Source of the DNA: Blastocladiella emersonii ATCC 22665
Taxonomy: Eukaryota > Fungi > Blastocladiomycota
Length of the DNA stretch: 64,000 bases
Direction: 5' to 3'
Assembly: GCA_025594325.1 (NCBI GenBank)
Contig: JANHCV010000009.1
Coordinates: forward strand, 124,001 to 188,000
Part shown: one piece after another, positions 1 through 64,000 of the stretch
Numbering within the stretch: position 1 is the first letter of the stretch
Layout: each line of letters opens with the position of its first letter
Translations under genes and position numbers: made by a program
The notes under the pieces: generated by a model
Told to the model about the DNA's origin: nothing
What the model saw: the letters and a program-made list of their open reading frames with translations, nothing else
Database searches by the model: none

Positions 1-932
1 CGCGAGCATCCTCCTGAGCCCTCTGCTCGAGTCGGCCGCTTCGCCAGGTACGCCCACTGGGCTCCGTACCCCACGACTTCCGGCGTGCTCACCCTCCACC
101 GTAGACTCGACCATCGTCAAGCGCTACCGCGCGCTCACCGAGTCCAACCACGCCGCGACGTGCGCGTGGCGGCAAGGGCCGTGCCCCGAGAGCACCACGT
201 CCGGGCTGCCCGCGATTCCGCCGTCGCGGTTGCTGCGCGAGATGCAGGCGCGAGTCGCTGACCTCGAGCGCATCCTGACCGAGTCGGTTTCCGCGCTCGT
301 GTCGAGCGAGCCCGAGATTGTACGTGTCTTGGCGCTCGGCTGGCTTTTGCCGTATCTCACGCGTCCGTGCACACGTAGCCCGACGCTGTCGCTGCGCGGT
401 TCTCGGACGCGTCACCGACATCGCTGCGGCTCGCCCTTGCCAACTGGTCGCCCGCGTGCCTTTCCGGGGACGCGCCAAGGGAGGAGGACTCGAGCGATCA
501 CGTTGCTCTGTCGTGCTCGTATTGCTGCCGCCGCGTTGGACTGTGGACGTTCGCCAAGGGTACGCTCTCTTGCACCGCTCCACCGAGCCCGCGCGAGCTG
601 ACCTCGCACATTCACGAGTAGAGACCAAGCTGGACCCGATCGCCGCGCACAAGTGGTACTGCCCGTGGTCGTCGACGGGCGACGCGTGGTCGACGACGCT
701 GCGCCGCCTCGCGCCTCCGCGGCCATCAACCTCAAGCGTCCCGTCCGACCAGCCCGAGACCACGGTCGACGCGGCGCTCGACGCGCGGCGGTCGACACGC
801 AAGCTCGTGTCGTCGATCCGCGCGCTGATCCACGCGTCGACGGCGGGCGGCAAGCGGCAGCGCGACGAGGATCTCGCCGACGCGGCGCGGTGGGAGAAGT
901 GGCGGCGCGTGCTGCTCCCGGACACGCAATAG
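1..932 (+). CDS. 3' part of a probable Rsm1/Pml39/NIPA (ZC3HC1)-like zinc-finger protein; 5' end lies outside the window
   Basis: The terminal exon encodes ETKLDPIAAHKWYCPW, resembling the 'DP..EH..YCPW' motif of Rsm1/NIPA proteins. Stop TAG at 930-932. Exon structure not resolved. Confidence 0.55.
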
Positions 933-1209
933 ATGATGACAATGCTCTCTCTCGTCAACCGATCATCGCTCGCGGAGGCGCGACCGTTGGCAGGGGCGCC
1001 GTCCAAAATTACAATCGTGGTTTCGGGATGAGGTCGGGGCGGGCCGGGATGGCTTGCATGACTCGCGGTTGAAGAGTCGCGCGCCGTTCCCCACGCGGCT
1101 GCTGTTCGCGAACGACTCCCCCTCCTCCTCCTTGCCTTCGCGCAAAGTGCACGGAGCGCACCCCTCCACACTCTCTGCAACGCATCAACCACCCGCACCG
1201 AACCAAACC

Positions 1210-2490
1210 ATGCGCGACCTCATTGTCCTGGGCGGGTCGTCGCACCCGGAGCTGACCGAGGCCATCTGCGACCGGCTGGCCATCAAGCCGGGCGAGGTGA
1301 AGCTGTCCAAGTTCAGCAACAACGAGACCAACGTCGAGATCTTCCAGTCGGTGCGCGGCATGGACGTGTTCATTGTGCAGAGCGCGTGCGGCAACGTCAA
1401 CGACAAGCTCATGGAGCTGCTGGTCATGGTGTCGGCGTGCAAGATCGCGTCGGCCCGCAAGATCACCGTGGTCATGCCGCTGTTCCCGTACTCGCGCCAG
1501 CCCGACGCCCCCTACAAGCGCAACGGCATGCCGCTCAACCGCCTGTCGCCCGAGGCGTGCGCCAAGCTCGCCGAGATGCAGGGCATGCCGTTCCCGCACG
1601 TCGTGCCCAGCTCGAGCCCGAGCTCGCGCAGCCCGTCGCCGACCAAGGACCGCGCCGCGAGCCCCGACTCGATCGTCACGCGCACCGGCGGCCCCGACGC
1701 GCGCGCGTCGCGCGCCGGCAGCCCGCACGGGTACTATGCGGGCGCGGCGGGGCCCTCGCGCACCGGCAGCACCACGTCCAACGGCGCCGGCGGCAACGCG
1801 GCGGGCGGCGGGTACAAGGTGTGGACGGCCAAGCCCGGCACGCTGATTGCCGACATGCTGGTGGCGGCGGGCGCGCAGCACATCATCACGCTCGACATGC
1901 ACCACCCGCAGTTCCAGGGCTTCTTCGACATCCCCGTCGACAACCTGCTGTCGTACCCGCTCATGTACAAGTACATTATCGAGAAGATCCCCGAGTGGCG
2001 CAACGCCGTGGTCGTGTCGCCCGACGCGGGCGGTGCCAAGCGCGCGACCGCCATCGCCGACGCCCTCAACATGAATTTCGCGCTGATCCACAAGGACCGC
2101 CGCCACTCGACGTCGACGCTGACGCTGGTCGGCAACGTCACCGACAAGGTAGTGATCATGATCGACGACATTGCCGACACGTGCCACACGATCGCGCGCG
2201 CCGCGCACGTCCTGACCCAGAACGGCGCCGCCAAGATCTACGCCCTCGTCACCCACGGCATCATGTCCGGCGAGGCCATCGCGCGCCTCGCCCGCTCGCC
2301 CATCGACACGCTCATTGTCAGCAACTCGGTCCCGCAGGCCGAGCACGTCAAGAAGGCCGCCGAGGCCTCGGGCGTCGCGGACAAGATCAAGGTGTTTGAT
2401 GTCGCACCCATCTTTGCCGAGTCGATTCGCCGCATCCACAACGGCGAGAGTGTCTCGTTCCTGTTCGACATTGTGCCCATTGTGCACTAG
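1210..2490 (+). CDS. PRS: Ribose-phosphate pyrophosphokinase (PRPP synthetase) with a low-complexity insertion, Prs5/Prs1-like
   Basis: Motifs GGSSHPEL, FSNNET, MELLVMVSACKIASA, FPYSRQ, VVSPDAGGAKRA and MIDDIADT. Ser/Pro/Gly insertion after YSRQ. Intronless; ATG at 1210. Confidence 0.95.
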   Translation: MRDLIVLGGSSHPELTEAICDRLAIKPGEVKLSKFSNNETNVEIFQSVRGMDVFIVQSACGNVNDKLMELLVMVSACKIASARKITVVMPLFPYSRQPDAPYKRNGMPLNRLSPEACAKLAEMQGMPFPHVVPSSSPSSRSPSPTKDRAASPDSIVTRTGGPDARASRAGSPHGYYAGAAGPSRTGSTTSNGAGGNAAGGGYKVWTAKPGTLIADMLVAAGAQHIITLDMHHPQFQGFFDIPVDNLLSYPLMYKYIIEKIPEWRNAVVVSPDAGGAKRATAIADALNMNFALIHKDRRHSTSTLTLVGNVTDKVVIMIDDIADTCHTIARAAHVLTQNGAAKIYALVTHGIMSGEAIARLARSPIDTLIVSNSVPQAEHVKKAAEASGVADKIKVFDVAPIFAESIRRIHNGESVSFLFDIVPIVH

Positions 2491-2686
2491 TTTTGTCGCC
2501 CCCTGTCATGAACTTCCCTACCCACAACCCTTCATTCCTCGTCGTCGTCGCTACTATTCCTAATCTACGTCGGTCCTTTTTTGATGACTCGCTCCTCGTG
2601 GCCTTCGTGTGCGGTCATCGTGGACGGACCACGGCCATGACTATCGACTTGCTGATACGACAACACTCTATAATACACTGACAGCT

Positions 2687-4236
2687 TCACACACCAAGGT
2701 TCAGCCCACGCCGCGACCCAGTACCGCCGCCACCTTCGGCGGCTCCCTCGGCCGCCTTGGCCGACCCCGACGTCGCCTTGACGAGCCCCGTCCGCGGCCG
2801 CTTCCCCGCTGCCGAACTCGGAACCGCCGCGAGCTTCGGCATCGTACCCTCTGCTGCTGCTGGCCGCGACCGCCGGCGTGCAGTGGCCACCACGGGCAGC
2901 GGCGTGCCGAGGTCCTGCGCCGACCCGAGATCCACGGACCCGCCGCCGCCGTGGCCGAGCGCGATAGGCGGGAGCCCGCGGCGGCGCAGTTCGCGCCACA
3001 TGAGCGTGATGGCCTGGCGGTTGATGGGGCCGAGCGGGCACGGCGGCGGGTGAGTGGGTTTGGTGGTGGATAGGTCGGGTGGTGGAGGTGGTGGCGGCGG
3101 GAGTTTGAGCGAGAGGTACTACGCGGCGATGATGGAGGGGTTAGTTGAGGGGAAAGAGGCAGTAGGGTGTGGGCGGGGCGGCGACGTGCCTTCCAGTGGA
3201 TCGGACCCGTCACCATCTCGAGGTTGTGTGGGACGGGGAGGCCGATCTTGACATTGAGGACTTGGTGAAAGTCTACGTGCGGTGACGCGAGGTTAGCGGC
3301 CGCGAAAGCCGATCGAGTCTCGCGACAGCGTACTCTTCTTGTACGATGCGATGTACTCTACAATGAGATCCGCCAGCGACTACAACCCGCGCGCGCGTCA
3401 GCCCTCGCCTCCTCTAACCCACTCGCGCGACGTACCGCGAACCCGAGCGGTTTATCCATGAGTTCGCGCCGGCGGCTCAGCCCGACAGCGCCCCACCGCT
3501 CCTCTGTCCCGCCCGCGGGCGACGGCGGCGCGACGACCGCGAGGACAATGTGGCGGTACACCTGCTCATGCCCACCCTCTTCGACTCCCGGCAACCCAGC
3601 GATCCGCGTCTTGAATGCGACGGGCAACCAGTCGAGCCGTCTCGCTTCCGCGGCCGAGAGCAGCCACATGGCGGCGACGACGGCCTCGAGACACTTGATC
3701 GGCAGCCCGGCTGCGAGGATCCGTTTCGCAACGGCCGCGAGCGACCGGCCCGACGCGCGCTTGTTGATCGGGAAGAAGATGGGTCCTGGCAGGTGGTTGT
3801 ACCCCAGCGCGTCGAGCTGGCGCTGGACCCACCGCACCGCCGTGTCCGGGTCGCCCGACGACGCGAGGCGCGCGCGCGGGATCGGTGGGACAGCGAGTGG
3901 GCGGGGTGTATTGGTGGGCTTCTTGGGCGCCGGTGGCGGATCGGTTATGGCGGAAGCGGGACGTTGTTGCGGCGGCGTCGACGGCAGCTTCAGAGCGGTA
4001 GCGGCCACGAGCTGCGCGTGTTCTGGGTGCTCAAACTCGGCGAGCGCGCACGACGCGTCTACGGCGTCGCACAGCTGCATGAGTGCGTCGAGGTTGAATG
4101 CAGGATCCATGGTTGCTGTCAGTCGAGTGGAGCGTCGATCGGCGCCATGGTCGTCGTATCCGAACGCCGTGAGGGAGAGGGCAGGGACGCGGTTCGGGTG
4201 TACCGGGGCGTTTGATTGTCCCCCGCTCGCGCTCAT
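2687..4236 (-). CDS. VASH: Vasohibin-family tubulin tyrosine carboxypeptidase (3 introns)
   Basis: Motifs LGYNH, LPIKCLEAV (catalytic Cys), YRHIVL (His) and GLSRRRELMDKP. Splicing gives SLADLIVEYIASYKKNFHQVLNVKIGLPVPH..IHWK, matching the vasohibin C-terminal part. Introns at 3380-3435, ~3285-3333 and 3119-3189 (GC-AG). The start could also be the Met at 4110. Confidence 0.85.
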
Positions 4237-4386
4237 TAGCGACGCGACGACGCGGTGTGGTGTGGCGCGCGCGCGAGACAGGGTGTGAGACGCGAGGCGA
4301 TATCAGCTGACCCCGCTCGTTGATCTCTCGTCCCCTTCTCGCACGGGTCACCCACCCTTTTGCTTCGCAAGAAACCCCACCCAGCC

Positions 4387-5632
4387 ATGAATTCGCTCGC
4401 TACTCGATGCATCCCGTCCCTCGCGGCGAGCCGGACGGGCCCTACGCGTGCCCTGCACGCCGCGCGGGTCCTGGCGCACGAAAACCCGCTGGTAGGCCTC
4501 CCGCACTTTTGTTGGGCTCGGGCCAGCCTGCTCACACGTAACTATGCCGTGCTCAGGGTCTCCCGACCAACACGGACCACAAGTTCAAGCCGAACGCGGA
4601 CCGGATGCGGCAGGGGCTGCCGGCGAAGCGGCCGATCGCGGGCGTCAAGCACGTCGTGGCCGTGTCGTCTGGTAAGGGCGGCGTGGGGAAGTCGACAACG
4701 GCCGGTACGTCCCGCCTGGATGATTGGGAAGTGGGCGAGGCTGACGGTAAGTGTAGTGAACCTCGCGGTCGCCATGGCGCAGCGGCAAAAGGCGGTCGGG
4801 ATCCTGGACGCCGACCTGTACGGCCCGTCGATCCCGCGGCTCATGAATCTGCGCAACACGGAGCCGGCCATGGACGAGCGTACGCGCGGTTCCTTCTCGA
4901 TCCCCCACACCTGGGCACTCACACGATCACGGGTATAGACAACCGCCTGCTCCCGCTGTCCAACTACGGCGTGCAGTGCATGTCGATGGGGTTCCTGGTG
5001 CGCGAGGAGGACCCGGTCGTGTGGCGCGGCATGATGATTATGAAGGCGCTCGAGCAGCTGCTGCGCCAGGTCAACTGGGGCAGCCTCGACGTGCTGGTCG
5101 TCGACATGCCGCCGGGGACTGGTGACACACAGCTCACGCTCACGCAGCAGATTCCGCTCGCTGGTACGTCGTTGGGTGCTGCGGTGTGGGTCGCGCGGAG
5201 CTGATTGGGTGGGGGAACGTGTAGGCGCGGTCATTGTGTCGACGCCGCAGGACATTGCTCTGCTCGACGTGATCAAGGGCGTGAACATGTTCAAAAAGGT
5301 CGAGGTTCCGGTACGCTCGCTACATCACCCCCTCCCTCCCCGCGACGCACTCTCACCCTGACCCACACGTGTAGCTCCTGGGCCTGGTCGAGAACATGTC
5401 GCACTTTGCGTGCCCAAAGTGCCACCACGAGAGCCACATTTTCGGCGACCCGGCGAACCTCGCGGCCAAGGCGGCCAAGCTCGGCATGGACGTGATCGGG
5501 CGGATCCCGCTGACCGAGGCCGTGTGCACGCTGAGCGACGCGGGGAAACCGCCCGTGGTCGCGGCGCCCGACTCGGCCGAGGCCCGCGCGTACCGCGAGC
5601 TCGCGGATAAGGTGCTGGCGCAGCTTAAGTAA
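4387..5632 (+). CDS. IND1: Mitochondrial Fe-S cluster carrier of the Mrp/NBP35 family (Ind1/NUBPL), multi-exon
   Basis: Arg-rich presequence, [57 protein letters not shown]. Confidence 0.9.
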
Positions 5633-5775
5633 TGTATACAATTAGGGGTTATCTGCACGTGGAACCGGCGTGATGTGGCACGACGCGTCTCTCACCCACC
5701 CACCCCCTCACCCCTCTGAACGACGCGCTCCCCTCACCCTCTCTCCCTCCTTACCCACCCACCCAAACCAAAGCA

Positions 5776-6369
5776 ATGGACCACGCCTACCTGGAATCCA
5801 CCGTCGCTCCGGCCCTCACCGACGCGCTGACCGCGCTGACCACCACCCTCGCGCCCACCTTCTCCGCGGGCCACCGGTCGCACCCGACGCTCGACCCCGT
5901 CGACTTCATCGCCAAGTACCTCCTGCGCAACCTGGCCTCGACGCCGCTGACGGACCCCGCCGACGACCGCCGCGCCGCCGCCCGCGACGCGGTCCTGCTG
6001 CGCGCCATGGACGACCGGCTGCGCGCGCAGAAGTCGGCCGACGACGCGGCGCGCGCCGAGGCCGCGGAAGCCGCGCGGGCCAAGGTCCAGGCGTCCGACG
6101 CCGCGGCGGCGGCTGCGGGCGGGAGCAGTGTGCCGGGGACCGCGCCGAACGCAGGCGAGGAGGGCGGCGAGGGCGACAGCGCGCTCGCGGGACCCGAGGG
6201 GGCGACGGATGACGCGGCGGCACCTGCTGGCGGCGACGGCGAAGGCGGCGACGCGGCGAACCCCGACACGGCAGCGCCCGAGGACGGCAGCGGCGACGGC
6301 GGGGCCGCGGGCGACCAAGTTCCCGGGATCGAGGAGCCCGTAGTGGCCGAGGACGCGCCAGCCGAGTGA
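5776..6369 (+). CDS. Dpy-30/RIIa-type dimerization-docking motif protein with an acidic low-complexity tail
   Basis: YLESTVAPALTDAL...DPVDFIAKYLL matches the Dpy-30 motif pattern. Ala/Gly/Glu/Asp-rich C-terminus. Confidence 0.65.
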   Translation: MDHAYLESTVAPALTDALTALTTTLAPTFSAGHRSHPTLDPVDFIAKYLLRNLASTPLTDPADDRRAAARDAVLLRAMDDRLRAQKSADDAARAEAAEAARAKVQASDAAAAAAGGSSVPGTAPNAGEEGGEGDSALAGPEGATDDAAAPAGGDGEGGDAANPDTAAPEDGSGDGGAAGDQVPGIEEPVVAEDAPAE

Positions 6370-6534
6370 TTGTGCGCACAAAGAGATGTGGAGGAAGTAA
6401 GAAATGGCTTTGATTGTGGACACCGAGTCGAGAGGGAGCAATGCATGCGGAGTGGGCAAGAGGGGAAGAGGTACATCGGGGGCTGGTACATGAGGGAGAA
6501 GGAAGAGATACACGAAAAAGAGAGAGTCTTGATA

Positions 6535-9522
6535 CTACTCGAGCGCCGAACACTCGCCGCCCCTGTTGCCACACGCCGTCGTCGCCCTCGACACGCTTGG
6601 CGACGACGGGAGAACGGGTGCCGCGAGCGTGAGCATTGACTCGGCGAGCCACGCGTCATCCTCCTCGCCACCACCGCGCTCAACGACGCGTGCGCGCTTC
6701 GGGCACCCGCCGAGCTCGTCGCCCGCCTCCCACAGCCGCTTGGGCGGGCGGTGCGGCGGCGGTGAGCACCCGGCATCGGCAGCCGCGGCGACGACGGCGG
6801 CCATGAGCGCGTCGCCGAGCCGGCTCCCCTCGCCCTCATCGCTACCGTCGTACTCGGCGGCGGCGGCGTTGCGGCGCGGGATCAGCGACACGACGGGCGC
6901 GAGCTGCGGGAGCGGGTCGACGACGCTGTTCAGCGGCGGGAGCGGGGGCGGGGTCCCGACGGCGCGCGTGATGGGCGCGAGGACGCACGACGAGGCCGAC
7001 GTCCATTTCGCAGCTGCGACCGTGGTCCTGGGTCTCGGCCGCGGGCGCGTGCGGTTCGGCGTGCCCGGGTCGAACAGGACCTCGCGCGCCGTGTGTGTCG
7101 CGTACAGGAGGCCGGGTTCCTCGACGTCGTCGGCCTCGGGAACCGCGTGGCGGGTCCACGGCACGGCGGCCGCGGCGGCGCGGTGGTGGTGCCGGGCGAG
7201 TCGGCGGCGGCGGAACGGGTGCGCGGCGTGCTGCTGGTCGCGCGCGCACTCGGCGGCGAAGAGCGCAGACGCGGGGCACGCGGGGACGTCGGGCGCCCAG
7301 TTTTCGTTGGCGGACGGCGGGAGCGGGAGCGAGGCGGCGGGTGCGGTGATGGCAGCGCGGAGAAGCGCGTCGACGAGCTCGGCGTACTCGGCACTGCCCG
7401 CGGCGCACGGGCGCAGCGCCGCGTACACGTCGTGGATCAGGCGCATGCGGCGGTTGATGGCGTCGGCCTTGGACCCTTCCCCTGCAGCACCGCCCGCCGC
7501 CGCGTCGGCCGTCGACGACCCGTTGCTGCCCGCCGCGGGCGCGGCGGCGTCGACACACGCCGCGCGCGGCCGCTCGCCGCCGGCGCACCACGGGCACGCG
7601 AAGGTCGCGAGCCGCGTGAGCTCGGCGAGCGGCGTGTGCAGGCACAGGGCATGCGCCCACTGGCCGCACGCGTCGCACGCGGCCCACTGGTCGAGCGCCG
7701 GATCGCCGTTGCTGTCGGCCTCGGCGCGGTGGCACACGGTGCAGGCTTCCGCGGGCGCCGCGGGCGGCGGGTCGTCGTCGTCGCCGTCGCCGTCGATGGC
7801 CATGGTGTCGAGGGCAGAGGAGGATTCGGGGATCGGGGTCAGGATGTCCAGCTCCACGTCCTCGTCCTCGTCGAGCTCGGGCTCAGGCTCGGTCGCCGAG
7901 TCCGAGGCCGCGGGCGCGGGCGCGGGTGGTGCGGGTGCGGGCTCGAGCTTGACGGCGGCGGGTGGTGGTGGTGGCGGGCGGCGCGACTTGGCGGCGCCCG
8001 CGCCCGCCTTGCCGTTCTTCTTCTTGGACTTTTTGGTCTTCTTGCCGGCCTTGCTGGCGGTCGTCTTCTTGACGGGGGCGGGGGCTCGTGGCGGCTGCTG
8101 CGGGAGGGGCAGGGCGGGCGCGAGCGCGGGCGAGGGCGACGTGACGCCCGCGGCGGTGGTCCTGAACGTGGCGGCGGGTTCCTTGGCCGCGCGGCGCGAC
8201 GTTGCCGTGGCCGTACCCGAGGTCGCTGGCGGGATGGGCGGAGGCGGCGGGGGCGGGCTCGTCGGGGTCGGCGGGGATCCGGCGACGACCTGGTCGGACC
8301 CAGCGCCCGATGCTGCTGCTGGTGCCCTCGCGGGGGCCGTCGAAGCGGATGGCGGGGTCGGCGGGTGCAGGTGCATCAGCGCCGAAGCCGGGGCCGCGGG
8401 CGTCGCGGCAGGGTCGGGGCGGCCGGTCGTGGTCCTTGCGACGGCGGCGGGCGGTGGCGGGAGCGTGACGGCGGGCGGCGACGCGACGGCCGGGCCATGG
8501 CCGTTGGCCGTTGCCGAGGCGGGTGGAGGTTGCTGATGTTGCTGGGTTGGGGCTGACGTGGCAGCAGCAGGTGAAGGAGCCACAGTGGCGACGAGCGGGA
8601 GGGCGATCGCCGACGACGACACCTTGGCGGGAGCAGCGGGTTCTTGGTCATCAGCGACCCAGCGCGGCCGCGGCGGCCACACGGTCCCCGCCGCCGCCGC
8701 CGTGGTCGGCGGGGTGACGAGAGCGGCAGCGGGCGGAGACCACGGCGCGCGCGCCGTCACGGTCGGCGGTGCCGAGTGGGGCGGGTTCCACGCCGCCGCC
8801 GCGGCCGCCGACGACAGGGACGACGAGACATCACTGGCGGCATCATCCACCTCTCCTTCGTCGCTGGTGAGGCGGGTGGGCGCGAGCGACGAGAGGGAGG
8901 ACGACGAGCCGTTGGTCGTGAGCAGCGGCGGGAGCGGGAGCGGGAACGGCGAGTCGCGGCGCCGTGCCACACTGCTCCCCGCGGCGCTGCTCCGGGCCAC
9001 GGGGAACTCGGCCGCTGTCGTCGGCGATACCAGCGCCAGCGCGGGCGTGTACGCCGAGACGCGGCGGATCCGGCGGACGTGGCGGTACGCCGGCGCGGCG
9101 GTCGCGCTGACCGAGGCCGAGGCGAAGGCGGAGGCGGCGGAGGCGGACGAGGAGGTCGATGTGGGCGGGGTCGCGCCGCGGCTCAGCACCCCACCGCCCG
9201 CGCTACTCCCGGTCGGCGACAGCGACGACGCGGACAGCGCCGTCGGGGTCGGCGGGAGGACGACGATCGCGGCGCCGGCGGGATCGGACGAGGCGGCGGA
9301 GGCGGAACCCGCAACCGCAGGGTTCCCGGCCCGCGCAACGACGACGACGGTCAGCGGCGACGGGCGGCGCGCCGGGTGGTGCGCGGGCGGCGCGCGCGGC
9401 ATGCTGCGGGCAGATGGCGGCGGTGGTGGCGAGGCGGAGCGCTTGGTGGCAGACGACGAGGAGGCAGTTGAGGAGGAGGAGGGTGGCGGGGCCGCGCGGG
9501 TGGCAGTGGTTGTTGGCGACAT
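6535..9522 (-). CDS. Large low-complexity protein with a PHD finger
   Basis: 995-aa ORF containing CTVC...WAACDACGQWAHALC...FACPWC (C4HC3 PHD), a Lys-rich NLS-like stretch, and Pro/Ala-rich flanks. Confidence 0.75.
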   Translation of the reverse strand: MSPTTTATRAAPPPSSSSTASSSSATKRSASPPPPPSARSMPRAPPAHHPARRPSPLTVVVVARAGNPAVAGSASAASSDPAGAAIVVLPPTPTALSASSLSPTGSSAGGGVLSRGATPPTSTSSSASAASAFASASVSATAAPAYRHVRRIRRVSAYTPALALVSPTTAAEFPVARSSAAGSSVARRRDSPFPLPLPPLLTTNGSSSSLSSLAPTRLTSDEGEVDDAASDVSSSLSSAAAAAAWNPPHSAPPTVTARAPWSPPAAALVTPPTTAAAAGTVWPPRPRWVADDQEPAAPAKVSSSAIALPLVATVAPSPAAATSAPTQQHQQPPPASATANGHGPAVASPPAVTLPPPPAAVARTTTGRPDPAATPAAPASALMHLHPPTPPSASTAPARAPAAASGAGSDQVVAGSPPTPTSPPPPPPPIPPATSGTATATSRRAAKEPAATFRTTAAGVTSPSPALAPALPLPQQPPRAPAPVKKTTASKAGKKTKKSKKKNGKAGAGAAKSRRPPPPPPAAVKLEPAPAPPAPAPAASDSATEPEPELDEDEDVELDILTPIPESSSALDTMAIDGDGDDDDPPPAAPAEACTVCHRAEADSNGDPALDQWAACDACGQWAHALCLHTPLAELTRLATFACPWCAGGERPRAACVDAAAPAAGSNGSSTADAAAGGAAGEGSKADAINRRMRLIHDVYAALRPCAAGSAEYAELVDALLRAAITAPAASLPLPPSANENWAPDVPACPASALFAAECARDQQHAAHPFRRRRLARHHHRAAAAAVPWTRHAVPEADDVEEPGLLYATHTAREVLFDPGTPNRTRPRPRPRTTVAAAKWTSASSCVLAPITRAVGTPPPLPPLNSVVDPLPQLAPVVSLIPRRNAAAAEYDGSDEGEGSRLGDALMAAVVAAAADAGCSPPPHRPPKRLWEAGDELGGCPKRARVVERGGGEEDDAWLAESMLTLAAPVLPSSPSVSRATTACGNRGGECSALE

Positions 9523-9904
9523 GGCAGCGGCAGCGGCCCTCGGCGGTCGGGAGTGCCGGTGTGGGTGGACGCGGCCGAGGAGAGCGAGGAAGAAGAAGCG
9601 GGTTGCGCGCAGTGCCGCCCGGCGTGGTTGTTGACGGCGGCGGCGGGCGGGGCAGGGCGGGCGCGCGGCTCAGCGTGCAAGGGGGCGCCGGCCGGCCAAC
9701 TGAACCAGCCAGCTCGACCCGACCCCTCGCTGGCCCCGGGCGACCACCATGGCCATCTCCCCGCGGACTAACTCTCCCTCCCTCTCCATGGTGGCGCAGG
9801 CGCTCAGGGACAGCATGAGTGAACAATCAAGTAGAATCAGGTGTGTGTATTACCGACTGAGCTAATCTGCGAAACCTCCTAGTCCATGGCCACCGACGGG
9901 CCCC

Positions 9905-11580
9905 CTACTCGAACTTGATGCCCTGGGCGAGCGGGAGCGCGCCAGAGTAGTTGATGGTGCACGTCGACAGGCGCACGTACTGCTTCCACGCGTCCGACCC
10001 GGACTCGCGGCCGCCGCCCGTCTCCTTCTCGCCGCCGAACGCGCCGCCGATCTCGGCCCCGTTCGTCGGGATGTTGACGTTGACGATGCCGCAGTCCGAG
10101 CCCGCGGGGCCCGTCCACTTGAAGATGTTGCTCGGCGACGACGTGAACAGCGACGACGACAGGCCCTGGCCCACGGCGTTGTTGGCCGCGATCGCCTCCT
10201 CGAGCGTCTTGAACGTGTGCGTGTGCAGGATCGGGACAAAGATCTCGTGCTGGACCACCGGCGCCGACGCGGCAATGCGCGTGATGGTCGGCTCGACGTA
10301 GTTGCCCGAAGCCCCAGCGACGCGCTTGCCGCCGAACAGGATCTGGCCGCCCTGCGCGACCACCTGCTCGAGCCCCTGCTCGTACGCGGCGACCGCCGCC
10401 TTGGTGTGCAGCGGGCCGCACAGCGTGGCCGCGTCGAGCGGGTCGCCGATGCGCACCTGCGCGTACGCCGCCGTCAGCGCCGCCATGAACTCCTTCTCGA
10501 TCGCCTCGTGCAGGAACAGGCGGCGGACCGTCGTGCACCGCTGGCCCGCGGTCCCGACCGCCGCGAACAGCGTCGCGCGCACCGCGAGCTTGATGTCCGC
10601 GTCGTCCATGACGATCAGCGCGTTGTTGCCGCCGAGCTCGAGCAGCGGGCGGCCGAACCGCTGCTGCACCGTCACGCCGACCTTGCGGCCGACCTCGGTC
10701 GAGCCCGTGAACGACAGCAGGTTGATGCGCTTGTCCTTGGCCATGGCCTCGCCGACATCCGCGGCGCCCGTGCACAGCGCCGTGATGGCGCCGGGGAGCC
10801 CGTTCTTCTCGAGCACGTCGGCGACGATCTTGGTGGTGGCAATCGACGACAAGTTGGTCGACGGCGCGCCCTTCCACACGGCCGTGTTGCCCGCGACGAG
10901 CGCGAGCGCCGAGTTCCACCCGTACACGGCCACGGGGAAGTTGAACGCCGAGATGACGCCGACGTTGCCGAGCGGGTTCACCTGCTCCATCATGAAGTGG
11001 CCGGGCCGCTCCGACGGGATCACCTTGCCGTTCATCATGCGCGACAGACCGACCGCGTAGTCGCAGATGTCCACGTACTCCTGCACCTCGCCAATGCCCT
11101 CGGCCGTGATCTTGCCCATCTCCAGCGACACGAGCTTGCCGAGCGGCTCGATCTTGGCCGCCAGCGCCTCGCGCATCTGGCGCACAATCTCGCCGCGCTT
11201 GGGCGCCGGGATCTGTTCGCACACGTTTGCTCGTTGTTAGTCGACCGCGTGCGCGTATCCGCGACAGTGGGAGAACGCACCTCGCGCCACTCGAGCTTGG
11301 CCTCCTCGACCTTCTTCATGACCGCCTCGTAGTCGGCGGCCGAGCCCTCGGCAACCGACGCGATCACCTCGTTGGTGGCCGGGTTGATGGCCTCGCGGAC
11401 GGCGCCCGACCCGTGGTGCCACTCGCCGTCGTAGACACCGGCGTTGGGCTGCTTGGCGTCGATGCCGAGGTCCTTGAGAATCGACGACACCACGGCCGTG
11501 TTCTGCGTCTTGGGCACGTTGATGTGCAGCCCGCGGCGGCCCGTGGCCGTCGCTGCGCGCGAGGTGGCGTAGCGGAGCAT
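9905..11580 (-). CDS. ALDH7A1: Aldehyde dehydrogenase family 7 (antiquitin / alpha-aminoadipic semialdehyde dehydrogenase), mitochondrial; 1 intron
   Basis: [80 protein letters not shown]. Intron ~11225-11279. Confidence 0.92.
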
Positions 11581-11941
11581 CTTCGTTGGGTTGAGGGTGG
11601 GGTAGTGGATGACAGGTCGTCAAGAGAGGTCGGGAGAGGGAGGGACGGGGGAGCAGGGAGGCTTTATAGTGGCCAGAGGCGCGCGAACGAACGCACACAG
11701 CGAAAAAACGCGGCGCGGCTGGCTAACAAAAACCTCGGACTCGGGTTCCACTATCGCCACGTGGCCAGTGACCAATCACGCTCGCGCCTCGGAACACGCG
11801 CTCGGGCGTTCCCGGGTGCTGCGCGCGCATCTAGGAACACTTGCCGCAAGCCTCTCCATGGCGCACTCGCGCCCCGCGCCGCGCCTCACCTCAACCGCAG
11901 TCGCTAAATCAGGGTTTAACTCTATGTACAAGCAGCGAGGA

Positions 11942-11942
<1 letters not shown>

Positions 11943-11978
<36 letters not shown>
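11943..11978. repeat. Perfect hexanucleotide microsatellite (GACGGC)6 just downstream of the PEN-2 stop
   Basis: Read directly from the sequence. Confidence 0.9.
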
Positions 11979-11985
11979 AACGGGA

Positions 11986-12883
11986 TCACCGCCCCTTGAC
12001 GTCGACCACGACCAGCGCATCGCCGAACGCGCCCCACGCGCGCCGGTGTGTCGCGAACAGCGCCCACCACGTCACGAACAGGATGGTCCAGAAGGCGACG
12101 CCGACGGTTGCGTATTTGATGTCTACGAGCGGGTGTGCGAGAGGGATTGCGTGAGTGGGGGAGTTTCGTGAGCGCGACAAGCGTCGACTCGCGCCGAAAG
12201 GTTTGGAGCGTGTGGCAGGTGGACGAGGGCGGGGAGGATCGACGAGCGCAATGGGGGGGAGACGATGGACGAGCGTGATAGAAGGCCGGGTTTGGCGAAC
12301 GCGATGTAAGGTGCTGTTTGGCGAGCGCGAAAGGAGGGGTTCGGCGAGCGCGACGGAGTGAGGAGCTAGAGGAGCGCGAACGAGGGGCGGGAAAGAAAAA
12401 TGAATGATGCAAGTCGGTGAACATCGCGCAGAGGAGGACAGCCGTGAAGCACGCGAGTTCAGCGAGTGCAACAAACGGCGAGGCGATGAAAGACGAGTGC
12501 GAATGGAGACGAGTGCGACGGAGAGCGAGCGCAATGAAGGTGCGGGAGAGAAAGGCGAGTGATGGACGCAAGAAAGCGGAGCAGGATGATGGTGCAAGCG
12601 GTCGCGAGATGAACGGCTCATAAGAGGATAGCGGGACGCTAGCGCAGGCAAGGAACGCGGGATGGAGCGTGCGGGCTCCTCGACGGAACTCAGCGCGAGC
12701 AAAGAGGGACGCGATGCTCATACGTTGACGTAGCGCTGGCGCAACCGCCGTCCGCTCCGGGTCACGCGCGTGCGGCAGCACGTAGGCAATTTGCAGGAGC
12801 CACATGAGCGGAAGCGCCGGGATGCCCAGGAAGAGCATCGTCCGCGACGTCTTGAGCAGCTCCGCGTCGGTCATGGGCGGCAT
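11986..12883 (-). CDS. PEN2: Gamma-secretase subunit PEN-2 homolog (98 aa; exons 12883-12724 and 12122-11986; 601-nt intron)
   Basis: The spliced product MPPMTDAELLKTSRTMLFLGIPALPLMWLLQIAY...HIKYATVGVAFWTILFVTWWALFATHRRAWGAFGDAL matches PEN-2 size and motifs (LPFLW, WG.LGD.L). Donor GTATGA at 12723, acceptor TAG at 12123. Confidence 0.8.
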
Positions 12884-13218
12884 GGCGGGGTCGGGTGATT
12901 CGGTTACGTTGCAGTCGGTGGCAGTCGATGGCGTTGGCTACATGGGTTGTCGTTGGAGAGAGCGGGAGGGACGAGCCGAGTGGTGCCCAGCTTGAAGGTC
13001 GGCCGAGGTTTCGCGCCTCACATGACGCCGACGAAACGCGTTCCGCCTTCGGGACGGTTGATCTTCGGCGCGGGACGTGCAGGACGAAGACCCCAACACG
13101 GAACAGGGCGTGCGGTTTCGCGCTTCGCTCGAGCCTTGCCCGATCGTCAAAACCCGCTGCGGCCCCCGCACCGAGTCCGCGCTCCCCCGCACGAAGCATC
13201 TGCCCCACGAAACTTGCA

Positions 13219-14719
13219 ATGACGACCGCTACCCTTGAGGACCTCTACGTCCACGTCGAGCAGAACGAGGCGCTCTACATCGAGAAGCTGCGCGAGGTTG
13301 TCGCCATCCCGAGGTCCGCACGCTCTCGCGCCCCGCCGTGGTCAAGCTCGCCGACCTAACCTCGTTTGTCGGACGGGTAGTGTCTCCTCCGATGCCGCCT
13401 ACCGCCCCAAGGTCTTCGAGATGGGCGCCTGGCTCAACAAGGAGATGCAGCGCCTTGGCATCTCGACCAAGCTGCACCACCCCGGCAAGCACGTCATGGA
13501 CGGCCAGGAGCTCGAGCTCCCGCCCATCGTCCTCGGCAAGCTCGGCGAGGACCCCGCCAAGAAGACCATCCTGATCTATGGCCACTACGACGTGCAGCCC
13601 GCCCTCCTGTCCGACGGCTGGGAGTCGGACCCCTGGACCCTGACCGAGTGCGACGACGGCCGCCTCGTTGGTCGCGGCTCCACTGACGACAAGGGCCCCG
13701 TCATTGCCTGGCTGTGGGCCATCGAGGCGCACCAGAAGCTCGGCCTCGACCTGCCGGTCAACCTCCGGTTCTGCTTTGAGGGCATGGAGGAGAACGGCTC
13801 CGAGGGTCTCGACGAGCTGATTGTCGCCGAGGCCAAGGGTTACTTTGCCGACGTCGACGCCTGTTCCGTGTCCGACAACTATTACATCGGTACGACCAAG
13901 CCGTGCATCACGTACGGCCTGCGCGGTATCTCGTACTTCACGGCCACCGTCCAGGGTCCCGCGTGGGATCTGCACTCGGGCGTCTTCGGCGGCACCACCC
14001 ACGAGCCCATGACCGACCTGATCCACCTCATGCACTCGCTCGTCAAGCCCGATGGCACCATCCTGATCCCCGGCATCATGGACAACGTCGCGCCCGTCAC
14101 TGACGCCGAGTTTGAGATCTACGACAAGATCGACTTTGAGCTCGCTGACCTCGAGAAGTCGATTGGTGCCAAGGCCCTGATCCACGACGACAAGACCAAG
14201 ACCCTCATGCACCGCTGGCGCTTCCCGTCGCTGTCGCTGCACGGCATCGAGGGTGCCTTCTACGCCCCCGGCTCCAAGACCGTCATCCCCGCCAAGGTCA
14301 CGGGCAAGTTCTCGCTCCGCACCGTCCCCAACATGACGCCCGACGAGGTCGCCGCCAAGGTGACGGCCCACCTCGAGGCCGAGTTCGCCAAGCTCGGCTC
14401 CAAGAACACGCTCAAGGTCGAGGCCCTGCACGGCGGTAAGGCGTGGGTCGGCGACATCAACCACTGGAACTTCGTCGCCGCCATCAAGGCCACCGAGAAG
14501 GTTCACGGCGTGACCCCCGACCTCACCCGCGAGGGTGGCTCGATTCCGGTCGTGCTCACCTTTGCCGACGCGCTCGAGAAGTCGGTTGCCCTTATCCCGC
14601 TCGGCCGCGGCGACGACGGCGCCCACTCGGTCAACGAGAAGCTCGACAAGTCCAACTACATTAACGGCATCAAGCTCCTCGCCACGTACCTGCACGAGGT
14701 CGCCGCCAACGCCGAGTAA
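13219..14719 (+). CDS. DUG1: Cys-Gly metallodipeptidase (M20; DUG1/CNDP2), 1 intron
   Basis: YGHYDVQPA, GRGSTDDKGP, FEGMEENGS, DLHSGVFGG, REGGSIP, DDGAHSVNEK. Confidence 0.95.
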
Positions 14720-15045
14720 GGCGTGTGCACGCAGTTTTGCATCATCGCGAGTTTGTACCAACACGCAGTCTCTTTTTTTTTCTATCTCCTTGATCTCTTC
14801 GTCCTTGCCCGCTTTGAGCTCTCGAGCACGCTTGCCCTGTGCAGGTTTGTCGCGTCGCGGTCTGGAGTTGAGGTGATGATGACGAGCTATTCCTTGTAGT
14901 TTGAAGTTTGATACAGATACATAAACACGAAAAATGAAGTTGCGAATCGAAGCTGACGAGAACATTTCTTGTAACAACATGGATCGTCGCGACGCGACAA
15001 ACCTGAATTTTTAGGATTGGGAGAGACCTCAAGTCCTTCGATGTG

Positions 15046-15079
15046 TGGCATTGACGCGGCCTTGGCCGCGTCAATGCCA
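15046..15079. repeat. Perfect 16-bp inverted repeat with a 2-nt loop
   Basis: TGGCATTGACGCGGCC-TT-GGCCGCGTCAATGCCA. Confidence 0.9.
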
Positions 15080-15364
15080 ACCCACCACTCTCCTTCACAC
15101 AGGGTCGAACAGCTGACGGGGCAGCCGTGAGACAGCCTACGTTACGCGTTCGTCACAACACGTGTCCTGTGCTTTGCGTTGCAGCTCAACGTTCGCCTTT
15201 TCTTGAGCTGCAGGCAGCGGATCCGCCCCGAGAATTATAATGCTATGGATAAGCGTCAGTTATCTCACCATCTTTATCACATCCAGCTATATTTATTGCA
15301 AATCAATGGGAGAGGACACAGGGTTGAACGCGCAACCATCACTCGCAGCCATCATTCTCAGCCA

Positions 15365-17764
15365 TCACTCACTCTTTCGCGCGGTCACGGCGAGGAACTC
15401 GGGCGACTGCACGGCCACCGGCGCGACGCGACGCAGCTCCTTTTCCACGTCACGAGCGACGACCGCCTCGCCCGACTCGTGCCGATCATGATGCTTGGCA
15501 AGCTGATCCGCAATCCAGCTCGCGTCCTTGACGCCATCCAGCGCGCCGTCGGGCACCAGCTTCCAGAACGCAAGCGAGACCAAGTCGTTCTCGCCGCACA
15601 GGGCAAGCGTGCTCGAGAGCTCGAAGCGCGCAAGGAATCGGAAGGTCTCGCGCAGCGGAAACACGAGGCGAGACCCACAATGAGCGCAGTTGCTGGGGTC
15701 GTGCTGCCACGACCTCGCCTCGAGCGAAAGTCGGCACGGAAGTGTGCGTTGCGGTTCATCGAAAGCCGCCAGACGGATGGCCGAGGCGAGATCATTGGGG
15801 AACCAGTTTTCTGCGACCGCCTTGGACTTGAGCGTGCGCAGGGTCTCCATCGCGTGAAACCACGAGTCGTGGGTCTGCAGCGCGCACGACCCAGGTTTGT
15901 CGAGATCAGGCGCTTGATCAGAAGGCACAGAACCACTCCCAAGCTGGGCCATGAGCATGGCTGATAGAAAGCCGATCGCGTTGTTGCTGTGGCGAATGTA
16001 TGCGAGTGCCGAGTCGCGCTTGCTCGAGTCGTCAAGTAGGGATACAGGAATCCAGGCCAAGTGCACGACCTCGGGACGGTCTTCCGAAGCCGTGAAATCG
16101 AGATACGCGTTTGCCAGGTAGAGCAGAAACAGGCGGTCGACCTTTGAGCGAGGCGAGAATAGTCGGGCAACGACGGTGCAAGTCACATCGCGCAAATTGC
16201 CCTCGGGGCGAAGCAACTCGATGGCGGAACGCACCTGCTCCATCATGTCGAGGCGAAACTCCTCGGTCAGTTTTTCAGCAAAGTGTTGGTAAATGAAGCA
16301 AAGAAGGTTGTCCACGCTGTGCTCGCGCTCACCTCCGTCCAATAATGCAGTGGAAAGCGCTACACGATGTCCATTGCTCGTCAGTGTTATCAAGCAGCAA
16401 ACTTACGGTACAGCGTGCGCACCCTCGAGACAAGCGGCAGAGAGCCGTGAACCAAGCTGATCCGCAACAAACGTGGAGAGCTGGACTGTTCCTGTGCCCC
16501 TGCGCTGGTCAAGTGACATGAGAACAATACATCCCCACACGGTGATGTCCAGAATCTGGTGGTCGTCCAGAAGTTTGATGGCCAGGTGATCCGTCAACAT
16601 GCCCTCCAAACATCAGTATTTGAGTTCATAGAATATCGTCTCCCGGTCGTCGTGTGTTATCCCATCAGAGAAGAGCCCAGGAAACCTCTGAAGAGCGTGA
16701 ATAAGAACGTCGGGAGTTCCGTACTCGGCCAAGCAAACGATAAAGTGGTGACCCCGCGGAGTGCGGAGCGGACCTGGTCGGCAAGAGCTGAGGAGGTAAT
16801 CGAGGATTGGGAGCAGCTCTGAAGAAGGCTTGCTATCGACATTGGGAAAGTGAATCAGGGCTAAAGAGGCGAGCAGGTTTGGGCCTAGCGCATGCGCGAG
16901 CTTTTGCGGGTCCAAAACAAAGCCGTAGCTGCCAAGGTAGTTGAAGAGGGAGAGATTCCACGTCACGATGGCAAGGACAAACAAGTGGTCGAAGAACGAT
17001 AGGAGCATGGAGTCGGTGAGATCTTGGAGCTGGTGCAAATCAACCAAGTCGACAAGATTTTCAGCGTCGAGGAGGCTCTGAGTCTTGAGGGAGAGGTTGA
17101 ACCAGAAAAAGGCGAAGGTTTTCAATTCAAGGAGTTTTGGGGCTTGGGCCACAAATAGGTCGAGAACGTTCGCAAGGAGCTTGGGTCCGCCGAGCCGAAC
17201 AGCTGCTACGGCGATACGGAGTGCAGAAACACCTGGAGCAGCAAAGCAACGGTAAACGTTCGCCTTACGAGACGCCGGTGCGGGGGAGGACGACATCCGT
17301 TCGACCTCCATCCCGGCAAACGTGTTGAACGTCGCCAGGTCGTATTTGTCGTTGTAGCGGCGACGGGCGTCAAAGAGGAGAAGCTCCAAGACGACAAGCA
17401 TGAGCTCAGGGCTCAGATTTAACCCTGCGGGTACGGCTACGGCCATGTCTCTAGCTAGGTGCGACTGGTCGAGTATCCATCCCAGCTCGTCAACGACCCG
17501 CGGCGAACGAGCGCGGATATACTTGATCAACAAGCCATAATGAGTGTGGCGACTGACGACGACAGGCGCCCATGCGCGCTTTACGCAACGAGCACGCGCA
17601 GTGGACGCCAAGGTCCGCGTTGAGGTGCAAAGTATCGAGCGCGGGCGAGCTTGCTGGAGCACCATGCATAGGACCACATCCGGGAGTTGCGTAAAAGAGC
17701 AAGAAACCGCCGGATACGGTGATTTCCGGTCGCTCAAACTGTGTTGCGGCAAGTCCAGGTCCAT
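15365..17764 (-). pseudogene. Lineage-specific protein gene with an F-box-like N-terminus, interrupted by two in-frame stops (pseudogene or unresolved introns)
   Basis: ORFs 16613-17764, 16403-16609 and 15365-16393 share one frame, separated only by TGA (16615-16613) and TAA (16405-16403). N-terminal SFTQLPDVVLCMVL is F-box-like. Lower GC than neighbours. A GTAAGT donor overlaps the second stop. Confidence 0.45.
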
Positions 17765-18150
17765 TTCATTCGGTTTTCATTGATGGAGAACGGGGTCGAG
17801 GGCGATGGGTTCGTAGTATGACTGATAATGTTCCGCTCACCGGTTCTCCCAAAAAAAAACACGGGATCGATGTGGCGGATATGAGAGCGGCTTGGGAGGC
17901 TTGCTGGGCGGTGCGAGACGCGTTGCGCCACATCACGTGATATCGAAACGCGTCTCGCAGGCGTGTCTCGCGGCTGCTTTCACGCCATCGAGTCATGATC
18001 AAGTCCGAAAAAAAGTTACCAAAACAATTTTCATATGAATACAGAAACGGTGAACAGCAACAGAGTTGAGGAGGGTACTACGCGCTTTCGCCTACGTTTG
18101 AGGATATAGTCCGGCCCTCAGTTGCCTTCGTGTTGATGGGTGCGACTCGC

Positions 18151-19101
18151 TTACATGGGCGCGACCTTGCCCTTGGTCTTGCCGCGGATCACGGCACGCG
18201 GAACGGTGCGCGAAGCCGTTGCAGAGGACGACGCGGCGGCCGACGCGGCAGCAAGCTGGCGCTCCTCGCGGGCCGTCTCCTGCGCAGTCACCCAGAGCCG
18301 GTCAAAAGCGGCCTGCAGCGTCTGGTCGCCGCCGGCAGCGACCCCCGCCTCGTCAAGCAGGACTACAGGGCGCGGGAGCTCGAGGCCTACAAAGTCGCGC
18401 TGCGACATGGCCTGCTCGGCCGGCGAGCCGAGGCAGATGAACGTGACGCTCGGGCCGCGCGCGCGGCCGAGCAGGTCGCACACGGCCTTCGGGAGCTGCG
18501 GTCCCGCCGGCAACTGCTGGCCAGCATCGTGCGCGGCGGCCGTGGCCATGGCGCGGTGCGGGTCCAGTACGTACAGGATCAGGCTGGCCGAGTCCCAGAC
18601 GCGCGCGAGCATGGCGGCGTGCTTGCCGGACGTGTGCGGGAACACCTTGACGGCGTGCGTCTGCGACGCCGCCGAGCGGTACGTGACGTCGCGCGTGAGC
18701 TTGACGTCGGCGAACGCGCCGACGTGCGGCGCCAGGAGCTGCTCGACGGCCGCGAGCGGCACGCCGTCGTCACCTAGAAGGACTACGTGTTGGGGCGGCG
18801 CAACGTGCGTCGGAGTGACCCACGCGGCGACGCGCTCAAGCACGTCGGCGAGCGACGTCTCGCCGGGGTGAGCACGGAACGGCTTGGCCTTGCCCTTGCC
18901 GGACGACGAAGACGTTGAGGACGAGGCGCTGCTGACCGAGCCACTGCGGGTGCGGCTGCTGGTGCGGGGAACGACGGCGGGGGTGTAGGCCGGCGGCTCG
19001 ATGCCGGTCTCGTTGGTGGCGGGGATGTTCGTGTTGGGCGTGTACGGCGGCGGGGGCGGGATCGTTGAGGCCGGGGTGTTGGAGCGCGAGGTCGACGACA
19101 T
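18151..19101 (-). CDS. Protein with a Pro/Ser-rich N-terminus and a degenerate Ras/Rab-like GTPase fold
   Basis: VVLLGDDGVPL (G1-like, lacking GKS/T), VKVFPHTSG (G3-like position), SASLILYVLDP, VTFICLG. PPPPY motif in the N-terminus. Confidence 0.5.
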   Translation of the reverse strand: MSSTSRSNTPASTIPPPPPYTPNTNIPATNETGIEPPAYTPAVVPRTSSRTRSGSVSSASSSTSSSSGKGKAKPFRAHPGETSLADVLERVAAWVTPTHVAPPQHVVLLGDDGVPLAAVEQLLAPHVGAFADVKLTRDVTYRSAASQTHAVKVFPHTSGKHAAMLARVWDSASLILYVLDPHRAMATAAAHDAGQQLPAGPQLPKAVCDLLGRARGPSVTFICLGSPAEQAMSQRDFVGLELPRPVVLLDEAGVAAGGDQTLQAAFDRLWVTAQETAREERQLAAASAAASSSATASRTVPRAVIRGKTKGKVAPM

Positions 19102-20153
19102 GATGAGCTCGAGGGTGGGGTTGAGACTTGAGGTTGATGCGGTTGGTGATGGACCCCAGGACTCGGAGCTCAAGGTTTGGTTTGACACGGGCCACTCGAA
19201 CGAATGGGGGCCCGGCCCCTTCTTCTAGCGCCATGAATTCAAGGTGAGCGTAGCGCTCCGTTGTTCATCAAGCCAGCCGGAGGCGTTGACTGGGCCTGAG
19301 AAGGGCAGGGTATGCAGTGGCGCAGCAAAGTGGCGCAACTGACTCGACTGACTCGAAGCGCGCCTCCTCCACGCCTCCTGCGACGCGATGTGACGCGAAT
19401 GAGCGTAAGATATGGAGTGGCGCTGTCTCCGCCACCTCGGGAATGATAGCGAAGAGACGCGCGTGAACAAATGTTCACGGAGAGTGCTGAGAGTGGCGCC
19501 CGTTGATCTCTCAGACGCTGATGTGATCGTTCGCGCTGGCGTCTCGCGCAAGCAAGTTGTGCACTGAACACGCGTTCTGCAGTATAACTCGGTATCTAAT
19601 GTGCCGAACTGGTGGACTACTGGACTCTCCATGAAGCCCACACGCGTTTGAGTGAGGCGTTGAGGGTCGGTGAAGCATGTGCGACCGTGGCCGTGGCCAT
19701 GGTCATGGACGCGTCGATCAAGCGTCCCGTCGATGCCATTGCGACAATGCATTGCGTGGCCGCCTCACACGGGGAGAAACCGTCAACTTTGACCTCGTAC
19801 ATCGCTATCGAGGGAGCAGAACGCATCGCGAACACGAAGCTCGCGAAGCCGTGTCTTGGCGTGCGCGGGAGAAGCGACCAGATCATCATCTCGTTGACCG
19901 CTATGATACAACGCGCCCGACCAGTCTGTCAGGGAAACAACAGAGCTTGGTCGACGGCGCTGATAGTGGCGATCGAGAGAGACGGGCTGAACGGATCATC
20001 AGCGACATGGCACTATTCCGCGACCGCCGCCCTCACCAAGAATCAAGCTTCGCCAGGGAGCGCAGTGCGTCCATCGTACCGGATCTCTCAAAGGAACTAC
20101 AGTTGAGCAAGGTAATCAAGTATATACACTCCCATCCCACGACCCCCCACTTC

Positions 20154-20981
20154 CTACTGCCGGAAGTTGACGTACGGCGTGCTCGCAGGCGCGCCAAACT
20201 CGCGGGTCACGCCCTGCTTGACGGCGCCGACCACGCTCTGCATGCAGTGGACACACGTGTCGTAGGCGGCCGAGAGCGGCGACGCGGGCTTGGCCGTGAT
20301 GGGCGGCGCGTGGACGACGGGACCGACCGCGGTCATGGTGAGCACGGGCGACGCTGCTGCCTCGCGCACACTGCCCTTGGCGGCGGCGAGTTGCATCGCC
20401 ATACCCGACGCGGAACACTGCGCGCACGTGAGCCCCGTGTGGATGTGCGGCGGGGTGCGCGAGTTGGGCGACGAGAGCGACACCTCGCCCGCGGCCGCGG
20501 GGCGCGGGGACACGGCGCGGTCGAGCGGCGAGCCTGCGGGCAGGACGAGCGGCGACGGGACCCGGTCAATGTTCCCGATCGCAGCGGCGGCAGCGGGCGA
20601 CAGCAGCGGGGACGTGGGCAGGAGCGCCGACGAGGGCGACGCGTGCGCGTGCGCGGTCGGCGAGGCGAGCGAGATGGGCATGCGCGCGGCGCGGGCGAGC
20701 GGGCGGAGCACGGCTTCGGCCGACGGCGCAGCTTCCAGATCGGCGGCGGTTGGGTTGGAGGTGACGATGCTCGGGACGGCGGGGCGGGTCGCGGGCGACG
20801 ACTTGGCGAACGAGCCCCAGCCCGGACGGGTCTCGGCAAAGTGCTCGGCGCCGTGCAGCAGCTCGAGCGCCGGGTGCACGAGGTGCGGCGGGTGGCAGTG
20901 CTCGTGGTCGTCATGGGCGTGGTCGCCGCGGGCGAGCGCGGCCGCGGCCGAGTCGGGTTGCGAGTGCGAGTGCGAGGACAT
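20154..20981 (-). CDS. Hypothetical protein, His-rich N-terminus and Ser/Pro/Ala-rich core
   Basis: 275-aa ORF with coding-like codon use and an upstream TATA-like element (~21060). No family recognised. Confidence 0.55.
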   Translation of the reverse strand: MSSHSHSQPDSAAAALARGDHAHDDHEHCHPPHLVHPALELLHGAEHFAETRPGWGSFAKSSPATRPAVPSIVTSNPTAADLEAAPSAEAVLRPLARAARMPISLASPTAHAHASPSSALLPTSPLLSPAAAAAIGNIDRVPSPLVLPAGSPLDRAVSPRPAAAGEVSLSSPNSRTPPHIHTGLTCAQCSASGMAMQLAAAKGSVREAAASPVLTMTAVGPVVHAPPITAKPASPLSAAYDTCVHCMQSVVGAVKQGVTREFGAPASTPYVNFRQ

Positions 20982-21380
20982 GGTGTTGATTCGTGGAGAG
21001 AGTTACGTTGCGTTGCGAGTTTGAGAGGGAGCCGCTGGCGAGCGGGGGGAGCGAGCGGGCTTTATAGTCTGCGCGGCGGGACCGCGTGGGGCTCGTCCGT
21101 TCCCGGCGATGATCGGGGTCGGAGATGAACGGGGTGCGTGCGGGAGGGTGCGAAGCGGCGAGATGCAGCGGATCGGGCCGAGTCGGCGGCGGAGCGAAGT
21201 GGTTCGGGGAGGCGTCGGGGCCGCGGCAACGCGCGCATGCATGGCGGACGCGGGGTGCGCCACGCGACCAAACTCGCTCGCGAACGGCAAGCTTCGCGTT
21301 GGGATTCGAGGCGAGAAGAGTAGAGTAGAAACACGCCCGAGGATCGAAATAAATTAAGGTACACCACGTATCGCCCATCA

Positions 21381-22353
21381 CTAGTCCATCAGCTCGCCCT
21401 CTTCAAAGTCCTCGCCGTCGCCACCGTCGTCGGCGCCTCGTTCAGCCATGATGGCGTCCTCGTCGACCGTCGCACGAGCAGCGTCGACCGGCGCGGCAAA
21501 CACCGGCGGCTCGGGCTCGGCGACCTCGACCTTGACGCCCGGCGCGTCCGCGCTGGCCTCGGGCGCGCGCGCGAGGTCCGGTGCGCGGACGACGCCGAGA
21601 CACAGGTCGGCGAAGGCGGCAAACTCGGGGTTGGTGTGGAGCGCGCGCATGAGCATGGTCTCGCGGCCATCCACGTCATCGTCGGGGGCGGCGTCGATGG
21701 CGGTGATGAGCTCGCGCAGGGCCGTCGACTTGGACAGCATGGCGTGCACGTCCTCGGTATCGTTGAGCCGCGCGAGGCGCGCGAGCGGGATGCGCGCCAT
21801 GGCTTCCTCCTCGGCGACCAACTGCGACGCCGGGATGCCCGGGATCGACTTGATGTACCGCTCGGCGCCCAGGAACGCGCGCATGGGCCGCGGCTGGTCG
21901 GCAGGCGGGGCAGAGGAGGTGGAGGCGGCGGTGGGTTCGGGCGCCGCGGCCGACTCGGGCTTGGTGCACGGCGTCTCCTTGTGCACCTTGAGGCAGGCGA
22001 GCGAGCAGCTACACCGGGAGCACGCGGTTAGCACTGGGGTGCACCTCCACGCACAGAGAAGAGTCGTACTAGGGAATCAGGCAGGTAGTGCACTTGTACT
22101 TGGACGTCTGCTCCTTGCACACGGCGCAGTTCTTGGAGAACACGTTCTTGGCCGCGGGCACGGGTGCTGGTGCCGCGCCAATGACGCCGCCGCGGCCATA
22201 TCCGCTGCGGAACCCGCCGCCGCCGCGGCCGCCGCTGCTTCCTCCGCGGTACCCGCCCCGGCTGCCCCCTCGCGAGCTGCCGCGGCCGCCGCGACCACCA
22301 CCGCGACCGCGGCCCCGGCCGCGCGCATAGGGAGGAGGTCCATGAGATTCCAT
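21381..22353 (-). CDS. HIT1: HIT-type zinc-finger protein (Hit1/ZNHIT3-like box C/D snoRNP assembly factor) with an N-terminal RGG tract; intron 22009-22069
   Basis: The spliced sequence CAVCKEQTSKYKCTTCLIPYCSLACLKVHKETPC is a zf-HIT. The C-terminal LRELITAID...FAAFADLCLGVV is ZNHIT3-like. Confidence 0.75.
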
Positions 22354-22917
22354 TGGTGTTGCGTTGCAGCGGGTCGCACTTGGCCAAACGCGAGCGGGGG
22401 AGCGGGGAGACGAAGCGCGAGACAGCGGCAGGGAATGATGAAATGGCGGGGCAGGTGACCGGCAGCTGATGTCGTTTCCGGGCGGCGCCGACGTCGCACG
22501 CGCGTGTTGACTGGCGACCCCGCCGATGGTAATGGCCGATCGGCACCCCGCCACCACCCAGCTCTCCTCGCTCCAGCAGTCGCGCGCACACACCCTCGCC
22601 GAACGAGGTGCGTGACTTGCCGCAACACCATGTATCGAGCCATGCACGCGCGGGGACGCCGAGGGAATCGCGGTGGGGGATCTTGATGCAGCTGCTCTGA
22701 CGATCGCGACGAGGACCCGCTTGCTGTGCGGAGCAGCTCGTACCCGTGGCCTAGCCACTGTCATTCTCTGCTAGTTCGCCCGTACTTGGTCCGCCGAGCG
22801 CCTCGTCGCGGTCCTCGTCGACCCCGCGCGTCGTGTCGCCCTGACGTCCCGGAACCCACTAACCTCCGGACACTCGCGCCCATCTACAGTCCCCTCACCA
22901 CCACCACCACCACCACC

Positions 22918-23406
22918 ATGCTGTCCTCGCTCCGCACCGCCGCCGCCCCGGCCACCGCCCGCGCCCTGCTCGTGCAGCGCTCGTTCCCCGCGGCCGCCGC
23001 CATGGGTCTGCGCGCGCACTCGACGCTGCCCGACGCGTCCGCCAAGAAGCAGCGCCCGCTGTCGCCGCACCTGACCATCTACAACTGGAACATCACCAAC
23101 ACGCTTTCGGCGGCGCACCGCGTGACGGGTGCGGCGACGGGCGCGCTCGTGTACCTCGCCGCGTGGGCGGCCGCGGCCGGTGCGGGCTCCTCGGACCTCG
23201 TGGCCGCGGCCGCGTCGCTCCCCTCGGCCGTCTTCGTCCTCGGCAAGGCCGCTGTCATCGCGCCCACCATGTTCCACTCGTTCAACGGCATCCGCCACCT
23301 GTACTGGGACTCGGGCCGCGCCCTCTCGCTCAAGGGCGTGTACCAGACCGGCTACGCGGTTGTTGGCGCGACCGTCGTGTCGACCATTGGCCTGCTCCTG
23401 TGGTAA
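22918..23406 (+). CDS. SDH3: Succinate dehydrogenase cytochrome b560 subunit
   Basis: RPLSPHLTIY, SAAHRVTG, FHSFNGIRHLYWD; mitochondrial presequence. Confidence 0.95.
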   Translation: MLSSLRTAAAPATARALLVQRSFPAAAAMGLRAHSTLPDASAKKQRPLSPHLTIYNWNITNTLSAAHRVTGAATGALVYLAAWAAAAGAGSSDLVAAAASLPSAVFVLGKAAVIAPTMFHSFNGIRHLYWDSGRALSLKGVYQTGYAVVGATVVSTIGLLLW

Positions 23407-23750
23407 GCTCGCCGAGTGTGTGTCTGTTGTCCCTCCCCCCGCTCCTTCCCCTACCCTACGTCATGAATATGTGATTCTGTATCCACCCGCCCTGCCCACT
23501 CTCTCTCAACCAACCCGTCATCCCAAGAAGCTTGAAAACAGGAAACTGCCGGGCGTGAACGGCGGACAGCGGTCGAGGGTCGCACGCGCGCGTCGGTGGC
23601 CATGCTCGTCCTGCACCCTCCTCGCGTCGCAGCGCGACCTCTCGACCTCCCTCCTACGCACCCACGCCCACGAGAAAAGCACGCGTAACCCGAAATCGAA
23701 TGAAAGGATATTTGCTTATAATACACAAAAACGGCCCACCAACCCGATCA

Positions 23751-25387
23751 TCAGTGCGACCCACTACTCAGCTCCACATAGTTGGCGGGAAACACGCCCT
23801 CGCGCCCGTTGCACCGGCCCGTCCACCACTGGTCGGCGCCCTCGCCCTGCTTGACCACCGTGATCACGTCGCCGCGGTGGAACGACAGGTCGCCGTCCTG
23901 CTGCGCGTCAAAGTTGAACAGCGCCACAGCCGTCACCGGCCGCGCGCCCGCGGGCGGCGGCGGAGGCGGGCGCGGCTTGACGACGACGGGCGGGGGAGCC
24001 GGCATGCTGCTCGCGACCACGGGTGCGGGGACCGGGACGGGCGCGACGGGTGCGGGCGCCGGCATCGACGCGGGAGACGTCATGTAGCTCGCCTTCTCGG
24101 GCTTCTGCGCCTGCGCGTATGCCGCGCTCGGCGCAGGCGCGGGCGCGGGGGCAGCGGACGACGAGGAGGACGACGCGGACGAGACCCACGGCGTGGTGAT
24201 GGGCGGGTAACTGCCCGTCTTCTCGGGCGCCTGCGCGAACCCCGACGTCCCCGCAGCCGCAGCGGCGGTCGCAGCAGAAACGGCCGCCGCCGAGGGCGCG
24301 GGCGGGAGCGGCGGCGGCGTGGGCTTCTGCTTGGGCGACAGCGTGCCGTTCGCGTACGACGGGACGGTGGACGCGGCGCTCGTGGTCGCGGGGACAGCGG
24401 CGGTCGACGTCTGGCGGCCCGAGAAGGACGGGCGGTGCGCGCCTGCGCTCGCGGGAGGCGCCACGGCCGCCACGTACGGCGAGCCCGCGGGCGTCGCGGC
24501 GGGCGTGGGCACGGCGGCGCCGGCGTCGTCGGTGATGTAGGCGCCGGGCAGCGCAGCGTGCAGCTCGCGCACGGCGGGCGGCGACGCGACCATGCCGCTC
24601 AGCAGGTCCTTGGCCGACACGCGCTGCCCGTAGAAGGCCTCGTTGGCGTCCTTGCGCTCGACGATGACTGAGCCCTCGATCGAGACTAGGTGGGTGCGGA
24701 TGGGGGTGAGTTTGGTGGGAGGATGATGCGAGTGAGACGCGAGCGGACGTACTGCCGGCAAACAGGCCCTTGGACTTGCTGTACGAGTAGACGGCGGCGA
24801 GGTTGCGCATCGTGCCCGACGCCTCGGCGGTGCGGCCGTACGGGCCCGCGGCGACTAGAGAGACAGACGCGACAAACAGTAAGCAACGCGTCGTTCTCAT
24901 CCTCCTCGCGTTTCCGCTGCCCGCGCGACGTACCACTGAGCCCGCCACCGAGCGTGACGTTCCCGCCGTGGCCAAACGCCTTGACGGCGGCGTCCGTGTT
25001 GAGCACAATGACAAAGTCGGTCATCTCGGCGCCGATCTGGCCGCCAAACGACACGCCGGCGGTCGCAATGGCCGACGGCGCCGACCACGACCCGTCGGCG
25101 AGCCGCGCCACGACGAGCCCCGACCCCGTCTTGCCCGCCCACATGAACCCGGCCTTGACCACCGTCAGCACCGCGATCCCCTTGGCGCGCTGCAGGATGT
25201 CGGACGGGATGAACTGGTCGGTCGGGAGGCCCTTGCCTGTGCAGTTGCGTGGTCAGCGCGAGGATGATGGTGGCGCGTCGTGCGCAGCGCGATGCGTACC
25301 GGGCACGCCGGCGACGATGAACTTGCGCAGGATCTTGGCGCACTTGCGGCACTCGGACGCGAGGTCTTGCGGCAGCGGATTCTTCAT
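23751..25387 (-). CDS. YSC84: Ysc84/Lsb3/SH3YL1 actin-binding protein (SYLF domain plus C-terminal SH3), multi-exon
   Basis: MKNPLPQDLASECRKCAKIL, LTVVKAGFMWAGKTGSGLVVARLADGSWSAPSAI, YSKSKGLFAG; SH3 ALFNFDAQQDGDLSF...WWTG...GVFPANYV. Confidence 0.9.
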
Positions 25388-25773
25388 GGTGTGGTGTGAG
25401 GTTTGAGTTTCGTTCGTTGCGAGTACGGCGGGCTCGTGAGAGAGAGGAGAGGGGGGCGGAGCACGCTTTATACGCGGCGGGAAGGCCAACGCGGACCAGA
25501 CGCATCAGCAGACCGCGCTCGGCCGACCCACGGTGGCCGCTCGCCAACAGATGCCAAGGCGGCGATGCGAGACGAGCGGAAGGCGTGCTTCTCGCGACAG
25601 ACGCAAGCCCAAGCAGGATTCCAGAACGGGACCCCTCCGACGTTCCACCGTCCGCGAACGACGGCGGACAAGGCGGCCTGACAGCGGATTGAAGACCCAA
25701 CACAGGAATAAAGTAGCAACGCAGAGACACGTTCGAGGAGCGTGCTCGTACGGAAGCGCGCGGCGCCGTCGGA

Positions 25774-25855
25774 TGCCATCAGATTGTCAGAGGTGAATCT
25801 AGAGGTTGTTCAACAGGGTTCCAAGCTCGGTTGAAAATTCTAATCATCCTTGGCA
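25774..25855 (-). ncRNA. Box C/D snoRNA, predicted 18S rRNA 2'-O-methylation guide
   Basis: AT-rich 82-nt island with a terminal stem TGCCA/TGGCA, box C-like ATGATTA (25847-25841) and box D CTGA (25782-25779). The guide TTCACCTCTGACAAT directly 5' of box D is complementary to the conserved fungal 18S segment AUUGUCAGAGGUGAA. Confidence 0.75.
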
Positions 25856-26917
25856 GCGACGGCGGCGCGCGAGTGGGGCATATAAATGAGCAGAGGGCGG
25901 GACGCGGTGCGAGGGCACGGGAACGGTCGCGCGCGTCGGGGGCGTGTTGAGGGACGAGGTGGTCGTGGCGAGTGAGGTTGAGGGCGAGGAACAGACACAC
26001 AGGCAGAGGAACATCCAGCAGGGCGAGCGAGCGACCAAGGAGAAGGAAGCCACGAGCGCCAAGTCCCGACTTTTGAGGCGTTCAAAAAAGCAGTCAGCCC
26101 GACTCACGTGCGGCGGTTCAGCCACTTTTCGCGCTGAGGCGCAGCCCACCGGCCCCGCTGGCCGCGTGCAGCGGTCAGGACCCCGCCAACGAGCTTGTTC
26201 TGCTCAGTCTTCACGAGTGGATTTACCTGTATGCATCACGAAAAAACGCACCGCGCACACGCACATGCAACTCGCGAGCACCGCGCCCGTCGCCCGTCGC
26301 CGCCATCAACGTCGCCGCGCCCAACGCCGCCGCACACTCGCCGTGCCGCCGTCACTCGCCATGCGTCCCCCGGCGGACCTCTGGCCCTGCTGCCGTAAGG
26401 CGTGTGGGCCAGGTTGTCACGTCCAGCCATCCATCCGCCGCGTGGAGGGGTGAAACGCTGTCTGTTCGCTCAACCACACCAGTGGCACGCCGAAACCATC
26501 CGCACGCACGCCGCACGAACGACCGACCGCCGCCGTCCCAGCGAAGCTATGCGGAAACGCTCGCCGATCTCCTAGACCGAGTTCTGGCATGCTGGCGGTC
26601 TGGCTGCATTTTCGTCGTGCCGCGAAATTGCTCGCTCGTTTGACGGACGGTCGCGCGCGCTGGGTGGTTCCACTGCGGCCGTCCGGCTGACCCGTCGATT
26701 TTTGCATTGCGCTGGATTTCGTGACGGGACGGCGTTCGGTGGTGCTGCGGCGCTACCAGCACTCTGGCGAAACCGCATACGGCTGGCTGTGTGCTGGACG
26801 GCGTTACGACCGCGTTATGGCGACGGCGCTGTGCTCCTGATTGCGTTGCGTTGTTTGCGTCCCGTTCGAAACAACGTTTGCTGACTTGCGCGCCCTCGTC
26901 ACCTCCAGCGAGTCAAG

Positions 26918-27529
26918 ATGGTCGCTCACAACAACCTGCTGCCCAACCAGCACTTCCGCAAGCAGTGGAAGCTGCGCGTCAAGACCTGGTTCAACCAGCC
27001 CGGCCAGAAGAAGGCCCGTCGCGTCGCGCGCGCCGCCAAGGCCGCCCAGATCGCGCCCCGCCCCGTTGACGGTCTGCTCCGCCCCGCCGTCCGCTGCCCC
27101 ACGGTCAAGTACAACCGCCGCATCCGCGCCGGCAAGGGTTTCACCCTCGACGAGCTCAAGGCCGCCGGCATCCACCGCAAGAAGGCCGCGACCATCGGCA
27201 TCGCCGTTGACTTCCGCCGCAAGTCGCGCTCGGAGGAGGCCCTCGCCCTCAACGTGCAGCGCCTCAAGACCTACAAGTCGAAGCTCGTGCTCTTCCCCAA
27301 GAAGGGCGCCAAGGCCGAGGCCGTTGCCGAGGCTGTCCAGCTCCGCGGCGCCGTCCACCCCATCGTCCACTCGTACGAGACCGAGGCCGCTCGCGCCATC
27401 ACGGCCGAGGAGAAGGAGTTCAACGCCTACGTTGCCCTCCGCAAGGCCCGCACCCTCGCCCGGTACCACGGCATCCGCGCCAAGCGCGCCGCTGCCAAGG
27501 CCGCCGCCGAGGCCGACGCCAAGAAGTAA
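26918..27529 (+). CDS. RPL13: 60S ribosomal protein L13 (eL13)
   Basis: HNNLLPNQHFRKQW, RVKTWFNQP, LRPAVRCPTVKYN, GKGFTLDELKAAG. Probable 5'UTR intron ending at 26908. Confidence 0.97.
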   Translation: MVAHNNLLPNQHFRKQWKLRVKTWFNQPGQKKARRVARAAKAAQIAPRPVDGLLRPAVRCPTVKYNRRIRAGKGFTLDELKAAGIHRKKAATIGIAVDFRRKSRSEEALALNVQRLKTYKSKLVLFPKKGAKAEAVAEAVQLRGAVHPIVHSYETEAARAITAEEKEFNAYVALRKARTLARYHGIRAKRAAAKAAAEADAKK

Positions 27530-27883
27530 ATCCGCTCAACCTCATTCACCCTCGGTCTGCGCGAGCTCGGGGTTCCAGGCGCCGTGGGTCTCCTCCGGCT
27601 TCGGGATCTCGTGTGCGCGCGTGTGTGTTGCTGCCTGGATATACTCGTGTTTCCCAAACAGTTTTGTTTCTTTGTGTGTCTGCCTTACCGTTGATGAGCT
27701 GGATCATGTCTGTCCGGCACTCGACGAGCCGTATCGCGATGTCGGGAGACGCCTGTACGATGAGCATGACCGCCGCGTCGCGCGTCTCCCACCCCCACCT
27801 GCTCAACGACAAATCGCGCCCCGTGCTTGCCGCTCGCGCCCGCTCCCTGCCGTGATATCCATGCCATCAACGATCCGCGTTCC

Positions 27884-29761
27884 ATGGAGCATCCAGCACT
27901 GCTGCTGGCACACAATGCAAGCCTGCCGTCCACCGCCGCCGCGGCCATGGCCACCGTGACCAGGCTTGCCGCGAATGACACGGCCGCGGCCTTCGCCGTG
28001 TCGTACCCGAGCCTCGGCTCGCCCGTCCCGCCGGACGCCGCGATCCTACGTGCCAGCGCCATCGCGTCGTGCGTGTCAGGCGCACTGGGCCTGCTCGTCG
28101 TGGCTGTCATGTTCCCGCGCGCGTTCCCGCAGCGCGGCGGGCAGCAGTACCTGCCGTCCGAGTCGGCGATCCGGTTCATGTCCGTGCGGTGCCGGCTGCT
28201 GCTCGCGTGCGGCGTGATCCTCGTCGTGTGCGGGATCAACGGCGCCGTCTACTTCTTTCGCCTCGCGGGCGCGGGGGACGCGGACCTCAGCCCGCGGCCG
28301 CCGTGGCTCCTCGAGTACCGCGTCGCGTTCACGGCGACGTTCCCGTCGTTCGGCCCGCTGTTCACGTGGGCGGTCGCGCAGCGGTGCGCGGTGGTCGTGA
28401 TCCAGGACCGCGACGCGCGCCAGACGTTCCTGCGCGTCGTGTTCGCCCTGTGCGCCGCCATCTACGTCGCCGTCACGGGCGGCGCCGCCGCGCGCACCGT
28501 CGACCTCGCGACCCCGCTGCCCGGCGCGCCCGCGGGCGTCTGGGTCAACGCCGCCATGGTCGCCAGCTGGGGTATCATCCCCGTCTTCGCGCTCCCCGCT
28601 ATCACCATCGCCGGGTCGCTGTGGGCGCTGTGGGCGGGCACCAGCCGCCGGATCGCCAAGATCCAGGGCCGCCGCGAGCGCAGGAGCGCCGTCGCGAGGA
28701 TGCCCAGCGCGGCGGCCGAGGCCGCGGCCGAGTGTAAAGCTGACCTCGCAAGCCGTGTGCGCGAGCTCGTTGGCGACGTGGTCGCGGCGTTCCGCACCAG
28801 CGACACGCGGCAGACGCTCGGCGCGTCCGCGTCGCTCGTGTCCGGCAGCGAGGGCGGGGCCGGGTCCGCGACGAGTAGCCCGAGCAGCACGGGTACCGCA
28901 ACGAGCGGCGGTGGTGCCTCGACCTCGTCGGCCGCGACGGGCACTGCGAGCACCTCGCACGACACGACGACCACGGCACTCACCCGCCCGTCCGCGCCCG
29001 CTGCTGCCGCCGCGGGAGCTATCGGCGCCAACGCGTTCCCCGACCCGTCGCACCGCCGCCGCAGCTCGCACGCGCACGCGCTGCCGCACCACGGCGGGTA
29101 CGGCGGGAGCAGCAGCCACGGCGGCGGCGGCCACGCGTCGAAGCGGCGCAAGCGCAAGAAGCACAAGTCGCGCAGCTCCTCGTCTTCATCCGTCAAGTAC
29201 CCCCTCTCCCTGACCTTCGCGATGCTGACCGCGGTCCTGGTCGTCGAATGGACCGCGTTCGTGCTGCTGGCCGGCGTCCCGACCCCGTGGGGCGTCGTCC
29301 GCAACACGCCGCTGCTCGAGCTGCTGTCGGGGCTCGGGTGCCTGACCGAGGCGTCGTTCGAGCGGCTCATGCAGTACAACAACCGCCGCCGCCGGCGGCG
29401 CGAGTCGAGTGCCGGTGGGGCTGCCGCGGAGAGGCATTTTGGGATGACGACGGTTGGTGTGGAAGCGGAGGTTGCGGGCGCGGGTGAGAAGGAGGTGCGC
29501 GACGACGCGATGCCCGCGGCGATTGTCAAGACAGAGCAGCAGGTGCTGGTCATGGTAGAGGCGGCGACCATCGAGGCCACGGCCATCGAGACAACTACGA
29601 CGACGGCGGCGGAAGCGGCTTCAGCGGCATCGTCCGCGCTCGCGGCCATGAACACGTCGGCCATGATGAGCACGTCGGCCGTGTACCTCACGGCCATGCG
29701 ATCGCCGGGCGAGCTCGTCGCGGACGCGAACGCGGAGGTGACGAGTTCCGTGGTGACCTGA
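27884..29761 (+). CDS. Predicted seven-transmembrane (GPCR-like) protein with a long third cytoplasmic loop
   Basis: Five hydrophobic helices, then a long Ser/Thr/His- and Lys/Arg-rich loop, then two more hydrophobic helices and an acidic Ala/Thr tail. N-terminal NAS/NDT sequons. Confidence 0.6.
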   Translation: MEHPALLLAHNASLPSTAAAAMATVTRLAANDTAAAFAVSYPSLGSPVPPDAAILRASAIASCVSGALGLLVVAVMFPRAFPQRGGQQYLPSESAIRFMSVRCRLLLACGVILVVCGINGAVYFFRLAGAGDADLSPRPPWLLEYRVAFTATFPSFGPLFTWAVAQRCAVVVIQDRDARQTFLRVVFALCAAIYVAVTGGAAARTVDLATPLPGAPAGVWVNAAMVASWGIIPVFALPAITIAGSLWALWAGTSRRIAKIQGRRERRSAVARMPSAAAEAAAECKADLASRVRELVGDVVAAFRTSDTRQTLGASASLVSGSEGGAGSATSSPSSTGTATSGGGASTSSAATGTASTSHDTTTTALTRPSAPAAAAAGAIGANAFPDPSHRRRSSHAHALPHHGGYGGSSSHGGGGHASKRRKRKKHKSRSSSSSSVKYPLSLTFAMLTAVLVVEWTAFVLLAGVPTPWGVVRNTPLLELLSGLGCLTEASFERLMQYNNRRRRRRESSAGGAAAERHFGMTTVGVEAEVAGAGEKEVRDDAMPAAIVKTEQQVLVMVEAATIEATAIETTTTTAAEAASAASSALAAMNTSAMMSTSAVYLTAMRSPGELVADANAEVTSSVVT

Positions 29762-30430
29762 TCGGACGCGAGGCGTGATGCGTGAACCAAAAACGACCTT
29801 CATTCATTCACGATGACGGTCGGCGTGGAAGCGGAGAACGCGGCCGCGGGCAACAAGGAGAACGCGGCCGTGATCGCTTGCTTCGGTGGTCAAGGCGGAG
29901 GAGAGGGTGCTGGTCGTGGTCGAGGTCACGGCCATCGAGACGACCGCGAAGCTGGCTGCGGTCTCTGACCGTCCGAGCTCGCGACCATGACACGTCGGTC
30001 GTGGACCTGACCGCCACATGGTCGCCGGGCGAGCTCGTCGCGGACACAAGTGCTGAGACGACGAGTTCCGCGGTGACGTGAAGCGGCTTGAGGCAAGATG
30101 TGGGAAGCAAAACAACTTTTATTCATTCACGATGACGGTCGGCGGGAACTCGGTCGTGGGCGACAAGGAACGCGAGGCGATGGCTGTGGCGGCAGCGAGC
30201 AATGCGGAGGGAAAGGTGCTGGTCGCCGTCAAGGCCGGGGCCATCGGGACGACCGCGGAGCTGCGGCCACCGAACCGTCAGCGCACGCAGCCATGAGCAT
30301 GTCTGCCGTGTACCTGACGGCAACACGGTCGCTGGTCAAGCTCGTCACGGACCCGAACGCGGAGACGACAGGACCTGATCCGACGCGGGAGCAGACGTGA
30401 TGTGGAAACCAAAACAACGTTCATTCGTTC
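29444..30430 (+). repeat. Three degenerate tandem copies (~300-370 nt) of the 7TM gene's last coding segment plus the start of its 3'UTR
   Basis: Units start at 29444, 29813 and 30132 (ATGACG..GG). All contain GGTGCTGGTC, GCCATCG.GAC and GCTCGTC.CGGAC, and end in AAAAC.AC..TTCATTC.TTCA. Confidence 0.85.
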
Positions 30431-30530
30431 AACGGCGTCAATGGGGAGATGAGGGGAGAGATATCGAGAGGAGAGGGAGACAGCCGACGCCAGCGCCAGC
30501 CGCCGCCGATCGCGCACTTGGGCGAGTCGC

Positions 30531-32765
30531 TTATTTGCCGGGGCGGACGACGATGATGGTGTTGGGGCTGGTAGCGCCGCCGCCGTTCCAGCCGGGCGGG
30601 AGCGCGGGGCCGTAGAAGGTGGCGGGCACGGCGGCCTGGCGCGTGCTGTCGGCCGCGTCCTCGGACCCGACCACGTAGTAGTTGTAGCCCGACTGCGCCT
30701 GGGCGCCCGTCGAGTAGTCGGCGTAGTCGGCCGCGTCCTCGGCGTAGTCGGCGCCGTCCTCGACCGAGTAGTCGGCGTAGTCGGCACCGTCCTCGGCGTA
30801 GTCGGCAGCGTCCTCGGTCGAGTAGTCGGCGTGGTAGTCGGCGCCGTCCTCGGCGTAGTCGGCCGCGTCCTCGGTCGAGTAGTCGGCGTAGTCGCCGGCG
30901 TCCTCGGCCTCCTCGAGCGAGTCCTCGGCCGCGTAGTCGGCGTAGTCGGCACCGTCCTCGGCGTAGTCGGCCGCATCCTCGGTCGAGTAGTCGGCGTGGT
31001 AGTCGGCGGCATCCTCGGCCGAGTAGTCGGCGTAGTCCGCACCATCCTCGGCGTAGTCGGCCGCGTCCTCAGTCGAGTAGTCGGCGTAGTCGCCCGCGTC
31101 CTCGGCCTCCTCGAGCGAGTCCTCGGCAGCGTAGTCGGCGTAGTCGGCACCGTCCTCGGCGTAGTCAGCCGCGTCCTCAGCCGAGTAGTCAGCGTAGTCG
31201 GCACCGTCCTCGGCGTAGTCGGCAGCGTCCTCGGTCGAGTAGTCGGCCCAGTCGGCCGCGTCCTCGGTGGCCGAGTAGTCGGCGTAGTCGGCGCCGTCCT
31301 CGGCGTGGTAGTCCGCCGCGTCCTTGGACGCCGAGTAGTCGGCGTGGTAGTCGGCGGGGTCCTGGGCGACTGCGTCCTCGGACACGGCAAACGCGGCCGA
31401 CGACGTGGCGAACTGGGGCTTGGCGGCCGTCTGGAACAGCGTGCGCTTGGTGTTGGCGCACGTCATGATGCGGCGCACCTCGAACTCGAGGTTGTCGCGG
31501 CACTCGTCGTTGTCGGCAAAGTTGTGGGCGCCCTGGAGCGTGATGCGCTGCGGGCCCGAGGGGAGCGCGCCGGCGCGCGCCGTGACGCTGATGGGCAGCC
31601 ACTTGCCGACGGGCAGCGACGCGTCGCGGAACACGCGGCCGCCGACGCGGCGCGACCCGTAGTAGAACGACACGGCCGCGTGCTTGACGGCGCACTTCTT
31701 GGCGGGGGTCGTGCCCGAGGCCGCCGCCGCCTCCTTGCCCTCGCGGAACCGCACCTGCGCGTAGAAGCGCACGAGCTTGGCCTTCTTGGGGATCTTGACC
31801 GCCGACGCCGTCTGGAACCCGTACTTGTGCAGCGCGCCCGACTCGAGGTTGCGCGCGGCCCCGTCGCGCTGGATCACCAGGCCGCCGTTGCGCGTCGCGC
31901 GCGCCGTGGCGGGGAACTTGGGCTTGGTGTACGGCAGCAGGCGCGTGCGCGGCGACTTGTTGAACGACGGCTTGCCGTTCACGTACACGACTACGCATGG
32001 GCGAGCGGGAGGGGACGGGTCAGTGCCTGGTTCGAGCGGGAGTAGGCCGTAGAAGAGACACGTACGCTTGTTGCAGAAGGCGCGGAGCTTGGACGGGATC
32101 CCACGGCGGCGGTTAGCGCCACGGAGGCCACGGCCACGGACGCGGCGGCCCGCGACACGGCCGGCACGGCGGCAGAAGCAGTCGAGCGCCTTGCCCTCGC
32201 CGGTGCGCACGCGGAACTTGCGGCCGCGCGGGCGGCGCTTGAGCTGCTGCACGAGGCGGCGGCGGATGCGGCGGCGGGCGCCGGCGTCGAGCTCCTCGTC
32301 GTCGGCCGACTTGGCCACCTCGCGGATGCGGCGGCGCGCGCGGCGGCGCAGGGCGCGGATGCGCGCGATGCGGCGGCGGCGGCGCGCAGCGAGCTCGTCC
32401 TCGTCCACGTCCTCGTCCTCGAGCCCGTCGCCGCGCGCAATCGAGCGCACGCGGCGGCGGATCTGGCGGCGCAGGCGGCGCGGCACGAACTCGTCGATGT
32501 CGAGGTCGTCAGCGCCGCGGCGACCGAGACCACGGCCGCGCGCGCCGTTGCCCGAGGCCGACGGGACCGAGGCGGCGCCGTCGATCGGGTTGCCGAGGCC
32601 GAAGCCCGAGTTGCCGCCGGGCGTGCGCTTGGCGGGCGGCATGTCGAAGAAGCGGTTCGAGATGGGCACGGCCGTGTCGGTCGACGCCTGCGGCTTGATG
32701 GGCTGCGGCTCGGCCACGGCCAGCGAGGCCACCGCCGCGACGGTCAGGAGGGTGGCGAACTTCAT
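30531..32765 (-). CDS. Secreted multi-block protein (~719 aa): signal peptide, Arg-rich block, Cys-containing central domain, Asp/Tyr (ADY) repeat tail; intron 31991-32065
   Basis: MKFATLLTVAAVASLAVA signal peptide, RRRR-rich region, tandem EDAADYAEDGADYADYS repeats, and terminal QAQSGYNYYVVG...TIIVVRPGK. GTACGT...CTGAC...TAG intron of 75 nt. Confidence 0.85.
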   Translation of the reverse strand: MKFATLLTVAAVASLAVAEPQPIKPQASTDTAVPISNRFFDMPPAKRTPGGNSGFGLGNPIDGAASVPSASGNGARGRGLGRRGADDLDIDEFVPRRLRRQIRRRVRSIARGDGLEDEDVDEDELAARRRRRIARIRALRRRARRRIREVAKSADDEELDAGARRRIRRRLVQQLKRRPRGRKFRVRTGEGKALDCFCRRAGRVAGRRVRGRGLRGANRRRGIPSKLRAFCNKRTCLFYGLLPLEPGTDPSPPARPCVVVYVNGKPSFNKSPRTRLLPYTKPKFPATARATRNGGLVIQRDGAARNLESGALHKYGFQTASAVKIPKKAKLVRFYAQVRFREGKEAAAASGTTPAKKCAVKHAAVSFYYGSRRVGGRVFRDASLPVGKWLPISVTARAGALPSGPQRITLQGAHNFADNDECRDNLEFEVRRIMTCANTKRTLFQTAAKPQFATSSAAFAVSEDAVAQDPADYHADYSASKDAADYHAEDGADYADYSATEDAADWADYSTEDAADYAEDGADYADYSAEDAADYAEDGADYADYAAEDSLEEAEDAGDYADYSTEDAADYAEDGADYADYSAEDAADYHADYSTEDAADYAEDGADYADYAAEDSLEEAEDAGDYADYSTEDAADYAEDGADYHADYSTEDAADYAEDGADYADYSVEDGADYAEDAADYADYSTGAQAQSGYNYYVVGSEDAADSTRQAAVPATFYGPALPPGWNGGGATSPNTIIVVRPGK

Positions 32766-33263
32766 GGTACCGGTGGGTGGTGGTGGTGGTGGTGGTGGGT
32801 GGGGATGAGGGTGGGTCGGCGGGGTTGCGTGCACGATCCGGCGGCAGCACGAGGTCGATCCAGCGAGCCAGCGGGCAGAGAGAGGGCGGGCGGCGGGGGG
32901 AGCGGCGGCCTGATATGGCGCGCGGACGCGGGCGGACGGGCACGTTCTTCGAGGGCAACGAGGGCGAGGGCGAGGGCGACGCGTCCGCTCCGCCTGGGAA
33001 GCCCCGCCGCGCGTGCCGCGCATTCCCACGCGGCGCGGACGCGTGCGCGGCGGGAGACGCGCCGAGCGAATGACGGGGCGCATGACGGGGGCACCGAGTC
33101 CCGCACCCGCCGCGAGACGCGTCGCGGAAGCCACGCGTGGGAACCGACGTCCGACGCGCCCCACGTGCCCCGGAACGTGATATCCGAACGCGTCTCCCGT
33201 CTCGCGCCTTGCGTCTTGACCTCGCACCTCCCATCAAAGCAAGCTTCCATGTAACTTGAAACC

Positions 33264-33428
33264 ATGCAACTCGATGCAATGAACCCGCAACGGCCACGAC
33301 TGGTCCCCGACGTCATGGACCGAATCCTGGCGAGGACCGTCTCGCTTCACTACGACAGCGAGAAGATTCGACTGCGTGAGCCTGGGGTCAACCTTGTTCG
33401 CACCCTAGCCAGCTACACTCAAATCGCT
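33264..33428 (+). pseudogene. 5' fragment (copy A') of the F-box-like/LRR array gene
   Basis: MQLDAMNPQRPRLVPDVMDRILARTVSLH...LVRTLASYT is homologous to the N-termini of copies A-D; homology stops near 33428. Confidence 0.7.
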
Positions 33429-33652
33429 CCCCGACCAACTTTACGCGTTAGCCCTGTCCGCGCGGGGCTTGAGGGAGTGTGGCTGAGAGCGGCACTTTGC
33501 CCGGCCAAGGAGGCGTGGATTCCTGGCCGGTGTGCGGCGCGATGCGGGACATCGAAGTTGAAACGCGACGCGACGGGCAGCACGAGCTCGCCAACGCGCG
33601 GCCAGCTTTCCGGGCGTCAAACGCCAACAAGCCCAAACACCTCCTAATTGCA

Positions 33653-35604
33653 ATGGAACTTGACGCAACACATTCTTGCAGACTTATTCTCGTACCCGAC
33701 GTGATCGACCGCATTCTTGTGAAGACGGTATCGCTGCACGCTGCCGGGCGGCCACGCGCGTGTCTGCGTTCGTCCGAGGCCTGCAGCGAACTTGTGCAAG
33801 CTCTTTCCAACTACACTCGCGTAGCTTGCCGTGCCGTCATTTCCAATGTGCTTCCGCGTGCGTTTGCAGTCATCCGGCACCTGATCGACGTGATGGTCGC
33901 GAGGAGCCATCTTAGCATGCCTGCCTTGCGTGCTTGGGGCGCGAGCGGACTTGTACTCGCAGCCTCGCACCCCATGGTGAAGCTCGATGTTCTGCACTCG
34001 CTGTTCAGGATGGAGGCGTACCGCGACGCTGGTATCGGGATCAGCGGCATTAAGTCGCCGCTCCCGCAGGTCTTGGTCATGTTCGACTTGGGCCACCTCG
34101 TTGGGACCTTGAAGGCTGACTTGTCGGTGCATGCTTCTCGTGTGCAGTCCCGTCGACTGGTGTCCCGTCTTGGCTGACTCACGCTCGCGTCTAGCTCGAG
34201 CCCCGCGTGCCACCGGCGGGAGACGTCGCCATCGACGAGTTAGCGAACGATATTGCAGCTGGCCGCATCACTACCATTAACTTCTCCAGAAAGCGGATCA
34301 CTTCGGCTGGCACCGCACGACTTTCGAACGCACTTGCGAGCGAGCAGCAGCAGGTGTCGAGGGTCTCCCTCAAAACTTACGATTTGACCTTGACGACGCT
34401 AGCCGAGATCGCGTTCCCGCCAACCATCGAGCATCTTGATCTCTCATCCAACCGCATCGGCTCTTCTCGGCATCTCGACGAATCGATGGCCGGCAACGTG
34501 GCTCCCCCGATCGCACATTTACCACCCTCGCTCGTGTCGCTCAACCTCAGCAACTGCAACCAGAGCTTTGGCCTCTTCCAGCTTCTCCAGGTCCCGCTGC
34601 CGGAATCTCTCGCACGGCTCGACTTGAGCAACAACGTCATCCGCGGCCCGGACCTCGCGACACTCGGCCGCGCGCTTCCACCTCGGCTCATCGAGCTGCA
34701 ACTGGCCAATGTCAAGCTTTTTCGACGGTCGCTTGGCATGACGCTTGATAGCGTCCTGTCTCAGCAGCTCGGCGCGCTGGCCTCGCACTTTCCACCGACG
34801 CTCGCGACCCTTGACCTTCGCGGTTCCCGGATCGGGAACAAGGGTATTGCTGCGCTTGCCCAGCACCTGCCCGCGTCGCTGACCACGCTGATCCTCTCGA
34901 ACAACGGCATCAGCGACTACTCGCAGCTTGTGCGGCATATGCCGCCGCAGCTCGAGCGTCTTGAGATGACCGAAGAGCGGAGCAGCTTCCAGGACTTTGA
35001 TCTCGATGCTGACCGAACCAAGTTCCTCGAGACCGCGCTCAAAAACCAGCGCGACGAGGTCTCCGCCAAACTCGTTGACGCGTTTCCGCCGACGCTCAAG
35101 CATCTCGCTTTCAACCGGCTCCGCACGCGGTATCACCGGAGCTTCTTCTACTTCATCCGGTACCTCCCGCCCGCGCTCAAGACGCTTGATCTCAGAGACT
35201 GGTTCGTGAGTCGGCGTGTGTGGTGGGAGCTCGCCATCGCAGCCCTGCCGCCGACGCTTGAGCGGATTACGATCGACCGACGCGTCTACCGTGAGGTACT
35301 GAACGCCATGGCTCCACAGCTCCCGAGCGGTCTCGCACTCGTTCAACCCGGCATCCGCGAGTGGTACGGCCAGCGTGAGCCGGACACTGCAGTCGTCGAG
35401 CCTAGTTCAGCCCTTTTCGAGAATGATCCTTACTGCACATACGACGAATCGCTTCAGCAAGGCGTCGAGCTGTGCGACAAGTACTCGGGACAGGCCTTGA
35501 AGGTGCACCTTTGCTACATCGACCACTTTCCTGAGAACGGCGAAGAAGGGCAGTCAGGCCGCCACTCACCACGCACGCGCGCGCGGCTGGTTGACCGTCT
35601 CTAA
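33653..35604 (+). CDS. F-box-like/RNI-type LRR protein, copy A (intact, ~627 aa; intron 34127-34194)
   Basis: N-terminal LVPDVIDRIL motif; repeated LPPxLxxLxLSxN units (HLDLSSN, SLNLSNC, RLDLSNN, TLDLRGS, TLILSNN). The phase-0 GT-AG intron joins two ORFs in frame. Confidence 0.85.
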
Positions 35605-35946
35605 CTGACCATGCAATATAAAACTTTGCTGGGAGAAGGCATACCGCAGCACCCCCACGAGGGGTAGTACCCTCAACGCTTGTGCGGATCACGCGCCAAC
35701 CGCGTGATTCTTAACGCTATGGCCCCATAGTTCCCTGTGTTGATGTGCTCTCGAAAACATGGCTCAGTTGACACCTCGCCTGGACCGCTGTCGGCAACCG
35801 CGAAGCGCGACGCGTTGGTCGGAACAGGTGACGGCTCAGGTGATGGCGGCGGCGCCACACGGCGCCTGTTCGCTAGGCAACTCTGCGCCCTCGACGCCTC
35901 GCTCTCCAGCATGTCATGTAAGCCGATGAATTTTGTACCCAACACC

Positions 35947-37645
35947 ATGGAACTTGCTGCAACGTTATTGCGCCGGCCCAGGCTCGTTCCTGATGTCATT
36001 GAGCGCATCCTGGTGTTCACTATTTTGTTGCACAATACCGACCTACCTTTCAGCCGCTCAGTCGACGGGGTCGCCTTAGTGCGCCAACTGTCCAACTACA
36101 CTCGCGTCTCGTGCCGCGCCAATATTCCAATGGTGCTTCCCCTGGTGTTTGACACGATCCTCCTTTCTTCTTGCCTGCGCAGCGCGGGAGTGAACCTCAA
36201 CATGCCTGCCTTGCGTGTTTGGGCTGCGTCTGATCGGCGGATTACTGGCGATTCCTTCTGGCTATCGCCCATCTTTGTCCATCACTACGATCGAATTGAG
36301 GCCTTTCGCGACGCTGGCATCCCAATCGACCACGTTTGGATGCCGCGCCCGCAGATCTTGGTCATGTTTAATCTTGGTCATCTTGTTGGAGCAAGCCAAG
36401 TCAATTTGGCGGTGCGGTCTTTATGTATCAAACATCGTCATGATGTGCGCGCTTACGCAAACTCCTTGTCCGTGAACAGGTCGATCCAAACGTTCCGCCA
36501 GCGGGTGATGTTGCTATCGCGGAGCTGGCCCAGGATATTGCTTCTGGCTCCGTTTCTTGCGTCGATATTTCGGTCAAACAAATCACTGCGCCTGGTGCGC
36601 GACGGCTTTCGCTCGCGCTCGGTAGTGCGCGCCAGCAGGTTTCGGACCTTAACCTGTCGACCTGCGACCTGACTTTGGCGTCGCTCTCCGAGATCAAATT
36701 TCCTGTGACCGTAAAACACCTCGACCTTTCTTTCAACAGGATCGGTACTTCCCGACATTTCAATCGCCAAACCGGCAAGGCTACGCTGCCGACTGTCCGC
36801 TTACCGTCGTCGCTAGTGTCGCTCAATGTCAGTCGCTGCAACCAGCGATTTGGCCCCACGCAACTCTTCCTGGACGTTTTGCCGGCTTCGCTCGAGCGGC
36901 TTGATCTGAGCGGCAACATATTCAACGACGACGACATTGAGACTATTGGTCGCGCACTTCCGCCTAGCCTCGTCGAGCTGCGACTCGCAGATCTCAGGTT
37001 GTTTACCTACTACACGGACCAGGGCCCGACTCCATCCACGTTCACTAAGCTAAGCCTCTTCGCCTCGCGCCTTGCGCCAACTCTGACACTCCTCAACCTG
37101 CGAGGAGCCCAGTTCGGAGACCGAGGCCTGGCCGCCATTGCTCCCCATTTGCCCGCGTCCCTCACGACACTTGTTCTTTCCGGCAACATCATTGGCGACT
37201 ATACCCCGCTCTCTGAAAATATGCCGCCGTGACTTGAGTCGCTTGAGCTCGCCTCGAGCTGGTGCGGCTTTCACGGAAACAATCGGCTTCGCACGCGATA
37301 CCACCGCACCTTCGTGTACTTAATCGAGCACCTTCCACCCCTGCTCGAGTCGCTTGATCTCTCAGCTGGTATGTCAGCCGCTGGGCATGGTGGGCCTTGG
37401 CCACGGCCACGCTTCCAGCGACGCTCAAGACGATCACGGTCGACTTGTGCGTTAACAACCGATTCATGGATGTCGCTGCCGAATGGCTCCCCATCGGCAT
37501 CACGCTAGTCCAGTCTCGCGGTCGCATTCGCCACGGTCGGCGCGAGCCAGGTGATGCTGCGCCCAGCGAGCCAGATGCAGCGCTGCTCGCAGGGGACCCG
37601 TACGAGGAGAATTTGGCCGAGGGCGAACCTGGGCTCGAGTACTGA
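35947..37645 (+). pseudogene. F-box-like/LRR copy B (disrupted; intron 36412-36479)
   Basis: Premature TGA at 37230-37232, an internal deletion between ELA and NRLRTRY relative to paralogs, a frameshift near 37370, and TGA at 37643-37645 where copy C has TGG. Confidence 0.8.
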
Positions 37646-38834
37646 CAGCTCTACGCAGATTGCCAGTACATTGATTTCGACGATTACAGACCCGGGTCTC
37701 TCTCTGAGAGCGAATACAGCGACGAAGATGACGAAGAGGGCAAGTGAACATGTTGGCGGCGGACAACCGGACGTGTCCACCATCGAAGTGTTCCAAATTA
37801 TATATAAAGTTTTTAACTTGAGCCTCGAGTCTGTCTGCTTGCTTCTCTGCGCGAGAAGAACTGCGGCAACATGCCGAAATAATCGACGCGTGCTCGCGTG
37901 ACCGCTGACACTCGTTCCGAAGGACGTGTCTCGCGTCTGGTGCGAGACACGTTAGTCCGTGCGGAACGTATGTGGTCCGGCCTTGATCCATGTGGGTCGA
38001 TTTATTGTCAACGGTTCATTTTGTGCGAGTCCTTGTACGAACGCGCTGCGGAACATGATTCTGCTCGCACACCTTCGCGATCAGTGAGACATAGCGTCAA
38101 GCACGAACATCATTTATTATGCACATCTAAGCAGAAAAATCCGACAGCACTACCGGGCGACAACATAGACCACGTTTCTCGGGCGGCCATCGTAGCCCCA
38201 GACGCTCTTGGGCGGCTCTGGGTTCTTGAGCTTGTTGATGTCAATGGGGATCGTGTTGATCGCCTGAACGATCATCGTGGGCGAGAATCACATGTGCTGC
38301 GCGTACATGTCACCGCCATCTTCGACCAAGTTGTGCCAGTCGAAGCGACCCGCACGCCCGCCTTGCTCGTCGCCTTGATCGTCGTAGCCAGCGCGGAGCG
38401 CCCATCGCGAGGGACGCTGGGCCGGTCGACGTGAAAGTAGTGCTTGCCGACGCAAGGAGCGCTATCACAACGACGACGATCGAAGAATGATGCAAGAGCT
38501 TCTTAATGTTCATGATCATGGTGACAGGGGACGCGATTTGCGGAGAGTTCGAGGAAAGTTGTTTGGAGCGTGATTGAGCGGGATGACTCGTCTGGTTCGG
38601 CCTCGAATTGACAGTGAACCTCCGAGATGATGTGATGCGAGACGTGTGAGACAGCGCGTTTCGTGGCGGAAAGCTGTCAGCGTGTATCGGCGAGCGAGAC
38701 AGGAGTGTCTCGCAACGCGCCGCGGCACGTGGTGGCGCCGCCACTCGCTGCTTTTGTAGAAATGAACCGACCCCGGAACTGACCCGGGCTCCGCGGACGC
38801 TCAATGTAACTGATGAACTTTGCACTCTTGCACC

Positions 38835-40818
38835 ATGAAACTTGATGCAACTAGACCTCGTTGGCCCCTGCTCGTGCCTGACGTGATTGACCGCATTCTT
38901 GTGAACACGATCGCGCTGCACGATCTCGAGCTGCCGCCGACGTTCAAGGACGGTGTCGCCTTAGTGCGCCTTCTCGCAAACTACACCCGCGTTTCCTACC
39001 GCGCCAACATTCCCCGAGTCTTGCCTTACGCACTTGCTCTGCTCCGGCGTCGCTTCACTCTGGATACAGCTGGGATAGGCTTGAACATGCCGATTCTGCG
39101 CGCTTGGGCTGCAGTCAATCATCGAAGCATTGGCTTGAGCCTTGAAGTAATGCGTGACACAATGTATCACTTGCACTGAATCGAGGCGTTTCGAGACGCC
39201 GGCCTTCCGATCTACGGTGTTTGGGCGCCACAGCCACGGCTCTTGGTGATGTTCGACCTCGGTCATCTCGTGGGTATTCGCGTGGTAAACTTGACGGTTC
39301 GATTTGCGCGTGACCGGGTTCAAATGTTCCCACAAACTGATTTCCACTCGTATGTAGGTTGATCCAAGCGTTCCCCCGTCCGGCGATGTTGCCGTTGACG
39401 AACTTGCTGACGGGATTGCTTCTGGTCGCGTAACCGCGGTCGACATATCTGTCAAACGCATCACCGCGGCGGTTGCACGCCGGCTCTCGGACGCGCTTGC
39501 GGACGAGCGCCAGCGGGTCACACACTTGCGGCTCTCGACCTGCGATTTGACTCTCGCATTGCTGGCCGAGATCACGTTCCCGACGACTCTAACGCATCTC
39601 GATCTCTCATTCAATCGAATTGGTTGTTCTTGGGACCTCCATCGGTGTTCGGATCGACTAGCCATCCCAACAGTCTGTCTACCACCTTCACTCGTGTCTC
39701 TCAACCTCAATAACTGCAACCAGCACTTCGGCCTTACGCAACTTCTTCGCAACCCACTGCCTGATTCAATCGAACAACTGGACATGGGTGGCAACGTCGT
39801 AAACAGCCGCGACCTTGAGGAGCTTTGCCGCGCACTCCCGCCAAGCCTCGTTGAGCTACGACTTGACAACCTCGTACTCTTCTCCCGCCATCCGGGAGAG
39901 ACCCTGCCCTCGTGTATGGCTCGTAATCTGGGCGTGCTTGCCTCGAAGTTTGCACAGACTCTGACACTGCTTGATCTTCGCGACTCGTGGATCAGCGACC
40001 GAGGTCTGGCTGCAATCGCTCCGTACCTGCCCGCGTCGCTTACTACGCTCATCCTCTCCAATAACAGCATTAGCGACTACACTCCACTCGTTTCGCACAT
40101 GCCACCGCGTCTCGAGCGACTTGAGCTTGCAGAAACCGCGTGCAGCTTCTGGGACTGCGACGGCTTTGCGGACGAGACCAAGTTTTTGTTGACGGCGCTG
40201 TACAACCAGCGCGATGAAGCGTCGGCCGCGCTTGTCGACGCGCTCCCTGTAACTCTCAAGCACCTCGCATTAAACCGTTTGCGCACGCGGTACCACCAGA
40301 GCTTCCTGTACTTTGTTCATCACCTTCCGCCCGCGCTCGAAACGCTCGACCTCACAAACTGGTTCGTCAGTCGCCGCGCATGGTGGACGCTCTCGACCGC
40401 GCCGCTTCCATCAAAGCTCGCGCGGGTTGTACTTGACCGGCGCGTCAACCCGCGGTTCTCGGACGCCCTGGCTCCGAACCTCCCTGTCGGCGTCGCCCTA
40501 GTCCAGCCAGGTGTTTGCGAACGGCACGGTCAACGCGAGCCGGGCACCGAGGCTCCTGGGTTCGAGCCATCGCTGTTCGCGCGCGACCCGTACGAGGAAA
40601 ATGTCGAAGAAGGCGAGCCCGGGCAAGAGTATTGGCAGTTGTACGAGGGTGAACCCTTTCTCGTGCACAACACCTACATCGGCGGGTACCTCTCGGACGA
40701 AGAGGAAGACGAGGAGGAAGACGAGGAGGAAGACGAGGAGGAGAGTGATGATGATGGCACTGACATTGATGGCTCAGACGATGACGGCGCGGACGACGAG
40801 ATTGAGGAGGGCGAATGA
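38835..40818 (+). pseudogene. F-box-like/LRR copy C: one premature stop, otherwise intact, acidic tail; intron 39297-39357
   Basis: In-frame TGA at 39177-39179 where copy B has CGA (D-R-IEAFRDAG). The frame continues through the intron to a 430+ aa LRR exon ending in poly-E/D. Confidence 0.8.
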
Positions 40819-41064
40819 ATTAATTGCTCGCGTGGCATAAAAATTTGATCACGTTGGAATGATATGAAAGCAAACCATTAAGACCGTGAGGATTCAGTGG
40901 CGCGTGCAACACGTGTGGTGGCTGCGAGACCAGGGGGGCTGGCGAGACATTGCGGAACAAGCCCCAGCCCCCCACTCGGGCCCTCGCCCTCCAGCTCCCC
41001 CTTCCTCTCTCCCAGATGTCAACTCTCCCCATGAACGCTCATATCGACTACGTAACTTGATGCA

Positions 41065-42928
41065 ATGAACTCTTGCAAACCTATGCTCGTACCCGACGTC
41101 ATCAACAACATTCTTGTGGCGGCAGTGCTACTTCACGATGTGCCGCTGGCCAACACGGACACGGCGCGCGCCGAGCTTGTGCAGACCCTGGCCAACTACG
41201 CCCGCGTCACGCGCCGGGAGTACATCCCGAGCGTGATGATTCATGTGCAGCGTGTTATCCGGAAACGTATCCCCCTGTATGACGCTTTTGAGCACTCTTG
41301 GTTGCCTGCCCTGCGAGTTTTGGCCGAGCTTGGCTCAGTCTTGGATGGCTCGATGCGCCAGGTGCGGCTTGCAATCATGCATCAGCTCAATAAGATTGAA
41401 GCGGCTCGCGACGCGGGTCTCCCACTTGTTGATGTTATGGCGCCGAGCCCGCACTTGCTTGTCGTCTTTGACATGGCCCAGCTGGCTGGCGTGTCCAAAG
41501 CTACTCTCCAGGCACGCACTCCCTGAAACACCTGATGGGCGGTTGTAATCGCCTCGCCTGCTCAGTTTCTTACGTTCGCCTGGCGATGACTAGGTGGATC
41601 CGAAAGCCGTTCCTTCGGGAGACGTTGCTATCGCTGGGTTGGCCGACGCGATCGCGGCCGGCCGTGTTGAGACCGTTGACATCTCGATGAAGCGGGTCAC
41701 CGCGACTGGCATTCGGCGGCTCTCGGCAGCATTTGCGAGTAACTACCAGCAAGTTTCGAGTATCATCCTCACGACCTGCAACCTGACTCCCGACTCACTC
41801 AATGAGCTTGCTCTCCCGCCCACTATCTTGCACCTGGATCTCTCATTCAACCGGCTTGGTGGCTCGCAGCAGTTTGAATTGACCAACAAGGTCCGCTGCG
41901 CTCGGCCATTCCGCTTACCGCCCTCGCTCAAGTCGCTCAACATCAGCAACTGTCACGATAGCAGCGGCCTCCTGGATCTGTTCATCGACGCGCTTCCAAT
42001 CTCTCTCGAGCGGCTCGATTTGAGCGGCAACTCGTTCACACACGAGGACCTTGAAACCCTTGGTCGCGCGCTCCCGCCAAAGCTCGCAGAGCTACGTCTC
42101 GCCGCCATGGATCTATCTCAGCGGGTGCCAGGCGGAACACTGGACGATGAAGTATTGGATAGCCTTGGGCTCATGGATTCGCACTTTCCGCTCACGCTCA
42201 TGACGCTTGACTTGCGCGGTTCCTGGATCGGCGATCGCGGATTCGCTTCAGTTGCACAGCACTTGCCCGCGTCGCTCACTAAGCTCATCCTCTCAAGCAA
42301 CAGCATCAGCGACTACTCTCCGCTCGTGCACCGCATGCCACCGAGCTTGACGCACCTTGAGCTCGCCGAGGACCACGACAGCTTTGAGGACGAATATGGA
42401 GACACGCGCTACTTGTGGACGGCGCTGTACAATCAACGCGACGACGCGTCCAAGGTGCTCATCGACGCGCTCCCGCCGACGCTCAAGCACCTCGCCTTCA
42501 ACCGGCTGCGCACGCGGTACCACCGCACCTTCGTGTACCTTATCAAGCACCTCCCGCCCGCGCTCCAGTCGCTTGACCTCACGGGCTGGTTTGTCAGCCG
42601 CCGCGCGTGGTGGACGCTCGTGACGGCCGCGCTTCCATCGACGCTCAAGGCGATCAAGGTGGACTCGCGCGTCAACCACGAATTCATGGATGTCCTGACT
42701 CCGCAGCTGCCCCAGGGCGTCGCGCTGATCCAGCCATGGGTTGGCGAGCGCGATGGCCGCCGCGAGCAGGGCGTTGCTGCTGCCGAGGCTGACACGACCC
42801 TGTTTGCAGACGATCCGTACGAGAATGACGAAGAGCTTGACGGCGAGCCTGAACTCGAGTACCATGAGTGGTACGCGAACCAGGTCGACGACTTGAACAG
42901 CACGTATCGTGCTGACCTCGAGGTGTAA
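41065..42928 (+). CDS. F-box-like/LRR copy D (intact, ~593 aa) with a GC-AG intron 41512-41593
   Basis: MNSCKPMLVPDVINNIL exon joined in frame via CAG|GCACGC...TAG|GTG to the LRR exon. The intron position is the same as in copies A-C. Confidence 0.8.
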
Positions 42929-43061
42929 GCTAAGAGAGGTAGGCGAACGTTTCTTGATTTGACTCTGCAAATACATGTTCCACATTGATATGTAAGCTTG
43001 TGCGCAAGTGATACTGATCTCAACATGTTGACTTGGTCGTGATGGGCTATGTTCTTGAATT

Positions 43062-43765
43062 GACGACCGTGGCCTCGCGTCGATCGCTTGCCACTTGCTC
43101 ACGTCGCTCACCACGCTGGTCCTCTCAAGCAACGGCATCAGCGACTACTCTCCGCTCGTGCGCCACATGCCGCCGAACTTGACGCACCTCGAGCTCGCCG
43201 AGAACCGCAATAGTTTCATGGACAACGACGTTGAGGTTGAAGAAACCCGCTTGCTATGGTCTGCGGTGCACAATCAGCGAGACCAAGCCTCGAAGAAGCT
43301 CATCAACGCGCTCCCGCGGACGCTCAAGCACCTCGCCTTCAATCGGCTTCGCATGCGGTACCACCGTAGCTTCGTTTACTTCGTCCAGCACCTCCCATCC
43401 GCTCTCGAGTCGCTCGACCTCACCGGCTGGTTTGTCAGCCGCCGCCCGTGGTGGACGCTCGCGATGACCGCGCTTCCTGTGACGCTCAGAGCAATTACAG
43501 TCGACACGCGCATGAACCGAGGTTTCATGAACGCTTTGGCGCTGAGCCCCAGGGCGTCGCGCTGATTCAGCCAGGAGTAGGCGAGCGTCGTGGCCGCCGC
43601 GAGCACGGCGCCGCCGCCGCAGACCCTGATGCGACCCTGTTCGCCGACGACCCGTACGACAAAGACAACGTCTTTGATGGCGAGCCGGGAATCGAGTACC
43701 ATCAACGGTACTCGCGCCGGGTCCAGTCCTTGCACTACTCGTATCGTGCCGATCTCGAGGGTTGA
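43062..43765 (+). pseudogene. 3' fragment (copy E) of the LRR gene, with a frameshift
   Basis: DDRGLASIACHLLTSLTTLVLSSNGISDYSPLVRHMPP...NRLRMRYHRSF; frameshift near 43545; the tail GVALIQPG...YRADLEG is nearly the same as copy D. No N-terminal half. Confidence 0.8.
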
Positions 43766-44029
43766 GGCATAGACATGCAGGCGAGACGTGTTAATAGAAA
43801 CAGTCGGTTGTTCGACCGCTGGCCGCTGCTGCATGAGCGAGCCGCAGCGCGAACGCTTTGCGGTGAGCGACGTGCTGCGCCACACCAGCCTGGGGCTAAA
43901 ATTATCGGGCTTTGCCTGGGCGATCAGCGGCCGTTCCCCCACGCCGCCTACAAAGCCCTCGAGCCCCCGCGCCCTTGGCCTGCTCAACACCCCACACATC
44001 CTCGCAACGTAACATCATCATCAACAACC

Positions 44030-45309
44030 ATGCCGAACAATGCACTCTGCGTCGGAATGACCTACGGAAGCGAGCTCGCCGGCTCGGACGTGGACGCGTA
44101 CAACATGGCGGGTCTCGCGGGGCAGCTCGGCATCGAGAACGTCGAGACGCTGACGGACACGCACACGTCGGTCGTGACGCCCGACGACGTGCTCAACTCG
44201 CTGCGGTCCATGGTCGACAACGCGCAGCCCGGCGACACCCTGCTCTTCTCCTTCTCGGGCATGGGCGGGCAGTCGCCCGACGCCACGGGCGCCGAGGCCG
44301 ACGGGCAGAACGAGTTCCTGGCGGTCTCCGACGGCGTGATCACCGACGACGAGATCCGCGCGATCCTCGCCGACCTGCCGGCGGACGTCAACTGCACCAT
44401 GGTCATGGACGCGGGGCACACGGGCACGATCGGCGACCTCGACCTCTCGGGTGCCGAGATTGCCGGCAACGTCGTGTGTCTCTCGTCCACGAACGACGCG
44501 GGCACGGCGTCGCTCGCCGACGCGATGGGCAGCCCGTTCACCAACGCCGTCGTCAACGTCATGACGGACAGCGCCAACTCGGGCGTGTCGTGGGCTGACG
44601 CCGCGGCGCTCATCGACGCGGAGCTTGGCAACGAGGAGCCCACAGTGGTCGCGTCGGCTAACCGCACCGAGCGTACGTTTCTCCACTCTCATCACTTCCA
44701 CGCGGATCCGGCAACTGACGCTCATTTCGAACGATAGTTCTCTTCGAGCCCGTGTTCGGCGGCGCTGACCTCGGCAACGGCGGAGAGCACGACGGCCATG
44801 GCCGCGCACTCGCTCGCGACGTTGCGTCCGAGCACGACGACCCGAACGTGTCGGACCCGGCGGACGAGGCCATGGAGCGCGGCGCGACGGCCGCTGACGA
44901 CCTCCAGGGCGATGTCGACATTTCGCGCGGCGCCGAGGCGAGCGAGGACCCGTACAACGACTACTCCGCCAACGACGACTACTCGCGCGGTTCCGTCACG
45001 GCCGCCGACGACCTGCAGGGCGACAACGACTTTGAGGCCCGCGAGATCGACCCGACGCGGACGATCGTGGGCGTGGACACGAACGGCGACGGTCGGATCG
45101 ACGTGGTGGCGTGGACCGACCACAACACGGGCATCTCGCGGCTCAACGTGCTCGAGGGCGACCGGCTGCAGATGGCCGACAACAACCACGACGGGCTCGT
45201 CGACAGCAACTACACGGCGGGCACCGACCACGTCGTGATCCCGGCTGGAATGAATATCGCGGCGTATGTCGACGCGCAGCAGGCGGCGGGGATGGAGATT
45301 CATTTTTGA
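44030..45309 (+). CDS. Metacaspase-like (peptidase C14) protein lacking the catalytic His and Cys, with an acidic C-terminal extension (~404 aa; intron 44673-44737)
   Basis: NALCVGMTY, AQPGDTLLFSFSGMGGQ (normally SGHGGQ), EADGQNE, ITDDEI, CTMVMDAGHTGTIGDL (normally DSCHSGT.LDL). The tail has VDTNGDGRID and ADNNHDGLVD. Confidence 0.85.
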
Positions 45310-45867
45310 GTGAGTGTGGAGGGCAGATGTACATAGACAACGCTTCGTGGATCATAAGTCGGCCGTGGTATGAGATGTCCAGTGGATTCAGGAATCGGGG
45401 AAGCAAGCGAGTCGCGCCGCGAGTTGACGGCGGTCGGTGACCATGGCCATGGCCATGGCCGTGCAGCGGCCGCCGCGCTTTGAGCTTTGGGGCGTTCGCA
45501 CTCGTCCGCACCTTGCACGCCTCGAGCAAGCAATCCAGGTCGAAGCACCCGTTGAGGGTATTTCTTGAACGCGGAGACCAAGGACTCCGGCGAAAGACGC
45601 TCGAGTACAGAGAGATCGCGCAACACAGGGCGGTCATGGCCGTGACCGCGGCCATGTTCGCGAACGAATTCCGCGATTCCTCTTGCCCTCACTGGACTAA
45701 CTCACTGAAGCGCTCGAGCAAAAGAGTCTAGCGTTGGATTTCATATTTTTGTGTTTTGTATTCAAGGACGGCAGATGAGGGGAGGAGGGGAGGAAAAATG
45801 GCGAGCGAGCGAGCGGACAGGTAGGGCGGGGGAGGGAGGGAGAAGCGACGGCGACAGATCACACAGC

Positions 45868-46944
45868 TTACTTGCCGGCGGTCATGACGATGATGGTGCG
45901 GGCGCCGGGCGGGGCGGGGGCGGTGGGCACGGCCGAGGCGCCGTAGCCGTACTGGGCCTGCTTGGCGCCGTCGGCGCCGACCACGTAGTAGTTGTAGCCG
46001 GACTGGGCCTGGGGCGCGACCGAGTAGTCGGCGTGGTAGTCGGCGCCGTCCTCGGCGTAGTCGGCGGCATCCTCGGTCGAGTAGTCGGCGTGGTAGTCGG
46101 CGCCGTCCTCGGCGTAGTCGGCCGCGTCCTCGGTCGAGTAGTCGGCGTGGTAATCGGCGCCGTCCTCGGCGTAGTCGGCCGCGTCCTCGGTCGAGTAGTC
46201 GGCGTGGTAGTCCGCGGCATCCTCGGCCGAGTAGTCGGCGTAGTCACCCGCGTCCTCGGCCTCCTCGAGCGAGTCCTCGGCAGCGTAGTCGGCGTAGTCG
46301 GCACCGTCCTCGGCGTAGTCGGCCGCATCCTCGGTCGAGTAGTCCGCGTAGTCGGCACCGTCCTCGGCGTAGTCGGCAGCGTCCTCGGCCGAGTAGTCGG
46401 CGTAGTCGGCGCCGTCCTCGGCGTAGTCGGCGGCCTCGTCCAGCGAGTAGTCGGCGTAGTCAGCACCGTCCTCGGCGTAGTCGGCCGCGTCCTCGGCCGA
46501 GTAGTCGGCGTAGTCGGCACCGTCCTCGGCGTAGTCGGCGGCATCCTCGGCCGAGTAATCGGCGTAATCCGCGCCGTCCTCGGCGTGGTAATCGGCCGCG
46601 TCCTCGGTCGCGTAGTCGGCGTGGTAGTCGGCCTCCTCGAGCGCGTCCTCGACCGAGTAGTCGGCGCCGTCCTCGGCGTAGTCGGCCCAGTCGGCCGCGT
46701 CCTGCGTCGAGTAGTCGGCCCAGTCGGCGCCGTCCTCGGCGTGGTAGTCGGCCGCCTCCTCCTGCTTGGCGAAGTCGCGCGGCATCGCGGCCGCGGCCGC
46801 AGAGTAGTCGGCGTGGTAGTCGGCGCCCTCGACCGACTCGACCAGGTTCTGCTCCGACGACGCCTGCGGCTTGATGATGGGCGACGGCTCGGCCAGCGCC
46901 AGCGTGGCCACGGCGGCGAGCGTGAGGAGGGTGGCGACCTTCAT
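45868..46944 (-). CDS. Secreted Asp/Tyr (ADY) repeat protein (358 aa), paralog of 30531-32765
   Basis: MKVATLLTLAAVATLALAEPSPIIKPQAS, roughly 40 DY motifs in 17-18-aa units, and C-terminal QAQSGYNYYVVG...TIIVMTAGK. Confidence 0.85.
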   Translation of the reverse strand: MKVATLLTLAAVATLALAEPSPIIKPQASSEQNLVESVEGADYHADYSAAAAAMPRDFAKQEEAADYHAEDGADWADYSTQDAADWADYAEDGADYSVEDALEEADYHADYATEDAADYHAEDGADYADYSAEDAADYAEDGADYADYSAEDAADYAEDGADYADYSLDEAADYAEDGADYADYSAEDAADYAEDGADYADYSTEDAADYAEDGADYADYAAEDSLEEAEDAGDYADYSAEDAADYHADYSTEDAADYAEDGADYHADYSTEDAADYAEDGADYHADYSTEDAADYAEDGADYHADYSVAPQAQSGYNYYVVGADGAKQAQYGYGASAVPTAPAPPGARTIIVMTAGK

Positions 46945-47520
46945 GGTGGTGTGGTGGTGGGATGGGGATGGGTGGGGGAAGGAGACGGTCGTCGCGCCAG
47001 CGCGTGTCGATGCTAGACGAGAGCGGGCGAGTGGGGCGTGTGAGTGGTGCGCGGACGGGCAGCGCACGCGCGCACGAACGAACCTCTTGAAGGTGGGGAG
47101 GGGTGGGGTGGACTAGAAGCCGATCCGAAAGCTCGCAGACGCAGTCAGTCGGAGAGGAGAGAGCGCGGGTCGGGCGGCGGGCGCGGCGGTACTTGACGTC
47201 CCCGCATCGCTCGCTCGGCTTCGCGGCCCGCCCTCCGCCCCGAAGTGCGCGGACGCTGAGAGCGCGGTGCTGACGAGTGCGGCGAGTGTCCCCCACCTTT
47301 CGCGACGCGCGCAATTCCCACGCGACGCGTCCCGCCGCCGCGTCTCGCACCGGGCGCACCGTGGGACGCGTTGCTCACGCGAGCGGCACGCGACCAGCCG
47401 CACGGGATCCGCGCGTGTGCGACATGCGCACGTGCCGGTGACGCGACTCTTCTCGACGACATACCCCTCCAGAGACTTGTATTCGCACCCCGGCACCACC
47501 TGCAACGTAACCGCAACACC

Positions 47521-48772
47521 ATGGACGTGATCGTCGGCGAGTTCAACAAGTTCGCGGCGCGGCACCGCGAGTACGCGGGCGAGGCGGGCGCGGACCTCGA
47601 CGACCTGATCGAGACGCTTCGTTCAGCGCGCGCCGACATGTCCGCCGAGCAGGACGGGGCCGCGCGCAAAAAGTCGCTCGTGCTGCTCGCCGCGCAGGTC
47701 AAGTCGAAAGCCGCGCGGCTGACGGACTCGGCCAAGGACGTGGCGGGGTCGCTCGGCAAGTGCGGCAAGGCCATCGACAAGAAGTTTTCCGGCAACGACC
47801 TCGACTGGCACCCGCGCGCCTTCGAAGGCAAGGCGCCCATCATCCACCAGCTCGTCGGCGAGCACTTTATCCGCGAGGGCCACGTCGCGCTCGCCCACAC
47901 GTTCCAGCGCGAGGCCGGCCTCGAGTCGCTCGAGACGTCCGACGTGCACTTCCAGGAGCTCAACCGCCTCGTCTCGTCGCTGCGCGCCCGCGACCTCGGG
48001 CCGGCGCTGGCCTGGGCCGTCGACAAGCGGTTCGACCTCAACCGTATCGACTCGGACCTCGAGTTTGTGCTGCACAAGCTGCGCTTCCTCCAGCTCGTCG
48101 GCGACGCCGGTGCTGGCGCTGGGTCGGTCGCCAAGAACGCGCGCGTGCTCGACGCCGTCGCGTACGCCCGCGAGAACCTCGCCCAGTTCCCTGAGCAGGC
48201 CCAGGGTGCGTCACCCGCGCGTACCGGCTGCCCGCCCTCGCCCACTCACCTCTCTTCGCGCGTACCCAGACATCCAAGCGCTGCTATGCTCGCTCGTCCT
48301 CTCCCCGACCGCGCGCGCGAGCCCGACGCTGCCCGCCGCGTACCGTGCGCTCGAGTCGCCGGACGTGCTGTGGTCCGACGCGGAGCGCCAATTCGCGCGC
48401 GACTTCTGCGCCCTACTCGGCTTGAGCCCGGACTCGCCGCTGTTCACGGCGGCCATGGTCGGGACCACGGCGCTGCCGACGATCGCCAAGATGGCGTCGA
48501 TCATGAAGGACACCAAGAACGAGTGGACGTCCGTGCACGAGCTGCCGGTCGAGGTGCCGCTGCTGCCGCGGCACCAGTTCCACTCCATCTTCACGTGCCC
48601 CGTGTCGCGCGAGCAGGGGACCGAGGACAACCCGCCCAAGATGTTGCCGTGCGGGCACACCATCTGTAACGAGTCGCTGCGCAAGCTGTCGCGCAATTTC
48701 ACGGCCCGGTTCAAGTGCCCGTACTGCCCGTGCGATGCGATGGCGGCGCAGTGTCTCCGCGTCTACCTCTGA
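47521..48772 (+). CDS. RMD5: GID/CTLH complex RING subunit Rmd5/Gid2 (RMND5), 1 intron
   Basis: LisH/CTLH region (EHFIREG, LEFVLHKLRFL), ELPVEVPL, FHSIFTCPVSRE, NPPKMLPCGHTIC, FKCPYCP. Confidence 0.9.
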
Positions 48773-48825
48773 ACCCGAGAGAGAAAGTCTTGTATATATC
48801 CTCCTTCAATCACATGCGCGCAGCC

Positions 48826-50683
48826 TTAGCCCGCGACGCGCGACGTGAACGTGTCGTGGACCTGCTTGAGGAACCCCTGGCTGTTGAGCACGCTGTGCCC
48901 GCCCAGGACAATCCGGAGCCCCGGCGTAGCCGCCGCGAGCTGGCTGACGAACCGCGCCTCCTCGAACGTGGCCCCGCCAATCACAAACACGACCACGTCG
49001 CTGACGCGCGCGCCGTCGTGGAACCCGAACTGCGCCCCCGACGTCCCGTCCGGGTACGGGAACCCGGCCTCGCGCAGTTTCCCGCGCACCAGCTGCTCGA
49101 GCGTCGTGTGGAGTTTCGGCGTGTGCTGCGTGTACACGTTCTCGACGCCCTTGAGCCCGCGGAACACGGACTTGCCGAGCTGCCGCGTGCGGTCGAGGAA
49201 CTCGGCGGGGTTTCCCGCGGAGGCGGCGGAAGAGGTTGAGGAGGACCCGTGGTGGTGCCCCGCGGCGGGGGTGTCGTTGAGCGCGTACTTGGTCACGTAC
49301 TCGACGAGCTTGCACTGGCCGGGCGACAGCGACGCGCACTCGGCGGCGAGGTGCGCGGCCATGCCCTGCACGGCGGGCGCGCGCGGGTTTTTCAGGGTGA
49401 ACAGGAGCACGAGCTTGAGCTTGCACTCGTCGGGCACCAGCGGGTCGCGCAGGCACGCCCAGACGGCGTCGGTCTGGTCGCGCGGGTCGCACGCGATATT
49501 CTGCTCGACCTCGCTGACGGCGAGGAGGCGGTACGCGTCGACGACGCGCGAGAGCTCGCTCGTCAGGGCGACGTGCTTGGACACGTTGCCCGCGAGCTTG
49601 CGGACCTCGGGGTACGCGTCGACGAACTTCTTCATGTCCGCAATCGACTCGAGCGTCGCGTGCGAGGCGGTGCGCTGCTGGTACTCGTCGAGGTAGTGCT
49701 TGATGGCGAACCCGAGATCGCCAAAGTTGGCGGACATGTTGGCGGCGAAAAAAGCGTCGTCGTGCGCCGACAGGACGACCTGGCGCAGGTCCTCGCGCAC
49801 GTCGTCGACGTGCGACAGGTCGACAAGGCCGCGGTGGATCCCGATCAGCTCGTGCACCATGGCCTGGTACGTCCACTGCGTGAGGAGCGGGGTGACGGGG
49901 TCGGCGCGGCGGTCCACCAGCAGGAACACGGCGGGCGTCATGCCGCGCGCGTCGAACAGCGCGGGCTCGCTCGACACGTGGAACGCGAGCTCGTGCGCGA
50001 GCCGTTTCGCGTGCGCGCTGGCCCCCGTGTACCGGACAACCGGCCGCCGCTTGAGCGCCAGCGCCACGGACGCGAGGCCCTCGACGGTCCGCTGCAGCGC
50101 GCGCGGGTCCCAGTCGTTGAGCGTGCCCGCGTAAAGCGGCCACGCGGGCGGCTCCATGTCGAGCGAGAACAGGTCCTGGTTCACGGCCAGGTAGTCGGCG
50201 AAATACTCTTGCACCTCGCGCACCACCTCGAACTCGTCGGCCTCGGCGAGTTTCTCGACCTGCAGCTTCTTGAGCACATTCGAGAAGTCTACGGGCGGCG
50301 CGTGAGCAGTCGTCGCGGTTGAGCAACCACCAAAACGTACACAGGTAGTAGTCGCCGTACTTTGGGGCGCGCAGCTCGTCCATGACGTGGTTGAGCGACT
50401 CGACGGTCGGGCGCACGAACACAATGCACTTGAGGTGCGACATCTTGTCGCGCTTCTTGTTCTCGACGCGCTCGACCAGGTACACTTCCTTGCTCAGCAG
50501 CACGCTCTGCGTGTACACGCTCGACACGACGGCCGTCTGGTGGCGGACGGGTCAGCGTGCTGTGGCGTGCAAACTCCGCAGTGGACATCGTACCGTGTCC
50601 GCGTCGAGCAGGAGCACCTTCATGCCCGCCGGGTCGGCGATCATCTTGGTCACGTACGCCTGCGCGGCCTGGATGACGTTCAT
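48826..50683 (-). CDS. VPS45: Sec1/Munc18-family vacuolar sorting protein Vps45, multi-exon
   Basis: MKVLLLD, TQSVLLSKEVYL, HLKCIVFVRPT, ELRAPKYGDYY, DPVTPLLTQWTYQAMVHELIG, ENVYTQHTP, IGGATFEEA. Confidence 0.92.
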
Positions 50684-50961
50684 CGTCTACTCCCCCGCAA
50701 AGATCGCGTCAACGCCCGCTCGGTTCTCACGTCGGTCATCAAGCTTACATGGATACTGGTGCACTGACTCGATTCGCGGCTAGATTCATGGATGCCTCGC
50801 GGCAGAGATGGTGTGGAAGCGGAGAGGAAACACGTCGCGTCTCTCAGCGACCGCCACCACGCGCGCCTCGCCACACCGCACGGTCGGTTGGCCGACCCAG
50901 CGCGTCGTTCTCCTCCCTCACAACCCCCTTCCCGCCCTCGAACCCAACAACTCACCGCAAC

Positions 50962-51474
50962 ATGTCAGCGCCCATGTACACGTCGCAGCAGCCGCTGCAG
51001 CAGCCCGCGGGGACGATGCCTGTTCCTGGCGCCTTCGTCGCCGGCGCGGGCGGTCCACCACCACAGCACGCCGTCCAACCTCAACCTCAACCTCAACAGC
51101 AGACGCAGCAGCCGCCGTTGACGCAGCAGCAGCTCCTGCAGATCCAGCAGCACCAGCTGCGCATGCAGCAGCAACCGGCGCAGATGCAACGTCCACCCGT
51201 CGCGGGCGGCCAGCCGATCCCACCTCAACAGCAGCAGATGCCACAGCAGCAGGTCCAGCAGCAGCACGTCCCGCCGCCGCCGCCGCCCGAGGGCTTCGCG
51301 CTCAACAGCGCGGGCCACCTGCGGTGGTTCTCGACGCCGCCCGCGCCCGTCGTGTACCGGCCCGTGGCCACGCCGTCGCTCGAGTACCTCGCCTTCAAGC
51401 AGCGTAAGGCCGCCGAGGCTGCTGGTGCTGCGTCTCCAGTGTCCAGGGCGGACGCTGATTCCATGGTTCTTTGA
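50962..51474 (+). CDS. Small Gln/Pro-rich protein with a conserved-looking C-terminal motif
   Basis: 170 aa; Q-rich core followed by GHLRWFSTPP...PSLEYLAFKQRK. Confidence 0.6.
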   Translation: MSAPMYTSQQPLQQPAGTMPVPGAFVAGAGGPPPQHAVQPQPQPQQQTQQPPLTQQQLLQIQQHQLRMQQQPAQMQRPPVAGGQPIPPQQQQMPQQQVQQQHVPPPPPPEGFALNSAGHLRWFSTPPAPVVYRPVATPSLEYLAFKQRKAAEAAGAASPVSRADADSMVL

Positions 51475-51606
51475 TGCTCGCACACTCAATACAAAACTCG
51501 CTCATTACACACTCGATGAAGCAGTCAGATCAAATAAAACTCGTCTCGTATTCTCCTCCGTGGCAACCGCGCCGCATGGCAACGACACCGGCAACGAGCG
51601 GCGGCT

Positions 51607-52642
51607 TTACTTGAGGGGCACGAAGCGCGACGAGTTGGTGGCACCGATACCGGGGCGACCGTGCTTGACGGGCTTGTAGGTGATGGAGAACTCGCCGAGG
51701 TAGTGGCCGACCATCTCGGGGCGCACCTCAACCTGGTTGAACGTCTTGCCGTTGTAGACACCGACGACCGAGCCGATCATCTCGGGGACGATGATCATGT
51801 TGCGGAGGTGGGTCTTGACGGTCGCGGGCTTCTCGTTGTCGACGGCCTCCTTGCGGGCCTTGCGCAGCTTCTTGATCAGGGCAAGGGGCTTGCGCTTGAG
51901 ACCGCGCTGGAAGCGACGGCGGGCACGGCAGTGGACGAGCTCGACCAGCTGGTCCGACGTCAGGTCCATGAGGTCCTCGAGGTCGACACCGCGGTACGAG
52001 AACTTGCGGAAAGTGCGCTTCTTCTTGAGATCAGCGTCAGCCTGCACACGGGGAGGACGGAGGTTCGTCAGTTTGGCTGATTCTGCCGGGCAGCGATTCG
52101 TTCGCGCGGGTGCCACAGCAGCATCGTCGTCTCGAACAGCGCGCGCGCAAACGCATTCAGGGACCACAGATTTCACACTCGCCGGACGGTCGAAATTTCG
52201 GCATGACGCCGGGCAGCGCCTCGGGCGAGTCGGCAGGCGATCGTGCGGACGGCACAGGTCCGTTGCAGCGACGCCGTCACACGCCCGAACAGCGACCGGT
52301 CAGGCGGTCGGCGATAGTTTCGCCCTGCAAAACGGCGTGCGCGGGCGACGGCGAGCAGCAGCCGCGCGGGAACGCCGGATGGACGGGCGTGCCGACCTGC
52401 GCCGCGCGACCGTTAGGCCCACCTCCAACCCTCCGTCGGCGGTCGGGGACGGCACGAAAGTCCATCCCGCAGCCGTTGGGCGAGCGTTTTGTCGATGCAT
52501 GGTGCCGTTACGGCGGCGGCGAGTGTGGTTTTCCGTGGTCCGCGTCGTGTGCGCGCGAGTTCGTGTGTGCGCGTGTGCGCGCAGTCGAGACGAAGATGCA
52601 TGTGGGCCGCGCGGGTGCAGCAGCAAGGCGAAACGTCACCAT
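51607..52642 (-). CDS. RPS15: 40S ribosomal protein S15 (uS19); first exon is probably the ATG only, followed by a ~600-nt intron
   Basis: Exon 52041-51607 encodes [18 protein letters not shown]...[16 protein letters not shown]...[15 protein letters not shown]. The first-exon ATG at 52642-52640 (donor GTGACG) is tentative. Confidence 0.93.
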
Positions 52643-52968
52643 GGTGATACGCAGGGGAGAGGACTTCCAAGCTTTCCTGGTGCGCGGCTGAAGTGGCCAG
52701 GGTCGGGGAGCGGCGGCGGGGCGGGGCGCAGAGCGTGGCCGGCAGCGACGGTGTGGCTGAACTGTGTGGCGCTCACGCACGTGGCGAGCGCGTCGATCGT
52801 GTCCCTTGGCCGAGCGCCACGTTCGCACATGCAGTGCGCCACTACGCTTGCTCGCGACCCTCGAAAGGCGCTCGCCGGGCTCTCACGGTGACCCTGACCT
52901 CTTATCGAGAGCGCGATCGGAGAAAAGTGACTGTATTCGACCGCCAGCTCACCGACCAACAGGCCGGC

Positions 52969-53827
52969 CTAGCCCTCGAGCACGATGCTGTACTCCTCGC
53001 CGCGTTCGAGGCTGCGGAACAGCCACAGGCACATGCCGCTACACCAAGGACCCACGGCGTTAGCTCCATTCCGGCCGCGACATGTCGTGAGGGAGGGAAG
53101 CGCGTACCTGACAAAGATCAAAAAGTTTTGCGCGACGATGGCGAACCCGGCCCACGCGGCCTCGCCAATGTACCCGGGGTTGATGTACTTGAGTGCCATG
53201 ATTGTCTGCACCACGCAAGTGCGGTGAGTTCGAGCCATTGAGCAGCTCCAAGTGATCGCGACGTACGATGGCCCCGCCGAGCGACCCGACGCCCAGCGCG
53301 ACGCCGAGGAAGGCGAACAGGCGCGCCTTCCACGCGACGCCCTCGCCGTAGATGGACTCGTTGCCGTTGAGCAGGTTCTTGTCGACCGAGTTGATCCTAC
53401 ACGCGTGCGCCGCGCGAGCGGGTGAGAAGGGTGCGGGTTCGTTTGCACGCGGCAGCGGGCGCTCGTACATGATGAGGGCGAGGGTCGACAGGATGCCGGG
53501 GACCCAGTCGTCGAACTTGATGGCGACGGGGAGCGAGTGGCTGCCGGCGTACATGACGGCGTCTGTTCGCGACGTTCGTGCAGGTCAGTCTGCCGCCTAG
53601 CGCATCGCACCGTGAGCGGCCGTACCGATGAAGAGCCACCACCCGATAGCAAACTACGGACACACGACGCAACGTTAAGCATCGCACCATCTCCCATCCA
53701 CACCGACCGAAGAGCGTACGATGCCGCCGCACGAGTATCCGATGATCTCGGCCCAGTAGGGGGCAAAGTCGGACGAGTTGAAGCAGAAGCAGTCCTTGTA
53801 GAAGCACGAGGGGAGCCGTCTCGCCAT
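52969..53827 (-). CDS. VPS68: Vps68/TMEM50 (UPF0220) membrane protein, multi-exon
   Basis: FAIGWWLFI, DAVMY, FDDWVPGILSTLALIM, INSVDK, WKARLFAFLG. Confidence 0.8.
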
Positions 53828-54097
53828 GGTGTTGGGTTGATGATGCGTAGAGTTATTTAGCGCGCGGGGGCAAGTTGCATGGAGAGTGGAGTCGTTGGTG
53901 GAAGGGAGCGAGGTGCGCGAGCGGGTCGGCGCGTCAAAGTGGCTGCGGTCGGTCGAGTCGCGTTGCTCGTGCCGAGCTGACCGCTCACTCACAGGGACAC
54001 CAGACACACGAAGAGGCGAGATCAGGCGCTAACAAAACGGCATTGTAATCATAGGAGGAGGGGCAACACAAGACAGGAAAATAGACAACTGCAACGA

Positions 54098-54445
54098 TTA
54101 CCGGCGGCCCTTCTTGGGCTTCTGGGCGGGGAACTTGGAGTAGTCCTTGACGAATCCGTCGGGGATGTAGGCCTCCTCGCGGCCCGTGGCGGGGTTGAAG
54201 GCGCGCATGCCGTGCTGGATGATCTCGGCCACGGCAAAGTACTTGATGGGCGTGATGGGCTTGATGGACTGTATCCGGACCACGTCGCCGGGCTTGGCGG
54301 CCTGCTTGGGGTCGTGCACGATGAACGACTTGTGGAACGGGACCAGCTTGTGGACCCGCGCGTGCTCGACATGCCGCTCGACGCGGACCTTGCACTCGCC
54401 GAGCGCCGTCCGCAGCACGGTGCCCACGAAATTCTGCTTCACCAT
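54098..54445 (-). CDS. MRPS17: Mitochondrial ribosomal protein uS17m
   Basis: MVKQNFVGTV, KVRVE, FIVHDP...GDVVRI is the S17 pattern. Confidence 0.8.
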   Translation of the reverse strand: MVKQNFVGTVLRTALGECKVRVERHVEHARVHKLVPFHKSFIVHDPKQAAKPGDVVRIQSIKPITPIKYFAVAEIIQHGMRAFNPATGREEAYIPDGFVKDYSKFPAQKPKKGRR

Positions 54446-54670
54446 GGCGTCGTTGCGTTGCAGGAGGTGGTGGTGGGATCGCTGGCGAGCGGGATCCTTG
54501 CTAGCGATCGGCAACGGAGCGCTTTCGAGGGCAGCAAAGCCGCAAACGGAGGTCGGGCAGAGAGAAAGCGTAGCGCATGTGGCGTCAGCTGACTGGCCGC
54601 CGCGCGCGCCAAAGCTTCTTTCGCGTTGGTCTTCTCCTCCCCTCTCTTCTTCTCCCTCAACGAACCGACC

Positions 54671-55046
54671 ATGAGTTTCGGAGCCCCACAAGGTGGGCAG
54701 TCATGAATCACGATGAACCACCACCACGCCGTCGCTCACCCGATCGAACCGTCTAGCGCTGACCAACGCGACGGTGCTGCCGCCCGAGCGCGGGGCGTTC
54801 CCGCTCGACCACGACGGCGAGTGCAAGCAGCTGGTGACCGAGTACCTCAAGTGCCTCAAGGGCAACAAGGGCAACAACGCCACGTGCAAGGACCTGTCCA
54901 AGCGGTACCTCGAGTGCCGGATGCAGCGGTACGCTTGGTCGCTGTCGTGTTCCTCGCCCGTCCGATCGCTGACTCGTCATTCGCGTAGCGGGCTCATGGC
55001 CAAGGACAACATGGAGAACCTGGGCTTCACGGACAAGTCGAGGTGA
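54671..55046 (+). CDS. COX19: Cytochrome c oxidase assembly protein Cox19 (twin CX9C), 2 introns
   Basis: [45 protein letters not shown]. Confidence 0.93.
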
Positions 55047-55153
55047 CGCGCGCACCCCCTGCTCGTCCCGAAAGAACCCGTTCGTTTTACTTCCTGTACA
55101 CACTCCCACACGCGTCAGGCAGGCGCGCAGAACCAGCGATATATCTCGATCAA

Positions 55154-55742
55154 TTACTGCTTGGTGAACCCGCCCGTCGACCCGAACCCGCCCGCGCCGC
55201 GCTCCGTGTCCTCGAGACTCGCGACCTCGACCACGTCGGGCGTGTGAATCCGCTCCAGCACAAACTGCGCGATGCGGTCGCCCTCGTTGACTACACTCCC
55301 CCGTCATCAGCCATCACGTCCCGTCCAAACGCGCCAGCAAACGTACTCTCGAACGGCGCGTCGCCAAAGTTGAACAGCACAACCTGCAGGTGTCCGCGGT
55401 AGTCGGCGTCGACGACGCCCGCGCCCGTGTCGATAAAGTGCTTGACGGCGAGCCCGGACCGCGGCGCGACGCGACCGTACGTCCCCGGCGGGACGGCCAC
55501 GGCCAGGTCCGTCGGGACCAGCGCGCGCGAGTGCGGCGCCAGCGTCATCTTGGCCGCGCTACACGGTCATACTGCCTGAGTGACAGGTGGGAGGGCCTGT
55601 GAGAGGAGAGGACAACTGACCTGCACAGGTCATAGCCGGCAGCCAGCGCGGACCCGCGCACGGGCAGGCGCGCGCGGTCCGACAGCTTCTTGACGCGGAG
55701 CGGGCCGAGGTCGGCGTCGTGGTTCATGGCAGTGGCGGACAT
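55154..55742 (-). CDS. DUT1: dUTP diphosphatase, 2 introns
   Basis: [43 protein letters not shown]. Confidence 0.95.
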
Positions 55743-55891
55743 GTTCGTTTGCTTCGTTTTGTGGAGAGAGAGCGAGCAGGGACGAGGCGACTCGGTCGTC
55801 GAGCCGTGCGACGCGCTCGCCCAAGGCGATCACGTTTTGCTCTTCGCGCCGATCCCTTCTCCCCTTGCCAAACACGGACCCCGATCACGCC

Positions 55892-56851
55892 ATGTATCAC
55901 CGCGCGCGCCTCGGCCTGCGACTCGCCGCAACGTGCCGCCGCGCTACACCGGCGCGCACACTCGCTACGTCCGTGTCCGACGCGCCGCCGCGCATGTCGT
56001 ACGCCTCGGCGGTCGAGTACTGCCGCGACCTAGTGACGCAGCACGACCACGAGCACTACCTGTCCTCTTTGTTCCTGCCCGCGGACGTGCGCCCGATCTC
56101 GTGGGGCCTGCGCGCGTTCAACTACGAGCTGGCGTCGGTGCGTGACCAGGCGCGCGACGACACGCTGGGCCGGATGCGGTTCCAGTTCTGGCGCGACACG
56201 CTCGACAAGGCGTACGCGGGCGAGGTCCCGCAATCGCACCCGGTGGCCATCGTGCTGGCGGCCGGGATCAAGCACCACGGTCTGTCGGTGCACCGGCTCA
56301 AGCGCGTGGTCGCGGGCCGCGAGTCCAATTTCCTGACGCGGCAGTACGCGCGGATCGAGGACCTCGAGGAGTACGGCGAGGCGACCGCGTCCGGGCTCAT
56401 GTACCTGCACCTGGAGCTGCTGGGCGTCAAGTCGCTCGACGTCGACCACCTGGCGTCGCATCTCGGCAAAGCCGCGGCGATCGCGACGCTGCTCCGCGGC
56501 ACGCCGTTCCACCTGCGCAGCCGGCTCTTCTACCTGCCGAGCGAGGTGTGCGCGAAGCACGGCGTCGCCGCCGAGCAGGTGATGCGCGAGGGGCCGAGCG
56601 AGGCCCTGTCGGCGGCCGTGTTCGAGGTCGCGACGCGCGCCAACGACCACCTGATCACGGCCCGCACGCACGTCAAGGAGGACGGGCTCGACGCGCGCGC
56701 GGTGCCTGCGCTCCTCCCCGCGGTCGCGACCGCGCGCTGGCTGCAGCGGCTCGAGAAGGCCGACTTTGACCTGTTCAACGGCGCGCTGCACACGCGCGAC
56801 GCGTGGCTGCCATGGCATCTGTGGAAGGCGAGCAAGCTGCGCAAGTTCTGA
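55892..56851 (+). CDS. NDUFAF6: Complex I assembly factor 6 (squalene/phytoene synthase fold)
   Basis: YCRDLV..HDHEHYLSSLF, LRAFNYELASVRD, MRFQFWRD, EEYGEATASGL, YLPSEV. Confidence 0.88.
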   Translation: MYHRARLGLRLAATCRRATPARTLATSVSDAPPRMSYASAVEYCRDLVTQHDHEHYLSSLFLPADVRPISWGLRAFNYELASVRDQARDDTLGRMRFQFWRDTLDKAYAGEVPQSHPVAIVLAAGIKHHGLSVHRLKRVVAGRESNFLTRQYARIEDLEEYGEATASGLMYLHLELLGVKSLDVDHLASHLGKAAAIATLLRGTPFHLRSRLFYLPSEVCAKHGVAAEQVMREGPSEALSAAVFEVATRANDHLITARTHVKEDGLDARAVPALLPAVATARWLQRLEKADFDLFNGALHTRDAWLPWHLWKASKLRKF

Positions 56852-56882
56852 TTTAGATATATCTCTCTCCCAACTTCCACAT

Positions 56883-58691
56883 TCAAACCTTGCTCATCAT
56901 GAACATCTTGATGAGCCCGAGCATGCGGTTCGTGACGGGCGGGTACCGCGGCATATTGGCGATCTCGAGCCCCATGGGCCGGCGCAGGACCGCGCGGTCG
57001 TGCGAGAAGGTGTCGAACCCGTACTGCCCGTGGTACTTGCCCATGCCGGACCCGCCGACTCCCCCAAAGGGCAGGCCCTGCGTCGCGAGATGGATCACGC
57101 AGTCGTTGACGGCGACGCCGCCCGACGCCGTGTGCGCGAGCAGCCAGTCGGCGGCCTTCGCGTTGCGCGCGAACACGTACAGCGCGAGCGGGTGGTCGCG
57201 GCGGCCGACGAGCGCCGCCGCGTGACGCATGAACGCGTCGCCGCCGGGGACCCCCGACTCGTCGTCGGCGTAGAGCTCAGACGACTCGTCAACGTCGAGC
57301 GGGATGATGGGCAGCAGCGGGCCAAAGATCTCGTCGTCCATGATCGCCGCGTCCGTCGTCACGTCCGCGATGACCGTGGGCGGGATGAACCGCGCCGCGC
57401 GGTCCCAGCCCGCCACATCGCCGAACGCGACGGTCCCGCCGGCCTTCCCGTCGAACGTCGTCTTGTACTTGGCGAGCCGGTCAAAGTGGCGCTCGTTGAT
57501 GATGCGCGAGTAGTCGGCGCTGGCCTTGGCGTCGTCGCCGCCGAAAAACTCGGCGACGGCCGCCTTGAGCGCGGCCACCAGCGGCGCCTGCATGTCGCGG
57601 CGCACCAGCACGTAGTCGGGCGCGACGCACGTCTGGCCGGCGTTGAGGAACTTGCCCCACGCGATGCGGCGCGCCGTGACCCCCAAATCGGCCGACGGGT
57701 GCACGATCGCGGGCGACTTGCCGCCGAGCTCGAGCGTCACGGGCGTCAGGTGCTTGGCGGCGGCCGTCATCACGATCCGCCCGACGGCGCCGTTGCCCGT
57801 GTAGAAGATGTGGTCGAACCGGTGGCGCAGGAGCTCGGTCGTCTGCGGGACGCCGCCGTTGACGACGCGGAAGAAGCGCGCGTCGAGGTACCGCGGGACG
57901 AGGTCCGCGATGACCGCCGCAACGGCGGGGGCGACCTCGGACGGCTTGATCACGGCCGCGTTGCCCGCTGCCATCGCCGCGACGACGGGCGCGAGCGTCA
58001 GGAGGATCGGGTAGTTCCACGCGCCAATGACGAGCACGACGCCGAGCGGGTCCTTGCGCACCGTGACCGAGTCGATGAGGTTGATCATGGCGCGGCGCGG
58101 CGCCACGGGTTTCGCCCAGCTGTCCAGGTGCTTGACGGCCCCGGCGATATCAGTCGCCAGCAGCCCGACCTCGGTCAGAATCGCCTGCCCACGCGACTTG
58201 TGCAGGTCCTTGCACAGCGCCGCGCACAGGGCGTCCTCGTTCTCGTCGACGAGCCGCGCGAACGCGCGCAGCTGGGCGCGCCGGAACTCGAGGTTGTACA
58301 GCGCGCGCGTGCGGGTCCACGCGCCGCGCACGTCCGCGACGGTCCCCGCGATGCTCGCCGTCTCGGTCTCGACGAAGGCCGGCAGGGCGACCGACGACGC
58401 GTCCCACGGCTCGCCCGTCGTCTTGCTGCAGTGCCCCGCGGGCAGCGTCGCCGCGGGCCACTCGGGCGTCTCCGTCACCGCGGTCGCCGACGAGGTCAGG
58501 TTGTCGTTGCTGCCCGACGGCGACGTCGGCTTGCTGCCGAGGGAAGTGTTGGTCGTCATGGTGTTGCTTCGTTGCAGGTGGAGAGCGAGAGCCGGGCGCG
58601 GGGGACCCACGCGGTTATGTAGGCCCCGGAGGGCGGCGACGCCACGCTGGCAGCCGAGCGAGGCGGCGGCGCGGGCAAAGTGGAGCGACAT
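56883..58691 (-). CDS. HFD1: Fatty aldehyde dehydrogenase (ALDH3/Hfd1-like); second possible start at 58559
   Basis: PLGVVLVIGAWNYP, IKPSE, IFYTG, TPVTLELGGKSP, GKFLNAGQTCVAPDY, EIFGPLLP, PFGGVGGSGMGKYHG. Confidence 0.88.
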   Translation of the reverse strand: MSLHFARAAASLGCQRGVAALRGLHNRVGPPRPALALHLQRSNTMTTNTSLGSKPTSPSGSNDNLTSSATAVTETPEWPAATLPAGHCSKTTGEPWDASSVALPAFVETETASIAGTVADVRGAWTRTRALYNLEFRRAQLRAFARLVDENEDALCAALCKDLHKSRGQAILTEVGLLATDIAGAVKHLDSWAKPVAPRRAMINLIDSVTVRKDPLGVVLVIGAWNYPILLTLAPVVAAMAAGNAAVIKPSEVAPAVAAVIADLVPRYLDARFFRVVNGGVPQTTELLRHRFDHIFYTGNGAVGRIVMTAAAKHLTPVTLELGGKSPAIVHPSADLGVTARRIAWGKFLNAGQTCVAPDYVLVRRDMQAPLVAALKAAVAEFFGGDDAKASADYSRIINERHFDRLAKYKTTFDGKAGGTVAFGDVAGWDRAARFIPPTVIADVTTDAAIMDDEIFGPLLPIIPLDVDESSELYADDESGVPGGDAFMRHAAALVGRRDHPLALYVFARNAKAADWLLAHTASGGVAVNDCVIHLATQGLPFGGVGGSGMGKYHGQYGFDTFSHDRAVLRRPMGLEIANMPRYPPVTNRMLGLIKMFMMSKV

Positions 58692-59019
58692 GAGGCGAGG
58701 CTGACCAACGCGCGCGCACGAACGACTCCGAGATTGCCGGCGGCGGCGCCGAAGCGGAGCAAAGAGATGCTCCGCCACCTCCGCGGCGGACCTCCGCTGC
58801 CATCGGCATCGATTGTGCCGATGGCGGTGTGGGTCGGGTGTGTCTCGCACCTCGCGCCATGGCGACGGCGTAGTCGCCCACCCTGAAGTGTCTCACACCG
58901 TGGCGGCGGCGGCGAGGCGCACCGCGTCCGTGTCTCGCGTCGTGCGTGGCGCCGCCTCTCCCGCACAGCGTACGGTAAGCTCCAAAACCGGTCGGGCAGC
59001 CCGACCCCGAACCATCTAT

Positions 59020-61428
59020 TCACCCCGTGGCGCCGACCGCCTGGTAGAAGAGCACGTACGCGGACGCCGCCCAGTCGCCGGCCGCGGCGCGCGCGGGGTC
59101 GGCGATCCGCGCGACGCCCGCGTCGTCCATGCAGTACCACTGGTCGCGGCGCAGCACCGACGCTATGTAGTGGCCGAAGAACAGCGTGCCCGAGTGCTGC
59201 AGCACGCCGACGAGGCGATATCGTCGCGGGTTTCTCGCTGAGGCTTCGGGGGTCAGGATGTCCGAGAGGTCCAGGTCCGCGAGCGGGAACGCGACGGGCG
59301 TCGTCAGCTTGTGCCGCAGGGAGGCGAACCGCTTGAGGTGCACGACGAGGACCGGCGGGAGGCGGTGCACCTGGAGCCGCTTGCTCGTGCGCTGGCGCTT
59401 CTTGCACCTATCCCACGAATCGCGTTAGCGGTCGCGGCGATGGCGGCGTGGGCGGGACGGACACACACGTACTGTGGGCAGTGGTACCACTCGTTCGGCT
59501 CGAGCTCCTCTTCCCGCGCAAACTCGCGCAGACAGTCCGCGAGGTGCACCGGCCCGCCGCGTCCGGGGATCGGCACGCTGAGGTCGCAGAACACGTCGAA
59601 CATGCGGAACACGCCGTTGCACACCCAGCACCGCACCGACGACATGAGCTGCCCCGCGAACACGTCCGTGACCAGGCTCGCCTGCAGGTGCCGGTATTTC
59701 GACCACGCCACGTCGCCGCGCGACAGGTACGGCAGCGCGTCCTCGTCGGCCTCGCGCACTGCGAACTTGGTCTCGTGTGGCACGCGGCATAGGTCCGAGG
59801 AGAGGGCGTCGAGCAGGTACCGCAGGAATTCTTGCGCGTCTTGCTGGCTACATCCGCCAAAAGGAGTGTCAGCTCCGTCCGGCGAACGAGAAGGGAAGCA
59901 CAACGTACTCGTAGCCGACAAACTGCGGCGCGTACTTTTCGACCTCGCGCTTGAAGGCGCGCGGGTTGACGGCGCCCTTGGACGTGATCATCTCGCGCAG
60001 CAGCAGGATGTACGCCTTGGCAATCGACCCCTTGCTGTCCGAGAACGGGTTGATGTCGCGCGACACGTCGTTGAGCATGTAGTTGGTCAGCACGTCGATG
60101 GACACGAGGCACTGCAGCGCGGCTGCCATGAAGCACTATTGGGATCGGGGCACGTTAGTGCGGGAGCGCGAGAGGGGGAGGAGAGGCGACGGACCGTGTT
60201 CCCAACGTTGACGAGCCCGACGAGCGCGGGCTGGTTGCACCCGACGTACTACACAATCCCATCCCAATCCCACAAGGTTAGCCCATGCGCTTCCCAACCC
60301 GCACGCGCCCAACCGTACCGGCGTCAAATCGAGCGGCCGCGGCGGCACCCGTAGCTGGTCGAGCGACAGGACAACGGTCGCGCGGTGCGGCTTAGTGTTG
60401 CCGATGAGGTACGACAGCGACATGTGGATCCCGGCGCCGACCCCCGCCCCCGAACTCGCCGCGGGCGCGCTCGCGATCGCGGGCGGCGCGACATTCGCCC
60501 CCGCCGCCGCCGTCGAGATACTCGGCAACGTCCCGGCGGCCACGTCGCGCGCGAGCGGCACCTTGACAGCGGCGCCCGACACGCCCTGCGGTTCAGCGAT
60601 GACGGACCGCGCGCTCCCGTTCTGACTGCTCCCGCTGCCCGACGACAAGATGCTCCGCATGCTGCCCGTCAAGAACCGCTTGGTGAAACTCACGCGCGCG
60701 AGCTTCGGGCTGCGCTGCGCCGGCGCGTGGATCGGTTCGGGCAGCGTCATGGGCGGCGCGGGGCCCGTGCGCGCGGGCGCTGAGACGGGGCCTGGGGAGG
60801 AGGAAGAGGCGATGGCGTGTGCGGCGACCGCGGCTTCGAGCGGCGTGAGCGACGGGCGCGAGTGCCGTAGTGAGCGCGCGGCGGGATCGCTGGAGGTCGA
60901 GGAGGCGGTGCTGGGCGCGGGCGACGGGGACGAAGCGGGCGCAGACGCGTCGCGCACGAGGGACGCGCGGCGCGAGCCCATGAACCGCGAAGCGGAGGAG
61001 GACGACGAGCTCGGCGCGGTCGGTTTCGCAGGCACCGCGACCGACGCCGGGGTGCGCGACGAGGCGCGCAGCGGGATCGGGATCCCGAACGGCCGGCCGG
61101 GCGACGTCGCGACGCGGCCCGTCGTCGTAGCTCGAGTTGCCGTCGTTGGTGGTGGAGACGTGGCCTGGAGCCCCGCACCCGACTTGCGGCGCGGGGTCGC
61201 GGTCGGCGGCGGGTGCGACGGCGCGTCGTGCACGTAGTACTCGGCCGCGCGCCCTGATGGGGATGTGGGCGAGCCGGCGGCGCCCGAGGCGCGGCGGCCG
61301 TTGATCTGCAGGCGCGTCATCCCGTTGGTCGGCGGCGACGTAGGCGGCGGAGGAGATCGCGCGGGCGACGGGTGCGCCAGGTGGTTTGACGGTGGTGGCG
61401 GGTGTTGTTGTTGTCTGACGCGGTCCAT
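59020..61428 (-). CDS. Ubiquitin carboxyl-terminal hydrolase (USP, peptidase C19; USP2/8/21-like) with a long disordered N-terminus, multi-exon
   Basis: GLVNVGNT, CFMAAALQCL, QQDAQEFL, FCDLSVPI, LVVHLKRF, His box HSGTLFFGHY, WYCMDD, AYVLFY. Confidence 0.88.
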
Positions 61429-61759
61429 GGCGGTCGAGATGGCGGGTCGGTGGTCATGTAGTGGGCGGCGGATCGCGGTAGGCGGCGCTCAGTCGTCGGC
61501 GGGGTGATGCATCGAGTCGGACGCGCAGTGCTGCATTCAAGTGAGGATGTCGTTGGGGAGGGAGAGGGAGGGGGAGGAGAACGCAAAAGTAGAGTGCCTC
61601 CAGCCGCACGGGAGACGAAAGCGGCGGCGAAGCGCGCGACGGTCACGCTGCCCCTGCGCCACACTCCACTCCACGTTGACGACCAAGGCGGTTCTTCCGG
61701 CCGCGCCGAGCGGGGGTTCGATCCCCGCTCTCGCCACCCAATGAAAACCTAATGCAACG

Positions 61760-62461
61760 ATGGCTAAACCTAAAAAGTCCGCGGCCGCCAAAACAGCACC
61801 CGCATCAGCAGCGGCACCGAAACCCAAACCCGACCCGTTCGCCTCGCTTCCGCCATGGACCCCCGCCGCCTCAGCGTCGGCCATGACGTGCGTGCTGCCG
61901 GACCAGCTGTACACGCTGGACGGCGCGCTCTCCCCAACTGACTGCGCGGCCCTGGTCGCCGCCGCCGAGACGTACGGCTTCGCGCCGGCCGAGAAATCCC
62001 TGCGTCCGCGCAAGGGTTTTGCGTTCCGCGACAGCGGCCGGATCGCGCTCGACCCGCACCCGGACCTCGCAGCGCGCCTGTGGCGGCAGCTCGCGGGCGT
62101 GCTGCCGGCGTTCCCCGAGGGCACGCCCGTCGGGATGAACACGAATATCCGGCTGTACAAGTACGGCCGCGGGCAGAGCTTTGGGCAGCACTACGACGAG
62201 AGCGTGCGGGTCGCTGGCGGGAGGACCGAGTTTACCCTGCTCGTGTACCTTTCCGGAGGAGGGGAGGGCGAGGACGACGAGGTGGGCGGCGGCGAGACCG
62301 TGTTCTACGAGGGCCGGCGCAAGGTCGTCGCGGCCGTCGCGCCGGTCCGCGGCCGCGCCCTGATCCACCGCCACGGCGACGCGTGTCTCCTGCACGAGGG
62401 CGCTGCCGTCACCAAGGGCGTCAAGTACCTGCTGCGCTCCGATCTCGTGTTTGCAACCTAG
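61760..62461 (+). CDS. 2-oxoglutarate/Fe(II) dioxygenase (prolyl-4-hydroxylase-like)
   Basis: NIRLYKY, FGQHYDES (HxD), FTLLVYL, GGETVFY, LLHEG (distal His), KYLLRSD. Confidence 0.85.
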   Translation: MAKPKKSAAAKTAPASAAAPKPKPDPFASLPPWTPAASASAMTCVLPDQLYTLDGALSPTDCAALVAAAETYGFAPAEKSLRPRKGFAFRDSGRIALDPHPDLAARLWRQLAGVLPAFPEGTPVGMNTNIRLYKYGRGQSFGQHYDESVRVAGGRTEFTLLVYLSGGGEGEDDEVGGGETVFYEGRRKVVAAVAPVRGRALIHRHGDACLLHEGAAVTKGVKYLLRSDLVFAT

Positions 62462-62468
62462 CATACAT

Positions 62469-63731
62469 TTAGATCTTCTCCACCACGAACCACACCAGCT
62501 GCCGCCCGTCGGCCAGCTCGACCGTCTCGTTGCGCAGCACCCGATACCCGGCGTCGCTTGTGAACCCCCACCCCCATTTCTCGGACACGACGGGCTCGGC
62601 CATGACCTCGGCGTCTTTGAGGGACAGCAGCGCGCGGTCGAGCGGCCGCGTCAGCTCGCGCGGGTGCACGAGGTTGATGAACGACGACGGGCTCGCGTGC
62701 CGCGTGGTCCATGCCGCAAAGTCGCCGCCCTCCGGCAACGCAAACGTCGACAGCAACATCCGCGCGCCGCTCTGCGCCAGTAACCGGTCATGGATCGCCG
62801 AGACAAACGTGCGCGGCGGGAGGAACCGGTGCAGAAGGACCAGTTCAAACGGCCCCGTCACCTCGCCCCACGCGTCCCGCCCGCCCTCGCCGCGCAACTC
62901 GCCTTGCTCGCCCGCCTTGGCGCGCACGAGCGTCACGCGGTCCCCGAAATGCAGCAGCGAGCAGACCGCGCGCGTCCGGTCGATGCTCCCCTTCCACGCG
63001 TCGACGGCGACCGCGGTGCACCCCGGGTAGTGGTGCAAAAGGTACGCCAGGTCGCGGCCCGCGCCGCACCCGAGGTCGAGGACGCGGAACGGGGTCGGGG
63101 AACCGGGTGCGCCGAAGAGTTGCGTCGCGGTCGCGGCGAGGACGGGTGCGGGGAGGAACGGGAGAGTCATGGTGCGCACGAGCGAGGCGCGGACGGTTGA
63201 CGGGGCGGGGTTGGAGGGGGCGGGGCGCGGGCTGCGGCTGCGGTCGCGACTTGGGGATGGTGAGACAGAACCGGGCCGGTCGCGGTCACGCTCGCCGTCC
63301 TCGTCCTCGACGGCGCTGCGGACATCCCACCCATCCTCCTTCGCGGCCACCCAGAACTGCGGCGTCGGAACGTACACCCCCTCGACACTCCACCCGCGGT
63401 CGTGGACATGCACCGCGAACCTCGCCGCCGTCGCGACTTGATTCCCCTCGACGGGCTCCCAGACCGCCGCGGGTTCCTTGACCGCTTCCGCGTAGCCCTC
63501 GCCGGGCGGGACGATCAGCGCGACGGGGACTGACCCGCGTTCGGGTAAGAGGAACCACGGGAAAGCGGTGCGCGAGGCGTAGTTGCACAGAGGGAGCGAG
63601 AAGGCGCCGGCCAGGTGCTGCGACTCGTACGCCGCGGCGGGGCGTAGGTCCAGGAGGATGGTGCCGGCGCGTGGTGGGGCCGTGAGCGTGTGCACGGGCG
63701 GCGGCGGGGCGTTCATTCGTTTGTCATGCAT
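62469..63731 (-). CDS. Rhodanese-like domain fused to a class I SAM-dependent methyltransferase
   Basis: N-terminal ILLDLRPAAAYESQHLAGAFSLP; C-terminal RVLDLGCGAGRDL, AVAVD, ELVLLHRFL. The start may be upstream (63911). Confidence 0.75.
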   Translation of the reverse strand: MHDKRMNAPPPPVHTLTAPPRAGTILLDLRPAAAYESQHLAGAFSLPLCNYASRTAFPWFLLPERGSVPVALIVPPGEGYAEAVKEPAAVWEPVEGNQVATAARFAVHVHDRGWSVEGVYVPTPQFWVAAKEDGWDVRSAVEDEDGERDRDRPGSVSPSPSRDRSRSPRPAPSNPAPSTVRASLVRTMTLPFLPAPVLAATATQLFGAPGSPTPFRVLDLGCGAGRDLAYLLHHYPGCTAVAVDAWKGSIDRTRAVCSLLHFGDRVTLVRAKAGEQGELRGEGGRDAWGEVTGPFELVLLHRFLPPRTFVSAIHDRLLAQSGARMLLSTFALPEGGDFAAWTTRHASPSSFINLVHPRELTRPLDRALLSLKDAEVMAEPVVSEKWGWGFTSDAGYRVLRNETVELADGRQLVWFVVEKI

Positions 63732-63867
63732 CGTTGGTGAGGAGAGGGAGAGAGCAGCGGCGGCCGTGACGGCGGTGTTGATGGTGGCGACCACGCCGCC
63801 TTCGCCGACCTCTGACCGACCTCCACCACGCCGACGCCGGCGGCGCATGTAACCCACCGCAACAACC

Positions 63868-64000
63868 ATGGACCCATCATCGCCACCGTACACGGGCCCG
63901 TCGCTCGCCAAGCTGCGCGCGGGCCTCGACGCCTACTTCTCGTGGACCGCCGAAGAAGCGCGCCGGGCGCACCCACAGCTTCCGGCAGACCACCCGCTGG
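63868..64000 (+). CDS. 5' end of an unidentified gene running out of the window
   Basis: ATG in good context (CAACC ATG), open to the window end: MDPSSPPYTGPSLAKLRAGLDAYFSW... Confidence 0.5.
   Translation, partial: MDPSSPPYTGPSLAKLRAGLDAYFSWTAEEARRAHPQLPADHPL

Follow-up and report, generated by a model that had tools for sequence, protein, structure and literature searches.

Gene families of a Blastocladiella emersonii block with an LRR array and a dead metacaspase, probably brought together by repeated local and segmental duplication

The described systems closest to the parts of the locus analysed here are SCF receptors of the FBXL type, including the Ralstonia GALA/RipG effectors (PMC2244805), plant and animal NLR or RLP clusters that evolve by birth and death, and the pseudo-metacaspase MCA4 of Trypanosoma brucei. 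FBXL and GALA proteins have RI/CC-type repeats (LRR_6) preceded by a short conserved N-terminal module, as do the B. emersonii LRR proteins, and NLR and RLP clusters are tandem arrays that mix intact genes, pseudogenes and fragments, as the B. emersonii array does. MCA4, which has a Peptidase_C14 fold like that of the B. emersonii metacaspase-like protein, is reported (PMC3220528) to be catalytically inactive, to function nonetheless and to interact with an active metacaspase.

The locus lies on contig 21 (C21) of Blastocladiella emersonii ATCC 22665, whose genome paper reports 21 contigs (PMC9730499), and the initial annotation had rightly proposed a zoosporic fungus as its host. Within the window, the whole stretch of 64,000 nucleotides that was analysed, all parts named in that annotation were found in a block at 30531-46944, in which two genes for secreted Asp/Tyr-repeat (ADY) proteins flank an LRR array (C21:157-168 kb) and a metacaspase-like gene (Table 1). 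As had been noted, the block holds no housekeeping gene, the first ones lying outside it, and the LRR part is poorer in GC (0.586) than the whole window (0.66) and the flanks (0.67-0.75). GC3 was 0.66-0.75 in the LRR genes and 0.90-0.95 in the metacaspase, ADY and flanking genes, and the same GC dip was seen at a second LRR array at C21:272-280 kb.

Table 1. Coordinates of the features of the block, its neighbours and its second copy (window positions unless marked C21)
Feature	Position	Strand	Description
ADY-long (H9P43_007040, 719 aa)	30531-32765	-	ORF, annotated protein
ADY-long exon 1	32066-32765	-	
ADY-long intron	31991-32065	-	75 nt, GTACGT...TAG; annotated protein skips 25 residues here
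ADY-long exon 2	30531-31990	-	
A'	33264-33446	+	5' LRR fragment, first ~61 head codons, 389 nt upstream of copy A
LRR copy A	33653-35604	+	intact, two exons
Copy A exon 1	33653-34126	+	helical head and ankyrin-like repeats
Copy A intron	34127-34194	+	phase-0
Copy A exon 2	34195-35604	+	~12 LRR_6/FNIP-type repeats and acidic tail
LRR copy B	35947-~37650	+	pseudogene, frameshifted with stops
Copy B exon 1	35947-36411	+	open
Copy B exon 2	from 36480	+	114-nt deletion, frameshift, TGA stops
LRR copy C	38835-40818	+	one TGA at 39177-39179 in exon 1
Copy C exon 2	39358-40818	+	open
LRR copy D	41065-42928	+	intact, two exons
Copy D exon 1	41065-41511	+	
Copy D intron	41512-41593	+	GC donor
Copy D exon 2	41594-42928	+	
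E	43092-43765	+	3' LRR fragment, frameshifted
Metacaspase-like gene (H9P43_007043, 404 aa)	44030-45309	+	100% identity to annotated protein
Metacaspase exon 1	44030-44672	+	Peptidase_C14 domain, His->Met, Cys->Gly
Metacaspase intron	44673-44737	+	phase-1
Metacaspase exon 2	44738-45309	+	acidic linker and two Dx[DN]xDG-type loops
ADY-short (358 aa)	45868-46944	-	signal peptide, ADY repeats, common C-terminal end
CTLH/RING gene	47371-48772		first housekeeping-type neighbours outside block
Sec1 gene	48806-50527		first housekeeping-type neighbours outside block
Second block	C21:271971-279661	-	three LRR genes then metacaspase paralogue, same order

The six LRR copies of the initial annotation are all present on the plus strand, but just two, A and D, are intact, B and C being broken and A' and E fragments. 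The TGA of copy C occupies a codon that encodes Arg or Lys in the other copies. Each end of the array carries a partial tandem duplicate, A'/A at a period of 389 nt and D/E at a period of 841 nt, fragment E being a copy of the last ~680 nt of D at 78-80% identity. Exon 2 of copies A, C and D matched LRR_6 at E 5e-12 to 5e-9, as well as FNIP, LRR_4 and LRR_1 (Pfam), and twelve repeated LxxLxLxxN units could be aligned, which together with the family HMM match places the repeats in the RI/CC type; the nearest solved structures were the GALA F-box effector 9j7j (E 1.3e-6; PMC2244805) and 3goz. The genes encode soluble two-exon proteins without signal peptide, most likely protein-binding adaptors. 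Copies on C21 form a subfamily with 49-58% internal identity and at most 40% identity to the rest of the LRR family, which has no fewer than 129 matches in the genome, a count for which 95 of 570 candidates were scored, and the LRR tree was an unresolved star.

The repeats are preceded by a head, which had been called F-box-like, and this label was not borne out by Pfam, a genome scan, profile-profile alignment or fold search. For eight head sequences, no match to PF00646 or PF12937 was obtained even at E up to 10, and of the 72 matches to PF12937 in the genome (~40 above the family cut-off), none fell in either LRR array, at C21:157-168 kb or C21:272-280 kb. Alignment of the head with 20 genuine F-boxes of the same genome using hhalign gave a probability of 0.14%, an E of 0.3 and a score of 5.4, no better than controls with reversed and shuffled sequences, which reached a score of 9.5. 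The AF2 model of the head (pLDDT 85.5) was a bundle of long helices, for which Foldseek returned no match at E 0.001 or better and VIA-align returned generic helical bundles and BAG domains (best Z 8.1), none of the top 50 being an F-box protein, small helical motifs being hard to rank. Among 1.84 billion representatives, five relatives of the head domain were found, four of which were traced to B. emersonii, B. britannica, Allomyces javanicus and one metagenome, with the head joined to LRR or ankyrin repeats, and the fifth was a spurious repeat protein. The head is thus a module specific to blastoclad fungi, followed by ankyrin-like repeats, and differs from the FBXL and GALA modules in being a longer helical bundle with such repeats and without an F-box detectable by HMM, profile-profile or fold search. 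The LRR proteins could still be divergent F-box/LRR receptors of SCF ubiquitin ligases, with an F-box that has drifted beyond sequence and fold detection: the head starts with LVPDVIDRIL, put by hhalign in register with the LPxEIL of real F-boxes, like a true F-box it occurs in combination with either LRR or ankyrin repeats, depending on the protein, and the RI/CC-type repeats have a GALA effector as nearest solved relative. Given the Pfam, genome-scan, control and structural results above, we regard this as quite unlikely.

The likeness to birth-and-death receptor clusters did not extend to domain content or selection. Pfam searches detected LRR families alone on exon 2 and left exon 1 without any match, so that, unlike NLR and RLP clusters, the LRR genes have no NB-ARC or NACHT switch domain, no signal peptide and no kinase. 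Pairwise comparison of exon 2 gave dS of 0.95-2.0 and dN/dS of 0.23-0.44 (whole-exon ~0.3), indicating old rather than recent copies. At solvent-exposed LRR positions, for which a dN/dS measurement had been proposed, no diversifying signal was seen: dN was 0.42 at the 60 predicted exposed xxLxLxx positions versus 0.44 at the 242 others, and amino-acid identity was 51% at both, in a crude test with six sequences, saturated dS, and exposure assigned from the motif rather than from structure. By this test the exposed positions are not faster-evolving, as a further difference from NLR and RLP clusters.

The metacaspase-like gene had been described as dead, and this held. The caspase/hemoglobinase fold was recognised by PF00656 at E 1.7e-14 and by matches to solved metacaspases at 4e-12 to 2e-8, and alignment with 3bij, 4f6p and 7qp0 showed the catalytic His-Cys dyad to be absent, with SFSGMGGQ in place of SGHGG and DAGHTG in place of DSCHSG. 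Judged by its sequence, the protein is a Peptidase_C14 homologue that is predicted not to be an active peptidase. The Met and Gly replacements are common to all three related copies on C21, one of which, at C21:380298, has no LRR gene beside it. Between the window and the second block, the domain showed 12 nonsynonymous versus 22 synonymous changes (dN 0.025, dS 0.153, ratio 0.17), which points to purifying selection on the dead protease domain and probably to a working pseudoenzyme. The domain is also closer between the blocks (dS 0.15) than the tail (dS 0.63), the intron (74% identity) or any LRR pair, a contrast that may reflect gene conversion or an unusually strong constraint and that counts against the duplication reading given below. 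Genome-wide, the family has 43 matches, and the His/Cys dyad was kept in 12 and lost in 11 of the 23 copies inspected. As with MCA4, a regulatory or partner role beside active paralogues is plausible for the B. emersonii protein, whose gene is retained under selection; both dyad residues are replaced in it, whereas MCA4 is described only as catalytically inactive (PMC3220528). Further differences from MCA4 are its complete lack of lysine, a tail with two calcium-loop-like motifs, and its membership of a large private family, about half of whose inspected copies are dyad-less.

The second block is inverted relative to the window block and lies ~104 kb away, with 92% identity over 838 nt in the metacaspase stretch. 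Comparison of the flanks of the two blocks yielded nothing in common beyond noise, and no ADY gene was found at the second block. The LRR array and the dead metacaspase have thus been duplicated as one block, which is new here, and the ADY genes lie outside any repeated unit. Array and metacaspase have remained adjacent in both blocks despite their old divergence, as a functional pair would also show, and this counts against reading the block as a product of duplication alone. They might together make up an intracellular unit of two parts for surveillance or cell death, in which the LRR proteins sense a ligand and the pseudo-protease is a scaffold, a decoy or a regulator of active metacaspases, and whose joint function would explain why it was copied as a whole. 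Such a unit would fit the same order and orientation in both blocks, the dN/dS of the dead domain and the precedent of MCA4 (PMC3220528), but we consider it unlikely. Since both loci derive from a single duplication event, they amount to one observation, no LRR gene lies beside the third close metacaspase copy, and the LRR copy adjoining the metacaspase is defective in both blocks (fragment E in the window; S3, which carries a TGA, in the second). Other LRR arrays, such as that at C19:508-518 kb, have no metacaspase nearby, and most metacaspase genes have no LRR neighbours. Proximity elsewhere was at chance level, with other ORFs lying in between, and a rough genome-wide count (~67 LRR clusters covering ~5% of the genome) predicted by chance ~1.8 metacaspase loci within 10 kb of an LRR, three independent cases being seen. 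The unit would moreover contain no NTPase or other signalling domain detectable by Pfam, and its exposed LRR positions show no excess change.

The same-strand secreted ADY paralogues reported at both ends of the block were recovered on the minus strand. They share the signal peptide and an AEPxPI(I)KPQAS motif (identical at 23 of 30 residues), repeats that align over 335 columns with 67% identity (E 2e-102), and the QAQSGYNYYVVG...GK end. ADY-long consists of a signal peptide, an Arg-rich/acidic block, a predicted CBM-like beta-sandwich, the ADY repeat tail and the QAQSGYNYYVVG end, and ADY-short has neither the basic block nor the beta-sandwich. The 75-nt intron of ADY-long had been missed in the initial annotation. 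A relative of ADY-long in B. britannica (48% identity) is without the ADY tail. The central domain of ADY-long was modelled by AF2 as all-beta (pLDDT 76.5, from 4 sequences only), a predicted jelly-roll beta-sandwich for which Foldseek gave CBM4-2, CBM22, CBM16, CBM61 and MAM as best matches at E ~1e-4, with TM of just 0.4-0.47; a protein atlas lead scored below 0.9. The domain differs from these families in having no sequence-level family match, and sugar binding is putative. Carrying this predicted sandwich, ADY-long would probably be a wall or matrix protein.

As a pair without further copies in the genome that lies on one strand and has ~700 nt in common at 78-83% identity, the ADY genes could serve as direct repeats through which the enclosed 12.6-kb block is mobilised or rearranged, as a cassette inserted between them or excisable by recombination. 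The presence of the block elsewhere with other flanks would suit this, as would a MULE transposase ORF ~530 nt from the metacaspase paralogue, found at the second locus only. However, the two ADY genes are homologous in their coding sequence alone, the boundaries of the homology between the blocks lie elsewhere, and Pfam and repeat searches of window positions 29000-48500 detected no transposase, integrase, or inverted or terminal repeats. No tRNA gene was found at the window block either. Neither a mobility gene nor terminal repeats bound the duplicated block in the window, and mobilisation by the ADY genes appears very improbable.

Of the two readings offered in the initial annotation, a defence or development module is disfavoured by the failure to detect an F-box, the lack of excess change at exposed LRR positions, the absence of ADY genes from the second locus and the usual separation of LRR and metacaspase genes elsewhere. 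A duplication-prone region agrees with the inverted block copy 104 kb off, the partial tandem duplicates A'/A and D/E, the 3' end of a neighbouring 7TM gene, which is present in three copies, and the broken or fragmentary state of four of the six LRR copies. In our assessment, the block is likely to be a patch of three unrelated species- or phylum-private families joined by repeated local and segmental duplication, and not a dedicated multi-gene system. By this reading of the block as a patch, the ADY genes would encode two secreted Tyr/Asp-repeat proteins of very acidic composition and, as a local pair, do no more than flank the window copy, and the LRR array is old (pairwise dS ~1 or more) and decaying. 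The metacaspase homologue would have lost its catalytic His and Cys before the duplication and been kept under purifying selection afterwards, array and dead metacaspase having been copied together once to give the inverted second block. With no lysine and few arginines, the dead metacaspase would offer few cut sites to Arg/Lys-specific active metacaspases, and it would most likely serve the many active metacaspases of this genome as a partner or regulator that does not itself cut.

All described parts of the island were present at the locus (see table). The published B. emersonii assembly comprises 21 contigs (PMC9730499); the genome is 32.65 Mb and GC-rich, and the window spans positions 124001-188000 of a 1.74-Mb contig. 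The LRR part was confirmed to be less GC-rich than its surroundings (GC 0.586 vs 0.66 in the window; GC3 0.66-0.75 vs 0.90-0.95 in neighbouring genes). A foreign origin of this part was ruled out, since its introns are like those of the neighbouring genes (short, with GT(A/G)CG-type donors) and the second LRR array on the same contig has the same GC dip. The expected six LRR copies were found on the plus strand between the two secreted Asp/Tyr-repeat (ADY) genes, but just two, A and D, are intact. The spacer between copies B and C was ruled out as a repeat or transposon, being unique in the genome.

Features of the island and of the second locus (C21, contig 21; L001 and L004, extracts around the second locus; positions without prefix are in the window)
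Feature	Position	Strand	Remark
3' end of 7TM-like gene	29671-30419		three tandem copies, left of island
ADY-long (H9P43_007040)	30531-32765	-	flanking gene
LRR copies A to D	33653-42928	+	array also includes fragments A' and E
LRR copy A'		+	5' fragment
LRR copies A and D	within 33653-42928	+	intact
LRR copy B		+	frameshifted
Spacer B/C	37830-38834		1 kb
LRR copy C	39177-39179 (TGA)	+	single TGA
LRR copy E		+	3' fragment
Dead metacaspase (H9P43_007043)	44030-45309		two exons
Protease-like exon, window copy	44030-44776		
ADY-short	45868-46944	-	flanking gene
MULE transposase ORF	L001:7761-8822 = C21:269764-270822	-	open; E 5e-12; ~530 nt past end of metacaspase paralogue
Second locus	C21:271971-279661	-	LRR array and metacaspase paralogue
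Protease-like exon, second-locus copy	C21:271971-272936		
LRR array, second locus	L004:1008-7661		
SPX-domain gene fragment	L004:8703-9758 = C21:280703-281758		just upstream of second LRR array
Third close metacaspase copy	C21:380298		

At the second locus, a metacaspase paralogue comes after three LRR genes that belong to the subfamily of the window, in the same order as there. The flanks differ from those of the island: a MULE transposase ORF adjoins one end and an SPX-domain gene the other. Relatives of the MULE ORF amount to a handful of copies in the genome, with none in the window. Comparison of the window with the second locus by tblastx gave noise alone outside the LRR and metacaspase genes, and a whole-genome search placed no ADY gene there. 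Because the second locus has the LRR array and metacaspase without the ADY genes, the former must have been copied as one block, with the ADY genes outside it.

The metacaspase-like protein of the window is 100% identical to H9P43_007043 of B. emersonii ATCC 22665, a zoosporic fungus as the initial annotation had supposed, the inferred splicing reproducing the annotated protein exactly. Its description as a dead metacaspase was upheld by alignment to solved structures (3bij, 4f6p, 7qp0), in which the catalytic His is replaced by Met and the Cys by Gly. The family has 43 matches in the genome; the dyad is kept in 12 of 23 inspected copies and absent in the other 11, so dead copies are common in B. 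emersonii. The three closest copies are all on contig 21 and all carry Met and Gly, and dyad loss is therefore older than their duplication. Between the window and second-locus copies, the protease-like domain (dN 0.025, dS 0.153, ratio 0.17) is under clear purifying selection, whereas dS reaches 0.63 in the far more diverged tail and intron identity is 74%. Nucleotide identity of the protease-like exon is 92%, far above that of the intron, tail and flanks. This contrast could stem from gene conversion or from noisy alignment of the acidic linker. The protein's 404 residues include no lysine, 13 Arg (three in the protease-like domain), 52 Asp and 22 Glu; Lys plus Arg make up 2.6% of residues in dead and 4.7% in active copies (n=23; Mann-Whitney p 0.009, uncorrected for relatedness). 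By word search, close relatives were found in B. emersonii only.

Whether this pairing marks a functional unit was weighed against chance proximity. Using the coordinates of the listed LRR and metacaspase matches (~67 LRR clusters, ~5% of the genome), ~1.8 metacaspase loci would be expected within 10 kb of an LRR gene by chance vs three independent cases seen, and in the other two cases the LRR and metacaspase genes are separated by unrelated ORFs. No LRR gene neighbours the third close metacaspase copy, and among the LRR matches listed other arrays lack a metacaspase neighbour. The proposed defence or development module was thus not supported, the ADY genes lying outside the duplicated block and the LRR/metacaspase adjacency being near chance. 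On a narrower reading, the array and dead metacaspase would be inherited together as the two components of a fungal pathway for intracellular surveillance or cell death. The LRR adaptors would either hand targets to a pseudo-protease that tunes active metacaspases or be guarded by it, and the pair would have been duplicated as a whole, with the protease-like domain kept nearly identical in both copies. We consider this reading very unlikely. Any functional link between the array and the lysine-free pseudo-metacaspase is similarly improbable.

The LRR genes consist of two exons separated by a phase-0 intron of 61-82 nt, for which copy D uses a GC donor. When the exons were searched one by one as separate queries, exon 2 was found by Pfam to encode ~12 LRR_6/FNIP-type repeats, the closest solved relatives being the GALA protein of Ralstonia and an LRR protein of Legionella, but exon 1, comprising a head and ankyrin-like repeats, matched no Pfam family at E up to 10. 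None of the tests run supported the label "F-box-like". A whole-genome scan with PF12937 gave 72 matches, ~40 of them above the family cut-off, with none inside either array on contig 21, and in profile-profile comparison with 20 F-boxes of the same genome the head scored no higher than shuffled controls. The AF2 model of the head (confident, pLDDT 85.5), a long-helix bundle with helix pairs and short strands after it, had no match in Foldseek and matched generic helical bundles alone in VIA-align (Z <=8.1); a profile search of the PDB with the same head returned chance-level matches alone (E >0.7), and a protein atlas yielded no usable match for it. Against 1.84 billion representative proteins, the head profile had five matches, one a spurious repeat protein and four from B. 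emersonii, B. britannica, Allomyces javanicus and a metagenome, each with the head followed by LRR or ankyrin repeats. Since genuine relatives are limited to these four sources, the head is a module specific to blastoclad fungi.

Among six usable LRR exon-2 sequences, pairwise dS was 0.95-2.0 and dN/dS 0.23-0.44; these are old copies, constrained on average. Diversifying selection on the LRR binding face left no sign in a crude test, dN being 0.42 at 60 xxLxLxx positions vs 0.44 at the other 242 repeat-region positions, with amino-acid identity of 51% at both. The LRR tree resolved no copy-to-copy correspondence between the two arrays. Premature stops in the otherwise open copies C and S3 (the latter at the second locus) are all TGA. 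They sit where paralogues have Arg or Lys, which fits CGA-to-TGA (CpG) mutation, and TGA recoding in these copies was ruled out on this basis.

The initial annotation had also offered a duplication-prone region as an equal reading, and this one was supported: besides the block copied to the second locus, small tandem partial duplicates are present in A'/A (389-nt period), D/E (841-nt period) and the 3' end of the 7TM-like gene. The three copies of the last share a 122-nt core at 64-77% identity, spaced by 320 and 307 nt.

The flanking ADY genes proved to be same-strand paralogues, as described, with a common signal peptide, KPQAS motif, ADY repeats (67% identity, E 2e-102) and QAQSGYNYYVVG end. 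They are the only two copies genome-wide, their DNA homology is limited to coding sequence, and ADY-long has a 75-nt intron. Its central domain is a predicted beta-sandwich, for which the top, weak structural matches are carbohydrate-binding modules. P0016, a B. britannica protein 48% identical to ADY-long, has the signal peptide, basic block and beta-sandwich domain and no ADY tail, so the tail, which the short paralogue also has, is a recent addition. A putative wall or matrix role is plausible.

In the public protein collections searched, the LRR genes of both arrays were not found with exon 2 words or an exon-1 profile HMM. With copy D exon 2 as query, the word search returned one distant B. 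emersonii paralogue only and was uninformative on other species. The neighbouring genes H9P43_007040 and H9P43_007043 are present in these collections, with only two locus tags between them; perhaps the LRR genes lack annotation or have faulty gene models. The text of the B. emersonii genome paper mentions neither ankyrin-LRR adaptor nor dead metacaspase families (PMC9730499).

The finding that keeps its interest is that an LRR array was duplicated together with a pseudo-metacaspase that is under selection and free of lysine. The tempting but unsupported label of a fungal immune island is removed; if the modest reading is true, the locus would be a worked example of an early-diverging fungus building and eroding private gene families. 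The dead metacaspase is worth following, being clearly under selection and lysine-free and having kept an LRR array as its neighbour in two copies that are old, and B. emersonii could serve for the study of pseudo-metacaspase function.
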